Source: Neodothiora populina
Lineage: Eukaryota
Direction: 5' to 3'
NCBI RefSeq assembly: GCF_041146345.1
Contig: NW_027191414.1
Coordinates: forward strand, 1,240,001 to 1,304,000
DNA length: 64,000 nucleotides
Shown here: positions 1 to 64,000 of the stretch, piece after piece
Numbering within the stretch: position 1 is the stretch's first letter
Layout: every line of letters starts with the position of its first letter
Position numbers and translations under genes: made by a program
Notes under the pieces: model-generated
The model's database searches: none
What the model was told of the DNA's origin: nothing
The model's input: only the letters and a program-made list of their open reading frames with translations

Positions 1-590
1 AGGCCACACACAGGGCGCCAGGGGAACAAGACGATGAGCTTGGCAGGGAGAGATCATGCGTAGAGGGAGGGAGAAGAGGGAGACGACGAGGACGCGCCTC
101 TCGGAAGTTGATCCGTCATGACCTTGGCAACCGCGAAAGTTTAGCTTCTGTTGGCTTTTTTGGCTGCTATTGGTGTAGTGAAACGCTGTCAGCGTCTGAC
201 GTGGACAGAAGCAGGAAAGGCAGAAAGCAGGAGAGAGGGAGTAGTTAGGTAGTAATAGCCAGCAGTGGTGGGTAAGGTAGCAAGGAGCAAGCCTGCCTGC
301 ACTGCAACAGGGAATTGCAGCGGATACAATACAAGTACAATTCGATAGCCTGGTCTCCCTGAAAAAGTCCAGTTCTTCCTTCTATCAACACAACAGTTGA
401 ACTTCTCCGGATTGCAACGTTCTGGGCTGCCTTGCTCTTCTGTTCCTCCTCGCTCTCTTTCTCCTTTTTCTTGACTCTATCCGTGGTTGCTTTTGTCATA
501 CTTGGGCTCTTGCCGTTCTCACGATATTACAATACAAGAACTTCCTTCTTGGGACCGATCTTCTGTTGCTATAATTGTTGCAAACAGCAC

Positions 591-620
591 ATTATCATTA
601 TTATTATTATTATTATTATT
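591..620. repeat. (ATT)n microsatellite, one interruption
   Basis: attatcattattattattattattattatt upstream of the GDT1 start. Confidence 0.9.
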
Positions 621-864
621 CTAGGCACAAGCCGCACAGCTGCAGATCTCTTCGACTCAATTTCTAGACTGCAAGGGGGGCGGTTACTGGACGCAGTTCA
701 CGCCTGTTAGCATTCGTCAGCCTAGAGCTCTAATTCTCCAACAGGCTTTTGAAAGCATACACCAAATTTTTGGGTTCTTTCGTTGTGTTACTTTTTCCAG
801 CTTCTTTCTTTTTCTTTTTCTTTTTCTTACAAGTCACGACTTTCATATCACGCTTACTAGGATA

Positions 865-2703
865 ATGTGGATACGAACAAACGCTTCGCCGCTTCTGCTG
901 CTATTGTTGCCAGCTTTCAGTGCAGCTCTAACCCCACAAAATCCAAATCGCCTGCAGGTACTCGAAGTTGAATCTCCTGCGCCGGTGAAGCACAAGGCAG
1001 TGGGAGCAGCGGCAGCGGCAGCAGCAGCAGTTGCGAGCAGCATCACAACACCTCAGTATGGAGGTCCGACGGTCAAGCCTGGCGTAGGCACCAAAGATGC
1101 ACCCGTGGACGGATTGGACGGGAAACCACACGCTGGACCATTTGTGGACACGACGCCTCAAGACAAAGGAACCAAAAACAAGAAGCCGGCCGCGGGATTC
1201 GGGGAGCTCGAGAAGCCTCTGCCTACTTCTTTGGAGAAGCTCAAGCAGGGCGGATATGGCTCTGACGAGGCGATTCCAGAGAAGAACGACGGTGTCATGG
1301 ATGACCCTAACCGATCATCACCCAAACAAGGGACCACTGGTACCGAAGGAGGAGTGAGCGAGAGGACGCGAAAGGACAAGTCTCTGGATGCCAAATTGGC
1401 GGAAACAGAAAAGACGGTAGAACCTCCAAAGGAGGCTCCGCCACTTCCTAATTCGGAAGAGAGTCCCGTCAGATCCAAAGCAGCGCAGGAGGTTGAGACA
1501 TTGGGAGATAAAGTCGTCACTTTGACAGGCAAGCCAAAGGGCGCTCAAGGATTGGAGGTGCGTGAGATTGGTACAATTGAGGATATGGACAGTAAGCTGA
1601 TTGTGACCTTCTTTACATGTAGAAGCCAAAGGATCTCCCAGACAAGCCACACGATATCCCTGCGCCGAACCCCAAAGGTCTCCCGGACACCAAAGGCAGC
1701 GCACCACCAGTCACCGCTGCAGAGGAGAACCTCAAGCCAACTCTGCCGTATACCGAAGGCCAGAAGAAGTCGACTCCAAAGACTCCCGGCCAAAGCGACG
1801 AGACTCTCATTCAGCCGTTCCACTCTTTCGTTCTTTCCTTTACAATGATTATTTTCTCTGAAATCGGAGACAAGACTTTTCTTGTTGCTGTCGTCATGGC
1901 GATGCGACACTCGCGTTCTCTGGTCTTCAGCGCCGCTCTGTCTGCGCTTTTTGCCATGACCGTTCTTTCCGCTCTTCTCGGCCACGCCGCTCCAACGCTC
2001 CTTCCTAAAGAGCTTACCGCTTTCGCCGCCGCGATTCTGTTCCTTGTCTTTGGTGCAAAACTGCTCAGGGAAGGTCTAGCCATGGACCCGAACCTGGGCG
2101 TGAATGAGGAAATGAAGGAGGTCGAGGGTGAAATCAACGAAAAGGAGCACGAAGACAGGAAATCAGGCAGGAGAAAGAGCAGCGTCTCCATCTACGCCCT
2201 CGAGTCAGGCCGAGGACGCAGGAGCGGTGCCGGCGACCGACCCAAGGCACCCATTTCTCCCACCTCCAGCGACGACGAAGACTCCGACCCTCGCTTGCGC
2301 AGGACTTCGGCCAAGGCTGGGCTCAGCAATGCAGTTGGCGGTTTGACCAACCTGCTCGCGCTATTGTTGTCACCTGCCTGGGTCAACACTTTTATCATGA
2401 CTTTCACCGGCGAATGGGGAGATCGAAGCCAGATTGCCACCATCGCAATGGCTGCGGGTCAGGATTACTGGTGGGTCATTGCCGGCGCTGTCACCGGCCA
2501 TGCCATCTGTACCGGTCTTGCTGTTATTGCCGGAAGTTTACTGGCCGGGCGAATAAGGCTGAGAGTCGGTATGTATATTTGCTGTCTTTCCGCTTTTCCA
2601 CAAAACACATTTGCTGACTACTCGACTTGCAGTCACGATCGGAGGAGCCGTGGCATTCCTTGTTTTCGGCGTCATCTACCTTCTCGAGGCAATCTACGAC
2701 TGA
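865..2703 (+). CDS. GDT1: GDT1/TMEM165 (UPF0016) Golgi Ca2+/Mn2+ transporter, 3 exons
   Basis: Two family motifs EIGDKT and EWGDRSQ; N-terminal signal peptide. Introns 1558-1622 and 2569-2632 join ORFs 865 and 1845 in frame, ending ...LLEAIYD*. Confidence 0.93.
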
Positions 2704-3421
2704 GCAGAACTATCGGTCTTTTTTGCATTCATTTCGCTGTCACGACAACGACAACGATAACACCAAGTAGGGAAGAGAAAGAGGAAAGGGGAAATGTAAA
2801 ACATATTCATCAGGCGCCGGCCGGCCAGTCGGTCAGCGAAGAAAAGAAAATAGTAGCGAGAAACAATAATACAGCTTCACCATTATCGTCACAAGAGAAA
2901 GAACCACCTCGCCTCTTCAAATTCACTCGCGGGACTTGATAATTCTCGGCATCATCGCGTTCTTGTGCGACACGTAGAACAGGGCAGGGCAGGGCATGGC
3001 AAGGAAAAGGGGTAGAAGCCAAGAAACGGCGTGTTCCAATGGCGGTAGGCAGGTAGACGCGCTGCCTGGCGCCAACCAGGGGTCAAGGAAGAAAGAGCAA
3101 TCATAGACCAGACAGGCAGGCAGCAGCATGAAAAAAAAGGCAGGCACAGGAAGATACACAGAAAAGGGGCATGCATTGGTTGGCAGCCAAGGAAGGTCGG
3201 AAACACAATACAACCATCATCGGATCGGCGTATGATATACTGTCTCATTAGTGTACACAAAACCTGAGAGAAAAAGTACAACAAATTACACGATAGCTTT
3301 TTTGTTATATTTTCTTGTACAGTAAAGGTACTGGTGCCACCATCCCCACACAACTGACTGCACCCTGTCTGCCTCTTTCTCTTTCTTTTGATCTTGGTGA
3401 GCTGTGTTGTTTTTCTCGCGA

Positions 3422-4999
3422 CTACTCGAAATCAACAATAAAACCTACCCCATCACCCACCTCGCCTCGTCCACCAACTCCTCCCCACACAAGCACCGCC
3501 CCTCCATCCATAGTCCCCATTTTAGCAACCATGCCTCCCCTTCTCCGCACTCCGACTTCCCTACCCGCTTGGGACTCTTGTCTCAGGACGTTTTGATTGT
3601 TATAGTAATGGGTCACTTGAGCCCACACGTCCCTATTCGTAGACTTGTGCATCGCCGAGCGCGCCGAGTCTTTCAAGCTCGCCGAGGACTTGGATGTCGG
3701 GGCGAGTTGCAGGGTATAAATCGGCGAGGGCTCGGTATCTGCGCCGGTCGTGGTGGTCGAGATGAGAACGAGGTAATTCCTGCCCTGGCCCGTCGTGATG
3801 GGGACCAGGGACGCTTCTGTCGCGTCTTCTTTCCCGCCACCTCCGCTGTCGGCTTTCTCTTCGTTGCTGCTGTGAGTACTGGCCGTGTGATCCGGCGGCG
3901 GCGACGAGGTTGCATCAGGCGCCGGAATCGCCGTCCATGGACCCAGAGGCGAGGGCCCGAATTCGCCTGGTCCGTCTGCTTCGAATACGATACTTCTCAT
4001 GTCTAGCTCGAGGGCATAGGTCTGCGCGTCGGGGGCTATGTAGGTGTATAGCTTGTTGTCCACGAGCGCGAGGTTGGGGGATGAGAGTGTTGAGGGGGAT
4101 GAGTGAGGCGGGCTGGGGAAGCGAGACCATGTCCGCGAGGAAATGTCGAAGATCCACATGTCGTTGCTGTTTGTTTGCAACGAGGAGTCTTCTGCCATGT
4201 GCTGGCCGCCATAGATGAATAGACTGCCGTAGGTGTTTACTTCCACTGGCTCGGGCATAGTGGCTAGGGGGTCGAGATCATGTTTGGGCAGGAGATCCGC
4301 GCGAGCGGAGCTACAGTGTGGGTTCTCATCACTGGGTTTCTCTTGTGGTTTGGGAAACGAAGTCGACGATGACACTGCAAAAACCGGTGTTCTGGGTATC
4401 GGGGTGTTGTGATCTGGAAGCAATGATGACCAGGTGTTGGATTGTGTGTCGAACACCCAGACTCGGCCGTTCTCGTCGATTGGTTTGGGCGAGTTGATGT
4501 CTGCGGAACTCGAGCCACCGTATACATAGATCTGTGAGTCAATGACTGTGGCTGTGTGGACACAGCGAGAGGGTGGCGAAGAGGCCGACGCTGGCAGTTC
4601 TTCGTAGTCGGTGGACTCGACGTCTGTGGTTGGAAGGTGGATGATGTGCATGGAATTGGATGCTAGGTTCTACTCGTGCTGGAAATCAGAACGCCATAGT
4701 CCTCGAGATCGATGCTATAAGCCAAGGATGCCATCTCTTCAAGAAATCAAGCACATCACAGAACGAAGAAAATCAATGCTTACTCCAACACTATCAACTC
4801 CACCAAACAAGTATGCTCTTCCACCAACGATCGATACAGTCCCCCAAGCCTTTTGCACTCCCTCCACTGTCAAGTCATTGATAGGTCTTATTTTGGCCGT
4901 GAGCGGTAGGCTAGGATGGTAGATGCCCTTGAATGCAGCCGCGGCGCCCTCGATGAGCGAGCCGACGCCATGAAAGATCCCTGTTGCTTCTCCCGCCAT
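3422..4999 (-). CDS. Kelch-repeat protein, 2 exons
   Basis: Kelch-type segments RAYLFGG, HTATVIDSQIYVYGG, LFIYGG..NDMWIFD, VLVWGG. ATG at 4999 (MAGEATG); intron at about 4670-4773. Confidence 0.8.
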
Positions 5000-5471
5000 G
5001 GTGTAACGATTGCTGTAGTCCAAAAGGCCGATCACACAGAACGTCAAACAAGATGTTTATGAGTAGTAAGGTGCTATACTCGAGAAGACTCCAAACAGAA
5101 ATCCAAGTGCGACGCTGAGAATCGGGATCAATGAAACAGACACCCAAGGGCGGTGTGGATAGCGTGAGTAGCTACAGTAGAAGGCATTCGTACGCGAGAT
5201 ACTATATCTTTACCTTCGCCAAACAAAACATTGACATAAGCGGGGAGGAGGGGGAAATGGATCGGATGATCAGGTACGCGAATGGGCCTCTGAGAAACGC
5301 GTGTGCCTGCTCTGACTTGGTGTTATTGTCCGACAGTGTCCATGCACAAAGAAGAATTGACACAATGAAAGGATAGGATTATAGATGCAAACAAGGTTGT
5401 CAACATTGGAGGCGTATACTCTCCCATCGAGTATATATATACGGAGTCATATTAATTAACCTTAATTAAGT

Positions 5472-5569
5472 GCCCGTTTGGCCAAGTGGTAAGGCGTTCC
5501 ACTTGTACTTAAGACATCAACCACGTCTGCGTGATGGAAAGAGCCATGGTTCGATTCCGTGAATGGGCA
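5472..5569 (+). tRNA. tRNA-Thr(UGU) with 26-nt intron (5508-5533)
   Basis: Acceptor stem GCCCGTT/AATGGGC; D arm TGGCCAAGTGGTAAGGC; anticodon stem TTCCA/TGGAA around CT-TGT-A; T loop GGTTCGATTCC; T-rich Pol III terminator downstream; 72 nt after splicing. Confidence 0.95.
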
Positions 5570-6191
5570 ATTTCTTTTGCTTTTACATCTATCTCACTTC
5601 CAAAGTCTTGTAGCGGTGGTCTTTTTGCACACCCACTACTCTACTCCTGCAGACCAGTGTCTCAAGGGTGCGTTGCAGCTTCTTGAGTGAAGGCTGGCCA
5701 GTCTGGCCAGTCTGTACATCCCATGTAATCGAGCCTGAACGAGAGGGGGACCCTGTCGATACTCCTACTTTTTGATGCTAACCACCTGTACGATCGCAGA
5801 CAGCCATAGCACGGGGAAATCGATGTATCTTGCCTGTGGAGAAACCTGAGATCACAATCCAAAGCTAAAATGACATGACATATCAAGTTATATCAGACAG
5901 AAAGTGTCATGGTTACGTGTGAGACTTCCCTTACTGTATATCAACAACAAGAGCGGGAATAAATGCAGAGTAAGGTACCTAGGGTATAAATGACGTGTCG
6001 TCTTTCATTCAAACACCCACCTTGAGCCAAGATCAACCCGAGGCGCCTACCTCACCTTCGGCCAGACCAAATAGAGCGAGCCAATTCTCTTCCTCTCTAT
6101 TTCCTTCTAATAGACTACTACGAAAGCCACGACAACAGAAACTGCAGTCCCCATCAAAATACCCAAGAAGAATCTACAGAGCCTAGAATCA

Positions 6192-7097
6192 ATGGCAGCA
6201 GCAACAGGAAAAGTCATCATAGTAACGGGCGCCTCGCGCGGAATCGGCCTGGCAATCTCGCACCACCTGCTGTCGAGTTCTTGCTCTCCGAACAGCGCGT
6301 CTCAGAACAACAGGATCCTGGCGATTGCGCGGTCGCGTGGGCCGCTCGAGCAGTTGCAGCGCGAGTACCCGTCGCGAGTCGAGATCCTCGCGGGCGATTT
6401 GTCTGATTTTTCGCTCGGGGCGAAGGTCGCCGAGGTGGTCAAGGATAAGTTCGGCGGCAGGCTGGATGGGTTGATTGTTAATCATGGCATTTTGGAGCCT
6501 GTCAAGAGGGTTGCGGATGCGGATGCTGAGGAGTGGAGGAGGTTGTTTGATGTCAATTTCTTTTCGGCGGTGTCTATGGTGTGTATATCATCCGTCATTT
6601 CTATGCTAACTAATTCATCTGCTTCCCGGCTCTTTTCGTGTCCACGGTGTTGAACGATAGACATTGACGAGACACACTCGAAACAGATCAAGGCCTGTCT
6701 TCCGCAGCTCCGTGCCAGCAAGGGTAGAATCGTCCTCTGCTCTTCAGGAGCTGCCTCCAACAACTACGCCACGTGGGGTGCATACGGCGCCTCAAAGGCT
6801 GCGCTGAACCACCTCGCGGGAACCCTAGCGACAGAAGAAAAGCACGTCACCACCATCTCTGTCCGACCAGGTGTCGTTGACACCGACATGCAAGTCAGCA
6901 TCCGCGACACACACAGCACCGAGATGGACAAGACCGACGCAGCCAAGTTCCTCGAGCTGAAGCAGACGGGCGGTTTGCTGAGACCAGATCAACCTGGCAA
7001 TGTCATGGCTAAGCTCTCTCTTGATGCTCCCGCAGAGTTGAGTGGAAAGTTTTTGAGCTGGAACGATGCATCGCTCGCAGCTTTCCAAGAAAAGTGA
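6192..7097 (+). CDS. Short-chain dehydrogenase/reductase (YIR035C-like), 2 exons
   Basis: TGASRGIG Rossmann motif and catalytic YGASK; intron 6579-6686. Confidence 0.9.
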
Positions 7098-8395
7098 CGG
7101 ACAGGACAGAAGACTACAATCGCGGTTGGTCAGCGAAAGTGTTCATAGACTTTTTGGGTGAGTAAAAGTTATGCATGTAGAAAAGGCTTCAGTCGAAAGA
7201 TGAAAAGCAATACATTTTTGGCTACATTGGTTTAATCCTTCAGGTTTAGCATGGAATGTTAGGTTGCATCATAAGCGGGATGGTGATGAGAAAAGCAGAG
7301 GAATGAATTACCTTTGTGTGGTAACACAAGCGTGTGCTTGTGGCAGCGAACAGGTGAACCCAGAATATTAGTCGCAACATGAGACAGCAAGCACATAGCA
7401 TCGGCCATCTCATCGAAGACAGTAAAGAGAAGAGATTTCCCTCGAATTTTGCTGATTATGACCCATGTCGAATGAATACATATTGCTACCAAGCAGCACC
7501 TGTCTCAGCAGGCCATCTCGAGTGCCATTACTGTTAAGTGCCATTACTGAAGGGCGAACTATCGATATCTGCATGTACTGGTCAGCAAGAAATTCTTGGA
7601 ATGTCTTTGTTCTGATAAGTGCATCGATTGAGTTTCTATCAGTCGGTCCGTTTGGCTTTGGACAGTGTAATCGACATAATTTATATCCGATAGGGGCGAC
7701 ACGAATGTTCATCATAGAAATGTGGAAAGGTTGCGGTAGAGAGTAGGAACAGATTGACAATAGCACGTACCACATGTGAGATTTACCCACTGCTGCTGCC
7801 GTCGGCGACATGCATCATAACATAAATGATGGCAGAACCAATGGAAGCAACAGTGGTTGTTGTGTAAAGGAAGAGAGAATGGAGAATTGAACTTTCAGAG
7901 ATGTAGATTTTGTGTTGATGGAAAAATGTTGATGCAGACGGCAGACTCCGCACATCTAATTTTTTTGCTCGTCATATGGACAGGGCGGAGCGAGCGCGGC
8001 TCTAATGGACATGGGAAAGCTGCAGACTGAGCTGCTGTGATTGTGCTGAAAACTGCAAGCAGAAAGTAAAATAGAGCAAGGAACAGCCACAGCCACTGAC
8101 CAGATGTGCCTTCACATTTCACATTATTATGTCCATATCATTATTTCACATCTCATTTCTGCCTTGATTTGCCCTTGGGTTGGTTGGTCCCTGGGCCAAG
8201 CTTGGCTGGCGTTGATCCCGCAGCGTCGCAAGCAGGCGGCAAAGAACATAAAGTCGAGCTTCTGCCCGCGTCGCCGTGCTGCATGGTCTTGGCCTTTTGG
8301 TTATAAGGAAATGGAGAGATAAATGCGATTGACCTACTTTTGGCATTTATATACTCCTTGACGTTCATTTCACTACAAGTAATCACGAGGAAAAC

Positions 8396-9048
8396 ATGTC
8401 CGATAAGGAATTTGGCAGTATGTTCAATACGCGACATTTGACCATGAAATACAATCCATTTACTGACTATAATCACTACCAGACAATGATGACCTCTCTC
8501 TACCCAGAGGTGATCAATATCAAAACAACCACAACTATAGATTCCCTTCAAACTGACCCCAAACACAGCGACGGTTCAGAAAATCATCACCGAGATTCTC
8601 GCTCCTCAACCCCCGAACCCCAATGCCACAGTCAGCTATGAAGGCATGACTTTCGCAAAAGACAGTCGCGACCTGCTGATCGAATGCTGCGTCGAGTTCA
8701 TCACCATGATCTCATCCGAGGCCAACGAGATCGCCGAGAAAGACGCCAAAAAGACGATCGCCTGCGAACACATCACAAAGGCATTGGAAGAACTCGGGTT
8801 CGGAGAATACGTGCCGGATCTACTAGAGGTTGCGCAACAATTCAAGCAAACGCAGGCCGTGAGTTTTCTTCCTGTCCCATTGACCAGCCAAGATACGATG
8901 CTCATACTGCTGTGATCCCCAGAGTCGAGAAAAGAAGCAGAGCAAGATCGACCAATCAGGCTTGACCGAGGAGGAACTCCTTGCGCAACAGCAGGCTCTG
9001 TTCGCGAGCGCGACGGAGAAGTTCAACGCTGGCCCCGCCACCGAGTAA
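8396..9048 (+). CDS. NCB2: Negative cofactor 2 beta subunit (DR1/NCB2), histone fold, 4 exons
   Basis: Spliced MSDKEFG-NDDLSLP-ATVQKIITEI...LLIECCVEFITMISSEANEIAEKDAKKTIACEH..., ending in the EELLAQQQALF motif. Confidence 0.92.
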
Positions 9049-9696
9049 TCACAAGGATCGCGACAGGACACTAGGAGAAACAACAAATAAAGAGCGATGC
9101 GGCGTTTGGGAGTGAATTGCTGGCAGCATGGAACGTGCCGAATGACATGCGGAAAGCTTCAATGCGGTGTCATGAGGCGACAGCATGGGTTGGCGAACGG
9201 CGTCCCGGAGTCATGGTCATATTTGATACCCTTGCATGAAAGCGTGATAGCATGACACAGGATGGTTTAGCTATTGGGGACAGGGGGCTTGAAGGAAGCC
9301 GGACCGAGGATTCTACATTAGCACCGAATACAAATCTAAGCGCAGACAGGAACCTGGCGGTTTCGTCTGCGTTGTAATCTCATGTTTACGGCGCAGAGGA
9401 GCAGCATCGACACAAACAATTGCTGTGTATGAGGAGATATAGCGGTGTGAATACAACACACTTCGAAGCATGGTCTGCTACAAGTAGAAAAAGTGCAGGT
9501 GCCTGATCAGCGAGCGGCTCCATGCGCATGTGACGATGACGCCCCGCCAAGCGCCCCCACATATGCCACATCTGGGCCCCGAGTAACACCTACGAGGCCA
9601 ACGAACATACATGATATACCCGGCCATCTCTACACCGTGAAGTCCGAACCTCTATAGTAAACTTCTTGACGAGTCGCATGACCTGAAGCAGATACA

Positions 9697-10636
9697 ATGT
9701 CGGGTCTGGAGAAGGCCCTTTTCAACCTAAAGGTATGTGGAGCATTATCACGCAACTCGTGCGCACCCGACCCTGATAAGGCGCACAAGAGCTGACGATA
9801 AGCTATTCAGTTCACTGCGAAGCAGCTGAACCGACAGGCAGCGAAAGCCGGAAAGGATGAAACTGCTGAGAAAGCAAAGTTGAAGAAGGTATGGCAACTT
9901 ACAGTCTACTGTCACTTCAGATGGACGGTCACTTCGATACAAAACGATGCCCAAGCATCTCTTCCCTACCAAGACGAAGATAGTTCGCCAATTGTACTCG
10001 CCCGACATGTGCCTCCAGGTTGACTGACAGGTCACGCTCTACAAATACAGGCTATACAGCAGGGTCATTCCGACATTGCAAAAATCTACGCCCAGAATGC
10101 CATCAGAAAACAGAACGAGAAACTCAACCTTCTACGCCTGGGATCACGGATCGATGCCGTGGCCTCACGGGTACAAACGGCAGTCACGATGCGGCAGGTC
10201 ACAGGGTCCATGACGAACGTTGTTAAGGGCATGGATTCGGCCATGAAGGCGATGGACTTGGAAAAGGTAGGAACGTCCTTTTGGCAAGAGCAGAAAACGA
10301 GGAAGGAGCGATGAGGATTTTGGCGCATGGCGCAGTGCACACGACGGCTGACAAGGCGTAAAGATCTCCGCCGTCATGGATCGATTCGAGACTCAGTTCG
10401 AGGACTTGGATGTCGCTACGGGATACTACGAAAACGCCACCAGCAGCGCAACCGCTGTCGGCACTCCACAAGAAGACGTGGACCGCTTGATGAGCCAGGT
10501 TGCTGACGAGGCTGGTGTCGAACTCAACCAGGAAATGGCCAGTGCTACGCCTGCTCAAGCGATCAAGCAGAAGACTGGCCCTACCGAGGTCGAAGAGGAT
10601 GGCCTAGGCGAGAGACTGCGTGCTCTGAGGTCGTGA
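9697..10636 (+). CDS. DID2: ESCRT-III accessory protein Did2/Vps46/CHMP1, 4 exons
   Basis: [22 protein letters not shown]...[12 protein letters not shown]...[12 protein letters not shown]...[11 protein letters not shown] (MIM1-type C-terminus). Confidence 0.93.
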
Positions 10637-11108
10637 GTGGGTTCATCCGGCCAATTGTTTTTCCTTCTTCTTCTTCTTCCATCGGGACAAGGCGTTTTTG
10701 TGTTATGGAGATGAGCGCCTTGACATTTTCACGATTACCTATTGGCAGTTCCGATTCATTTTGTACAGCTGAATAGAACAGCGTTATCGATCGGCTTCAT
10801 TTTGTTATCTCTGGTCGCCTTTCATGTAGCACATCATGCACATTCGTGTCTGCACCTCTTCTCGGCATGCCACCACGAGATCTTGTGTCCCAGTCGCCTA
10901 CAACTAGCTTTGGCCCTTGGTACAACAGGCTGTGCCGACAAAACATGGCCTCCTGGCTAATGCAGAGAGATATCTGCTTCAATAAGCATTTCACAGTGCG
11001 TCTAGCTTTGTCCTGCAAGGTAATAAATAACACGACAAGTCCGTTAAACCATGCATACTACAACCATCCGACATCTCTTGCACGAGTTCATACACTTCAA
11101 TTTGACGA

Positions 11109-12149
11109 ATGTGCAAATCGAAGAACAACGAAAAGGCAGACTACCTCGACCGTCCATCTAGCTGTCCATCCGCAAACACCCCCAGACCAGACCAGTCCGA
11201 AATGGCCTCAATCCGCTGTTCCTCCGAGTACTCAGTAGCGCCAGATGGACAGCCTACCCTCGCAGCAGATCCGAAAGCGGACCAGTCCGAAATGGCTTCG
11301 ATTCGCTGTTCTTCCGAATGCTCCATGGCGCCAGACGAACAGCCTACTCTGAGATCAGATCCAACACCACCAGGGTCCAAGTGCGAGGCCAACTCCAAGT
11401 CCAGGTCTCTATCATCAACCAATGACACGACCTCGACTCCTTTGCCGACTTACACGCCCGGAGCTACGGTCGAAGACACACCGTATCATTCCGGCTACGA
11501 CGACGAAGACGAAGACGAAGAAAACGAGAACACAAGACCCTGGCTCGTCCGCAGAGCGCATGATCGTCGTGCGCGTGCTCGCGCCTGGGCCGCTCAGGAC
11601 GCATATGTAGAATATATAACCATCCACGCAGAGATCAAGGTTCTTCGCGAACGCGTTTGCGGTCTTCGCGTCAGAGTTGAGGGCAGTAAGAAGCGGAATG
11701 AGAAGAAGAAAGGTAGCAGGGATGATGCTTGTGCTTCTGCTTCATCGACTCTCTCGTCGTTGTCGTCGTCGTCGAGTCCTCAAGTCTCTCCTGCTGCTCA
11801 GTCTCAGTCGCAATCTCCAACTTCGGGCCTGTCTTCGTCTACTTCGTCTGCAGCTACCACTCCTTCGTCTTCCCCTCCTGCATCATCATTAGCAGCAGCA
11901 AGCAACGACGCAGACGAAACCGGCATTGCAAGCCAAGCAGCACTCCTAACCAGCATCCTCGGCACAGTCCGAACCAAAGTCGTCGTCGAGCTGCGAAGTA
12001 TCGACTGTACGCTTCCGAGAGTCGAGATGTTGCAGCGGCTTTCGGAGCTACAGAGGGAGGTTGAGGTGTTGGTGCCGAGTAGTAAGAAAAAGACCAGGAA
12101 AAGGGTTTGGAGGAGGTGTAGGGATTTCTGGTATAGATTGTGTGCTTAG
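11109..12149 (+). CDS. Hypothetical Ser-rich protein with 30-aa internal duplication and coiled-coil-like segments
   Basis: 346-codon ORF; the duplicated segment differs mostly at synonymous sites. Start could be 11109 or 11202. Confidence 0.65.
   Translation: MCKSKNNEKADYLDRPSSCPSANTPRPDQSEMASIRCSSEYSVAPDGQPTLAADPKADQSEMASIRCSSECSMAPDEQPTLRSDPTPPGSKCEANSKSRSLSSTNDTTSTPLPTYTPGATVEDTPYHSGYDDEDEDEENENTRPWLVRRAHDRRARARAWAAQDAYVEYITIHAEIKVLRERVCGLRVRVEGSKKRNEKKKGSRDDACASASSTLSSLSSSSSPQVSPAAQSQSQSPTSGLSSSTSSAATTPSSSPPASSLAAASNDADETGIASQAALLTSILGTVRTKVVVELRSIDCTLPRVEMLQRLSELQREVEVLVPSSKKKTRKRVWRRCRDFWYRLCA
11190..11363 (+). repeat. Tandem duplication, 90-bp unit, 2 copies
   Basis: gaccagtccgaaatggc... 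recurs at 11190 and 11280. Confidence 0.9.
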
Positions 12150-12680
12150 GTCTTTTTCTTTTGTTTCCGAGGGGACGGGTGGAGAGGAGTGATGTGTCGG
12201 AGTTGTGATTGGCATATGCTGAAAGAAATAATTTTCCCTTCGATGAAGTGTTTTAGGGGCGATGATGCTGGAATGTGTACAGAACAGGTTTCACGAAGCA
12301 ACGCTGTGGAAGAGGGAAAATTGCAGTACTGCTGTATGGAAATGAAATGGCAACGCAATGCATGAAACTCGATTGGAATTCAGCAAAGGAATTAATATCA
12401 TAGCGAAATGCTGCAACGACGACTGTATACAGAGAGGGAATGTATGTGCGGAATCACTTCATAAGCAGAGTCTCAAACAATAAACAGTTTTCTCTCCCAT
12501 TGTTTTGTCGCCTTCTGTTGAACTCGTGTATCGAAGCTCATTACCCCCAATTGATTTGCCTGTCTTACGGGCGGATATCTTGATTGTCGAATATTAAATC
12601 AAACCTAGAACGCCTACCAGTGAAGTGAGTGTGCGTGCCGTCCTTAGGAGACACAGCTAGAACCTCGATATTGACCGTTA

Positions 12681-14505
12681 TTAGTCCCAATCGCTGACGG
12701 ACTGTACACGGAAAAACTCAGACCCGCCGATTTGAGGGGGTTGAAATGGGAGGGCCGGGGCAGAAGCAGACATGGACGTATCGACGGCACTCGGGCGTCC
12801 CGATGGCGTATACATCTGTGGAGATGACTTTGTTGATTGCATGAGATGAGGCGACGATGCAGACGCGACTTCTTGGGGGGAGGCGAGCGGCCGCTCAAAG
12901 TGCTGTGACCAATTCTCAATCGGGGACGCTGGCATTTCATGACTGTGAGCTAGGTGTCCATTAGACATTTCATGACCGTGAGACAGGCGCCCATTAGACA
13001 GCTCAGAGGCTCCAGCGACAGCGGGTTCCTTTTGCCGAGGATCTAGCTCTTGCGACGAATCGTGCTGTGATTCGGCAGCGGATTCATCCCACCGGAAAAA
13101 TTCCCGTAAATTTTCGTCTAGTGGTCCAGGCCGGGATAGTAGTGAATGATGATATTTACGCCCATATCCTGGCTTGCATCGTTGTCTCCGGTGGTCCACC
13201 AAACGCTTAGCCAATTTCTTGAACTGATCTCGGTTCTCTCGGATATATACCGCTACCTTGTCCTCGATCGTTCTTAGGGTCATGTCCATACCGTTGACTA
13301 CGACGAACTCGTCCAGTTTCATGTCTTCGAGACCCCTCTCTACATTGAAACGGAAGTAGACGTCGTCGGTGAAGTTCTCCGCAACAGTCTTCATGCTGTT
13401 GTGGGTGGGCTCCGGGTCAGTCATTTGATTCAGGCTTTGCCTGACAAGACCTATGCCCCTTCTGATGCGATCGGCCCGGACGTTGAAGTGCCTTTCTGCG
13501 CGTTTGCCTGTCCCGATCGAGACGAGATGACGAATGCCACCACGAGTACTGCTACAATCTCCTGCGGGATTATGCTTGTGCATAACAGAAGCTTCATTCC
13601 AGGCCCAATTGGCAGGATTGTTCGCTTCGAGCCCACCATCCATGAAATAACCGCCATCGATGCGCATGGGACTGAAGTAAGTGGGTGCTGCACAGGTCGC
13701 ACGAGCAGCTTTCCATAACTCCGTGTCTAGTTGATGGGTCAAATTCAGGAGGCGTCCAAGATCTTCCCGTAAATTTGGCGACCTTGGATTGTGGTATGAG
13801 CGAAGCAGGTATAACTTTTGGTTCTCGGCTTGGCGGACGGCAAAGACACCTCTGCAAGACAATTATTAGTTGTGATTGGCAATGGAAGTATCGACGTTCT
13901 ACTCACACACGACATGGTATATAATGATTTGGCTGTTCGTCTGCCGGGTTTCGTAGTAGTGGAGAGTCTTCCTTCTTGGCATCCTTGCAGTGTTTGACCA
14001 CCATGTCCTGCATGAAGGCCTCGACCTTCTTGTAGTTGAACTTGTTGTATCTTAGGAACCACAATTTGCGTTTGTTGCCAAATATCTCTCGACCAAACTT
14101 CTTATATACTTCTATGCAGCCATCAACGCTCATTCGTAGGCGGCCAAGCATGATAGCAATGATTCTGGCTGTTGTCAGTGCATGTTTCTTGCTTTCACAC
14201 TCGTTGGCTTAGCACCTACCCTCCGGTACTCGTTCCGAACATGTAATCGAAATAGTGGCATGGTAGTGGCAATTGTTCGTCATCTGGGGAGCTTTGATGA
14301 TATGCCTCGTCGTATGCATATTCCAATTGGAGACACTCTTCCATGATGCTCTGCAAGATCAGTAAAGTGGCATATCCGCGGATACCACCACCATCTGCAC
14401 GGCTGTCAGCGATCGCATTCGCAGAAAGACTGAGGTTAGAGTACCGAGGCTCAGGACAGATTCCTTTCGACTAGGTCGACATGTACACGTAGATGCGCCT
14501 GCCAT
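12681..14505 (-). CDS. Patatin-like phospholipase (iPLA2 family), multi-exon
   Basis: LSL-DGGGIRG glycine loop, FDYMFGTSTGG nucleophile motif, MLGRLRMSV, AARATCAAPTYF, DGG.ANNP, LVSIGTG. Confidence 0.9.
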
Positions 14506-15271
14506 TGATTCGACTAGACACGAAAATTGTTCTGGAGGTAGACGTTGGTGACAGAGCGTACTTATGATATATCTCGACAGATACACTTACGCCTGATTGC
14601 TAACATGATGGGTGGGCAACCCACCGATTTGTATATTTTACCTACCCACGGTTGCTACTAGGAGCGGTATTTTGAAGGCACTCCAATCGACAATCTATTG
14701 GGTGCCTCAAAACTGCAGTACTTGTCGCAGCCTGGAAGCCTTAAGCAATATGCAGCTGCATAGCTGCATAGCCTGCTAGATCTGCTGCTGTTCGCTAATT
14801 CGACTAGTGGTATGTCGAGTCCAAGAATAGCAGGTTCGTGAATGTACAGGTATATGGCTGCGTTTTGGCCCCCAAATGTGAAGACTGCGCGCTGACTGCC
14901 CAGTCCTATCATAGGTGTGGCTTCGATATTGGGGGCGATGAATGTCGCACGAGGGCCCACATTTCCCAGCCCTGGTGTTTGTCACAGCCTCGAATGTGTC
15001 AACCCTGACGATGAAGCGTTTCCATATCAGGCTCAAGGCCAATAAGCTTGCATGAAGGGTGGCCTAATGCTTCGAGCTGCAGACGATGCTATACGCGGCT
15101 GTATAACGTCGGAAGACCCCTGTTGTTGAGCATATAAGTCCAGATCCTTCGTCAATTCTGATTCTTCATATATCTGTCTCTCATTATCTCTACTTTGTCA
15201 GAAACGTATTCGACCTTTCATTCTCCTTTCTAGATTTCATAAGATTTCTACTGAAGAATCATAATTGTACT

Positions 15272-17700
15272 ATGCATGAACATCTTCAGCATGCCACAAG
15301 GTCTTTCTCCTCAAGTAGCGTTGATGGCAATAGGCTGGTCCGAACAGCAGCCAGGACAGCAGAAGATGAACCAAGGGCTGTAGTCTGGGTCTACGATTAC
15401 AACAACAACACGACCAGACGGATGAAGGCAACGGAAGTCCTCAAGTTTGGTGAGTCGAGCACGGACATACCTGATTGGGACAAGTCGCTCACGTGAAGGA
15501 ATTGTAGACCATCAAAACAATCTCACACAAGTCCCGATACCTCTAAAGCCTGGCAGAGTACCCATTGGAGCCGAGGACGACGTGTGTAGAGAAACAGGCA
15601 GCGTAGTCGCGCGTGTCCATATAAGCATGGGTCTGCGGCTGCAAAGGTGGCTTGGACTCCAAAAGCGATTATATATCATTGACGCTATCTCGCCTGCAGC
15701 GCTTGGTAGCTGATTGAACACAAGTCAATGGATAGCATGTTGAATATCTAGTATTGGACAGGCTGACCGGTGTTCTGATCAAGTCGGCAGCCGCAGCGTG
15801 GACTGTGAAGGTACGACGAGTCGATACGGAGATGGCAAAGACAAATGGACACGACGATATGGCGAGAGGAACGAAGGAGACGCCCGGAGGAAACAGACAC
15901 CGAGTGGCTTCCGTTAGATCTTGGGAGTTTATTCCATGTATCAGACTTGGCAACGAATGCGAATATACTGTCAGATACGCGTGCCATTTTGGAAGTGGAT
16001 CGATACCTCTCCATAGTTGACACTTTCCGCGAAGAGTTCATTTGAGCTCCTTGAGGTTCGTTTCCGAGACTCGACATGCTAGATTGAGTTTCTCGTACGG
16101 CGTTACTCGTGGCGTGAAGGTCTCAGAGACCGTTCATCTGGCTCATCTGGACCCTCGGACCCTCGTACCCATGAGGATCGTGTTCAGTAGATGGTATATG
16201 GCTGCGCTGGTAAAGTAACGCTTATGCGGTCCGATCGTCTAAATCTCTCGACCTCTTTCAGATCGGTCGTTAAGCAGAGTTGGACAACAAGAGCGATAAG
16301 CCCATTGACAAAACTCTATCCGCACTTCCTACGAACGCCGCTTCGTGTCTAGACGATGTGATCAGTGATCAAGCAGTGGCCTGTTCACTTTACTTTGTCT
16401 GGTTGCGCCAGCCGGAGACAACATAATAATCTTCGTCGATGGATGTTGGCATGGTAAGTAAACTTTCCCAAGCACAAATCTCCTCGTGGAACGAATCTCG
16501 GCCATATGAATGTTGCGATCAAAGGATCCACAGCATCGAGTTCATCTGAAGTTCAAAGGCTCTTCTAAGGCGTGAGGGGCACATCTGATCACATTGCCGG
16601 TCCGACGATATGCTGTGGGTACTGGTCTCGGAGCAACATTGAGTTCGAACCGAGTCCGCCGAACTACGATGACCGTTTCCACTGACTCGGCCTCGCAACT
16701 CTAAATGGAGCCATTGTGGTCGTGATAGAACATGCTTTAACCAAGCCCTTCCTACGATTTAGCTCCTAGTATCGAAGCTCCATAATTGCGGCCCAGACCA
16801 ACAACCTACATCGTAAAATTGCTCTGTTGCACAAAGCTCAGACGGCGTGAATGAGTCTGACTAGAGGAGGTACACTGGTAAGGCCTCTAGGGCATGTCTA
16901 ACCGATAAATGTCATGGAACGGAAAAGACCTTGTCGTTACCCGTGTTGCAAAGCATTGCAAAGGGCTGTGGGAAGCCGACTTTTGAGTGAAGACCTTACA
17001 GATAAACCGCCCTGATACTTCAACATACTACCTTAGTCTAGGATGTGTCGAATCATGCGGGAAGACATGCTCAATTGAATGTTAGGGAACAGGCCGGGGT
17101 TTTCACAAATATTGCAGTCTTTACCGATAAAGCTGGAGATCCCACAGTGATGTGTCCGATCCGATAAACGGATAATGCATGCAGACCTCGAAGAGACAGT
17201 CCTTGATGTGGACATAACTCCGAGATCCAAGCCGATCTCTACCTGCGTCATGTTCAGGGGGATCTCAACAATGTGGAGAAGGGCATCTTAGATTATTTCG
17301 AGGTTTGTAGCTCAGGCACGTATTCGGCATTATTTGTATTGATCGTCCGGGTTTCCGGCATCTACACGAGGTCCTCATGCAGTGCCTCCACACTTATCGA
17401 GCTGTTGCTTTGTCTGGATGAAGACTACAACCCCGCCCGTTCAGCAATGTCTCAGCTTTGTTATGAAGCATACCTTGTTAGGATGTGGTAGGCAGGCTTA
17501 GTTATGGGTGGCTGAGATCTAGCACAAACAGAGCACCTTGGGAACTTATCATGATATGTCTGGTTCTATGGATCGCATGAATCCATCGCGGAGTATGCGA
17601 TGACCGGTTACGCGCATGGGTGATACGTGCGAGCAGATGGCTTGGCATTGGAAACCGACAGTCTGGCCCAGAGACGTTGGAGGAATCCAAGACACTGACT
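15272..17700 (+). pseudogene. Possible decayed protein-coding gene, weak resemblance to fungal CorA-like proteins
   Basis: Protein-like fragments in shifting frames broken by stops: VVWVYDY, KRLYIIDAISPAALG, WLPLDLGSLFHVSD, LLLCLDEDYNPARS, WELIMICLVLWIA. Boundaries are approximate. Confidence 0.3.
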
Positions 17701-19086
17701 CACATTCCGGCGCCGGAGTGGACGCACCTTAGCGAGGGGTCCAATAAACCAGGGACGTCGCGATTATGGCAATGTGCGGGTCCATGACATGCTATGTTGT
17801 CCAGCAGAAGACCAGAGCTGTGTTGTCGACATGATGCTATCGTCTCCCCCACTGGACGTTGACGGCTTTGGTCGCGTGGTATGCTATAACGCGTGAATGC
17901 TGGCGGAGCATACAGAGATTGACTGCACACAACCCCACAACTACGATTGTACCGAGTGGATCGCATTGACTGTGATCTGCGCTGTAGTCGATCATCGGGT
18001 GATCACTCGGGACCAATACGAAAGGTCGCGAAAATGCATGCTCGGACCGGCGGTCTTTGGAACTACTGTACATTCAAAATTGGTTTTTGCCATCGAGGTT
18101 ACCTCGCGGGCCGCCAGTGACTGAAGCTGCCAGCACTGTGTAAGGTAGCGACCACCACGGCCCTGGACTCGACTGAGATCATTCCATTGTGAAGTTTTCC
18201 ATGCGGATCGTACCATCATCGTCTTAGCCAAAAGCCCAAATTAGAATTAGTCTGCAAGCACACCTAAGAACAGACGCTCGGCCCTACGGGCACGGTGCCT
18301 TGCATATCATGGGCGCCGCGGTGCTGGGAGATCACCGTGACAAAAGATCCGTGCGCAGATGGCTTGGCGCTTCAACGTTCTCTACATGCCCAGTTATGAC
18401 AGCAACGTCTTTCCTCGGCTGCAGAATGATTGTTCTGCGTCAGCTCTTCGCTCAGCCTGAACAGCCGTCGTAACGGTCTAGCAACGACGTCGTTTGTCTC
18501 ACAGCCACGTGAGAAACACGAGTGCCGGTTGAGATCGAGTGTCGTTTTCCTTCTCTCCATCACCTTGCAACGGCGCTCAACGTCACCCGAGGGATACCAT
18601 CAGCAGGAAGAGGCTGGTTGAATGGATACCTTTGCTTGCAATCTCGATTTAGTTTTCCAAAACTTTACCACTCCGCCGTTTCGTGGCACCTGCTGTCATT
18701 TGGTGGTGGGTCGTGTCTCACACTCTCGTTGACCATCCGCCTAGGACCCTCCCATACCGGCTTCGGCAAGCCTAAAATTCAATGCACTGTGCACTTGTGA
18801 TGTGGAGAGAGATACAGTTGCGCCACGACTCCCAATCCATGTAGCCAGAAGCAGTTGTAAGAAGAGGCATAGCGATTGAAAGATGAGTTCATATGTTTGT
18901 GTGAAATATATATATCTCGAACAGTGCCACCTCAAAATCCATTTTCTCATCAGCGTCAGCAAGATAAACAATCATTCTTTGCATTCCTCTCTCTAGAGTA
19001 CCCACATTCACTTCTGCTTGACATACACTCATTTTTTATATCTACACCACCTTCTTTACTATCTTCATCTTTTCAAGGATCAAGAC

Positions 19087-20577
19087 ATGCGTACTTCCAA
19101 CAACATCCTCGCAGCCGCTGCGTTGGCGGGCTTGGCTGCTGCCTCTCCAGCCCCTCAGCAGCTCGACTTCAATGCCATTGCGGCCGCTCCTACTCTTGCT
19201 TCGGGCCCATCAGCCAATGGTGTTGTCATCCAGACAGCCACCTTCATCAGCACCGTCTCGGTTGCCACTACCGCTACTGCCAGCATCACTGGCTCCGCGA
19301 CTGCCGCTGCCGCTACCGGCACTGGTCTAGCCAAGCGTTCCCTCCAGGAACGTAATCTCTATTGCAACAACAACAACATTTGGTGTACTTGGTTCGGATG
19401 GGGCTGTTGCCCCGTCCCTAGCTCCACCCCGGCTAAGACCACCAGCGTTTCCAGCGCTGCCAGTAAGACCAGCTCCAGCTCCTCCAGCATTGCTACCTCC
19501 TCTGCAGCCGCGGGAACCACTGGCTACACGCCTTACTACCCTGCTCTTGCCAGTGTCACAGCCTACACCACCGGTACCACCACCATCTCTTCTACATCCT
19601 CCTGCCCAACTACCCCAGAGGATGGTACTTACTGTGGTTTCCTCAACCCTCTCGACCCCTGTGGTCCCCAGCCTGATGGATACGGCCCTGTTCCTACTCC
19701 TGATACGGTCTCTGCCTTCCAGGCATACGCTCCTTTCCACTCCATGGCATCTGCTGCCCCTACCACCATCTCCGCTGCGTCCACTGCCGCTGTCTCTGGT
19801 ATTGTCACTGTCTACAACCAGACGTTCAAGGACCTGAACGCCGCATCCAGTGCACAGTCTTACCTTGGCCTCTTCACTCTCCAAACCTACGATGCCGCAC
19901 AGTGTGCTGCTTACTGCGACAGCACCGCTCTTTGCACAGCCTTCAACATCTTCATTGAGCGTGACCCGTCGGTCGCGCCTTCTACCCCTGACAACACGGC
20001 TCCCACTGTTTGGGGTAACAACTGCCCCAACCCTGCCTCCATGACCTCTTACAAGTGTACCCTTTGGGGATCAAACCTTGACGCTTCTTCTGCCACCAAC
20101 CAGGGTCAATGGCGCGAGCAGTTCCAGATTGTCATCACTGGCTCTAACGGTTATGATAAGACCAACGTCACCATTCCTGCCACCCCCACTGGCAGCAACA
20201 GCAACGGATCTGGCTGGAGCAAGGGTTCCAGCTGCGGCGGCAAGGCCATCAATGCTCCTCAGTACTGGATGGGCAGCAAGTTCTTCCCTGGTCCTTTCAA
20301 CGCTCAAGTCTGCGGCGACTACGCTTTCAAGCAAAACTCGATCAACAAGGCTCAGGCTGTATCCATGGGTCGTAACTTCTACACCCCTTGCAACATGGTC
20401 AACGCCTACTACCTCCACAAGAACGGCAAGCCTCACGGTACTTACTGTGCTCTTTACGACACTGATGTCGCCCTCAGCTGGGCCACCTACAATGGCGGTT
20501 TCTCTGGCAGTGACAGATTTGACTGCAAGCAGTCTTACAAGTTCACCCTTCAGAACGTCGACTCCGGAAAATGCTAA
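19087..20577 (+). CDS. Secreted Cys-rich protein with Ser/Thr-rich linker and PAN/apple-like modules
   Basis: Signal peptide MRTSNNILAAAALAGLAAA; dibasic KR site; YDAAQCAAYCDSTALCTAFNIFIERDP motif; intronless with strong C-ending codon bias. Confidence 0.8.
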   Translation: MRTSNNILAAAALAGLAAASPAPQQLDFNAIAAAPTLASGPSANGVVIQTATFISTVSVATTATASITGSATAAAATGTGLAKRSLQERNLYCNNNNIWCTWFGWGCCPVPSSTPAKTTSVSSAASKTSSSSSSIATSSAAAGTTGYTPYYPALASVTAYTTGTTTISSTSSCPTTPEDGTYCGFLNPLDPCGPQPDGYGPVPTPDTVSAFQAYAPFHSMASAAPTTISAASTAAVSGIVTVYNQTFKDLNAASSAQSYLGLFTLQTYDAAQCAAYCDSTALCTAFNIFIERDPSVAPSTPDNTAPTVWGNNCPNPASMTSYKCTLWGSNLDASSATNQGQWREQFQIVITGSNGYDKTNVTIPATPTGSNSNGSGWSKGSSCGGKAINAPQYWMGSKFFPGPFNAQVCGDYAFKQNSINKAQAVSMGRNFYTPCNMVNAYYLHKNGKPHGTYCALYDTDVALSWATYNGGFSGSDRFDCKQSYKFTLQNVDSGKC

Positions 20578-21700
20578 ACGCGTATTTCTGCAGGAGGAAA
20601 GCAGTACCATCATCGAATTGTAAATACTCTGCTTCGATGACAGATCAACGGGTCGGTTCGCGGTTCACTCTTTTGACAGCGTTTGTGGGATTTTGGGGGC
20701 GTACACTCGATGTTTAGAGGTTTATTTGCTTTCATTGGGATTGTTAATTCGAGCTGGTTAGACTTTTATAGCGATATGCAACCAAATACAATCATTTTCA
20801 TTCAGCACACATTCTTCGCAATTGCTTGAATGCGCGATCTATTGCTCACAAACCGTTAGTACCAACATCATAGACATATACATCACTTAAAGCTTTTTCG
20901 CGTATCAAATGATCATGCAAGCAGTCGAGCGCATCACGATCGCGATCACGATCACCTCGTTGTCGCAAAGATAACCAGAACAGATCACTTCGAGTCTTGA
21001 GACAGAATCAGGTCATCGCCAAGGCTCTCCTACCGCGTAAAGCAGCACACGCGGAACCTCTGCGACATCGAGCCAAAGAAAATCCGTGATGCGACCCTGT
21101 GATGACGGAGCTTATGCTGGAATGATGCAGACTCCGGAAGGGTCTCGAGCCGACACAGAGAGAGGCGCACGCGCCGGCGCCGCCGGCAAGGGAAAGAACA
21201 GGTCTGAAGCGGGTGTGGATCAAGGGAGAAGCAAAGGGAAAAGCAAACCATGTGGCTTTTCAGGCGGTCTCACTCAGGTTCAGGCGGGTGAGGAGTTGAT
21301 GTCTCAAACTCTACATTTTGAATCCAAAGCTTAATTTGCGTGGAGATGAGGTCGTTTGCTTTACTCGAGGTCGGATATACCGGATTCCTGCCAAGTCTGG
21401 TAGGGCTATAGCCGAGATCTCTCAGGTGGTGTTAGGAACCTATCAGAATTGGGCCATAAGTGTTGGCCTAAGAGAGGCAACTAATGTGATTGAAGATATT
21501 AAACATATGCTTGATTCTTGCGAAATGATGGGTATATAACATATGTTAAGCAGTTGAAAACAATGTACTTGAGCAATAACATGTACACGTTTAGAGTTTT
21601 AAAAAGTAATATTGGGACAAAGCCGCGTATCGAACAGCAACTTTTGTCTGACCACGACCTTCTCCTGCGATTGATGGTGTCCCCCGTAGCCACCCAGGCT

Positions 21701-22282
21701 CTAAGCGTACTCAAAAGCAGGCAGACCGGTGGATGGTGCAACTCTCCATTGGAATCCCAAACAGTGGTGGGAATTGTCGGTAGTCACGGCGGCAGCGTAT
21801 ACTTTGTATCCATTCTTTACACCTTCAACAGGGCAAGCAAGCCATTCTTGACCTTCAAACTGTAGGCGCAAACCCGCGTTGACAAGTGCGAAGCCAGAAG
21901 TAAGAGAGTGCCTGCCCTTACTGGCAGAGTGAGCAACAGTGAATCGGAGAGCGCCGGTACGGTCAACGTAGACCTCCTGACCGCCAGGGGCCATAACGTC
22001 CAGGGCAAGCTTGTCAACGCCGTTCTTGAAGATAGTGGTATTAGTCTTGCCTAGGCAAGTTGGGAGGGGGCAGTAGGTGGAGGTGCCATAGTTGTTGACA
22101 TAGAAGTATGTGCCGTTTGCATTGATAGTGCCATATTGGATAGGAGAGCCGGAACGAATTGTGATACCAGAAAATGTCTCGTTACCAAGGGTATATCCTA
22201 GAGCGGAAGGGTCCACAGGTGCAGGGGCTGCAAGAGCAGCGGGAAGGACGAGAGCCAAAGCGGAAATAATGCTGGTCATCAT
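21701..22282 (-). CDS. Small secreted cell-wall protein (PhiA/IgE-binding-protein-like)
   Basis: Signal peptide; IRSGSPIQYGTINANG, TYCP, PGGQEVYVD.TGALRFT.AHSA, WLACP motifs. Confidence 0.8.
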   Translation of the reverse strand: MMTSIISALALVLPAALAAPAPVDPSALGYTLGNETFSGITIRSGSPIQYGTINANGTYFYVNNYGTSTYCPLPTCLGKTNTTIFKNGVDKLALDVMAPGGQEVYVDRTGALRFTVAHSASKGRHSLTSGFALVNAGLRLQFEGQEWLACPVEGVKNGYKVYAAAVTTDNSHHCLGFQWRVAPSTGLPAFEYA

Positions 22283-23945
22283 CTTGATTGCTTGTTGAGA
22301 AAGGAGTGCTCGAAGAGGATGTAGGGAGTGTAAGTTGAATCAAGTTCAGATAGTTGGAATTTTTCAACGAAAGAATGACTGATGCAGTGAAGGAGATGGA
22401 TCGAAAAGATAGAGCCAGCCTACCTTAAATACATTGACTCCTCAGTGATTGTAGTAGTCTAGCCAGCCAGCACAGCACCTCCTTCACGTCCTGTTGGTCG
22501 TCGAATTGCAAACATCATGAAGATCAATAAAGTACTGAGAGATGACGGTGAGCATGGTGATCATGTCTGTACTATCGACTTAGGGACGGACTTCGTTCTG
22601 GGGCGTGGCACATAAGGTAATTGGGCAGAAGGAAGGACCGTCACATCTGGGTCAAATTCGGTCATATCATCAGCTGTAGGGCGCAGTATATCGATCACTT
22701 ATCCAACTTCCAGATGTAGAGTGCAACTTCATCGGGTTGATTGATAGCACACTTGTGATTTCGAATGGACATGTAGGCAGTTGACCACTTGCAAGATTTC
22801 GAATAAGTCAATAGCCACTACCTGGTCATTACCACATCGTACATGTCTAATGGAGATTCGTCCTTGCTCGATCGCTGTGAGTGCTTAGGACAAGCAGATG
22901 GGATTGAGGATGCAATTGTTGCGGCGTCTCAAACATGGTCTTTCGGCAGAACAAACAAGTCACCACCCTTAATAAGTGAGATACAATTGTGGGTGCTTGA
23001 ATCGTATGCTGGCTCCCGTTTAAGATAAGAGTGTCAAGAGAGCAAATTCAGAGATAGCCAGTGGACGGTCAGTGGTGTGTCCGGCATGAAAGCGCCAAGC
23101 CAGACCGATCGCTCCTCATAACAAGCTGATTAAGATCAGCCAGAGATCAATGACGAACTTTGCCTTTACGCCTCAGACTGAGCACATAAAAAATCCTTCG
23201 AAGTTCAAATATGCCGCCGAAATACCTGTAGATGACATCGTATCACTTGTGGTATACCTTATCTGCGATCTGCAGTGTAAAGATTGTACATATCACTGTG
23301 ACAGAAGGCAAGATCCTTCCGTGAACGGCTCGAAGCGCAAGCTATACCCTATGCTTTCATGGCCATGAAATCGTACTCATAAGTCAGCCTTACAGAGGCA
23401 GTCTAAGGTACCTTACTTTTCCTGCCCTCATTAATGTTATTCGTCGCCAATGTTATCCTGCAGTGAAAAGACACTCTCAAGGCAAGAGCTACTCAAGCCA
23501 CAATGAAGATTACATATGTGTTGAAGTGTTCATGTGTTCAGACATTGTTGGCGGAGATCAATTCTTTACCGGCATAACGGACTCGCGCCAGTAGTCAATT
23601 GTTCATCGTTCACATGGTAGCCTAGATCGTGGCAGCTTATCGTGCGGCCCGTAAGTGTACTACAGCATTTCTATTAAGCGGACCAACAATCTGCCCTGGA
23701 GAATCTATGTGCACGCGATGGATATCATGAAGGGAGTATTCATGCGCAAGGACAAAGCTGAGGCATCATCGACACCTCTCGTCTTGTGCGGTATCTAACA
23801 GTCGGACCGATTGCACTCAAGTTCAGAGAGAATCTAGAGGATCTTCAATTTGTTGCTAATGTGTATCCTTTCTAGCGAGTCAAGCCGTCTATAGCTATAG
23901 ACTAATATTCTGTAAGCCCATGTCGTTCTTGCCTTGGCCGTCTGG

Positions 23946-26843
23946 CTAAATGCCTCTTTCGGCAAAAATGCGATTCAGGGACTTCTCAAACGTTGCAACA
24001 TTAACGCCCTCATCTAGCATTGTAAAGTGGTCACCAGCGATACGGTGGAAGGTCAACTCATCTGTGAAAACATCCCACTCATGTAGCCAGCCATCCCATG
24101 TCTCATCGGAGATCTTCCACGCTCTGACTGGGGGAACCCAAAAGACCTCGTACTTGGAAACTTTGCCAGAAGGCTCGTAGTCTTTACAGATCCTGCGCGC
24201 AATATTGTTGACGCGGTTCCAATCCTCCATCTTCTCCGCGGTAAGTCCCATGGTTTCGAGGTTGGCGCCTTTGAAGTCTGCAACAATAGCATCGACAACC
24301 TCATCCTCAGGCACTCCTGCATATCTCTCTGTCACCGCCTCGATCTGATCACGAGGGATGACTCTATGATAGGCAAGCATCTCGACCGTGAAAGCTCTCA
24401 GATCTGACTTGGTCAAGATCTTACTGATCCATGGCGGGTTATCGAGGCCACCTACTAGGCCAACTTCGTCCCCGGCAGCTTCAAAACGCTTCGCCAGTTC
24501 GAATGCGGTAATACCACCGAAGCAGAGGCCAAGTAAGATATACGGACCCTTCGGCTGGATATCACGGATGGCCTGTTCGTATATGTCAAGCATGTCTTCC
24601 ATGCTCTCAAACACCCCTTCGGCTCGCTCAAGTCCTTTGGCTCGTAGAGCGTACACTGGACGGTCTGGTAAGTACTTGAGGAGCGGAAGCCAAATCATGA
24701 ACTCGCCTCCGCCGGGTGGCAAAAGGAAGAGTGCCGGCTTCGAACCAGATTGAAGCGTGGCAATTGGCTGATAGATTCCGATCTTGCCAGTCTGCTCAAG
24801 TATAGCTGCCTCCAAGCCTTCGATCGTCCTCGGCTGCAGTATCAAGCTCATAGGGATGGGCGTTTTTGTCATGTTCATTTCCACCTCGATCATACGCTTC
24901 ATGCGTAGATAGGCGATGCTATTCATGCCTGTCTGCATGATCGGAACATTCGCACCAAGCTCCTCCAGGGGCACATCCGTCTCTCGCGAGAGGAATCGTG
25001 CGATCGCAAGTTGAAGTTGCGATGCAAGTGGCTTTAGACCTTCCGCTAGGGGACTTGCCTCCTGGACGCGGTACTGATCAAAGTGGCCTTCGGTATAGAA
25101 CTTCTTCAATTTCTGGCGAGAAAGCTTGCCTATCGTCGATTTTGGCATCTCAGACTTTGGAAGAGGGATAACGGCGACTGGCATTGCGGAAGCGAACATC
25201 AATACTGCCTTGGAGACTTCGCCGATCAGGGTTCGAAGTGACTCTTCATCCGATCGAGACTCGTCAATCGGATTGAAGAGCACCACAACACCCTCAGAGT
25301 TTGACTTCTTGTCCCAGACGGAGAACGTGGCTGTCCAGGTTGGGTTAAGTCCTGGAATCTTTCTGCTCTCGATTGCCTCTTCTAGTTCGAAAGAGCTATA
25401 ATTGTTCCCGTTGATGATCAGAATCTCCTTCGAGCGACCGACTATCTCGAGATGGTTGCCTTCGTCCAGGCGGCCGAGATCTCCGGTATCGAACCAACCG
25501 TCAGCAGTCATGCAACTGTCCGTTGCTTCTTTATTGTTGTAATATCTCTTGAAGACGATGTCGCCTTGAAGTTGGATCCTTCCATCTGAGCCGTGTGGGA
25601 CTGGCTGGAGCCCATCATCAACCACTCGTAAGTCGATGCCAATTGGCAGGCTGTGGCCGACGGATGCGAATAAGTTTCGATGCTCGAGATCCCATTCAGG
25701 TGTTCTCAAATTATAGAAACACGCAGAGCAAGTCTCTGACAAACCATATGCTGCTTTGATAGGATTGCGTCTAGCGCCGTGATCCCGCAATATCTGGTTT
25801 GCGTGATCCATGGTAGACACACGATTGGCCTCGCCACCAACCATGACGACTTTAAGATGGCTAAAGTCATAGCCCTTTCCACGCCGATCCTCGGCCTGCC
25901 AGGATCTGCTTGCGGCAGCAAGGAAGGAGTTGGGAGAAAAAGTATAGCCAATCTTGTACCTGCTGATAATTTCATAGTAGCGCCATGGCTCCTGGACGAA
26001 ATCTCCAGCAGGTACAGATATCTGACTCGCACCAACGTTCATGGCGTTCAGGTGCAACTCGCAGAAATTTGCCGAATGATCGAATGAGATCCACGACATG
26101 AACTTGACGTTTTGGTCTAGGAAATGCATTTTCTTCTTCGCTTGAGCGGAACAGAGCAACTGCCGGTGAGTGAATTCGACAGCCTTCGAATGGCCTGTCG
26201 ATCCACTTGTGAAAAGTAGGACAGCGAGTTGGTCAGGATCATCCAAGTCATTGAGAGAATCTTTTCTGACATGGTGATTCTGTTCCTGCTGTGCATCGAT
26301 GGTCTCGATCGTGTGGACGTGTTCTTGAGGAAATTTCTCGAATTGGGCAGCATTCTTCTCGGAAGTGATGAAGGTAGGAGAGCCGAAGAGTGTTGCAAGG
26401 TTCTCCATTTGACCAGCCAGAGTCTTTGCATCATTAGACTGCCACGGTATCAGTCACTGTTCATCACATCTTCGACAACTCGACCTACCAATGGGCTCAA
26501 GATAGCAGGAACGCTGCCCGCAGCGATCACGCTCCACGTCCAAAGCACATTGTCCCTATGATTCTCGAAATACACCACAACGATCTTGCCTGGTTCGGCA
26601 ATTTCAGCAGCCTTGAGTTTTCCAGCATTGAACTTTGAGGTATCAGCATCCCAACGCTACATGAAATCTTCTCCAGGATTCACTTGCAGTGGCTCGAGAA
26701 AGAAGTTCCGGGTAGGACAGAGTCGTCTCAGGACCATCGAGTCCGTCATCGAGAAAGACCTGGCCTTTCGAGGGATACTCTAATGCTGCCCTTTGCAAGA
26801 GCTGTAGGAGCGTAGCTGGACTTTCGAATGCTTTGAAACCCAT
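23946..26843 (-). CDS. NRPS-like A-T-TE enzyme (about 930 aa; atromentin/aspulvinone/phenguignardic-acid synthetase architecture) with Cys-type TE
   Basis: A domain: FTSGSTGHSK, FDHSA, GGEAN, YGLSET, GWFDTGDLG, GRSKE, PKSTIGK. T domain: GMNSI. TE: PGGGE, GLCFGG, LDNPP, GDHFTML. No C domain. Introns 26633-26687 (GC-AG) and 26439-26488. Confidence 0.93.
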
Positions 26844-29471
26844 AATGACTATGTCTAGCAATCACACAAGGGTAAGGAAAGAACAATGAATCTTTTGGTC
26901 TTTATAGAGAGTCCTTTGCTCACTTTACTAGTCCAACGGAACACGACAGAGGCAAACTATGTTGAGACAGGTAGCTTTCTGAAATAGATAAGCTACTCGA
27001 CCATAGTTGACACCATCCCCAGGATCTCATCACAATGCACACATCCTACATTATAGGACCCTAGACGAAACGAATCAAAGACGTTCGTGTCAGAGATAAA
27101 CCCGAATGGGCCTCCCGAGCATATCCCTGAACGCACGACCTAGAGCGAGACTTAACCTTGCCTCTCATTGGCTTCTTGCTAAGCCTATGTGGGTAAAGGA
27201 CTAAAACTGCCCGCAATGTCCCTGACTTGAGCGGTTGTTCCTGTCGTGGACCCACTTCAATTGACAGCAGTCCACATGCACCATCATCGTGTCTTATCTT
27301 TTGTTTATGAATTGCCATTTCACGTTGCCCGTATCCCTCATTTGGAAGCTTATTGTGGCCATGTACCTCGATCTTCCCGGCTCAATGGGGATCTGCTTAT
27401 CTCGAGAGAGTGTGCTTCGAGGCTGCCAATTGGGTGTGATGGGGGGCCAAATGACGTTAATGATTAATGTCCTTGATCGACAGTCTGGAGGGAGTTCCCT
27501 TGTGATCTCTTGGATAAGTGGGTCCAAAGGAGTTGACTCGGGGGAAGTGGAGTTGCTACCGCCCGCCGTCGCGCCATTATACAGAAAATGTCAATTAGCG
27601 CTTTTGCTTCAATATATTGTAGCTACAAGGGATATGCAAGCACGGTGAACTAAAGCGTACCTTAACGGATTTTGACGTTGATCAGAGCTCAAGCTTCACT
27701 CGGGCCGGGCCGGCGTCACCAATCACCCACCCTGCTACCCCCCACCACTCCTCATGCGTCTTGCTTGTTGAAACCTCCAGCAGTGCTTTGTATCTCTAGG
27801 TACTTTGACACGGGTCATTGTCGTACTCTGCGACAGATCTACAAAATATAGCCATGGAACATCTCTCGGTCTTCGAGACCACATGACGAGGGCTCTTCTC
27901 TGGCCTCTCTGTCAGGACACAAAAGCAAGAAGCCTGCCGATCAGTAGAAAAACAAGTTCTTGGCCGATCGACGTGAGCTGGTGCGAAATCTTATTCAGGT
28001 TCGGTCGGCCTCCTCATCCCAGCGACGTGGTAGCGGAACTATAATGCTGTTGAAGGTGCGCCAAACCAACGATCCTCATCCGTACACAACATTTTGGGCA
28101 AAGTCAGGGCACCGCAATAAATGCGTTTTTGTATCCAAAGTACCGAATCACGTTCAAAGAATCCTTGGTTTGTTGAGATCTGCGCGCGCCCGGCATCCGC
28201 CAGGTTCCCCAGTGGCAGGAAATCGGTCTATTTACTATCGTCAAGGCAGAGGCAGATGATGCAACGTTCCTCAATCTGTTGTCTGGACTGAATCAACGAT
28301 GGCGATTTGCACATCGACGAATTGAGAGTGATTTTGAGACGGCCCCGTCGTTCGAAGACGTGTGTCAGCCTGGAACCGGGCATGTGATTGATTGCGTTTC
28401 ACCACAAGCAGAAAAACACTTCTGTGTCTGGAGGTGCCGGCCAAACGTCCGCTTGCTGCACCCGAGCGTGCGTGCAGGGGTATGCATGTTTCCTGAATTT
28501 CATAAGTGCGCAGCTGCTGCAGGCAGCCGCTTGTTCGGATATATCTTGCAGCTGGAAGCAGCCGATAGTCTGGCGTCTGTGCTGTTCAAGGTGAATATAT
28601 TCTTTGATTATACTGGGGTACCAGACCGTGACTGGGTATTCTAGAATTGGTATTTGCAGCGTAGCGCCCAAAAATTAGCTAGTTCCGATTTTGTTGTTTC
28701 TTTGTAGGCTAAGGTACTGTATATTGTGGACCTGTTTACCGACCAGCATATATAAATCCGAGTCAGTGCTACCGAAAGTTGCCTGACATAGCTATTTAGC
28801 AAACTCTAAAACCATGGAGGATAGAAGGAATCACATCGGGGATTGATTGACATGGGAGGCTGTCGTGGCCCAAGACGGAGACGGATGGGTGTGAAGGCAG
28901 ATCTACGGCTCTTGCTATCAAATTGTGCTTTGATCACGTTAGCCCAATTGTGTTGCGTGATGTTACTTTCCTCTGCATCAATCGCTGATCTGTCTGTCCG
29001 TTTCACTCTGCTTGGTCTGATATGATCAAAACGCGAGTCAAACCTCAACAAATGCAGTGTCTTCCATTTCAGTGAATTCGAACATTGCTCGGAGACTTAA
29101 CGGGTTGGCTCCACTCATGACGGACCCACCGGAACCAGATAGGATGACATTAGTGGGTTCAACGAGAGAGCCACAGTATCGGGATAGATTGGCCAGCAGA
29201 GACTATCAGTGTCGAATCGAAAACACCCTTGGGGAGTCAACCGTATCAACAGCTGCCGTAAGTAGGAGCCGTGGATGCCATATAGTCCCTTCGGACCCCA
29301 GGAGCAGGCGTGGGAGCAGTGCATGCTGGTTCATGACTTTCTTCCTTTACGATATTGATATCTCGAGTTCTCTACGCTATTCAAGACTGTATTGGATTCT
29401 GTATTCTTGACAGATTCGTTAGAGCCTCTCCAAGCCCAACTCTGTCGTTTCGTTCGTCCGACTCATATAAG

Positions 29472-30616
29472 ATGGCTCAGAAGCCTCTAGAGATCTTGGT
29501 TGTCGGCAGTGGGTAAGTTGATGGTTGATGCTACCAGGCTGCGATTCGGGTACTAATGGAAACCAGTGCTGTGGGGTCAATATTTGGTGCTCGAGCCCAG
29601 GGTGCTAGATCCCGGGTCACTGCAGTCTGCAGGAGCAACTATGATGTAGCCGCATCCAGTGGCATTGCAATAAGATCAATCCTCTGGGGCAACAGCATCT
29701 TTAACCCGAATCGGGTGGTGAAAAGCCCATCTGACGTTTCACACGTCGAGTTCGACTATGTCGTCCTCGCAACCAAGCTTGGCAAGCAGTCCAACCGGAC
29801 ATTGGTCGACAGTATTCGTCCTGTGATCAGACCCAAGACGTGCTTGGTGTCAGTGCAGAACGGAATTGATGCGGAGATTGCTTTGCGTCAGGCGTTCAGG
29901 AATCCAGTATTTTCCTCGACTTGCTATATCAGTTGTTCGCAGAAGCAGCCTGGTATCGTTGAACATGTTTCGAGCATCAGACCACACGCTTTCTACATGG
30001 GCATCAATCGTCCCGGTACTCTGTCGAGTGGAGAGAAAGAGCTTGCCTCTTTCGTCAGCTTAGATTCTGCCTTCACCAAGGTGGACGATGCTCATGTAGA
30101 ACGTTGGAGGAAGATGATCTTCAACACCGCATGGAGCCTGTCCACTTCCTTGATGGACTGCAACACTCATGAAGTGCTACGGGATGACTCTGGACTTAGA
30201 CTCGTCTCTGGTCTTGCTCAAGAAGCCTACCGTGTGGGCCGTATGATGGGGATCAATCTTCCGACTGATATTCCAAAATATACTGTGGAGTCAGCAGGCA
30301 AGGCGCCTGCCCTTGTACCATCAATGCTGCAGGACATCCGTGCCGGCAAGCCTATTGAGGTCGAAGCTCTGTGCGGTAAGTGACTTTCAGTGATGGTGCA
30401 CAAGCAGCAATGCTGACAATGTCTCTAGGTGGCATACTTCGAATGGCCAAAGAGAAAGGCATCGACACACCAATCTTGGAATCAATTTACGGATTCCTAT
30501 CGAGGCTCAATGATGATCTCGAGTCTCGCAACAAGGAGCCTATGAGGATTCCTGTCATCCGCCCTGCTTTCAACATTCCTGCTATCGGTTTGAGTTCAAT
30601 TCCTGCCCTTCTCTAG
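29472..30616 (+). CDS. Ketopantoate reductase (PanE/ApbA) family 2-keto-acid reductase, 3 exons
   Basis: ILVVGSGAVG, VCRSNY, FDYVVLATK, QNGI, RWRKMIFN, SMLQD, PIEVEAL. Introns 29513-29566 and 30376-30428. Confidence 0.92.
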
Positions 30617-32238
30617 AACAATGCTGTCTGCTATGTGGCGAGTATGGGGCGCATGAATTATCATAATGACCTGATGGACGTATACGACTGTATTTCACGA
30701 GCTGATTGGCGTATTCATGTTATTACGATGATTCAAATTGATTCTTTACCTATTCTGTGATAACGGTGTGGATCCGAGTGTTGTACAGTAGCTTGGCTAT
30801 CACGCTGTAAACCAGTCAAATGTAGCGACAGAATGTAGCACAAGAGAGATGCCACCGAATTCTGATAAGACAGGAAAGCTTGATCTTCACTCAAAATCAG
30901 CCAATGATGATCATCAATCCGGAAAGACACTAAAAACGAGCACAACACTAGAGATGCGTTCTCTAGCATTTGGGCGACATTCCCTCCGTGGACCTCAAAA
31001 TCGGGACGGTAAACGTCACCGTTAATAATTGCTGCCTGTGTAATTTACCGAATGTGCGCTGGAGCGACGGTATGTCTTACGAAGGAGTGGACAGCTACGA
31101 CATGAGAACCACGTAGCCGGGCGCCAGGCCGGGCCACGGTCCGAATGCTCAACATGCTTGTAGGAAACTCCTCATTGGTGGATGCGAGAGCCCGTGTGGT
31201 TGAGTGATCCACGCGATAAACAGGGGAAGCTTTAATTCGTAGGAGTAAGAATAAGTATAGTAGCCTTAATTCCTAGGCCGCAATATATGAGGTCCATAAA
31301 CTCCGATATTGCCCAGGGTGAAGAACCAACTCGCGCTGCCGATCCACGCTGATCTTTGCATATAAGACGCATATATGCATGTAAGGTTGTAGCTACGCGT
31401 GGGCTACGGAAGTACAGACAAGCTTTAAAGTTAGCTGCGTGTAAGGTTAATTTCAGACCGGTAGTTTTAGACGACCAATATCATCATGGCGGAGCAAAAG
31501 CTTTGCCAGAAGGCACGGAAACCATGCAGATGCTGCCTGACGGCGAGCAGGGGTTCATACTAATGGCTCGCGAAAATCCCCTATCTTTGATGCATTGTGA
31601 TTATCTCGCCATCCAGCTTCCTTCTAGCGTAATAAAACGTGCAGCCAAAGCAGAAAGAGACCCAAAGTCCTAATCTCACATGTGTTGTCCTCTGGCGTGA
31701 TCAGCGGTCGTCAACGCTGTGGTGACTTGCAGCAGAGACAAATTACGTGCAAAGGATTTGCATTACGTAATTCTTCCCCCTCGGTGCAAAGCAAATGTAA
31801 GCCGTATATTCGCCTGATAGTGTTAATCTCGATGGTCTCAGTATCAGGGGGATACATCTTTCCAAGACATAACGATAGAATTTGGTGATCCGACGGATTA
31901 CCGACCACCAATGATATACTCTTGATCATGTCGAGACTTGCTGATATCATTGCACACCACCTGGATCTGCTCTTCTATCAATATTTCATGATAGCAGAAT
32001 GGTTTACTTTGATGCTACTGCACATCTTGGCGCCATGTGGTGACAGTGCAACAGCACTCATATGCTTCACTGACTGTTGCTTGTGTCATGTGAATGTCCG
32101 GAGGTCGTGCAGGAACATATGTCCTAGCTGTGATTGTCAGGCAGCCGCTGCGCAGTTGGGTGTCTGATCAACACATGCCATCTGCTCTTCAGCAGGTCAA
32201 GCAACTAGTGTAATGACTCGCGCATCGAATCGGCGAGC

Positions 32239-34266
32239 TCAACTGATAGCTGCCTGGTCCTCCTCAACCTCGAACACTGTCGCCTGGCGGACGCCACAAC
32301 GTTCACCAACATTGTTGAGCTGTCGATCTATCCACCTCTTCTGCTCCGTCGATATCTCATCCGAGGTCCTGGCTACACGAAGCGGCCAATGAAGCAGGTA
32401 GCCAACTACCAGATCTACCGTGTGATTCATCTCTTCGTCGCTAGAGTTCAGGTGCTCCCCATTCCGCTTTCCCCAACGGAAATGCAATGGTACGCTAGAG
32501 CATATTTCATCTGTAGCCCGCTGCTGAATATAGGTAGCATGGCGATATTCCTCCTTCTGAGAGTACCCGACTGGATACATCCACATGATCCCTGTGGTCA
32601 TGATCTTAGCAGCCAGTATCCGGCATGAATGTATCTTGTTCAGTGCACTGGCGACGTAGACGTCTCTGTAGTCGTATACGGGTCCCACCCATGCAGTTGC
32701 TGTGTCAATATCCTCCGGCAGGTCGGCGATATAGCCTATTGTGCGAGGTCTAAATTCATCTGGTAGTTTCGTATCAGCCATGGCCTTTTCTACCTGGCGT
32801 GCTCTGCCGACCAAGGCCTGCATGTCTGAAAGAGCTTCAGTATCGGGCGCATGTCGCATTATCTCCTTCTGTATTTGCAACAAGGTGGGAAGCTCTACGG
32901 CATGATGCATGAGATCATGGACAGGATCACGATAATCGTATGTGCCGAGATGTGTATCACTGAGCCACCCTCCTTGTTCCGGAAAATCTTCTGGAGCCGT
33001 CCCTGAGCGCAAACAATTGATGAACTGCGCCGATCGTCAGCTCCGTCTCAACAGACTTTCTGCTCTTCTAATATCGTGCCACGTACCATTTCTGTTCTGA
33101 CTTGGCGGAATAAAACCAGCCCCAGGGGATCATGGAACTGAGACGAACCGCGCATTTTCAGTATTGCCGCAGCTCCATCAATGTGACTCGACCATGCCCT
33201 CATTGATCCATCCGAGGCATTTATAGTCTAGATATCTAATGTCAGTTCTATACTCACAGAGATCCACTCCATGCAGCTGGTAAGTGCTACCAGAGCGCCC
33301 GAAGTCGAACTCACCTCGTACCAAGATAAGACCAATGCGGCAAGGAGGGTCTCATCCTTCTGTGCAAATGTAGTATCTAGAAGCGCCGTAGACATTGTCT
33401 TTATTGCCTTGCCATAGGCAAGGGCGGCCTGATGCTGTAGTATCCTCTTGCTTGAAAGCATTGAAAGTGCACTCAAGGCCACAGCATGAAGAGACACTCG
33501 CAAAGGTGACCCTTCGGAAGATGCCTGGTACAATGGAGCCAACGCATGCAAGATATTGTGTCCATCATCATAACCGACGCCATACATTGTATCAAAGTTC
33601 TTAAAGCATATGTTCACAGCTTGCTATGGTTGGTCAGTGAACAGTTAGGCATGATGCTTGAGGGAATTCGTGAACCTCTTGTATTGACAGCCAAGGCGGC
33701 GGTCTAATAGATTCAGATGAGGAATACACCCTCAGCTGGCCAAATCGCGACTTCAGTTCCCGAGAAACATCATCGGAGGTGAAGGACTGCCTCCTGCGAA
33801 CGAGTGCTGTTGATGTCCCACTGCTTTCTTCATCACATTCTGCTGATTTTGGTAACCTTTAAAGTGTCAACTTCTCGATACGAGACTCGCACAACATACC
33901 ACCACTTGAAGTCATAGTTGACATAAGAAAAAGAAGGCCACTGCATACCGTGCATTAAAAGCCTTTGACTGTGGCCTCTGCTTCTTAGGGAGCTGTTGCT
34001 TTCGCTTCACAGCCTCTGTTTGGTTTCTGAAGATTACGTCCGAATAACCTGGACAGACTCGCGATGTTTTCACACACTGGTAGCAAGAAGGCTTGCCTTC
34101 GTCACACTTATAATGGTCAGCAAAGAGCACTACTCCGTAAACATGCATATAGTCACCTTTATCTTCCTGGTTTTACAGGTTTGACAAGCTATGTAAGGTA
34201 GGTTAGTCAAGAGACCGACGCCGTAGACTAGGTCGCACCTTTGCTTGGAGCCCCAGTCCGTCCCAT
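32239..34266 (-). CDS. Zn2Cys6 transcription factor, multi-exon
   Basis: MGRTGAPSK-ACQTCKTRKIK-CDEGKPSCYQCVKTSRVCPGY; middle region YGKAI...DETLLAALVL; C-terminal EICSSVP...GYLLHWPL. Confidence 0.88.
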
Positions 34267-34671
34267 GTCGAGCCGATTGACTCAAGGAGAGGAATGCACG
34301 ATATCTTGAGTCACTTCTTCTACATTCTTAGTTGGGAAGAGTTCCAGAAATGAAATCAGCAGCCTAAGATAAATGGGTGGCTGTGGCTGAGGCGGATTTA
34401 GGATTTACGAGCCGGAAGCTCGAAGGTGAGAGACTCGGAATGCGCCGGCGGCACCTCTGTGAAAGTATAAACTCAGGTACCTATTTTTATCTTAGACCTT
34501 CATTGGAAGAGATTGACCTTGACTATAGACAGAGGTGTCATCCTTAGGTAGTCATCCCAGCTGTCATTAAAGATGACTGACTAGCTGTTGCGGCAAAAGT
34601 ACCGAGCAATATGATATACACTGATGTCATAATGGGTGTTAATGGCTAGATACAATATAAGTGTGATCTGT

Positions 34672-36369
34672 CTAAGGCCCTTTCTTTCTCCACCGCAGAT
34701 TGCCGCCTACCCCAGCAACCCCAGACACGCTTGTGCCCCCGAAGACTGCGGTGAAATGTTGCTGTGCATCTTCACAGAGATTATGTCGTTCCTTCCATTC
34801 TGCAATCTTGCTTTGCAGTGCACATCCAGTAGCGACAAGTATCTCCCAGACAATCTTCTCGACATCGAATCCGAACTTGTATATTAGGTTATCGCGCGGC
34901 CCCCAAACCCGAATGTGGGCTTCGGTGGACGAGTCGATCAGATCACCTTCGTTGACAAGGTGACCTGCATTCATCTTGGGCGTGTTCGCATGTAGAAATG
35001 CTGGTCGCACTATTGCCTCGTCTGGGCTCATTTCACGAACTGTCGAGTTTCTCCCCTCAGACTTGCGTTCCTCTGTCTGTTGTGGCTGCGACACGGCGGC
35101 AACCGAGCCCCGGAAATCATCGAATGGGTGATACTGTATCATGCCGCTTCCCTTTTCTAGCCCACCAGACTGCCTCGATACTGACTGGACGTGCTTACGA
35201 ACACGGTACCAGGGTTGTCCAAGCACGGTCGCTGCAGCAAGGAACGTCTCCTTGTCACCTTGACCGAGTGCACCTTGACTAAGCAGGGGATAGTAATACG
35301 CAGGCCCATAGATGTTGTAATAATTGGCGAGGAGCAGCGTCTTGAGATGAGTGTGTTTGTTGATTAGCAATTGTCCCGCCTCACTAGAGCTCTTCGGTAG
35401 AACACCTTCTGGGTAGGCAGGAAAACCAGCTATTGACCAAAATAGAGGGGACTCTGTAGCCTGCCAGAAGTCAGGCCAAATCACTAGACCGGTGGTAGTA
35501 TAAGGCTCGTGTGGAAACATGTCGGTCGCCGGATCGACGAGAGGTATGCTGTCGCTATCAAGGTAAAGAACATGTGCAAAAGAGCAGAAGAGCATAGCGA
35601 GGGACTTCAATTGGTAGTGCGTGACTTCGAAGCCATTCTTCCGGTTTCGAGCGCTGTCTTTCTCTCTTGACCTGACACGGCTGTTCAACGACCGTCGTGC
35701 TCTCAGTGCTCGAATGCCTTGTCCAGCGTCAAGATAGTCTGTGATGATCAAGCACTTCGCTCCCAGCAATGGTAGATACTGTTCGCACAAGTCCTTTTCG
35801 TACTCTTCCGAAGTTGCTACGAAGATCTCGACCGGAAGCGTGCTGCCGGATTTGCGCAGCATGTGCAACCCAACTATAGCAGGACCAAAGTACTCCCCGC
35901 CGCCGACGACGACAACTCCAGTGCCATTGAAAACACTGCTCCCATTGGCGTCCCAATGCGAGTCCATAGACTCGACAAACTTGGCGTGCGCCGATTGCAA
36001 AGAGGCAATATGTGATTTGTCGCTACTGACGCGATTATGATCTGGGGAGCGGAGGCTGAAATCATCGTCTGCTACCGGAACGTGCGCCGCGTTAGAGCTC
36101 AGTCGAATCTTTGGGACATCTGGTCGTGCGTCTTCGAATGCCTTGCTCCAAAATTGCCACAATTGCAAGACGGATTCAGGCTTAGAACTGACAGGCCGCG
36201 GAGACACATCATCAGAATCAGGGTGCGAGGGTGATGTCGCCTTCAACGATGAGATACCCTCGTGGACCGCTGCCGGCGCATGCACAGACAATGCAAAAAA
36301 GGATAGCAGAAGGCATACGAGGGCGACTACGGAGAGATAGCGCACCCAGCGCAGACTAGATATCATCAT
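34672..36369 (-). CDS. Alpha-1,2-mannosyltransferase, MNN2/MNN5 family (GT71)
   Basis: Type II membrane anchor; GVVVVGGG, SGSTLPVEIF, LYLDSD (DxD), WPDFW, SSEAGQLL, GDKETF, FLHAN.PK. Confidence 0.9.
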   Translation of the reverse strand: MMISSLRWVRYLSVVALVCLLLSFFALSVHAPAAVHEGISSLKATSPSHPDSDDVSPRPVSSKPESVLQLWQFWSKAFEDARPDVPKIRLSSNAAHVPVADDDFSLRSPDHNRVSSDKSHIASLQSAHAKFVESMDSHWDANGSSVFNGTGVVVVGGGEYFGPAIVGLHMLRKSGSTLPVEIFVATSEEYEKDLCEQYLPLLGAKCLIITDYLDAGQGIRALRARRSLNSRVRSREKDSARNRKNGFEVTHYQLKSLAMLFCSFAHVLYLDSDSIPLVDPATDMFPHEPYTTTGLVIWPDFWQATESPLFWSIAGFPAYPEGVLPKSSSEAGQLLINKHTHLKTLLLANYYNIYGPAYYYPLLSQGALGQGDKETFLAAATVLGQPWYRVRKHVQSVSRQSGGLEKGSGMIQYHPFDDFRGSVAAVSQPQQTEERKSEGRNSTVREMSPDEAIVRPAFLHANTPKMNAGHLVNEGDLIDSSTEAHIRVWGPRDNLIYKFGFDVEKIVWEILVATGCALQSKIAEWKERHNLCEDAQQHFTAVFGGTSVSGVAGVGGNLRWRKKGP

Positions 36370-37058
36370 GGCAGCAATGGCGATGAACTATCTACGCACT
36401 CTGCGCTTATCATATTACTAGCCCTCAGTCATCAAGACTATGGGGTGCGTTGAGGAAATGTTCGTTCACTGATTTGAAGGGAGAAATTGTATATCAGTTG
36501 TGGCCGGTGGTTGTGCTGACGTACATCTCTAGGGCTTACTGAAGGAGACCAAAGCTTTGACTTCGCGAGTATTGAACGTTATGTGTATAACCCTTAATCG
36601 TTATCAATACTTATCGTAAGTCTTCTCACTACGTGACGTCCATAATGATGTTTGGTCTAGCTTGGCGTAGGGTGCGATAGTATTCCATGCTGATAAGTTG
36701 CATCAATATCGATAGATGTGTCTAGAGTTGTGTGTTTGTGGCATCGTTGCCTAAGGTTCTGTTAGGCAACCGGGCCTTATTATGCACGAAAGCCTCAAAA
36801 TCGTGATATTTCTGACGAACGACGGAAAGCCCGCAAGCTCATCGATATCATCAGACTTAGCATTGCTCTTGTTATATATCGCACACGCTGTCCGCCCTCG
36901 AACTTACGTGACGTGATCTACTTACTAGGGGTCAAATAGAAGTCGACATCCAGGGATCTACTTTCATCCATGATTTCTGAACTACAGTCATGCGACAGCG
37001 GCGATAAATCATCGTCTTGTATTACTGTAGTCGGTTCAAATCGATTAGCAGAGGATAG

Positions 37059-37111
37059 TTTGGTATCGCGACGACATTGATTGGCGGAATCAATGTCGTC
37101 GCGATACCAAA
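37059..37111. repeat. Perfect 24-bp inverted repeat with 5-nt loop
   Basis: tttggtatcgcgacgacattgatt-ggcgg-aatcaatgtcgtcgcgataccaaa. Confidence 0.97.
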
Positions 37112-38026
37112 AGCTACTTCAACGACTCACGCACTTAATCGCAATTGATTAGCGACCACACGCGGGCATTCTTGTTTGTCTAAGAACGCATGGAAGGATA
37201 CCGAGTTTTCAATGTCACGGTAGGTCCTCATAGCCGGCTCCGCGGTCTCTAATTGCTATTAAGCCAGACGGAAGTTCACGAATCACAGCAGCTTCCATGA
37301 CAAATGCAATATGTCTCCTATATCCACTACCACGACATGATCTGTCCACGGCGTAATTGTGTATGATGTCAGTTGAAGCCTACTTACAGCACGACATGGA
37401 TGTGAAGGTTTCTGTAAGCTTGCTCTCAATTGCAATGCTGGAAAAAGGCATTTCTAGGGCAAAGGTGCCTACTAAGCCTAAACAAGACAGGTGAGCCTCC
37501 AAATACAAACTCGAAGATTCAACGCCTAAAAGGTTATAGGATGCAAGAACGTGCTGAATACTAGAGGTACAGTAGGTCAGCATCAGGCGATATTGCAGGT
37601 GACCATGAGTCCTTGAGGACCAAGAATACTAGGTCATCGAGCCTGCCTGACACTTTCTTACCTTTCTATTCTCTTGCATGTGGAATGAGCAGAAAAGATA
37701 TTGCTCGTGGGACATTCAAAATCAAACAAAATCCGAAAGGCGAGGGTGAGACCCCGCGATCTCGGTCGCGCTTAGCGCCCGATCCAAATCGACGCTTCAC
37801 ATGCGCTGGTGCACGCGGCAGGTGCTCGAATCTATCCGAACAAGGGACTACCTTAACTAAGGTAAGTGCGTCTGGGTCAATATGTCGTCATGCTCTTTGT
37901 TATTCACATTTTAGTCGGAGTTTGTTAGGACAACATAGAGTCCGAATAATGGATTACCATAAAGGCTCGATGGTTCCTCTTCCTAGAACTAAGCATCTAC
38001 AAAGTGTACGACCCTCTCAAGCAAAA

Positions 38027-39670
38027 ATGACGTCCATTTTCCAAGACACCTTATTTGGTGTATGCGCGCGATTCGTCACTCGGGGTAAGGTCCTTGGTTG
38101 GCAGGAGAATCATGATGAAGACCTTCGACTGCGATATATTTATGGAGACGAAAAAAGGTCTTCTACCTCGTCAGATGAATTAGAGAAAGGTCAAGACCAT
38201 AGACTGATCGAGTTTCTCGAGAATGACCCTCAGGTATGACTATGAAATGTGATGTTGTTGCAATATGCAATGGCGTGGCTGACTCCCGACCAGGATCCAC
38301 AAAATTGGTCTCTGCGCAAGAAGATCTTCGTCACTTTCAACATCTGTCTTCTGACGTTCTCAATCTACATTGGATCTGCTATCTACACCTCTGGACTTAT
38401 GGGCATCACACAAACATTCGGCATCTCGCAGACGGTAGCAATCCTTGGTCTGACTTTGTATGTTCTTGGATACGGCCTGGGTCCCATGATCTGGTCTCCA
38501 ATCAGCGAGATTCCATACTTTGGACGTAGTCCAATTTATCTGGGCACCTTGTTCGTCTTCGTATTCTTCAACTTTGGCGTGGTTTACGCGCAGAATCTGG
38601 GCATGCTTCTTGCATTCCGTTTCTTGACTGGTTTCTTTGGCAGTCCTGTTCTTGCTACTGGAGGTGCCAGTCTAGCAGACATGTACACGCCCAACAAGCG
38701 TGCTTACCCATTCGCATTCTACGGCGTGGCAAACGTCATGGGACCTACCGTTGGACCTCTTATCGGTGGATTTGCAGCCCAGTACAAGGGCTGGAAGTGG
38801 CCGATCTGGGAGCTGATCTGGCTTTCCGGTTTCTGCTGGGTCTTCCTATTCTTCTTCTTTCCCGAGACCTCGGCGGCGAACATCCTTTATCGCAGGGCTG
38901 CTCGACTGAACAAACTCCAGCCTCAAGATGGACCTCAACTCAAGTGCCAGGCACAGGTTGAGGCCGAGAAGATGACGCCAAGCGAGGGCATGAAAATGAC
39001 CTTTGTCAGACCATTTACCCTCACTCTGACGGAGCCCATCGTCTTCTTCCTCAACCTGTACATTGCACTCGTCTATGCAGTCCTTTACTGCTGGCTAGAG
39101 TCCATCCCTATCGCATTCACCGAGGTCCACGGCTTCAGCCTTGGCATCACGGGACTATGCTATCTCGGCATCGCCGTTGGAGCAGTCATCACGGTCCCAC
39201 CTTACTGCATCTACAACTACTATTTCGTCGAGCACAGATTCAACGACAAGCTCGAGCTCAAGCCCGAGATCCGACTCGAGTCGGCCCTCGTCGGCTGCTT
39301 TTGTCTGCCCATCTGTCTGTTCTTCTTCGGCTGGACCGCAAAGGAAAACATCCACTACATTGTGCCCATCATTGCCACCGCCTTCTTTAGCATCGGCGCG
39401 TTCTTATCCTTCTCGAGTGTCCTGAACTACCTCGGTGACGCCTACCCGGATTACATCGCTTCCATCTACGCCGGCAATGATCTCTTCAGATCGGCGTTTG
39501 GTGCCGGTTTCCCTCTTTTCGCGAATCAAATGTTCACCACTCTTGGTTTGGACTGGGGTAATAGCCTGTTGGGCTTCATCTCCATCATCTTCATTCCCAT
39601 CATTTACTGGCTGTGGTGGAAGGGCGAGTCCATCCGCAAGCGAAGCAAGAGAGCTAGACACGACTTGTAG
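38027..39670 (+). CDS. MFS drug:H+ antiporter, DHA1 family (Flr1/Mdr1/Caf5-like), 2 exons
   Basis: DPQNWS, GSAIYT, WSPISEIPYFGRSPIY, FRFLTGFFGSPVLATGGA, PETSAANIL; about 12 hydrophobic segments; intron at about 38234-38293. Confidence 0.93.
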
Positions 39671-40150
39671 AGCTTATTCAACGACGAACATGACAGTCCT
39701 ATGACAACAAGAACAGCGTAAAGAGGTGTCAGGACACGAACGATGTTATGAGTACTTAATAATAACAAGAACATTTGGTAGCGATCGGTAGATCTAAAGG
39801 GGAGGGAACCATGGTGTGAGAATTGGTTATTTGTATGCAATTCGAGTAACTATAATAATAGTATACAATACAAACAGAGAGGAGTTTGGTCAATGTACTG
39901 TATATTCCACTTCACCACAACTGATAACAGCAAGAATTGCTTTTATTATCGTTCACCCGCGTCTATACCACCCTGTTACGCCAATGCTGCCAAATGAGAG
40001 AACTAAAACATAACAATGAGTCGCGCGTGGATAGTCGAAAACAACATCCGCCCGGCGGAACTAAATCGCATCATATCGAAAAGACAAAACAAGAGGAGTT
40101 TCAAGCAGATAATACAAGGGATGACAATTGCTCTTGTCCAGTAACGATGA

Positions 40151-42775
40151 TCACATGGCAGGCCAGCTACCAACGCCCATATTCATCGTCCAGCCAATAT
40201 AGCTATTCTGAGCCAGATCGTCGACGAAGCCTTGCCAGTTCATCCACGAGTCGTCCATCTGGCCCATGCTGAGGTCGTAGTCCATCGGTAACGTCGAGGC
40301 AGGCTCCCCGTCGGTCAAGGAATCGGTTGGTATCGAGGCCGGCGTCGTCGACACCATGGATGCGAACAGGTCGAGGTTGGTGGACATGGCCGTTGTGGTG
40401 GACGTCATTGGTAGTTCTTGCTGCTGCTGCTGCTGCTGCTGCTGCTGTGTGTTAGGCTGGTAAGCTTGTGCTTGGCTCGTGGCAGCTTGCATTTGGGCCT
40501 GGTGCATGGCTCTCCGACGCCGAGCCATGCGCATTAGTTTTCGGATGGGTTTCCATAGTCCTCCATTGGCTCCCTCGGCCACTTTTACTGCAACGTACTC
40601 GAAGTTGGATTCTGCTGTTCGCCATGCACGTTCTACGAGCTCTGTATTTTGGAGTGACGAGGAGCACAGCTCTGCGAGAACGACGGCTAGGGAGTGCCAA
40701 TTGACGTATGACTCGAACATCCAGTGCCAGCAGTGCGTCGTCTCATTGCTGAATGTTCTCTTGAGCTCAAGGGTTTCCGTTGCACTCAGGAGTATATTCA
40801 CTGCTCCTGGTGGTGGTGGTGTCATGGCTGGATGACGCTGCAAGGGCCGCACAACGGACAGCCATAAACCAGAAATGATGATCTTGCCGAGGCAGAATGC
40901 GGCATATTGGATGTCTTGAGTCAAGTCGCATTTGGACAAGAATTGTTGTGTCAAGTAGGCATCGAGCCGCCGGACAGCTTCTTGTCGTACTTCCCAAGAC
41001 TGTTGTATAGGTCGCGGAGGAGCGTCATTGTCTCGAACCTGCTACGCATTAGCTGGAGTTGTACGGCGCGAGTATGATGGAACAACGCGTGCGGAATGCG
41101 GTCACAGTCAACACAGTGCAATGAGTACATCTCTTATACCGATGATCTGGCGCCGAAGACAAGCTTGATGGAGGTAACTCACTGGCACAAAGTTCAGTTC
41201 GCGAAGCAGATACTGAGCTTCACTAGCTATCACTGTGAAGGTGGTGTCGGTAAACTCGTGTTTTCTCGATGGCGGCTCGGTGGTACCAGGGCCGAAATCG
41301 GCATCATTGATGTCCTCCAGGCATTTGGTGTTGTAGCCGTTGCTGGGTATGCACGAGTCGGATCCTCTGTCGGAGGCAGCTTGGTAGTCCAAAGCCAGCA
41401 GAGAAAACCAAGCTCGACGGTAAATCTGCCCCTGATAGAACGTGAGAGTCGCATAAGACTCCTCTCGATGCAGCTGTAATGCTATGGCTATGCGAGAGGC
41501 CAAGCCCATCAACGTCCATGACTGCGGTCCGTTGTTGTGGGTTCTGATCGCGCTCTACATGCCCGCGTGTCAGTTCCATGGATTCTTCTTGCCACTTACA
41601 TCCACTTGTACGTACCACGTAAAGAACCAAACCTTGTAGATATACGATGCTGTGATTGTTAGCCATGCCGATGATCTGGAAATTGCGCTCCATAATCGCA
41701 CGCCATTGGTTGCTAATGACTTCTTTCTGCTCTCCAAAGTACGCCAGGCATTCTTCTTCATTACAAGAACATACTGTTGTGTAGAATGCGGCAGCTCTCA
41801 AGAACCGGAACGTGCTACTCCGAACCGGGAATCCGAGGTAGGGGTCCCCATTTCCTGCAGATCGTTCAAACGTCGGCAAATGGAATATCTTGAACACTGG
41901 ATCTACATGGCGTTTGTATATATTCAGATACTGGCGGATGTTTTGACTCGACAAGAATTCTGATGGGTCTTCTTTGTAGTCATCGGACTGGAGAGGGAGA
42001 TCAATCGCTGCGCTGTCTTCCTGCGAGGCGAGATCAGGAGGACTGTTATCAATTTCATCCTCGTCATCTCGGCTTTCGAGTACATGGCGAAGCCCATTCA
42101 GCTACGTTAAGATGTTAGCCGAAACAAAGGCAAAGTCTTGAAACATGCTTCACGCAGAGCTGACAATTACATCGCGATGATTTACATAAGTCTCTCTCAC
42201 GAAGCATTGTGGATTTGCATATCACGAGAATGATCAGGTCAAAAGCAGCCCATCGGACCGGCATATTGCCCATCGCGCATAGGAATAAGAGTGGATACAA
42301 CACACCACAAAAAAAGAAACGCCCTTACCTCATTGCTCAATTGGGTCCAGACTGTGGATCCTAAGAGGCGACTAATATCAGTGTCGCCACTGCTGCTGTG
42401 ACTTTTCGAGTTGCTGTTGCCGGGCGACGAAGTAGAAGTGGCAGGTGAGTCGGGCTTATCATGAAGGACGAGTTTCGCAATATCGTGTGTAGCAGATGAA
42501 TTGTTAGTACTGCTGAGTGACGAGACCAATTCCTCGAGTTTCTTCACGCGCAATCGCAGTTCAGTGTTGGCCTCTTTCCTGCCACCGCGACGGCCGCGCG
42601 GGAGTCGTGGTCGAACCACCGGAGTACACTCTTTGCCTGCCTTGCTGCAGGCGCCACACGGCTGTCGTTTGTCGCATCGGATCTTGCGCTTGCTGCATAG
42701 TTCGCAGGACAGAAGCGCTACGCCGGGTGGGTTTGCATCTTTCTTTTTCTCCGCACTATTATATGGATCCTCCAT
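40151..42775 (-). CDS. Zn2Cys6 transcription factor with fungal-specific TF domain and polyQ tail
   Basis: SCELCSKRKIRCDKRQPCGACSKAGKEC; HVDPVFKIFHLP; GLASRIAIALQLH..RRAWF; WHSLAVVLAELC. Confidence 0.9.
40421..40447 (-). repeat. (CAG)9 repeat encoding polyglutamine
   Basis: (ctg)9 on the + strand within the TF C-terminal region. Confidence 0.9.
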
Positions 42776-43230
42776 TTGTGACACGCGCGTATAGTATGCG
42801 CGTAGATGATGATGGTCTGTTGGTTACGATGCGTCACACCAAACTAATCCTTAGGACGCAATAGCCCTCTTGTAAAGCGAGACGCCCTTCGGAGAAACAC
42901 TAAGATGCTGATCCGAGGAGTTGCGACATGGATCCATACAGCAAGAATACACAGCAAGTACACTTAGATACCTAAGGCAACAACGTGCAAGGGCAAGAGC
43001 CTTTCTTCGACTGGAAAGTCAATCCGCTTCTACCGTAGCAGAAGCATACTACTAGTAATTCGGCTGAGAGCCAGACATTACCAGCAGAAAATTACGGGTA
43101 TGGCCTCAGCTTCGATCGAGCGCGGATGGTGACGTCTACTATAGGTTCACGCTAACCGTTTTTCGAAGCTTCGATCGTGCCTGCCACGGCCGTGCTCATT
43201 CACATGGCAGTCAAGCAGTAAGCCATTGAT

Positions 43231-43253
43231 ACGACGACGACGACGACGACGAC
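43231..43253. repeat. (ACG)n microsatellite
   Basis: acgacgacgacgacgacgacgac downstream of FDC1. Confidence 0.9.
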
Positions 43254-43372
43254 AACAGCGTTATACTTTCTTCTGTGTGGAAAACACGTCATTCATGTGA
43301 TATATCCATTCTCTATATGGGATGTCTATATGAAGCAAAACATTCGTGTAACAGGTATAAGACCTAGCGTGC

Positions 43373-45044
43373 TCATGCCTTGAAGCCCATTGCCTGCCAC
43401 TCGGCGTTGACCTTGGCCTTGACCTCCTCAGGATACGAGTTCTTAAAGTCCGCAGCCACCCAGTTTGCACCTGTAGTGTACTCGACAGGCATCAGTGCAT
43501 CGGACACGACCTTACCACCCTTCACTGGGCTGTGCGCTCCGTGACCGTTGTAGGGAATGAGAGGGAAAGCTCTGACATCAGGGAAGAAGGTTTCGTCGTC
43601 GTTAGGGCGGCAACGAGTGGTGAAAGCCCAGATGACATCCTTGAAGTCAAACACATCGATGTCATCACCGACCAACACAAGTCTGTGAATGGTGTATCCG
43701 ACCTTGTGGTTGAAGACGAGATCACCGATCTTCTTGGAGAAGTCCTTCGAGTTGGTCTTCATGGCACGCAGCTTGGCAGTGTCAATCTTGAGTGCCACCC
43801 AGGTGACCTGAGATTCGAAGTTTGACATGGCTTCGACGACAGGCAGATCATTATCTTGACAGAGCTGGCGGATCTCAGCTGCTGCAAGGGGTCCAATCAT
43901 GGTGTGCTATGGTTCTGTTAGTGCAAAGGTTTTCACAAGATCGCAATCAGGAACTTACCGTCTCATCGGTCAATCTACCACATGCTGACACGGGCATGAT
44001 GGGGTCATCACGGTGAGTGATAGCGTTGACGGTGTACTTGGGGCATTGGTGAGCGTCACCAGGGAAAACGTAACCGTGCATCTCTCCGAAAGGACCTTCG
44101 GGCGCAGTCTCGGTGACGGACAGAGTACCCTCGAAGACAATCTCACTGTTGGCAGGAACCTTCAAGTTGTTGGTCTCACACTTGACAAGATCGAGCGCAG
44201 TGCCAGTCATGGCTCCAATGTACTCGGACTCGGTCACGCCGTCCGGAAGAGGCATCGAAGACGCCATGATGGCAGCAGGCGGCACTCCAAAGCAAAGCGC
44301 CCACGGCACATCCTTGCCCTCCTTCTTCCACATCTCCTTGACCTGCCAGATATGCTGAGGCTCGATTACGAGTCCAACCAGGTGGCGCTTGTCGTAGATC
44401 ATGGCGCGAGCAATCGACCAATTCGTCCACTTGCCATCCGGGGATTGCACAACGTGCATGCCATACGTCTGAATATATTTTCCGCCATCATCCTGGTGGA
44501 TCAAAGGGGTAGGAAGCTTAGTGAGATCGATGTCGTCTCCGAAGATCTTGTTCTCTTTGCAAGGTCCGCTTTCGACAAGGTTAGGTGGCAGCGGCGTCGA
44601 CTTCTTTGCAGACAGCATCTTGTCCAGGATTTCCTTCATGCCGGCCGTTGGGGGCAGTGCGAGGTGTCTAGCCAGACGACCGAACCGCGTAGCCTTGTCA
44701 AATCTCAGCGCAGCGGGTGCGCCAAGAATACGGAAAAGTCCATCCTGGTTGCCCTTGACGTTGTTGAACAAAGGAGCCTTGTCGTCCGTCTCGTATACTT
44801 TACGGATAATGGCCGCGACCTCGAGGTTAGGGTCCTTTTCGTCATTAATTTCGACCAAGTCGTTATCTTCTTTAAGCGCCTCGACGAAAGACCTGAAGTT
44901 CATATGAGGTAGGTCCTGTCCGCTAGACGAGCTGTGGTAGCTCTGGACCGCACGCTTCGGGGTGAATGTTGATGACATGATGTTACGTCTCGCCAATGCT
45001 GTGGTTCTTAGTGATGTGTTGAGTCTAGGCAGTATAGTCTGCAT
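43373..45044 (-). CDS. FDC1: Ferulic/cinnamic acid decarboxylase (UbiD family, prFMN-dependent), 2 exons
   Basis: [54 protein letters not shown]; one intron at about 43907-43959. Confidence 0.95.
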
Positions 45045-45625
45045 AATTTATATCCAATGTCCAATGTTCAGTAAGAAGGTGACTACTTGGACAATCACTA
45101 CAATAGAATAGATAGATAAACAACAAAATCAAAACAAAAAGCCGGGATCGCGCGACTATCTATATACTCGTACCTTCTACGAACCGATGATGATCAGTTA
45201 AACATAGACCCTGAGACACCATTGCACAAAAAAAGTCCATGTCATGCCATGTCAGAGTGCCCGAACTACCTTGATGTCCCTTGCACTACCACTCCACTCC
45301 ACCGCCAGCCCGCCCGCCTGCCCGCGAACCCCCAAGTCCCGAATACAACGATGAAAGACCTGCTAGACTACCCCTCGTATGTTCCTAGGTAAGGTACAGT
45401 AGTCTCCAGCACTTCCCACACGTACACGTATGCGCGCGCGCGGAAGTCCCGGATGAAGCGGTGCGGTAACGCAACATACTTACAAGATAGCAATAGTGCG
45501 GCAGCTCCAAGAAACGAACACTGCTTCTGTACGGAGACCAACCGTAAACCGCGTATCCGTTCTGGTCAGGAGAGATACTGTGATTACTACTATTGGAAAG
45601 AAGGCCATGATCTGCCACTAACATC

Positions 45626-45663
45626 TCTCGGCGCTTCGGGGTCTCGGCGTCTCGGCGTCTCGG
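45626..45663. promoter_or_regulatory. Array of five CGG triplets at 8-bp period in the FDC1-PAD1 divergent promoter (candidate Zn2Cys6 sites)
   Basis: CGG at 45629, 45637, 45645, 45653 and 45661; four of them within TCTCGG. Confidence 0.45.
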
Positions 45664-46187
45664 ATGGGGATCGTCTCCAGGGGCAAATACGCTACCTGAA
45701 TATTGCGTAGCGGAGATCAGACGACTCTCGCGCGGGGCCAATCTCCTATTTCCCTTACTGCGGATCGCGAGAGCGACGAAGTAGGAGAGGCCGCGGCCCC
45801 GAATGTCCTGCCTGTCATTAGTGTGTACGGAGATCTGGCATTGACCATGGCGAGTCGGGGAGGCGGCGGCGCATTGGTTTTGTCTTTTCTTTTTGCATTC
45901 TTGCGGCCGTTCAGTTCGTCATAGTGGTCTTGGGTTGTTGGAGTGTGTTTTGGTTAGGTGCTTGGGAGATGCAGGAGGACTGGGGAAGGGATATAATTAA
46001 TTGTGTTCTCGCCTTTTCTTTTAATTGTTTTTTTGTTACGCATGGTCTGGCATCTATATCTCTGTATCTACCCTCTTCCCTATAGCATTTTACAAAGATA
46101 ATCAACGAGGCACCGAAGGGATTGAAGCTTTTTCATATTCTTGAGATAGAGGCACTAGAGCATTGGAGAAGAAGACCACAAGGAATC

Positions 46188-47072
46188 ATGAGCTGTATGC
46201 TATCAACGAATTTCGTGTCGTCAGTCGCTCGATCGAGTACGACGGCGGCATCGAAAGGCGCTATTACTTCAACTGCTGCTCTTGCTGCCAAGACCACTCC
46301 GACGTTCTGTTGTCGTCGTCAGGAAACCCCGAGGACATATACCACACGGACTATTCGGCCCACGCTATCCTCATCATCTAAGCATATTGCGCAACTGCCC
46401 ACGAACACAAGGCGGCATATCAGCACCACTGCAGGTCTTCAAGGTCTCCAGGATGGCAACCAGTCTGGCATCTCAACTACTGTCAAAATGTCCCCACCGC
46501 GCCCCAAGCGGATAGTGGTCGGCGTGACGGGCGCGACAGGCACACTATTCGCGATTCGCATCCTGCAAGTTCTTAAGGCGCTGGGCATCGAGTCGCACCT
46601 GATCATGAGCAAATGGGCGCTCGCGACGATGAAGTACGAAACGTCAATGACCGAAGCCGAGGTGCGGAGCCTGGCGACAACGAATTACACGATGAAGGAC
46701 ATGTCGGCGCCGCCGTCGAGTGGCTCATTTCTGCATGATGGTATGATCATCGTGCCGTGCAGTATGAAGACTCTCGCCGCGGTTCGTATCGGCTTCTGCG
46801 ATGATTTGATCTCGCGCTCGGCGGATGTGTGTCTGAAGGAACGCAGACGCTTGGTTCTGGCTATCAGGGAGACGCCGTTGAGCGATATTCATCTGGAGAA
46901 TATGTTGTCTTTGCGCAAGGCCGGCGCGGTCATTTTCCCTCCTGTGCCGGCTTTCTACACGCGGCCGAAGACGATTGACGACATTATCAACCAGAGTGTG
47001 GGACGGATGCTGGATGCGTTGGATATCCATACCGAGGAGTTTGAGAGGTGGGATGGCTTCAAGAAGTTATAG
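46188..47072 (+). CDS. PAD1: Flavin prenyltransferase (UbiX family) with mitochondrial-presequence-like N-terminus
   Basis: RIVVGVTGATG, SSGSF, IVPCSMKTLAA, RETPL..IHLENM, PPVPAFY. Start at 46188 or 46197. Confidence 0.95.
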   Translation: MSCMLSTNFVSSVARSSTTAASKGAITSTAALAAKTTPTFCCRRQETPRTYTTRTIRPTLSSSSKHIAQLPTNTRRHISTTAGLQGLQDGNQSGISTTVKMSPPRPKRIVVGVTGATGTLFAIRILQVLKALGIESHLIMSKWALATMKYETSMTEAEVRSLATTNYTMKDMSAPPSSGSFLHDGMIIVPCSMKTLAAVRIGFCDDLISRSADVCLKERRRLVLAIRETPLSDIHLENMLSLRKAGAVIFPPVPAFYTRPKTIDDIINQSVGRMLDALDIHTEEFERWDGFKKL

Positions 47073-47243
47073 ATATGTAATTATTCAATGTACCTGTATG
47101 ATGCTTGTGCTGTGATTACGAAACTTCATTTGCTTGACCCTTTGCACATTTGGCAAGTGTCGCTTCGACTTCCTCCATGTTTTCGGCTTCTTTGCCTTGT
47201 GAATTAAAGCTAGTGTGATGATGCTAGACATGGAAGCAGTCAT

Positions 47244-49400
47244 CTAGAGGCCCCACTCCAGTTGGTCAAAAGTCGGCTCAAAAGCCATGCTGTTGTCGAA
47301 GAAATCGTTGCCTGAAAATGACATCAGTACCTAGTTCTCCTCAGTCTTCTAGAAGTCACCTACCCCAGTCAATGTTGCCAAAGTCGTCAAACAGATTATC
47401 GTACATCTCGGGCTGGCCAACGCCCAGATCGGCTTGTAGCGGCAAGATTGGTCCGTCGCCTTGTGGTACGGCAGTCACAAGCTGAGCACCCGCATTTGAC
47501 TGCTCAGCCATGGCTTCTCGACGCCGAGCGATAGAGTTCTGAAGAGCATTCGAAGCTTTTGAGTGTAGTGTCGACAGCCAAGGCTGATGATCTGCGTCGT
47601 TTGTGGAGTCCGAGCCCGGTCTCTCACTAGTGAGGACTTTGATGAAGCGTGATTGAATTTCATGCGCAGACTCTGCCTGAGGTAGGTCCTGATGCCCGAA
47701 AAGCTCGAGAAGCAGAGCGGAACTTATCCCGGCGTGGATCATTGACCACGACCGTAGTGGTACTGTAGACAAGGCTTGCAGATCCAGGAAAGCCTGCATC
47801 GTCCGAACGAAGCTGACTTTTGCTCTTATTGCGAGAGACATCTGGTCAGGGTGGTTTATGTTGGCTGCAGATATCTCTCGTTGCAGAAAGATTCGACAAA
47901 TAACCTGCTCGCTGTACGCAAAGTGAAGGTACAGAGCATACTGTTCGACACGCACACGACGGCTAGCCCGAGCCACGGGAATGCCCACATAGGTATCACG
48001 TCGTGCTCGCAGCCCATCGAGGAGTCCAAGGTAATGCGATGCTGTCTCAACCGTCGCTCTTACGGCATGTGGTAAAGCCAGATAAGCACGACAGATCTCG
48101 GTAAGCTCTGACATGCAACTCACGAAATCATGGTTCCCGGAGACCGCTGGTGTAGATAAGCCGGAAGTACTCGTCCCGAATGGCGATCTGTCAAAAGACA
48201 TCGAAAGCACGCAGTCTTGTGATAGAATAGCCGACCACAGGGCTCTTTTGTGTTCAGATAATCGTGATGGTTCCATCTCTGGTGAATGTGAATGAAGGCC
48301 GATACTCTGGGCAAGACGTATATTTGTGCCCAGCAGAGCCCAAGCAGCATCGGCTTGACCGTCGTTTTGTAATACATGCCCAAGTATCAGCAGAGCTTGT
48401 ATGGTATTGAAGTTTGGCCGCAGCAGGAAATTGGCCAATCTGGCACAATGGAACGATCTCCGCGCTACGTGGATGTCAATGGGGTGTATTCGAGCAAGAG
48501 ACATGTTGTGACAAACTGACCAAAATCCCTCGAAACTCGCATCCTGTCAGAATTGGAGAGGTCAGAGAATTGAGCTCCAGAAGCGAGGACTGCGAGCAGA
48601 AGACATGTCCGTGCCACGTCTGGACGTTCCTCCTCGCCAGTCGCAGGAGCAGCAGAGCTTTCGCGAGATGCAGTGAGCTCGAGATACGTGTCTATAAGCG
48701 CCTCAAGATCATTTTGATCAGATATCAGATGATGAATGGGATACACAACAGTCTGATAGTACTGCGCATAGCGCAAGACATCTGCATGCGTAGGGATCAG
48801 CCGATTCACTTGCTCAATCGCACTCTTGGCAGTGCCGTCTTTCATGAAGGGATATGACTTGAGTGTGTTCTGTAGACCAAGCGCAGGCCGTACGTCACGT
48901 TCCAGAGCAGACATGTTGGCAAATGGCGAACCGCTGACAAATGACGGAGTCGCGTTGACGCCGACGAAAGAGGGATCCTGAGGTTCGAGGGCTTCGGCAT
49001 CTTGGTCTGGCGATGCAGCATTCACCAAAGGGGATGTCGTTGCATTCCGTCCTGCATTGACATCTTGATTATCTGACTGCACGAAGCCTCCAGTGTTTGA
49101 AGCAATAGTATCCGACTTCTCGACGTGACTGCCATCCAGACTCAAAGACTGTCGATCACCATTGCGCCCAGCACTTGTACCTCCCACTCCCGAAGCCGAA
49201 TGACGATCTGCCGTTCTACGGCGAGTGGTAAGTCGTTCACTGGTATCATCAACCATACATATCTCCGGATGCCGTCGCTTGACGCAATTCGAGCACGGCA
49301 ACACGCCGTTGCACTTCACTTTTCGAGACGCGCATGGATAGCATGCTTTGCGTTTCCGGCGAGCTTCTAGGATCCGGTCCGCGTCTTCTTTGGATGGCAT
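47244..49400 (-). CDS. Zn2Cys6 transcription factor, positional equivalent of the Aspergillus niger sorbic-acid decarboxylase regulator SdrA
   Basis: ACYPCASRKVKCNGVLPCSNCVKRRHPEIC; ANFLLRP..IQALLILG..AAWALLG..IRLAQSIGLH; adjacent to PAD1. The last exon ends ...DQLEWGL*. Confidence 0.85.
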
Positions 49401-49674
49401 TTTTCGTGCTTGTGGGCTCACATGTTTTAGGTACCTGTATCATTGATAGCGAAGGTACAAGTACTGTGGGGGATGAACAAAAGTCCGGGGTGGGTGGTTT
49501 GGAGTGTATTCGGCTTGCCAAGACTTTGGGGTGGCGTTTATGAAGTCTATACCATTATTTAACCATAGCTAATTACGCTTCATGCTCTAGGACGGTTCAA
49601 GACTGACATTGAATTACGAAACATTCTTTTTTTTAACTGCTTTTGACCCAAGTATCAGCGTTGAATATCGACCC

Positions 49675-52030
49675 TCAAACCTTTCTCCTAACCAAGCCCT
49701 TGAAGAAATCAAAAGAATTGGCATCACTCTGCAGCTCAAACTTTCGCCCCGTAGCCCTGCACCCACCCGCATTATACCCATATTCATCTACGACAACTTC
49801 TTCAGCGACCAACAATCCCCAGTCCCGCGTGACGCCCAGAATCCTCGCCCTCGGATACCCTTCCTCATTCTCCAGTCGCACCACCTGCCCAGAATGCAGC
49901 CACACGTCTTCGTAGTCCGAGACCATGGCGTCGCTGAAGCCGTTGACCAGGAATCGGAGATGGAGTTTTTCGAACTGAATCAGGATGGAGGCGAGCAGGC
50001 GCTCGAGATTGAAGGGGGGAAGATCGTAGGCGGCGGCCAGGGCGTTGAGGGAGGTCGTTGGATGCGGGTTCGTGACGTTCATTCCAACGCCGCAGACCAG
50101 TGTGTAGTCGCCTGAGGAGTAAGATGAATTAATGAGGATGCCGCCGATTTTGGTGAATTTGTTTCGTTCGGCGTCGGTCGTGTTGTTTTGGTTGTTGTTG
50201 TCTTCGTTGGCAGAGGTGGCTGAGGCTGTGGCGAATGATGGATGCAGAGCGTAAATGTCGTTTGGCCATTTGAGTCTGATGGGTAAGTTCTCGTACGCCT
50301 CGTGGTTGGGATCGTATTTCTTGACTCCTGCCACGATTGCCAATGCGAGTATGTACTGTACGAACACGACAGGGGCTCTGGAGTTTAGAGACAAAGGGTG
50401 ACGGATCACGGTACTGAACATGAGAGATCCGGGAGGCGAGACCCACACGTTGTTCCCCCGCCCTCGGCCAGCCAGCTGGGTGGTTGCTGTCGCTGTGGTG
50501 CCATTCGAAAGAGTCTCGAGAAGTCTGGTGTTCTTTTCGAGAATAGTGTTGGTGCTGGTTACTGTCTCTCCATATAGAAGTGTTTTACCAAAGGTAGGCT
50601 GAGGAAGAGAGTAAAGGTCGCCAAAGTATAGGTGAGAAGAGTAATATGCGGCGTGATTGAAGTAAGGAGTCTCTTTCGGTTCGGGAATAGACGAGGTGTG
50701 GACCACAACACGCTTGGGTATTGCTTGATAGTCTACTATTCCTTCTTCGGTGGGCTTGGAAGCTGTTTCTTTTGGTGCCGATGAATGATCTCCAGCCGAC
50801 TTTGCTTTTTCTTTGTCAGTGCCGTGAGGGTAGTGTTCCGGTCGAACACTTTCTGGCAAGATATTCTGAACAGCTTCGGGAAGAGCTTCGACAACTCCGC
50901 TCATCGACCAGGATGAAGGGGCTTCTCTTTCGACAACAAAGGTGTCGTGCTCGTCTTTGACGATTTCCTTTCCATCTTCGTCCTTCTCAATGATATCAGA
51001 CCAGGAAGAGACAAGGTCAGAGATGTCCTGTGGGCGAGCAGAGGACAGATGCAGACGCGAAAGAGAGGGTATGTTGTCATCGGTCTGGTTCACTTGCAGT
51101 CCTAGTCTGGAGAGACAGGCTTTCATAAAGTCGATTCGTTTCTGGTCATCTGCCAAGAGAGCTTCGACAATGCGAGGGTAGTCTGGTCTGTCCTTTCCCT
51201 TGTCATTGAGGTTTACTGCCGAGAACCTGGTCACATGTAAGCCATGTCGATATTGTATAAAGAGTGATTGAGGGTGATGAAGGGACATACTCAGGATGAG
51301 GGCCGGTCAAGATGGCCGCGCCGTTGCCGACTTTACAATGAACGACGGCAGCCTTGCCATCGCCCGAGTCGACATGCAGTCTCTCGGTGTAGTTGGCCAG
51401 AATCTCAACACCTCTATCCTCGAACTTTTCCGCATCGACAAAGACGCCTCCACCGTTGTGGTAGACCCTCAAGACCTCGGGAACAGCACCGCCTCCACTG
51501 ATCAAAGCCTGTCGATTGACGCTGATCTCCGCAGCACGGGTGCCTTTCTCACTTTGGTAGACGAATTCGGGAAAGGCCAGTCCTCGACATGTTCCAGGAA
51601 AGAAAGCCAGTTCACGGTCTCCCACTACTTCGTACCCGTCTCCCGTCCTGCCTACCTCGAATTCGCATCTGGCACTTCCGTAGTAGCCACCCGCACACAA
51701 ACCCAGATACTTGCCGCCGTTCTTGACATAAGAAGAGATGAGCCGGTTTCCAGGACCATCGAGAGTGCGGCAGTAGCCCAGATCCGCTCCACCAGGCATG
51801 ACGAAGAGCGCACACGTGGCTTGCCAGGGTTCTTTAAGGAGCGTTTCGCCTGTCATGGGGATTACTGCATAATTGGGCCCTAAGAGGCGTCGCAGGGACC
51901 AAAGACAATGCTTTACCGACTCGATTGTTGAACCATTGCCTGTAGTGAGCTGTCAGAAGACTGATGTTGAGATTGAGAGGTGGAGAGGCATACCAGAGTA
52001 GACAAGAACATTAACACGTTTATCAGCCAT
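49675..52030 (-). CDS. BPL1: Biotin-protein ligase (holocarboxylase synthetase) with N-terminal BPL_N domain, 3 exons
   Basis: MADKRVNVLVYSG, PGGADLGY, YLGLCAGGYYG, TSTNT, QLAGRGRGNNVWVSP, KWPNDIY, KIGGILIN, DANSFDFFKGL. Confidence 0.94.
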
Positions 52031-52193
52031 TTTTTGTTATCGTTGGCCTTGAAAAGTGTATTGGTGATGAATGATGGTGATGGTGGTGGTTGTGGCGAAA
52101 CGTGTGACTCGAAGGTGATATGCACTCGCCAAGCTTCAGAAGCGATTTCTGCCTCTTTGATTCCTGTGACAAGAGAAGAAGAATAGTGCAAAG

Positions 52194-52690
52194 ATGGCAG
52201 AAACGAACGATCCGAACAACAGCAAGGGCTCGGCACAAGAGGACGACGATGAGCCCGATGAGTGGTAAGTTGGCTGATTCTGATGGTCTTTGTGATCTGA
52301 ATACTGAGACTCGACTGGTGTAGGGACAAGCGAATCTTCAGTACTGGATGTGCTCGTGAGCTTTTCCCTCCTTCTTTGGTTCTCAAACAATAGGGCCACT
52401 CGCAGCTGATGCAGAAGCAGGGGAAAACACTAACCTGAACGACTGTTTCTTTGAAAAGAAAGACTGGCGACAATGCAAAGACGAGGTGAGTGAGCGATTG
52501 GTGTGTTGTGAATCCGGCTGCGTCTGGGAAAAGGCCGAGCTCCGAAGACGACTTGATTGAATGGGCCTAACACAAGATGACTATCCAAGAGCCGATACTG
52601 ATCTTTACTTTTCCTTTACAGATGGAGGCGTTCAAGCAGTGTTGGAAACGACAAGGCAACGACCAACGGACGGATCAGCAGAACGCTTGA
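52194..52690 (+). CDS. COA4: Cytochrome c oxidase assembly factor Coa4 (twin CX9C), 4 exons; not recovered as a single ORF in the track
   Basis: Spliced: MAETND...DDEPDEW-DKRIFSTGCA-RENTNLNDCFFEKKDWRQCKDE-MEAFKQCWKRQGNDQRT. Introns 52265-52323, 52356-52420, 52486-52621. Confidence 0.88.
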
Positions 52691-53041
52691 AAAGGCGTAG
52701 TTGAGGAGTATTGGGTGGTAGCGGCGGAACACCTTGATGGGATTGCCAGACTTCTCGTCTTGTCTCTTCTGATCAAGGCTTCACCCACACATCCAGTGTA
52801 TTTTCTGTACAACAAGTCTATATAACCAAGCCGCATTCCACTCTTCAGTTCTAGTCATTCGTATGTCTAGAAAACCCCTCTAATTTCAGGTGGTGCTACA
52901 GCACGAGATAATTGATGCATAGACATAAAGGCTTGGCGTGATACAAATCCCCCACACGAACCCGCGGGCGAGACAGAAGCTTCAAGGCGATTGATTATTG
53001 AATCTGATAGCTCCAAGTAACAACAACAGCAGCAACACATA

Positions 53042-54094
53042 ATGCGTGCCTCAATAGCATTAGAACTCGCCGGCGAGCTGAGCAGCGTCCTGCGCGCGTC
53101 GCGACCGGCTCTGACCCACGCACGAGTCTCCCAGATCCCTCGCGCTGCCACACCCGCCACCAACTGTTATAGAGCTTTCTCGACCGGCGTGCAGAGACAG
53201 GACAATGGCTTCAAGACGAATGTTTCTTCAAAACCACAACCGACCAGACTCCCTCGGGCGCCATACACCACGACCGCGAAGACAGCCAACAACGCTTGCA
53301 CTCCCACCTCTGCCACCACCAACACCACGGCAAAACCAAGCACATCCTCCACCACCGACGCCTCGCCCGAAACCATCCAGACCGAGTCCCTGACCTCAGG
53401 CCTCAAAGACCCGCCCCCAATCCTGTCCGAAGACGAGAAACAAGTCGACTGGTCGCGCAGTTTCCACGGCATGTCGTCGTCGCCCTTCAGCGCCGAGCAA
53501 GCCGCCATTCTGACCGCCGAGCTGTCTTACGACGACATTGAGATCAAGCCCGACGGGATTGTGTATCTTCCTGAGATCAAGTACAGACGGATTCTGAACA
53601 AGGCGTTCGGACCTGGGGGGTGGGGACTCGCGCCACGCGGAGAGACGATCGTTACTGCGAAGCTCGTCACGAGGGAGTACGGCCTTGTTGCCGGAGGAAG
53701 GTCTGTTTTCCCTCTCTCATCCTCTCTTCATCTCTTCAAACCCAAGACGAATCACTAAGAAGAAAACAGACTCGTCTCCATCGCACGCGGCGAACAATCC
53801 TACTTCGACCCAGACGGCATCCCGACCGCAACGGAAGGCTGCAAATCCAACGCCCTGATGCGCTGCTGCAAAGACCTCGGCATCGCCTCCGAACTCTGGG
53901 ACCCGCGCTTCATCCGTAAATTCCTCAAGGAAGCCGGCAGGGAGACCATGGTCGAGCATGCTGTCACGAAGAAGAGGAGAAAGCATTGGATGCGTAAAGA
54001 TGACGAGCTCAAGTGGCCGCTTAAGGAGGTTTCGGCGCTGGGCAATGCGGGTGGGAATGCGGCGTCGTCGACGTCGAGTTATAGGAAGGTGTAG
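53042..54094 (+). CDS. MGM101: Mitochondrial genome maintenance protein Mgm101 (Rad52-like), 2 exons
   Basis: [67 protein letters not shown]; presequence-like N-terminus. Confidence 0.95.
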
Positions 54095-54665
54095 TGTCGA
54101 AACAATAAAAGTCAGACTGGTCGAAGAGATATGATAAGGTGGAGGACTCGTCTTTGTAAGATATGAGGTATGAATCTGGGAAGGAAGGAGCTCTTATATT
54201 GGGGCCGTCGTTATGGATTGGAAGGCACTCGGCGCGCACACACGAAAAAGATACCTGCATCGGCTCTATCCTTGTTTTCTTCCTTTTTTTAGCTTGTTGA
54301 TACTGTATTATTATCATCTCCCTCCTCCACACGCCCCTCTACTCACTTGTAATATAGTGTACTGCGAGGAGACATTTATGTAGATTGTCACCAAAATAGT
54401 AACCACAATAAGGAGACATATTCTGGCGCTTCCTAAGTGTCCTCGTACATGACCTGGAGACTCGATCATCCACACCCGCACAAGAGACAATGTCAATTCA
54501 TGTACGCCGCCGCCACAGCCACCTACTTAGCTACCTGCCTACCTACACACACGAGGTAGACAACGAAAGCGCCTGTCGATAACTCAGAAAATAGAGCAAA
54601 CCCCCTGCATTGAATCGTCGCGCGACACCTGAGTCTTAGACCCCCACATGGAAAGAGAAGAAAAA

Positions 54666-55826
54666 TTATTCGTCCTTCTTGGCCTCCAACACCGAGTCCT
54701 TCTCTCCATAGTTCCCCCAGACCCACTTGCTCCAGCTCGCCTGTCGCTGTGTCGGTGGCAGGTTGTTCGACGAAGGCACCCGATGCTGCGACGCCGAGTC
54801 ACCCATGGCAGCAGACGACGGGACATCTTCATAAGCCAGATCCTCAAACTCGGCTTCAGATCTGCTCTTCTGCATGTCTGATGGTGCGTTCTGGCGCATA
54901 AAAGGCGAACCGCGCATAGGTGGGGTGTTTTCGGGGGTGCGACGACCTCCACTGTTACTGCTCGATGATCCAGACACTGGCTGAGTGATATCCTCGCTCT
55001 CGAACGCCTGAAGAAGTGTGCGCAAGCGGTCTCTCTGTGCAAAAACAAACTCCATCTTCTCGGCATTGCTGAGGTGGGCAGGGATCAGATTACCACTGGC
55101 GGCCAGGTCGTGGGCTTGAGCTGAACGTGCAGACGAATCACTGGCGGCTCCTGCGCCTGTTGCTTGTTGCATGGCACTGCCGAGCAGGGAGAACAGATCA
55201 CCGGCTCCTGCTGAGGCCAGTCCGTCTCTCGCCGCAGGCATATTGAAGCGACTCAACAGACTGCTGGTGTAGCTAACGTTCCTTGAAGGAGGAGGCGTCG
55301 GACGACGAGGCTGCAGGCCTAGCACGTTGACTCTTGCCCACTCGATCGCCTGCTTCAGGTACTGCAGACCTGCTTGCTTGGCTCTCTCGTGGCTCTGTGC
55401 GATTCCCGAATCGATCTCTCTCTCGTGGTGGGCCAGGAATGGATGAATGTAAGTCTGGTACAGATAAACGCTTCCCTGCTGACCGGGCATCACCAGATAC
55501 AGATGCGTGCCGAAGCGGATCCAGCTGTAGAAAGGAAACCAGGAAATGATCGGGTGGAAAAACGACTCGGTCGCCATGAACAGCGACAGTGTCGTCCAAT
55601 ACATCAGCCATGGTGTGAGCTGGGCCGGGTCAGATGTACGAAGTGCCTTGTATGAGGCATAGACGGGGAAGCAGACCGAAGTAACGGTGCTGTGAGAAGC
55701 CAAGGCAACAATCAATCATTCACGCTCTTGCAGATTCTGACATGGAAGAATGTGCACATTGCCAACAGATCTGTGGAAGAATTTACAATCGACTTACGTG
55801 AGGAGATCTGCCACAATCCCGAACAT
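54666..55826 (-). CDS. TB2/DP1/HVA22 (REEP/Yop1-like) ER-shaping protein with long C-terminal tail, 2 exons
   Basis: MFGIVADLLT-TVTSVCFPVYASYKALRTSDPAQLTPWLMYW...PFY..IR...YIHPFL..HEREID. Confidence 0.88.
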
Positions 55827-56947
55827 GATGGACGATGATGTATAGCGGTCGAGCTGGGTGGAACGATGGTGATGCAAGGCCGGTAAAGTAAGAAAGGAAG
55901 CAGCTCGAGTGGCAGGCGAGAAGTAGCTATCAGCTCTTCCAGGCCTGAATCCGCAAAGGACGAGATGATATGTCTCTCCTTCTCGTGAATGCTCAAAAAG
56001 TCACGGCGAGATCTGGCGGGCGACAGCTACTATGCAAGACAAAGATAGGGTGGACCAACCAGGCTGCGAATCAGAGGAGACGAGGCGAGACAAGGCAGAT
56101 GCAGATGCAGATGCAGTGGAAGGCATGTGAGAAAGAGGTGGCAGCTGATGAGGCAGTCACACTTTCGCTCCTGCCTCCACTTCTGACCCGGACATAGCGG
56201 GGAAACATACATGTCACTATCGTCTTCTTATCGATACCGCTAGTCTGCTTTCGGTCAAGCTCTGGATCCAGGTTAGGCACAATAGGAAGCAGATCTGACC
56301 CTTCGAGTCATGCGTGTGTTTAGCACCTTTGCTTCCGAGCTGGTGCTACTAACTGCAGACAATAATCCCTCAGAAGAAGAATCTCCTTTTGCTATCCGAT
56401 ATATGATGCTATTTGAAGAATTCGAGCAGCAGCAATACCGATACAGAGATGTTGTTGTGTATCGATCGCAGCTCGCCATCTTCCTCCACCCTTCGGTTCC
56501 CTGATAGATTGACACCATGCATACTACTGTAAAGTACATGTACATGAGGGACGGTGAAACGCCAAGCTGTGGGCAGCTACTGCGAGCGTTTGCACTATAG
56601 TAGTATATTGTCCGTCGGAAGGTTGGAGAGGGTTGTTGCCGCCTGCAGGGTTATCTACTATAGATCCCACATTGTCGGATCTGTAGCCTGCGACATGCAA
56701 CGCTTGTTGTACATCGCATGTTATTTTATATACCTCATGCTGACAAGAGACGTACAGCTTCAAAGATATCGTCAAATGAGTATGACCATGGTCAGGCTTC
56801 CTCGAGCTCTGAGTGAGGAATGCTGCGAACCTTGAAAAGAGAACAGGTATATCGTTTGGTATCAGTATATAAGCTATATGTAGCTACTCAGTCGTCAATC
56901 TTTTACAAACACCAGAGAACGCCAGAATACAGCAAGAGAGCCTACAA

Positions 56948-58474
56948 TCAAGCAACACTGACTCTAGCACCCATAGAGCTCAGAGGCAGCTCCCCGGTGA
57001 TCAGTCCCTCGAGTCCCTTCTCCTGTACCGGCGTGCGCGGCAGGCGATCTGCCATCCTGTCCGGTACAAGCTCAGGTGTAACGCTTCTTGACAGTGCAGC
57101 ACCGGTCTCTGACTGCACCGCCAGAGCATCCGTCTGTGGTGGCGTTATCGTCTGGATCTTGGTCGGGGTTCGAGATGTTGGCGATGGAGGGAATAGTACT
57201 GAAGTGTCCTTGGGTGACTTGGGCGAGTCGAGTTGGAAGATGATGCTGTCGCGCTTCTTGAGCATCTGTGCTTCTTCGGGCAGGACCTGCGTGAATCCTT
57301 CGGTGCTTGCGACTTGCTCGATCGACTTGAAGTACTGTGATCGGACATGGTTAGTTGCGAATCTCGTCATTAGACCCGTTAAAACTCACCTTCACCGTCT
57401 TGACCTGCAACTCGAGGGTGGCATCCTCATCGACAACGATCATAGCGTGAGGGTGAAGCTGCAGACTCGACAGCGTCCACATGTGGTTGACTCCACCCTC
57501 GATGCACTTTTGCAGTGCCAACGCCTTGTGCGCACCGGTGATGACGATCAGAACCTCACGCGCATCGAGCACGGTTTGTACACCAACGGTGAGCGCCATC
57601 TTAGGCACCTTGTTGATATCATTGTCGAAGAATCTCGAGTTCGCCACAATGGTATCGTATGCCAGAGTCTTCACTCGTGTTCGAGATGCAAGACTTGAGC
57701 CGGGCTCATTGAAGGCAATGTGTCCGTCTGGGCCAATTCCACCAAGGAACAACTCGATGCCTCCTGCGCGCTTGATCTTCTCTTCATACGCGATGCATTC
57801 GGCTACGAGGTCAGGCGCGTTACCGTTGAGAATGTTGATGTTGCTTGGGTTGATGTCGACGTGCGAGAAGAAGTGCTTGTACATGAAACTGTGGTACGAC
57901 TCGGGATGTTCCCGTGGAATGCCGACATACTCGTCCTGTGGAACGCGCATAGCCGTTAGTCCTAGGGCTTTACAAAACGCGAGTTCGAGGCGTTATACGC
58001 CTGCAGCACCACGTCTGCGAAGCTTGGAGATCATGCATGCAACTGCCTGCAGCCGCGTATATCGCTGTGCGCGGCTCTGCTAAGCGCCGGTGCCACAGCG
58101 CTGCATTGCTTGCCCCTGCATGATGTGTAACACTGTTCCCATAACACACGTACCATATTGAATGTCACGACATCGCGGAACGAGATATCCCCATTCTTGT
58201 GTCGTCGTACAAGGTGCTGATAGATCTTCTCAGGACTGCTGCCAGTTGGTAGACCCAACACAAACGGCCTTGCTGGACTGGGACCAAAAGCCTTTATGCG
58301 GCCTGCATATCATCAGTACATAGTTGATCGTTGATAGGCATTGCATTCCAACAAACCAATGATGTAGTCTGCCAGAAAAGCAGATGCGGCTTCCTTGTCG
58401 TCACGGATGATAAGACGCCTTGACCTTGTCAGTCATGTATCCTGTCCGGCAAAGGAGAAGTTACGATCTTACAT
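56948..58474 (-). CDS. NAG1: Glucosamine-6-phosphate deaminase (NagB/Nag1), 5 exons, Ser/Pro-rich C-terminal extension
   Basis: [70 protein letters not shown]. Confidence 0.95.
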
Positions 58475-59737
58475 GGTGAAGTATTGATTGGAGATTTCTT
58501 GGAGATTGTCAAGTTGTTTGATTGCTTGGAAAAGAGAAAAAGTGCAGGATAGCGAGGATATCTTTTGAAGGATTCTCGAGATACACTCTATACACCCGTA
58601 CTTACCGGAAGCATTCGCGATGAATGTTGCTCGCGGATAGGAAAAAAAGCTTCATAGCATCAACGTCACAGTACATGATATTACCCCAGACATGGGGATC
58701 GTTACCTCACTGCAACCACTACCACGGTGTCACCTGTCAAGCTCCATCGGGAGGTCAAACTCTTGAGGTCCGGTGAATGCTACGTAGTAGTATAGCCTAC
58801 CTGAGCTGTTACTCGGACGCCCGACAAACATCCTTCAGCACTCATCCTACGTCGGAGTAATCTTGTTGTAAAGCCAAGATAAGGATGTAGCAGCAAAGTC
58901 AAATAGCAGTGGTGGTAGTGGTGGTGAAAGAAGATGAAGGCCATCGACTACTCGCTCGCGTCCGGCTTACAGGTAGTATGTGATAATGATAAAGAGGTAG
59001 CAGCCAGAGAGATACGCAGAGCTTCATGTTGCATCTGAACAGGCGTCTAGCGCAGGTAATGCGGCAGCTATACCTGATTGGGCTATGGCACATATTGATA
59101 AGACGCACCCTCACGTTGTTCGTGGGTCCTTGTGGCGCTGATCAGTGCCAGTGATACTGTACAAAGTTAGGCAGAGCGGAGAGAAAAGGCAAATGCCCCG
59201 ACCCTAGCGAAGCCCACCGTCCCCCCCATACACAAGACGTTGGTGCAAGATAAGACTTGTCCGGGATGTTGCTATTCACGGCCAAGGGCCGTTTGGGATG
59301 GCTCTTGGGAAACTAGGTGCTTGGGTTGTTCCACGGTTGCTCCGCACTTCACACACAGGTCGCAACACAAAGCGTATACACACATATGCACATATCTGTT
59401 ATCTGCTGACACGCCATATTACCACCCTCTTGGTCGTGTGTGCTTCGGTAGGTTATCTGAAGGGAGACGTGCCTTACTCGAGCAATTACTGCATCTATAT
59501 ATCAGCTTCGTGTCTCCTGCATATTTGTCCGGGTGTCGGTCACTTAAATTAGCATTGATCAAGTGGCATCGCCCTATTTCTCCTCAACCCCACAGACCTT
59601 GCTATTACTCTGACAAACACAAATACCCTGAGTACACGCGACCTATTTCCCTTTCTTCATTCAACTACATAACCATTATCATCGTCGAAGTCTCTGTCCA
59701 GTCCGGCGAGTCGTGATATATCTTACCACCAGTAGAT
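58475..59737. promoter_or_regulatory. Divergent NAG1/NGT1 promoter rich in HGATAA (GATA-factor) elements
   Basis: HGATAA or its reverse complement at 58877, 58981, 58987, 59096, 59248, 59399, 59453, 59676; CACAAA at 59366 and 59618. Confidence 0.5.
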
Positions 59738-61422
59738 ATGGGCGAGGTCACTCGGGAAAAGCCTCTCCATGAGGTGACCACCAGTCACTCTGTTGGCGAT
59801 GGCCAGACGGAGACCGTTCACCCTACCGGGTGGAAATACAAGCAACCCAAGATCGGCCCACTCAAGTTGCCTTGGTATGCTTCTCCGATGTCACAACTTG
59901 TGCTCGTAGCCTTTGTCTGTTTCCTCTGCCCTGGCATGTTCAATGCGTTGAGCGGTATGGGAGGTGGCGGTCAAGTCGACCCCTCGGCAGCGGACAAGGC
60001 CAACGTCGCTCTATACTCGACCTTCGCTGTAGTTGGTGAGTAGATCCTGCCTAAATATCATGCGACATCCATCCGCCCTAGTCCACCTTTACTTATAGAT
60101 TTATGAACAGGTTTCTTTGCCGGTACCGTTGTTAATGCCGTAGGCGTCAAGGCCGCCCTCTCTTTCGGAGGTATCGGCTACTGCGTTTACGTGGCGTCGT
60201 TCCTTTGCTACAATCACACACAGAACAACGGCTTCAACATTTTTGCTGGCGCCCTTCTGGGTGCTTGCGCTGGATGTCTATGGTCGGCCCAGGGAGTCAT
60301 CATGATGTCCTACCCTGGTGAGGCTAACAAGGGTCGCTATATCTCTTTGTTCTGGATGATCTTCAACCTTGGTTCTGTCATTGGCAGTTTGGTATGTCAC
60401 CTTCATCCACATGTTCATCTCTCCTATCGTACTGACGAACGAGAAAGATTCCTTTGGGACAGAACATCCACGTCACAGAAAAATCCACCGTGTCTGACGG
60501 CACCTACATTGGCTTCCTTGTACTTACATTCCTTGGTGCATGCCTCGCCTGGACATTAGTAGATGCCAAGCAAGTGCTCCGTCCGGATGGAACCAAGGTT
60601 GTTCTCATGAAGAACCCTACCTGGAAATCAGAGCTTCTTGGTCTTTACGAGACCCTCCGTGACGACCCTTGGGTCCTCCTTCTCTTCCCAATGTTCTTCT
60701 CATCCAACTGGTTCTACACCTACCACTTCAACGAGGTCAACTCTGCATACTTCAACACTCGCACACGAGCACTAAACGGTGTTCTCTACTGGGCTGCTCA
60801 GATCGTTGGCGCTGGCGTCTTCGGTCTCTGTCTCGATCTACCATTCCGTCGTACTTTGCGCGCACGGGGTGGCTGGATCGTCCTCTTCATCCTCACCATG
60901 GTCATCTGGGGCGGTGGATACGACTTCCAGAAAGGATACACTCGTGCAGACACCAGCTCCAAGTCCTTCCACGGAAAGGATTGGGCTGACGCGGGATATG
61001 TTGGTCCCATGTTCCTATACCTTTTCTATGGATTCTACGATGCTGCTTGGCAAACCTGTGTCTACTGGTTCATGGGCGCCCTCACCAACAACGGCCGCAA
61101 GCTGGCTAATTACGCTGGATTCTACAAAGGCATTCAATCCGTCGGCGCGGCTATCGTCTGGCGTCTTGATGATCTCGGAGTCCCATATATGAACATGTTT
61201 GCTTCGTGCTGGGGACTCCTTACAGCCTCCCTTCTCATCGCCCTGCCTCTCATCATTGTCCGTGTCACGGATCACGTTGAGGTCGAGGAAGACTTGAAGT
61301 TCAGCGACGAAGCCATCACAGATGTTGTCGTGGCGCCCGGTGTTGTCGCTGCTCACGACCTCGAAGCCCACCGTCACAGGCCTGAATATACCCAGGAGGA
61401 TGTCGAGAAACCGGCCATTTGA
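59738..61422 (+). CDS. NGT1: UNC-93-like MFS transporter, probable N-acetylglucosamine transporter, 3 exons
   Basis: QLVLVAFVCFLCPGMFNALSGMGGGG, LWSAQG.IMMSYP, FFSSNWFYTY, AGFYKGIQS; lies between the deaminase and hexokinase genes. Confidence 0.85.
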
Positions 61423-62794
61423 TTTGGAGGTAGATGATATATGGCTGTATGTCCAAGCCATCTAACTGTTTACGTTTTTGCAGCGCATTGTATGCTTTCG
61501 GAGAACGGAAAGGGAACGAGTAGTGTATAGGGGACAGTCAAAGGGCGTAGAACGCTTCTTGCACAGATGGATGATGACTGAAATCCCTTTCTATCGCCTT
61601 TGGAAATGACGGGTATGATCTTTTAATTGAGAACAGGATGGATGAACTGATACCCTATTTGGACGGCTGATAGAATCAGCGGGTATCACAATTTAGTCTG
61701 GAGAATGCAATGTTTTCGATGTCAATATTTACTCGGATCGTGATTTGATCTGTCCCAAACGTTATACCGATTGTGAGTAGTGCTCCTGGACAATCGTGAA
61801 TCCCAGCGGCTATCTGTGAAATTCACGTGGCGTCTGCTTTAGTGCACAGGTATCAAAGTCTTTTGCTCCATAGCGGATGCATGGGAAGGCCTTGATCGAG
61901 GCTCGAGCGGAGCATTCTATAAGAGTTTAGGTCCGTAATCCAGACGTCCACTCAGAGTCGGATCACTGTAATCATGTACAATAGCTTATCTTGAGGCTCG
62001 AAGCGATGGGGAAGAAAAATGATAGCGATTGGAAGAAGCTGGGGCCGCTATCGGGGACTAAACCTTTCCAGATGCATCGTGATTGCTCGGCGCAATACAT
62101 TTTGGAGGACGATTGGGGCGCGGAAGCTTGCACCGGGCCCGGGTCAACACAAGTTGATGAACCTCGGCGATGTAACATCGGTTTGTGTTTACCTTGCGAT
62201 TGCGTATGCCGGCGGTTTAGCCGTCATCCATACACGTACTGGTAATCCCGTCGTGGAGCTCTCCGGTGAAGGCGAGAGAGAGAGAACAGCGCTTTGTGCT
62301 TGACTATCGAGGCTTTATCACTGTTCATTCAGCCCTTGATATGCCGAATATTGCATCCAGCAGCCAATGACCGTTGTGTAACTTGTCATCAGTAAGCTAA
62401 GAAGAAGGCATCTAAGTCTTGCGGCGTGCCGCGTTGGATTGTAACCTACCGTATCGAAGAAACGCGCCGCTACCGGATAACAATCACGTCCACCCGCACA
62501 GGCTTGCTTCACCGGTGGAACCTCGATTTCTGTTACGACACCACCTCGCAAGGAAGCCCTTTTTGCAGACACTTCGACTCGTCTCTGACGGTCGGCAGAC
62601 GGGAGCAGTCGGCCGAGTCTTTCTTCTAGCACCATCTTGATCCTCCGTCTGCTTTTTACCCCAGTGATATGACATGTCACATCTGAGACGGATGGAACGG
62701 TGCTGGCCCGCAATATACTCCACATGGTATTGATTCAATTGTAACCTTTTGGCATTACCACTACTGCTGCTACCATCGCCGCTCCTTTTCTGGG

Positions 62795-62830
<36 letters not shown>
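62795..62830. repeat. (CTA)12 microsatellite
   Basis: Perfect trinucleotide run upstream of the hexokinase gene. Confidence 0.95.
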
Positions 62831-62831
<1 letters not shown>

Positions 62832-63424
62832 CACTGCTACGATTGCTACCCTTTCCGGCCAATAACGCAATACCACAATTGCTGGCGTATATGCTACCTG
62901 ATACATGTTACTCTATCGCTGACCCAGCATTGTCCAACCTCGCCTATCATACTGTTCAAATCAGCAACTCAGAAGAATAATACAATATGCTTGTATAGCT
63001 AATCGGTCAGACTAGATGCTTGAGATCTTCTCATCCATCTGCATTCAGTCATAATCGATAGGTGTAGCCAGCTTCTGCTTTGTGATCTCACTCTTATCAA
63101 GGACCAAAGGTCTATTCACTTTTCATCAACGCCTTTAGCTGTTTATTGCTGTCATATTCCTTGCTTAATCACGTTGCGTGGACGGATTTGACTATTTCTG
63201 ATCAAGCTTTGGTTTATTGATGCCTGACGGCACTTCTTTCCTACCATAATTTCTGAATATCCTCATTTTGCACCTCTACCGCGATCATCTGCGATTAGAG
63301 ACGGGAGCTAAGAAGAGAAGAAAGATCCCCTCATACACGGATGACATCTCTGACGGGGCAAACCCTCGCTATTGTCACCCACTTACTCAGACGCCTACGA
63401 AGAATCAATTCTTCACTGGTTGCA

Positions 63425-64000
63425 ATGCTGGCCTCACTGCTCCACGTCAGTCAACCACACACCCGTCCTCACGCACACTCTGCGCACTCGCAGCCGGCGA
63501 AGAATGCGGTCGATGTACAAGTACGATCTATAGACGAGCCAATGCCTCCAGATCGAGACGGCACAGCGGAAGCCATGGAAGTATTTCTTGCCGAGGTGAA
63601 GGATTTGTTTGAGGCACCGCTACACGATAAGAGCTTGCACGCCATATCACGGCAACTGCAGAAAGAGTTCCAGGATAAATTACGGGCGAGCAATGTGTGC
63701 ATGTTACCGTCGTTCAATCATACACTTCCCACCGGCAAGGAGACTGGGACAATCCTCGCTCTCGATGTGGGTGGATCGACGTTTCGTCTTGCTCTTGTCG
63801 AGTTGACGGGCAGGCAACCATTGCAAGGAGAATGTACGGGAGACGGAGATATGGAGATTAAGCAAATGAAGTCATTTCCGATCGACGAGAGCGTTCGCTC
63901 GCTGCAGGGTCGTTTGTTCTTCGACTGGATGGCTTGCAGGGTGGAGGAAGTGCTCGAGGCGGACCAGCATCGGGCCGACAGCAAGGCGGAAGGTGCGCTC
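63425..64000 (+). CDS. Hexokinase-family protein, probable GlcNAc kinase (3' truncated by window; absent from ORF track)
   Basis: Open frame from ATG 63425: ...SNVCMLPSFNHTLPTGKETGTILALDVGGSTFRLALVEL...FFDWMA; clustered with NAG1 and NGT1. Confidence 0.88.
   Translation, partial: MLASLLHVSQPHTRPHAHSAHSQPAKNAVDVQVRSIDEPMPPDRDGTAEAMEVFLAEVKDLFEAPLHDKSLHAISRQLQKEFQDKLRASNVCMLPSFNHTLPTGKETGTILALDVGGSTFRLALVELTGRQPLQGECTGDGDMEIKQMKSFPIDESVRSLQGRLFFDWMACRVEEVLEADQHRADSKAEGAL

What the first reader, a model, noticed from the sequence alone, without database searches (positions are those of the whole stretch)
23946..24760. NRPS-like A-T-TE enzyme whose thioesterase has a Cys nucleophile (Cys/Asp/His triad)
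Seen: the TE nucleophile elbow reads GPYILLGLCFGG (Cys codon TGC at 24522-24524), where characterised fungal A-T-TE enzymes have G-x-S-x-G. The acid position reads LDNPP and the His GDHF; the usual HPGxGE reads PPGGGE. The gene is otherwise intact. Known: quinone synthetases (AtrA, TdiA) use Ser/Asn/His, whereas furanone/dioxolanone synthetases use Ser/Asp/His. Cys-nucleophile TEs in bacterial NRPSs (ObiF, SulM) release strained beta-lactone or beta-lactam rings. Inference: this may be a distinct fungal subclass with a thioester-bound intermediate and a different cyclisation chemistry. Caveat: TGC is one substitution from a Ser codon.
Basis: partly seen in the sequence, partly recalled or inferred. 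Interest (0 to 1): 0.8.

Follow-up and report, generated by a model that had tools for sequence, protein, structure and literature searches.

The report
Cysteine-thioesterase synthetase with reductase partner
This fungal enzyme belongs to a widespread, apparently unstudied branch of small assembly enzymes that has cysteine where its relatives have serine and sits beside a keto-acid reductase gene, so it probably joins hydroxy acids into esters instead of making the pigments and ring compounds of its known relatives.

Summary
Cys739 (TGC, 24522-24524, minus strand) sits at the nucleophile elbow of an intact, spliced 930-aa A-T-TE gene, with Asp766 and His904. It is not a strain quirk: 49 of 56 TE hits have GxCxG, and Cys enzymes form one branch across four ascomycete classes. 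First, the branch has Ser at adenylation code position 1 (34 of 34; 0 of 45 outside), where keto-acid enzymes have Val or Ile. Second, a PanE/KivR-type 2-keto-acid reductase gene lies head-to-head with it (29472-30616), here and in all 7 of 13 related loci that hold enough upstream DNA. Best reading (inferred, 0.55): the reductase makes a 2-hydroxy acid, the enzyme activates it, and the Cys-TE forms ester bonds, giving oligoesters or polyol esters. Hormonemates (structure recalled) are a candidate product in this fungal family. The beta-lactone analogy fits poorly. PgnA's own residue could not be checked, and no product has been shown.

The parts
23946..26843 (-). A-T-TE NRPS-like synthetase gene, 930 aa; exons 26843-26688, 26632-26489, 26438-23946; intron 1 is GC-AG
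   Evidence: spliced contigs; equals P0001
26073..26075 (-). Ser222, adenylation code position 1, where keto-acid enzymes have Val or Ile
   Evidence: aligns with Ile of StsA, Val of McyG; 34 of 34 in the branch, 0 of 45 outside; coordinate is the codon next to Ala223, 26070-26072
24801..25004 (-). thiolation domain; phosphopantetheine Ser607 at 24918-24920
23997..24734 (-). thioesterase domain (PF00975)
24522..24524 (-). Cys739, nucleophile position (TGC)
24441..24443 (-). Asp766, triad acid at position 1
24027..24029 (-). His904, triad base
26844..29471 (.). divergent intergenic region between synthetase and reductase; a shared promoter is inferred
   Evidence: gene ends; same head-to-head layout in related loci
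29472..30616 (+). PanE/ApbA-family 2-keto-acid reductase gene, 345 aa (AAFC00_006039, P0323), introns 29513-29566 and 30376-30428; GxGxxG and the Asn, Lys, Ser, Glu motifs are present
32239..34172 (-). Zn2Cys6 transcription-factor gene next to the reductase; membership in the unit uncertain
   Evidence: Pfam, (Fungal_trans_2 below cut-off); no match in related loci

Best explanation
A two-gene unit that makes esters of 2-hydroxy acids. Step 1 (inferred): the PanE/KivR-type reductase reduces a free 2-keto acid, most likely branched-chain (ketoisovalerate or keto-methylvalerate), to the 2-hydroxy acid. Step 2 (inferred): the A domain, with Ser at code position 1, adenylates the hydroxy acid and loads it on Ser607-phosphopantetheine. 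Step 3 (residues shown, chemistry inferred): the acyl group moves to Cys739 as a thioester, keeping its activation energy. Step 4 (inferred): His904 activates an alcohol, either the 2-OH of the next T-bound monomer (oligoester, as Vlm2 TE does by reverse transfer) or a polyol such as mannitol or erythritol, which releases the product. The expected product is a short oligo(2-hydroxy acid) ester, often on a polyol. In Dothioraceae the candidates are hormonemate-type compounds (about 0.3; structure recalled). In the branch linked to A-T-transferase genes the candidate is the 2-hydroxyisovaleryl group of brassicicolin/maculansin/heterocicolin-type mannitol esters. Shown: the residues, their conservation, the gene linkage and spliced transcripts in one sample. 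Not shown: substrate, stereochemistry, acceptor and product.
For: (1) One branch: 33 of 34 Cys rows in a 79-row tree, support 100 (FastTree). (2) Ser at code position 1 in 34 of 34 branch rows and 0 of 45 others, with further pocket changes (Y331, S334, S338, A339). Val there marks keto-acid enzymes (PMC10316625 passage). (3) A reductase lies head-to-head in 7 of 13 metagenome loci (5 distinct sequences); the other 6 hold at most 1039 bases upstream; no other window ORF truly matched any locus. These neighbours are 39-48% identical to the window reductase, whose own-genome paralogues are 25-33%. (4) 23 of 78 near reductase hits share the longest-contig length of a branch synthetase, against 0 of 40 distant PanE hits and 0 of 11 Ser-type synthetases. 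Consecutive accessions occur in Diplodia, Lasiodiplodia and Phyllosticta (pairs chosen by me), and adjacent locus tags in Ascochyta rabiei and Parastagonospora nodorum. (5) KivR, which supplies hydroxyisovalerate for beauvericin, is of this family; PanE binds the free carboxylate through a Ser that is conserved here (PMC3478992 passages). (6) A 43%-identical reductase, AFT12-1, is an AF-toxin cluster protein. (7) In L013 and L014 the pair adjoins a transferase-domain gene (A-T-transferase in L013) and an Atg22-like transporter; L014 also has a Ctr copper transporter and a ferric reductase. In Zasmidium cellare the Cys enzyme is XP_033672319 and a listed crmA homologue XP_033672322. The enzyme that attaches hydroxyisovalerate to mannitol is unassigned (PMC9381783 passages). 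(8) Hormonemates come from Dothiora, the same family as Neodothiora. (9) Phyllosticta has a separate Ser/Asp, Val-type A-T-TE (P0130) that can account for its dioxolanones.
Against: There are no biochemical data. Cys, Ser222 and the reductase share one origin, so their co-occurrence is essentially one event and not many independent tests. Exceptions: Fusarium phyllophilum P0289 is in the branch with Ser; Xylographa P0180 is Val-type with Cys outside the branch, and Podospora P0136 has Cys in an otherwise outside-type TE. Known fungal hydroxy-acid A domains have Gly, not Ser, at this position, and fungal A-domain specificity is poorly predictable (PMC9371744 passages). 55 of 78 near reductase hits had no matching contig length (24 of 47 on contigs of 7 kb or more). 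The Beauveria mimosiformis pair has tags 58 apart on two short contigs. The Alternaria atra crmA homologue is about 970 locus tags from its Cys enzyme. No ICS domain was detected upstream in L013. This genome has no close A-T-transferase (best 32%), and its two ICS loci are on other contigs. No acyltransferase was found among the window ORFs scanned. The hormonemate structure was not confirmed. AFT12-1's reaction is not established in anything I read.
Confidence: 0.55

Rival explanations
1. Keto-acid dimer synthetase with a tailoring or half-supplying reductase: the A domain still activates a 2-keto acid, the Cys-TE builds a furanone- or dioxolanone-type core, and the reductase reduces the product or supplies one hydroxy-acid partner.
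For: The A domain is homologous to keto-acid A domains (StsA E 1e-46). All characterised fungal A-T-TE enzymes dimerise aromatic keto acids (PMC9047271 passage). Phyllosticta capitalensis carries a branch member and makes guignardic acid. One member is auto-named 'pnga'.
Against: Code position 1 is Ser in 34 of 34 rows. Automatic names in the branch disagree (pnga, melA, microperfuranone synthase, tdiA). Phyllosticta has a separate Val-type enzyme. PgnA alone suffices for phenguignardic acid, so a linked reductase would be unexplained. No such dimer was known from P. nodorum in 2014.
Confidence: 0.2
2. Same 2-hydroxy-acid substrate, but the Cys-TE cyclises two or more units and releases a dilactone (1,4-dioxane-2,5-dione) or a larger cyclic oligoester without any polyol.
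For: The substrate evidence is the same as for the best explanation. The TE fold matches the cyclo-oligomerising Vlm2 TE. No polyol-related gene is linked in this window.
Against: The candidate compounds known from carrier taxa are polyol esters (hormonemate structure recalled), and one sub-branch is linked to transferase-domain genes.
Confidence: 0.14
3. Strained-ring release (beta-lactone or beta-lactam) as by the ObiF1 and SulM Cys thioesterases; this was the first reader's lead.
For: Cys nucleophile; both named enzymes have it.
Against: The acid is at position 1, not position 2 as in ObiF1. There is no C domain, and a 2-keto reductase gives an alpha-hydroxyl, not a beta-nucleophile. Cys TEs with other or unknown roles exist (AB3403).
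Confidence: 0.05
4. The Cys is a strain-level substitution, a sequencing error or a mark of a dead enzyme.
For: TGC is one base from Ser codons. All 9 loci checked use TGC, so there is no synonymous variation to show. One branch member has Ser (P0289), and one sub-branch lacks the His.
Against: Cys is kept in proteins only 31-45% identical to this one. The codon is matched in two runs of one sample, and the gene is intact and spliced.
Confidence: 0.03

Closest known systems
Fungal non-reducing NRPS-like keto-acid dimerising enzymes (BtyA, atromentin synthetases; MelA, MicA, TdiA, PgnA, AcyN by literature)
   Same: A-T-TE layout without a C domain; 29-34% identity to BtyA, a Suillus atromentin synthetase and Phyllosticta P0130; His, and Asp as in BtyA
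   Different: Cys nucleophile; Ser at code position 1; separate branch; linked 2-keto-acid reductase; no product known
KivR with cyclooligomer depsipeptide synthetases (beauvericin)
   Same: a PanE-family reductase clustered with a synthetase that uses a 2-hydroxy acid
   Different: those are multimodular NRPSs with C domains that also use amino acids (recalled), with Gly at code position 1; here there is one A-T-TE module
Valinomycin Vlm2 TE and StsA keto-acid module
   Same: TE-driven ester oligomerisation is the proposed analogy; closest solved folds
   Different: they activate the keto acid and reduce it on the carrier with a fused KR; the Vlm2 TE uses Ser; bacterial
ObiF1 and SulM Cys thioesterases; AB3403
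   Same: Cys nucleophile; AB3403 also has a position-1 Asp
   Different: bacterial terminal modules (ObiF1 and AB3403 are C-A-T-TE); ObiF1 acid at position 2; beta-lactone or beta-lactam products
CrmA pathways to fumicicolins, heterocicolins, brassicicolin A and maculansin A
   Same: mannitol esters bearing 2-hydroxyisovaleryl groups of unassigned origin; one sub-branch is linked to transferase-domain genes
   Different: this genome has no close CrmA-like gene, and the link is absent in Alternaria atra
PHA synthase PhaC (recalled, not tested)
   Same: alpha/beta-hydrolase with a Cys-Asp-His site that forms esters between hydroxy acids
   Different: uses 3-hydroxyacyl-CoA, makes long polymer and has no A-T didomain

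Membership tests
Keto-acid dimerising A-T-TE enzymes | A-T-TE architecture without C domain | tested here: met
Keto-acid dimerising A-T-TE enzymes | Val (or Ile) at A-domain code position 1 | tested here: not met
   Ser222
Keto-acid dimerising A-T-TE enzymes | Ser nucleophile with Asn or Asp and His | tested here: not met
   Cys739/Asp766/His904; BtyA and a Suillus atromentin synthetase have Ser
Keto-acid dimerising A-T-TE enzymes | Condenses two aromatic 2-keto acids | not testable with these tools
   needs an assay
PgnA-type dioxolanone synthetases | Orthology to Aspergillus terreus PgnA and the same TE residue | tested here: inconclusive
   PgnA sequence not obtained; not among the named hits (120 of 159 listed); the alignment figure in the PMC10316625 supplement is a picture
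ObiF1/SulM strained-ring Cys TEs | Cys nucleophile | tested here: met
ObiF1/SulM strained-ring Cys TEs | Acid at position 2 (stated for ObiF1) | tested here: not met
   Asp766 aligns with the position-1 Asp of AB3403, Pks13 and Skyxy
ObiF1/SulM strained-ring Cys TEs | Condensation domain in the module that builds the acylated substrate | tested here: not met
   no C domain
PanE/KivR 2-keto-acid reductases (neighbour gene) | ApbA and ApbA_C domains, GxGxxG, Asn/Lys/Glu triad, carboxylate-binding Ser | tested here: met
   (motifs located by pattern, not by alignment to PanE)
PanE/KivR 2-keto-acid reductases (neighbour gene) | Reduces 2-ketoisovalerate; orthology to KivR | not tested
   KivR was not among the 120 of 160 hits listed; activity needs an assay
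CrmA isocyanide clusters | Linked ICS-A-T-transferase gene | tested here: not met
   own genome; link seen only in another sub-branch

The most novel reading that the evidence does not exclude
This branch is an undescribed class of single-module fungal ester synthetases. With a dedicated reductase it polymerises 2-hydroxy acids into short defined oligoesters on a Cys thioesterase and hands them to polyols. It would explain the hormonemates and the hydroxyisovaleryl groups of brassicicolin/maculansin-type compounds, and give a minimal two-gene route to lactide-like oligoesters.
Probability: 0.35. Interest if true: 0.82.

Novelty: new variant of a known kind. Interest (0 to 1): 0.68.

Why it matters
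The characterised fungal A-T-TE enzymes dimerise aromatic keto acids, and databases name members of this branch after them. If the reading holds, a branch found in many plant-associated fungi (Parastagonospora, Plenodomus, Phyllosticta, Diplodia, Cercospora, Cladosporium, lichen fungi) makes a different class of compound. It could then be recognised from three marks: Cys in the TE, Ser at code position 1 and a head-to-head reductase. It offers a testable enzyme for the unassigned hydroxyisovaleryl transfer to mannitol and a candidate route to hormonemates. It is also a compact system for asking what a Cys nucleophile does in a thioesterase beyond strained rings. A two-gene expression experiment decides it.

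Tried and rejected
Sequencing error or strain change: rejected. PPGGGE as a class mark: rejected, it varies in the branch. PgnA sequence: not obtained by search or cluster look-up; Fig. S1 of PMC10316625 is not held as text. Hormonemate structure: the primary paper is not held, and four other papers name the compounds without structures. Supplementary file 1 of PMC9381783 (pictures) could not be searched and no cluster map was seen, so whether its 'alpha/beta-hydrolase' is this enzyme is open. PMC5974471 and PMC8878860 passages added nothing. No RNA holder was listed. Run X2 is labelled 'DNA?' yet gave spliced contigs; depths were not used to rank genes. The single-sequence TE model was poor (pLDDT 52) and was not used. 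The ESM Atlas returned generic thioesterase clusters only. ObiF1 and SulM TEs did not appear in the 50 rows shown, which excludes nothing. Codon check: TGC in 9 of 9, uninformative. ICS upstream of L013: not detected with two own-genome queries. Earlier scan findings were not available. Ten library searches listed no paper that describes this branch or its product; the library lacks most subscription journals.

Full report
Observation. The codon at 24522-24524 is TGC on the minus strand, in GPYILLGLCFGG. The gene spans 26843-23946 with two introns, and the joined exons equal the 930-aa protein P0001, which its source names AAFC00_006038 of Neodothiora populina. Domains are A, T and TE. The triad positions are Cys739, Asp766 and His904, placed as expected in the model, whose TE superposes on the NocB and Vlm2 TEs. 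Two runs of one sample show no other letter at the codon. X2 contigs skip the introns of this gene and of the neighbour at 29472-30616; X2 is labelled 'DNA?', so transcription is my reading of these joints. A search of the genome with the TE found no second close copy.

Conservation. Of 56 TE hits, 49 have GxCxG (the query included) and 7 have Ser. Three searches gave 278 alignable TEs: 157 Cys, 118 Ser and 3 other; these include some long multimodular proteins. I kept 143 proteins of 800-1100 aa with both motifs readable and thinned them to 79 rows. In the FastTree tree 33 of 34 Cys rows fall on one branch (support 100) with one Ser row, and one Cys row lies outside. The root is not inferred. 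Named members come from Dothideomycetes, lichen fungi (Cladonia, Trapelia), Sordariomycetes and Penicillium. Named Ser references are BtyA (Ser/Asp, Ile at code position 1) and a Suillus atromentin synthetase (Ser/Asn, Val). SNOG_03620, a branch member, was uncharacterised in a 2014 survey (PMC4205913 passages).

The A domain differs too. Ser222 aligns with Ile of the keto-acid domain StsA and Val of McyG. Val at this position indicates keto-acid activation (PMC10316625 passage). The branch has Ser in 34 of 34 rows and the rest in 0 of 45; Y331, S334, S338 and A339 also change. In the 143-protein set, 95 of 96 Cys enzymes have Ser and 46 of 47 Ser enzymes do not. This is shared ancestry, one event, with exceptions P0289, P0180 and P0136. 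Known fungal hydroxy-acid A domains have Gly there (PMC9371744 passage), so Ser says 'not the usual keto-acid pocket'; it does not prove a hydroxy acid.

A linked reductase. A PanE/ApbA gene lies head-to-head 2.6 kb upstream. It is the only window gene matched in related loci: 7 of 13, always divergent. The other six loci hold at most 1039 upstream bases, and the seven are five distinct sequences. Of 78 near reductase hits, 23 share the longest-contig length with a branch synthetase (23 of 47 on contigs of 7 kb or more). The controls gave 0 of 40 distant PanE hits and 0 of 11 Ser-type synthetases. Equal length is a proxy for the same contig, and misses are expected because lengths belong to cluster representatives. 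For pairs that I picked, accessions are consecutive in Diplodia, Lasiodiplodia and Phyllosticta, and tags are adjacent in Ascochyta rabiei and P. nodorum. KivR of this family makes hydroxyisovalerate for beauvericin, and PanE binds a free carboxylate (PMC3478992 passages); the motifs are present here. AFT12-1 of the AF-toxin cluster is 43% identical; its reaction is not given in what I read (PMC8102738 passages and section 8).

Wider context. In L013 and L014 the pair adjoins a transferase-domain gene and a transporter, and L014 has copper-uptake genes. In Zasmidium cellare the Cys enzyme is three accessions from a listed crmA homologue (30 of 31 Dothideomycete rows seen). Won et al. describe mannitol esters with 2-hydroxyisovaleryl groups and leave the attaching enzyme open (PMC9381783 passages). 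Against a general link: Alternaria atra's crmA homologue is about 970 tags away, no ICS was detected in L013, and this genome lacks a close A-T-transferase and has unlinked ICS genes. For Dothioraceae, hormonemates are reported from Dothiora. That they are polyol esters of acetylated 2-hydroxy-acid chains, first found in Hormonema dematioides, is recalled and was not confirmed. Neodothiora, Dothiora, Sydowia (Hormonema dematioides) and Delphinella share the family, and Delphinella has a close reductase.

Mechanism. Most likely (0.55): the reductase makes a 2-hydroxy acid, A and T activate and carry it, Cys739 holds it as a thioester, and an alcohol attacks, either the next monomer's 2-OH or a polyol. 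Vlm2 TE oligomerises by reverse transfer (PMC10510592 section 2.4.3); the PHA synthase analogy is recalled. Rivals: keto-acid dimer with a tailoring reductase (0.2), cyclic dilactone (0.14), strained ring (0.05), neutral or dead (0.03). The strained-ring idea is weak because ObiF1 has its acid at position 2, whereas Asp766 matches position 1 as in AB3403, and a 2-keto reductase supplies no beta-nucleophile. Phyllosticta makes dioxolanones (PMC5566483 parts 1-2 of 3) and has a branch member, but it also has a separate Val-type Ser/Asp enzyme, P0130.

Membership and novelty. The architecture matches the keto-acid dimerising A-T-TE enzymes, but two tested features (code position 1 and the nucleophile) are not met, so I do not file it with them. 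It is not an ObiF1-type TE. Ten searches of the open-access library listed no description of the branch. Of the papers listed I saw passages or sections of 15, as cited, and the rest only as listings. Subscription papers and picture supplements (PMC10316625 Fig. S1, PMC9381783 file 1) may bear on this. Verdict: real and conserved, a new variant of a known kind with a testable change of substrate; interest 0.68.

Noticed in passing
P0285, P0123, P0300, P0286, P0293, P0294, P0296: A sub-branch with a GRCxGG elbow (Cladosporium fusiforme among them) mostly lacks the triad His in the aligned position, yet P0294 shares a contig length with a reductase: a Cys TE without the usual base, or a shifted His.
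   Followed up: partly
P0180/P0443 (Xylographa), P0136 (Podospora fimiseda): Cys nucleophiles outside the branch (the Xylographa pair is Val-type; P0180 placed outside in the tree): probably separate Ser-to-Cys changes.
   Followed up: partly
window 26633-26687 (-): Intron 1 of the synthetase has a GC-AG boundary, seen in a spliced contig.
   Followed up: yes
window about 26840-27612 (+): One low-depth contig with a GT-AG joint on the + strand (about 26871-26931) in the divergent region: possibly a weak spliced transcript running away from the synthetase; one contig, 29 letters on the short side.
   Followed up: no
window 42239-49400: A UbiD-family decarboxylase (43373-45044), a flavoprotein (46188-47072) and Zn2Cys6 factors: looks like a Fdc1/Pad1 aromatic-acid decarboxylation cluster (cluster name recalled).
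   Followed up: no
window 19087-20577 (+) and 21701-22282 (-): Two ORFs with hydrophobic N-termini and no Pfam match just downstream of the synthetase; not matched in related loci.
   Followed up: no
G000:C2:1332304-1333210 and C14:23662-24295 (L034, L035): Two isocyanide-synthase (DIT1_PvcA) loci elsewhere in the genome, unlinked to this unit.
   Followed up: partly
L011:13885-15970 and L017:13885-15684: In these loci a carboxylesterase-family gene follows the synthetase directly; it could trim or transfer esters. No such gene was found in the window.
   Followed up: no
P0009, P0197, P0308, P0330: Branch members and their reductase are filed under Quercus suber; probably fungal DNA in that assembly.
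   Followed up: no

What the first reader, a model, noticed from the sequence alone, without database searches (positions are those of the whole stretch)
23946..34266. Candidate undescribed mini-cluster: A-T-TE enzyme + ketopantoate-reductase-family enzyme + Zn2Cys6 regulator
Seen: the NRPS-like gene and the PanE/ApbA-family reductase are head-to-head across 2.6 kb, followed directly by a Zn2Cys6 TF. No aminotransferase, prenyltransferase or tyrosinase lies nearby. Known: A-T-TE enzymes usually dimerise aryl-2-keto acids. A ketopantoate-reductase-like enzyme (KIVR) supplies D-2-hydroxy acid to the beauvericin synthetase. Inference: the reductase may supply a 2-hydroxy acid that the Cys-TE enzyme esterifies into a depside, dilactone or dioxolanone-type product, or it may reduce the dimer afterwards.
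Basis: partly seen in the sequence, partly recalled or inferred. Interest (0 to 1): 0.75.

Follow-up and report, generated by a model that had tools for sequence, protein, structure and literature searches.

The report
Conserved synthetase-reductase gene pair in fungi
A fungus carries a small synthetase gene facing a keto-acid reductase gene; the same pair is kept together in many distantly related fungi and has unusual active-site residues, so it probably makes a still unknown ester from hydroxy acids, while the neighbouring regulator gene is not shown to belong.

Summary
The three genes are real and intact, named Neodothiora populina AAFC00_006038-40 in the databases. The conserved unit is two genes, not three.

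The A-T-TE gene and the PanE/ApbA reductase are neighbours across Pleosporales, Botryosphaeriales and capnodialean fungi. Accessions or locus tags are adjacent or within three numbers in 12 named species. The genes are head-to-head in 4 of 4 full-length metagenome loci. The reductase is not the housekeeping copy: seven other family loci exist, one PanE-like.

The synthetase clade has Ser where keto-acid dimerising enzymes have Val (100 of 100 informative rows) and a Cys thioesterase nucleophile (123 of 124).

Most likely the reductase makes a D-2-hydroxy acid that the synthetase joins by ester bonds. This is inferred; no substrate or product is shown. The Zn2Cys6 gene had no homologue in the four loci and remains unproven as the regulator. 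Ten literature searches found no description of the pair.

The parts
23946..26843 (-). NRPS-like A-T-TE gene, 930 aa (AAFC00_006038); exons 26843-26688, 26632-26489, 26438-23946. A domain with Ser222 at code position 1 (GrsA D235 equivalent), Gly332-Leu333 in place of the amino-acid-type Gly-Pro, Lys538; carrier Ser607; TE triad Cys739-Asp766-His904
   Evidence: single copy in the genome (next match 27% over part of the A domain)
26633..26687 (-). First intron of the NRPS-like gene, non-canonical GC-AG
   Evidence: the database model P0001 uses this junction; no RNA reads were available to check it
26844..29471 (.). 2628-base divergent intergenic region, presumed shared promoter; contains CGG/CCG triplet pairs (e.g. 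27701-27713) of untested meaning; no Pfam match in its longer frames
   Evidence: no significant DNA similarity to the four related loci
29472..30616 (+). PanE/ApbA-family 2-keto-acid reductase, 345 aa (AAFC00_006039); 3 exons (about 29472-29512, 29567-30377, 30431-30616); GxGxxG, Lys84, Asn112, Lys196, Asn200, Ser266, Glu278 intact
32239..34266 (-). Zn2Cys6 transcription factor, 544 aa (AAFC00_006040), 7 exons; neighbour whose membership of the unit is unproven

Best explanation
A two-gene biosynthetic unit. Step 1 (inferred from family chemistry): the reductase uses NAD(P)H to turn a free 2-keto acid, drawn from ordinary amino-acid transamination, into its D-2-hydroxy acid. Step 2 (inferred from pocket residues): the A domain adenylates that hydroxy acid and loads it on the carrier Ser607 arm. 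An aryl-lactate such as phenyllactate or hydroxyphenyllactate is somewhat more likely than a branched-chain acid. Step 3 (inferred): the thioesterase holds one unit as a Cys739 thioester and joins it through an ester bond. The most likely partner is the 2-hydroxyl of a second unit, giving a depside dimer or cyclic dilactone; less likely partners are a keto acid (a saturated dioxolanone) or an outside alcohol. Shown here: gene structure, intact catalytic residues, wide conserved linkage and clade-wide residue changes. Not shown: any substrate, product, order of steps or expression.
For: LINKAGE: 31 of 120 listed synthetase hits share a longest-contig length with a listed reductase. 31 of 111 clade reductases but 0 of 44 more distant ApbA proteins do so. 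Of 10 pairs looked up, 8 carry accessions: 6 adjacent (Paraphoma in two strains, Cercospora zeina, Aplosporella, Saccharata, Polychaeton, P. nodorum SNOG_03620/03621) and 2 within 2-3 numbers (Quercus-labelled record, Diplodia corticola). Four more species show adjacent locus tags in their names (Plenodomus lingam, Boeremia exigua, Ascochyta rabiei, Cercospora berteroae). 4 of 4 full-length metagenome loci have the reductase head-to-head. A DOMAIN: Ser222 aligns with McyG V227 and StsA I306, which PMC11253843 gives as the D235 equivalents; that review says hydroxy-acid A domains have a smaller residue there (Ala, Gly). PMC10316625 says Val there marks keto-acid enzymes. Ser in 100 of 100 informative clade rows, Val in both A-T-TE controls; Val/Ile in 54 of 62 distant A domains with the same motif, Ser in 1. 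TE: Cys in 123 of 124 rows, Ser in both controls; Cys TEs do unusual ring closures in ObiF and SulM (PMC10510592). REDUCTASE: catalytic set of PanE/KIVR intact (roles from PMC3478992; counts); the fold family includes D-mandelate dehydrogenases; PMC3478992 states that fungal depsipeptide synthetases take free hydroxy acids made by separate reductases.
Against: No biochemical or expression data. Ser at code position 1 is not a known hydroxy-acid marker: the cited examples are Gly and Ala, McyG keeps Val, and a bacterial locus has an ApbA reductase beside a Val-type loader (L143). The A domain keeps the Gly-non-Pro backbone that StsA uses to select keto acids. Sequences of the characterised fungal enzymes (PngA, MelA, MicA, TdiA, AtrA) were not in hand, so the contrast with them rests on a paper's statement for Val and on recall for Ser-TE; the only A-T-TE controls were two unnamed loci. 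89 of 120 synthetase hits had no contig-length match (many are short contigs or cluster representatives from other samples, so these are untested rather than unlinked). The four metagenome loci come from two lineages only.
Confidence: 0.55

Rival explanations
1. The synthetase still condenses two 2-keto acids as in known A-T-TE enzymes (furanone, dioxolanone or quinone core), and the reductase acts afterwards on the product or on a carrier-bound unit. In Phyllosticta this clade could then be the source of guignardic-acid-type dioxolanones.
For: Same domain layout; databases auto-name clade members after PngA, MelA, MicA and TdiA. The keto-acid-type Gly-Leu backbone is kept in 114 of 114 informative rows. 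Phyllosticta species carry clade members P0042 and P0043, and the Guignardia dioxolanone genes were unknown in 2017 (PMC5566483).
Against: Loss of Val at code position 1 and the Ser-to-Cys change throughout the clade. PanE-type reductases bind a free 2-keto carboxylate, which most dimer cores lack. PngA alone makes phenguignardic acid without a reductase. The auto-names vary between four enzymes and SNOG_03620 is only 33% identical to TdiA and AN3396.
Confidence: 0.2
2. The pair uses a substrate outside amino-acid-derived keto acids, or the thioesterase transfers the acyl unit to a larger acceptor made by other genes, so the pair is a portable acyl-donor module and not a stand-alone pathway.
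For: Neighbours differ between loci: an A-T-acyltransferase gene and an ATG22-like transporter in L029, the same transporter type in L031, an M28 peptidase in L028 and L030. A clade reductase (AFT12-1) sits in a cluster for an ester-type toxin.
Against: No third enzyme gene is shared with the window: of the window's frames of 80 aa or more only those of the two genes hit the four loci. AFT12-1 has no tested role in what was read and lies on a long branch.
Confidence: 0.15
3. The reductase acts on ketopantoate itself, and the pair makes a pantoate-derived product or backs up pantothenate supply.
For: Passes the TIGR00745 apbA_panE subfamily cut-off (172 vs 141 bits); structural neighbours include proteins titled ketopantoate reductase.
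Against: Fails every equivalog cut-off. Seven other family loci exist. L004 has E. coli PanE as best PDB hit and keeps Asn at the PanE 194 and 241 positions, where this clade has Thr (105 of 111) and Leu/Ile/Met/Val. That these two Asn grip the C4 hydroxyl of pantoate is recalled, not read.
Confidence: 0.07
4. Separate question: the Zn2Cys6 gene is the pathway-specific regulator of the pair in this lineage (three-gene cluster).
For: Direct neighbour; intact; it appears to be a lineage-restricted duplicate whose nearest orthologues are unnamed proteins at 48-49% identity; CGG-type triplets lie in the divergent region.
Against: No homologue in 4 of 4 related loci (flank beyond the reductase about 8, 8, 0 and 5 kb). 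None of the contig lengths listed for the top 10 TF hits equals one listed for a synthetase hit. It has a paralogue on contig C3. CGG triplets were not tested against chance.
Confidence: 0.25
5. Chance neighbours with unrelated roles.
For: The genome holds about eight ApbA-family loci, so one next to a biosynthetic gene is not rare in itself.
Against: Linkage across several fungal orders, confined to one reductase clade (31 of 111 vs 0 of 44), with changing flanking genes.
Confidence: 0.02

Closest known systems
Non-reducing NRPS-like A-T-TE keto-acid dimerising enzymes (TdiA, AtrA, MelA, MicA, PngA, AcyN, AlfA, RalA)
   Same: A-T-TE layout, about 930-970 aa, non-amino-acid type A domain (no Asp235, Gly-non-Pro in the substrate loop)
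   Different: Ser instead of Val at code position 1, Cys instead of Ser as TE nucleophile (Ser in the known enzymes is recalled), fixed ApbA reductase partner, no aminotransferase neighbour; about 33% identity for the P. nodorum member (PMC4205913). PMC12105029 (2025) states that no such enzyme is reported to deviate from aromatic keto-acid substrates.
SNOG_03620 of Parastagonospora nodorum and its Leptosphaeria homologue
   Same: Member of this clade (P0052, 43% identity); its neighbour SNOG_03621 is the clade reductase
   Different: Listed in PMC4205913 as an orphan A-T-TE with no known product; the text searched holds no 'pantoate'. So it is known as a gene, not as a pair or a function.
KIVR of the beauvericin cluster (Beauveria bassiana, Fusarium proliferatum KivRFp)
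   Same: PanE/ApbA-family reductase clustered with a synthetase; same catalytic Lys, Asn, Glu, Ser (PMC3478992)
   Different: Its partner is a cyclodepsipeptide NRPS, not an A-T-TE; KivRFp is 52 kDa against 345 aa here; no KIVR-named protein among the listed hits; direct sequence comparison not done.
AFT12-1, oxidoreductase of the Alternaria alternata AF-toxin cluster
   Same: 42% identity over 274 aa; falls in the same reductase clade
   Different: Long branch, weak placement; no Alternaria A-T-TE among the 120 listed synthetase hits; no tested function in the passages read.
McyG and StsA adenylation domains (PDB 4R0M, 6ULW/6ULX)
   Same: Best solved relatives by sequence and fold; ring-lining positions W272, A333, G335, S341 of McyG correspond to F267, A330, G332, S338
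   Different: Bacterial assembly-line starters with Val or Ile at position 1; StsA reduces the keto acid with a built-in KR domain of another family. That McyG's natural starter is phenyllactate is recalled.

Membership tests
Keto-acid dimerising A-T-TE NRPS-like enzymes | A-T-TE domains, no condensation domain | tested here: met
   Pfam; model
Keto-acid dimerising A-T-TE NRPS-like enzymes | Val at position 1 of the specificity code | tested here: not met
   Ser222, 100 of 100 informative rows; criterion from PMC10316625
Keto-acid dimerising A-T-TE NRPS-like enzymes | No Pro in the substrate-binding loop (StsA G414-M415 type) | tested here: met
   Gly332-Leu333 in 114 of 114 informative rows; criterion from PMC11253843
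Keto-acid dimerising A-T-TE NRPS-like enzymes | Ser nucleophile in the TE (recalled for the characterised enzymes) | tested here: not met
   Cys739 in 123 of 124 rows; Ser in two unnamed A-T-TE controls
Keto-acid dimerising A-T-TE NRPS-like enzymes | Condenses two aromatic 2-keto acids to a quinone, furanone or dioxolanone | not testable with these tools
   needs enzyme assay
PanE/ApbA reductase family | Rossmann domain plus helical C-terminal domain, GxGxxG, catalytic Lys/Asn/Ser/Glu | tested here: met
Housekeeping ketopantoate reductase (PanE/PAN5) | Closest genomic copy to E. coli PanE, with Asn at the 194 and 241 positions | tested here: not met
   L004 fits this; the window gene has Thr214 and Leu263; role of the two Asn recalled
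KIVR-type ketoisovalerate reductase | Orthology to KIVR and preference for 2-ketoisovalerate | not tested
   no KIVR sequence was in hand; activity needs an assay
Three-gene cluster with pathway-specific Zn2Cys6 regulator | Regulator conserved beside the enzymes | tested here: inconclusive
   absent from 4 of 4 distant loci; close relatives lie on contigs whose DNA could not be read

The most novel reading that the evidence does not exclude
This clade is a widespread fungal branch of A-T-TE enzymes that has switched from carbon-carbon dimerisation of aromatic keto acids to ester formation from D-2-hydroxy acids made by its own reductase, using a cysteine thioesterase. It would be a condensation-domain-free depside or lactide synthetase, the first A-T-TE outside the reported keto-acid scope, with an unidentified product shared by many plant-associated fungi.
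Probability: 0.45. Interest if true: 0.8.

Novelty: new variant of a known kind. Interest (0 to 1): 0.62.

Why it matters
A 2025 paper states that no non-reducing NRPS-like enzyme is reported to leave the aromatic keto-acid substrate range (PMC12105029). This clade gives a two-gene, easily expressed candidate for the first exception, with two named residues to test. It would assign a function to orphan genes in well-studied fungi such as P. nodorum SNOG_03620 and its homologues in Plenodomus, Ascochyta, Cercospora, Diplodia, Phyllosticta, Cladosporium and lichen fungi. A minimal enzyme that joins chiral hydroxy acids by ester bonds would also be useful in biocatalysis.

Tried and rejected
Expression: no RNA holder was listed, so no reads were laid; this is no evidence either way.

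Literature: searches with 'NRPS-like + ketopantoate reductase + thioesterase' and 'NRPS-like + Dothideomycetes + ketopantoate' gave 0 papers. 'NRPS-like + 2-dehydropantoate 2-reductase + cluster' gave 2 bacterial papers. The locus-tag search gave only noise in the 30 of 438 listed. One search listed 11 papers, none describing the pair by title or abstract; one of them was searched by passage with nothing relevant. The library lacks most subscription journals. The paper on the PanE ternary complex was not held. Figure S1 of PMC10316625, with the published codes, is a picture and could not be read; it bears on the claim about position 1.

Reading Aureobasidium P0284 as the TF's orthologue was rejected: it is closer to the paralogue on contig C3 (47-63%) than to the window gene (33-37%). 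A motif scan for Zn2Cys6 domains in the four loci was discarded as weak because it missed the window's own intron-split TF.

The Mantel correlation between partner distances (r 0.86, 33 pairs, 0 of 999 permutations reach it) is expected from shared descent and is not used as proof of shared function. The first maximum-likelihood tree timed out; trees shown are FastTree with long-branch warnings. Reductases under 230 aa and synthetases under 820 aa were left out of the trees.

A complex prediction was not run: a reductase acting on a free acid need not bind the synthetase. The contigs of the metagenome loci could not be searched beyond the fetched flanks.
Full report
OBSERVATION. The window lies on contig C15 of a 24-Mb fungal genome. 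Its proteins match database entries named Neodothiora populina AAFC00_006038, _006039 and _006040. Mapping these back gives three intact genes: an A-T-TE NRPS-like gene (minus, 26843-23946, 930 aa, first intron GC-AG), a PanE/ApbA reductase (plus, 29472-30616, 345 aa) 2628 bases away and divergent, and a seven-exon Zn2Cys6 gene (minus, 34266-32239, 544 aa) convergent with the reductase. Pfam confirms the domains. No aminotransferase, prenyltransferase or tyrosinase appeared among 48 frames scanned. The synthetase is single-copy.

THE PAIR IS CONSERVED. The synthetase search found 239 proteins at E <= 1e-50 among 8000 scored candidates and listed 120. The reductase searches listed 57 of 57 hits and 120 of 184 hits. 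31 of the 120 synthetases share a longest-contig length with a listed reductase, the window's own pair included. Seen from the reductase side, 31 of 111 clade members match against 0 of 44 more distant ApbA proteins. Non-matches are mostly untestable, because only one representative per cluster and one contig length are shown. Paraphoma (two strains), Cercospora zeina, Aplosporella, Saccharata and Polychaeton have consecutive accessions; P. nodorum has SNOG_03620 and SNOG_03621; the Quercus-labelled record and Diplodia corticola are 2 and 3 numbers apart; two Logan pairs have no accessions but share contigs of 70286 and 8217 bases. Names give adjacent locus tags for Plenodomus lingam, Boeremia exigua, Ascochyta rabiei and Cercospora berteroae. 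At DNA level, of 80 metagenome loci kept, four hold a full-length clade gene and all four have the reductase head-to-head, 0.8-1.4 kb between the matches. A fifth, L032, is too short to judge. The four represent two lineages. Their flanking genes differ from the window's and between lineages. Order-level names used here for these genera are from my own knowledge.

THE REGULATOR IS NOT SHOWN TO BELONG. No TF homologue was found in the four loci, with about 8, 8, 0 and 5 kb of flank beyond the reductase. The TF has a paralogue on contig C3. It may still have been recruited locally; I give that about 0.25.

THE REDUCTASE IS A SPECIALISED COPY. The genome gave 12 ApbA matches: the window gene, seven other family loci (two of them hit twice) and two weak hits. 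L004 has E. coli PanE as best solved relative and keeps Asn at the PanE 194 and 241 positions. The clade has Thr (105 of 111) and aliphatic residues there while keeping the equivalents of Lys72, Asn98, Lys176, Asn180, Ser244 and Glu256 (roles from the Discussion of PMC3478992). That Asn194 and Asn241 bind pantoate's C4 hydroxyl is recalled. The protein passes the broad TIGR00745 cut-off but no equivalog cut-off. In a FastTree tree of 153 rows the linked reductases fall in one clade of 102 rows (support 93) that excludes all seven other own-genome copies and includes AFT12-1 of the AF-toxin cluster on a long branch (42% identity; cluster membership from passages of PMC6989435). The AlphaFold model (pLDDT 86.9) matches PanE-family structures, D-mandelate dehydrogenases among them.

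THE SYNTHETASE IS A DISTINCT CLADE. Its best solved relatives are McyG and StsA. In those alignments Ser222 sits on McyG Val227 and StsA Ile306, which PMC11253843 names as the GrsA Asp235 equivalents (passages). PMC10316625 says Val there indicates keto-acid enzymes (passages). Among 124 clade rows, Ser is present in all 100 that cover the site (24 are fragments), and the TE nucleophile is Cys in 123; the exception, P0075, branches beside the controls. Two unnamed A-T-TE loci (L033, L034) have Val and Ser. Of 155 distant loci, 115 aligned at the motif, 62 had the [DE]H form, and of these 54 had Val or Ile and 1 had Ser. The derived code is S-A-(C or E)-F-M-G-A-S-A-K. The rest of the pocket resembles the controls and McyG, which favours an aromatic side chain, but position 5 (Met, or Phe in 24 rows) does not map cleanly on the published rules (legend of Fig. 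S1). Against a simple reading: the loop keeps the Gly-non-Pro form that StsA uses to choose keto acids, and Ser is not a published hydroxy-acid marker. Cys thioesterases are known to close strained rings in ObiF and SulM, and the uncharacterised AB3403 also has Cys (passages of PMC10510592; alignment).

MECHANISM. The most economical reading joins three independent features: a fixed partner whose family reduces free 2-keto acids, loss of the keto-acid Val, and a thioesterase that keeps thioester-level activation. The reductase makes a D-2-hydroxy acid; the synthetase activates it and forms an ester, most simply a depside dimer or cyclic dilactone (0.55). Rivals are a keto-acid dimer reduced afterwards (0.2), an acyl-donor module or other substrate (0.15), pantoate chemistry (0.07) and chance (0.02). 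Every chemical step is inferred.

RELATION TO WHAT IS KNOWN. It works like a hybrid of A-T-TE dimerising enzymes and the KIVR-plus-depsipeptide-synthetase logic. It fails two membership features of the keto-acid dimerising family and is not the housekeeping PanE copy. PMC4205913 lists SNOG_03620 as an orphan, 33% identical to TdiA and AN3396, with no product known and no mention of 'pantoate' (passages). PMC12105029 states that no such enzyme is reported outside the aromatic keto-acid scope (passages). Other papers seen by passage only: PMC9047271, PMC5566483, PMC8102738, PMC11355689, PMC2823734. Ten searches turned up no description of the pair; subscription journals are largely missing, so prior characterisation cannot be excluded. 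It is not independent evidence; I confirmed the wide linkage myself but not the Phyllosticta linkage or expression, and no Phyllosticta reductase was among my listed hits.

VERDICT. A real, widely conserved two-gene unit of an uncharacterised A-T-TE clade: a new variant of a known kind, interest 0.62. The third gene is unproven.

Noticed in passing
window 26687-26633 (-): The first intron of the NRPS-like gene has a GC donor; several automatic models of relatives mis-splice the 5' end or start at the last exon.
   Followed up: partly
window 43361-47072 with Zn2Cys6 genes at about 40151-42823 and 47356-49439: UbiD-family and flavoprotein genes facing apart, flanked by two Zn2Cys6 genes: looks like the Fdc1/Pad1 aromatic-acid decarboxylase unit (name recalled), about 9 kb from the TF.
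   Followed up: no
window 34672-36387 (-) and 38246-39670 (+): Mannosyl_trans3 glycosyltransferase and an MFS transporter follow the TF; neither has a homologue in the four related loci.
   Followed up: partly
window 21701-22339 (-): Small protein with a hydrophobic N-terminus downstream of the synthetase, no Pfam match at the cut-off; resembles PhiA-type cell-wall proteins from recall only.
   Followed up: no
L029 1432-4897 and 5656-7770; L031 2270-3855: An A-T-acyltransferase (TRI101/BAHD-like) gene and an ATG22-like transporter lie next to the reductase in L029; the transporter type also in L031. Possible extended cluster in that lineage.
   Followed up: partly
L143 3769-12564: Bacterial parallel: DAHP-synthase-like gene (from sequence motifs, not scanned), ApbA-like reductase, Val-type A-T loader, transporter and C-A-T NRPS in one run; suggests an aryl-lactate starter unit.
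   Followed up: partly
P0254 (AFT12-1) and P0075 (Fusarium phyllophilum): AFT12-1 belongs to the partner-reductase clade but no Alternaria synthetase was listed. P0075 has Ser at code position 1 with a Ser thioesterase and branches outside the clade, a possible intermediate.
   Followed up: partly
G000:C3:1748339-1750010 (L190): Paralogue of the window's Zn2Cys6 gene (36-38% identity); it is the closer match to the Aureobasidium and Taxawa proteins.
   Followed up: yes
P0067, P0075, P0079, P0085, P0106, P0112: Scattered clade members in Beauveria, Fusarium, Clonostachys, Penicillium and Sarocladium, while no Aureobasidium, Alternaria or Aspergillus name appears among the 120 listed; patchy loss or transfer, not tested.
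   Followed up: no
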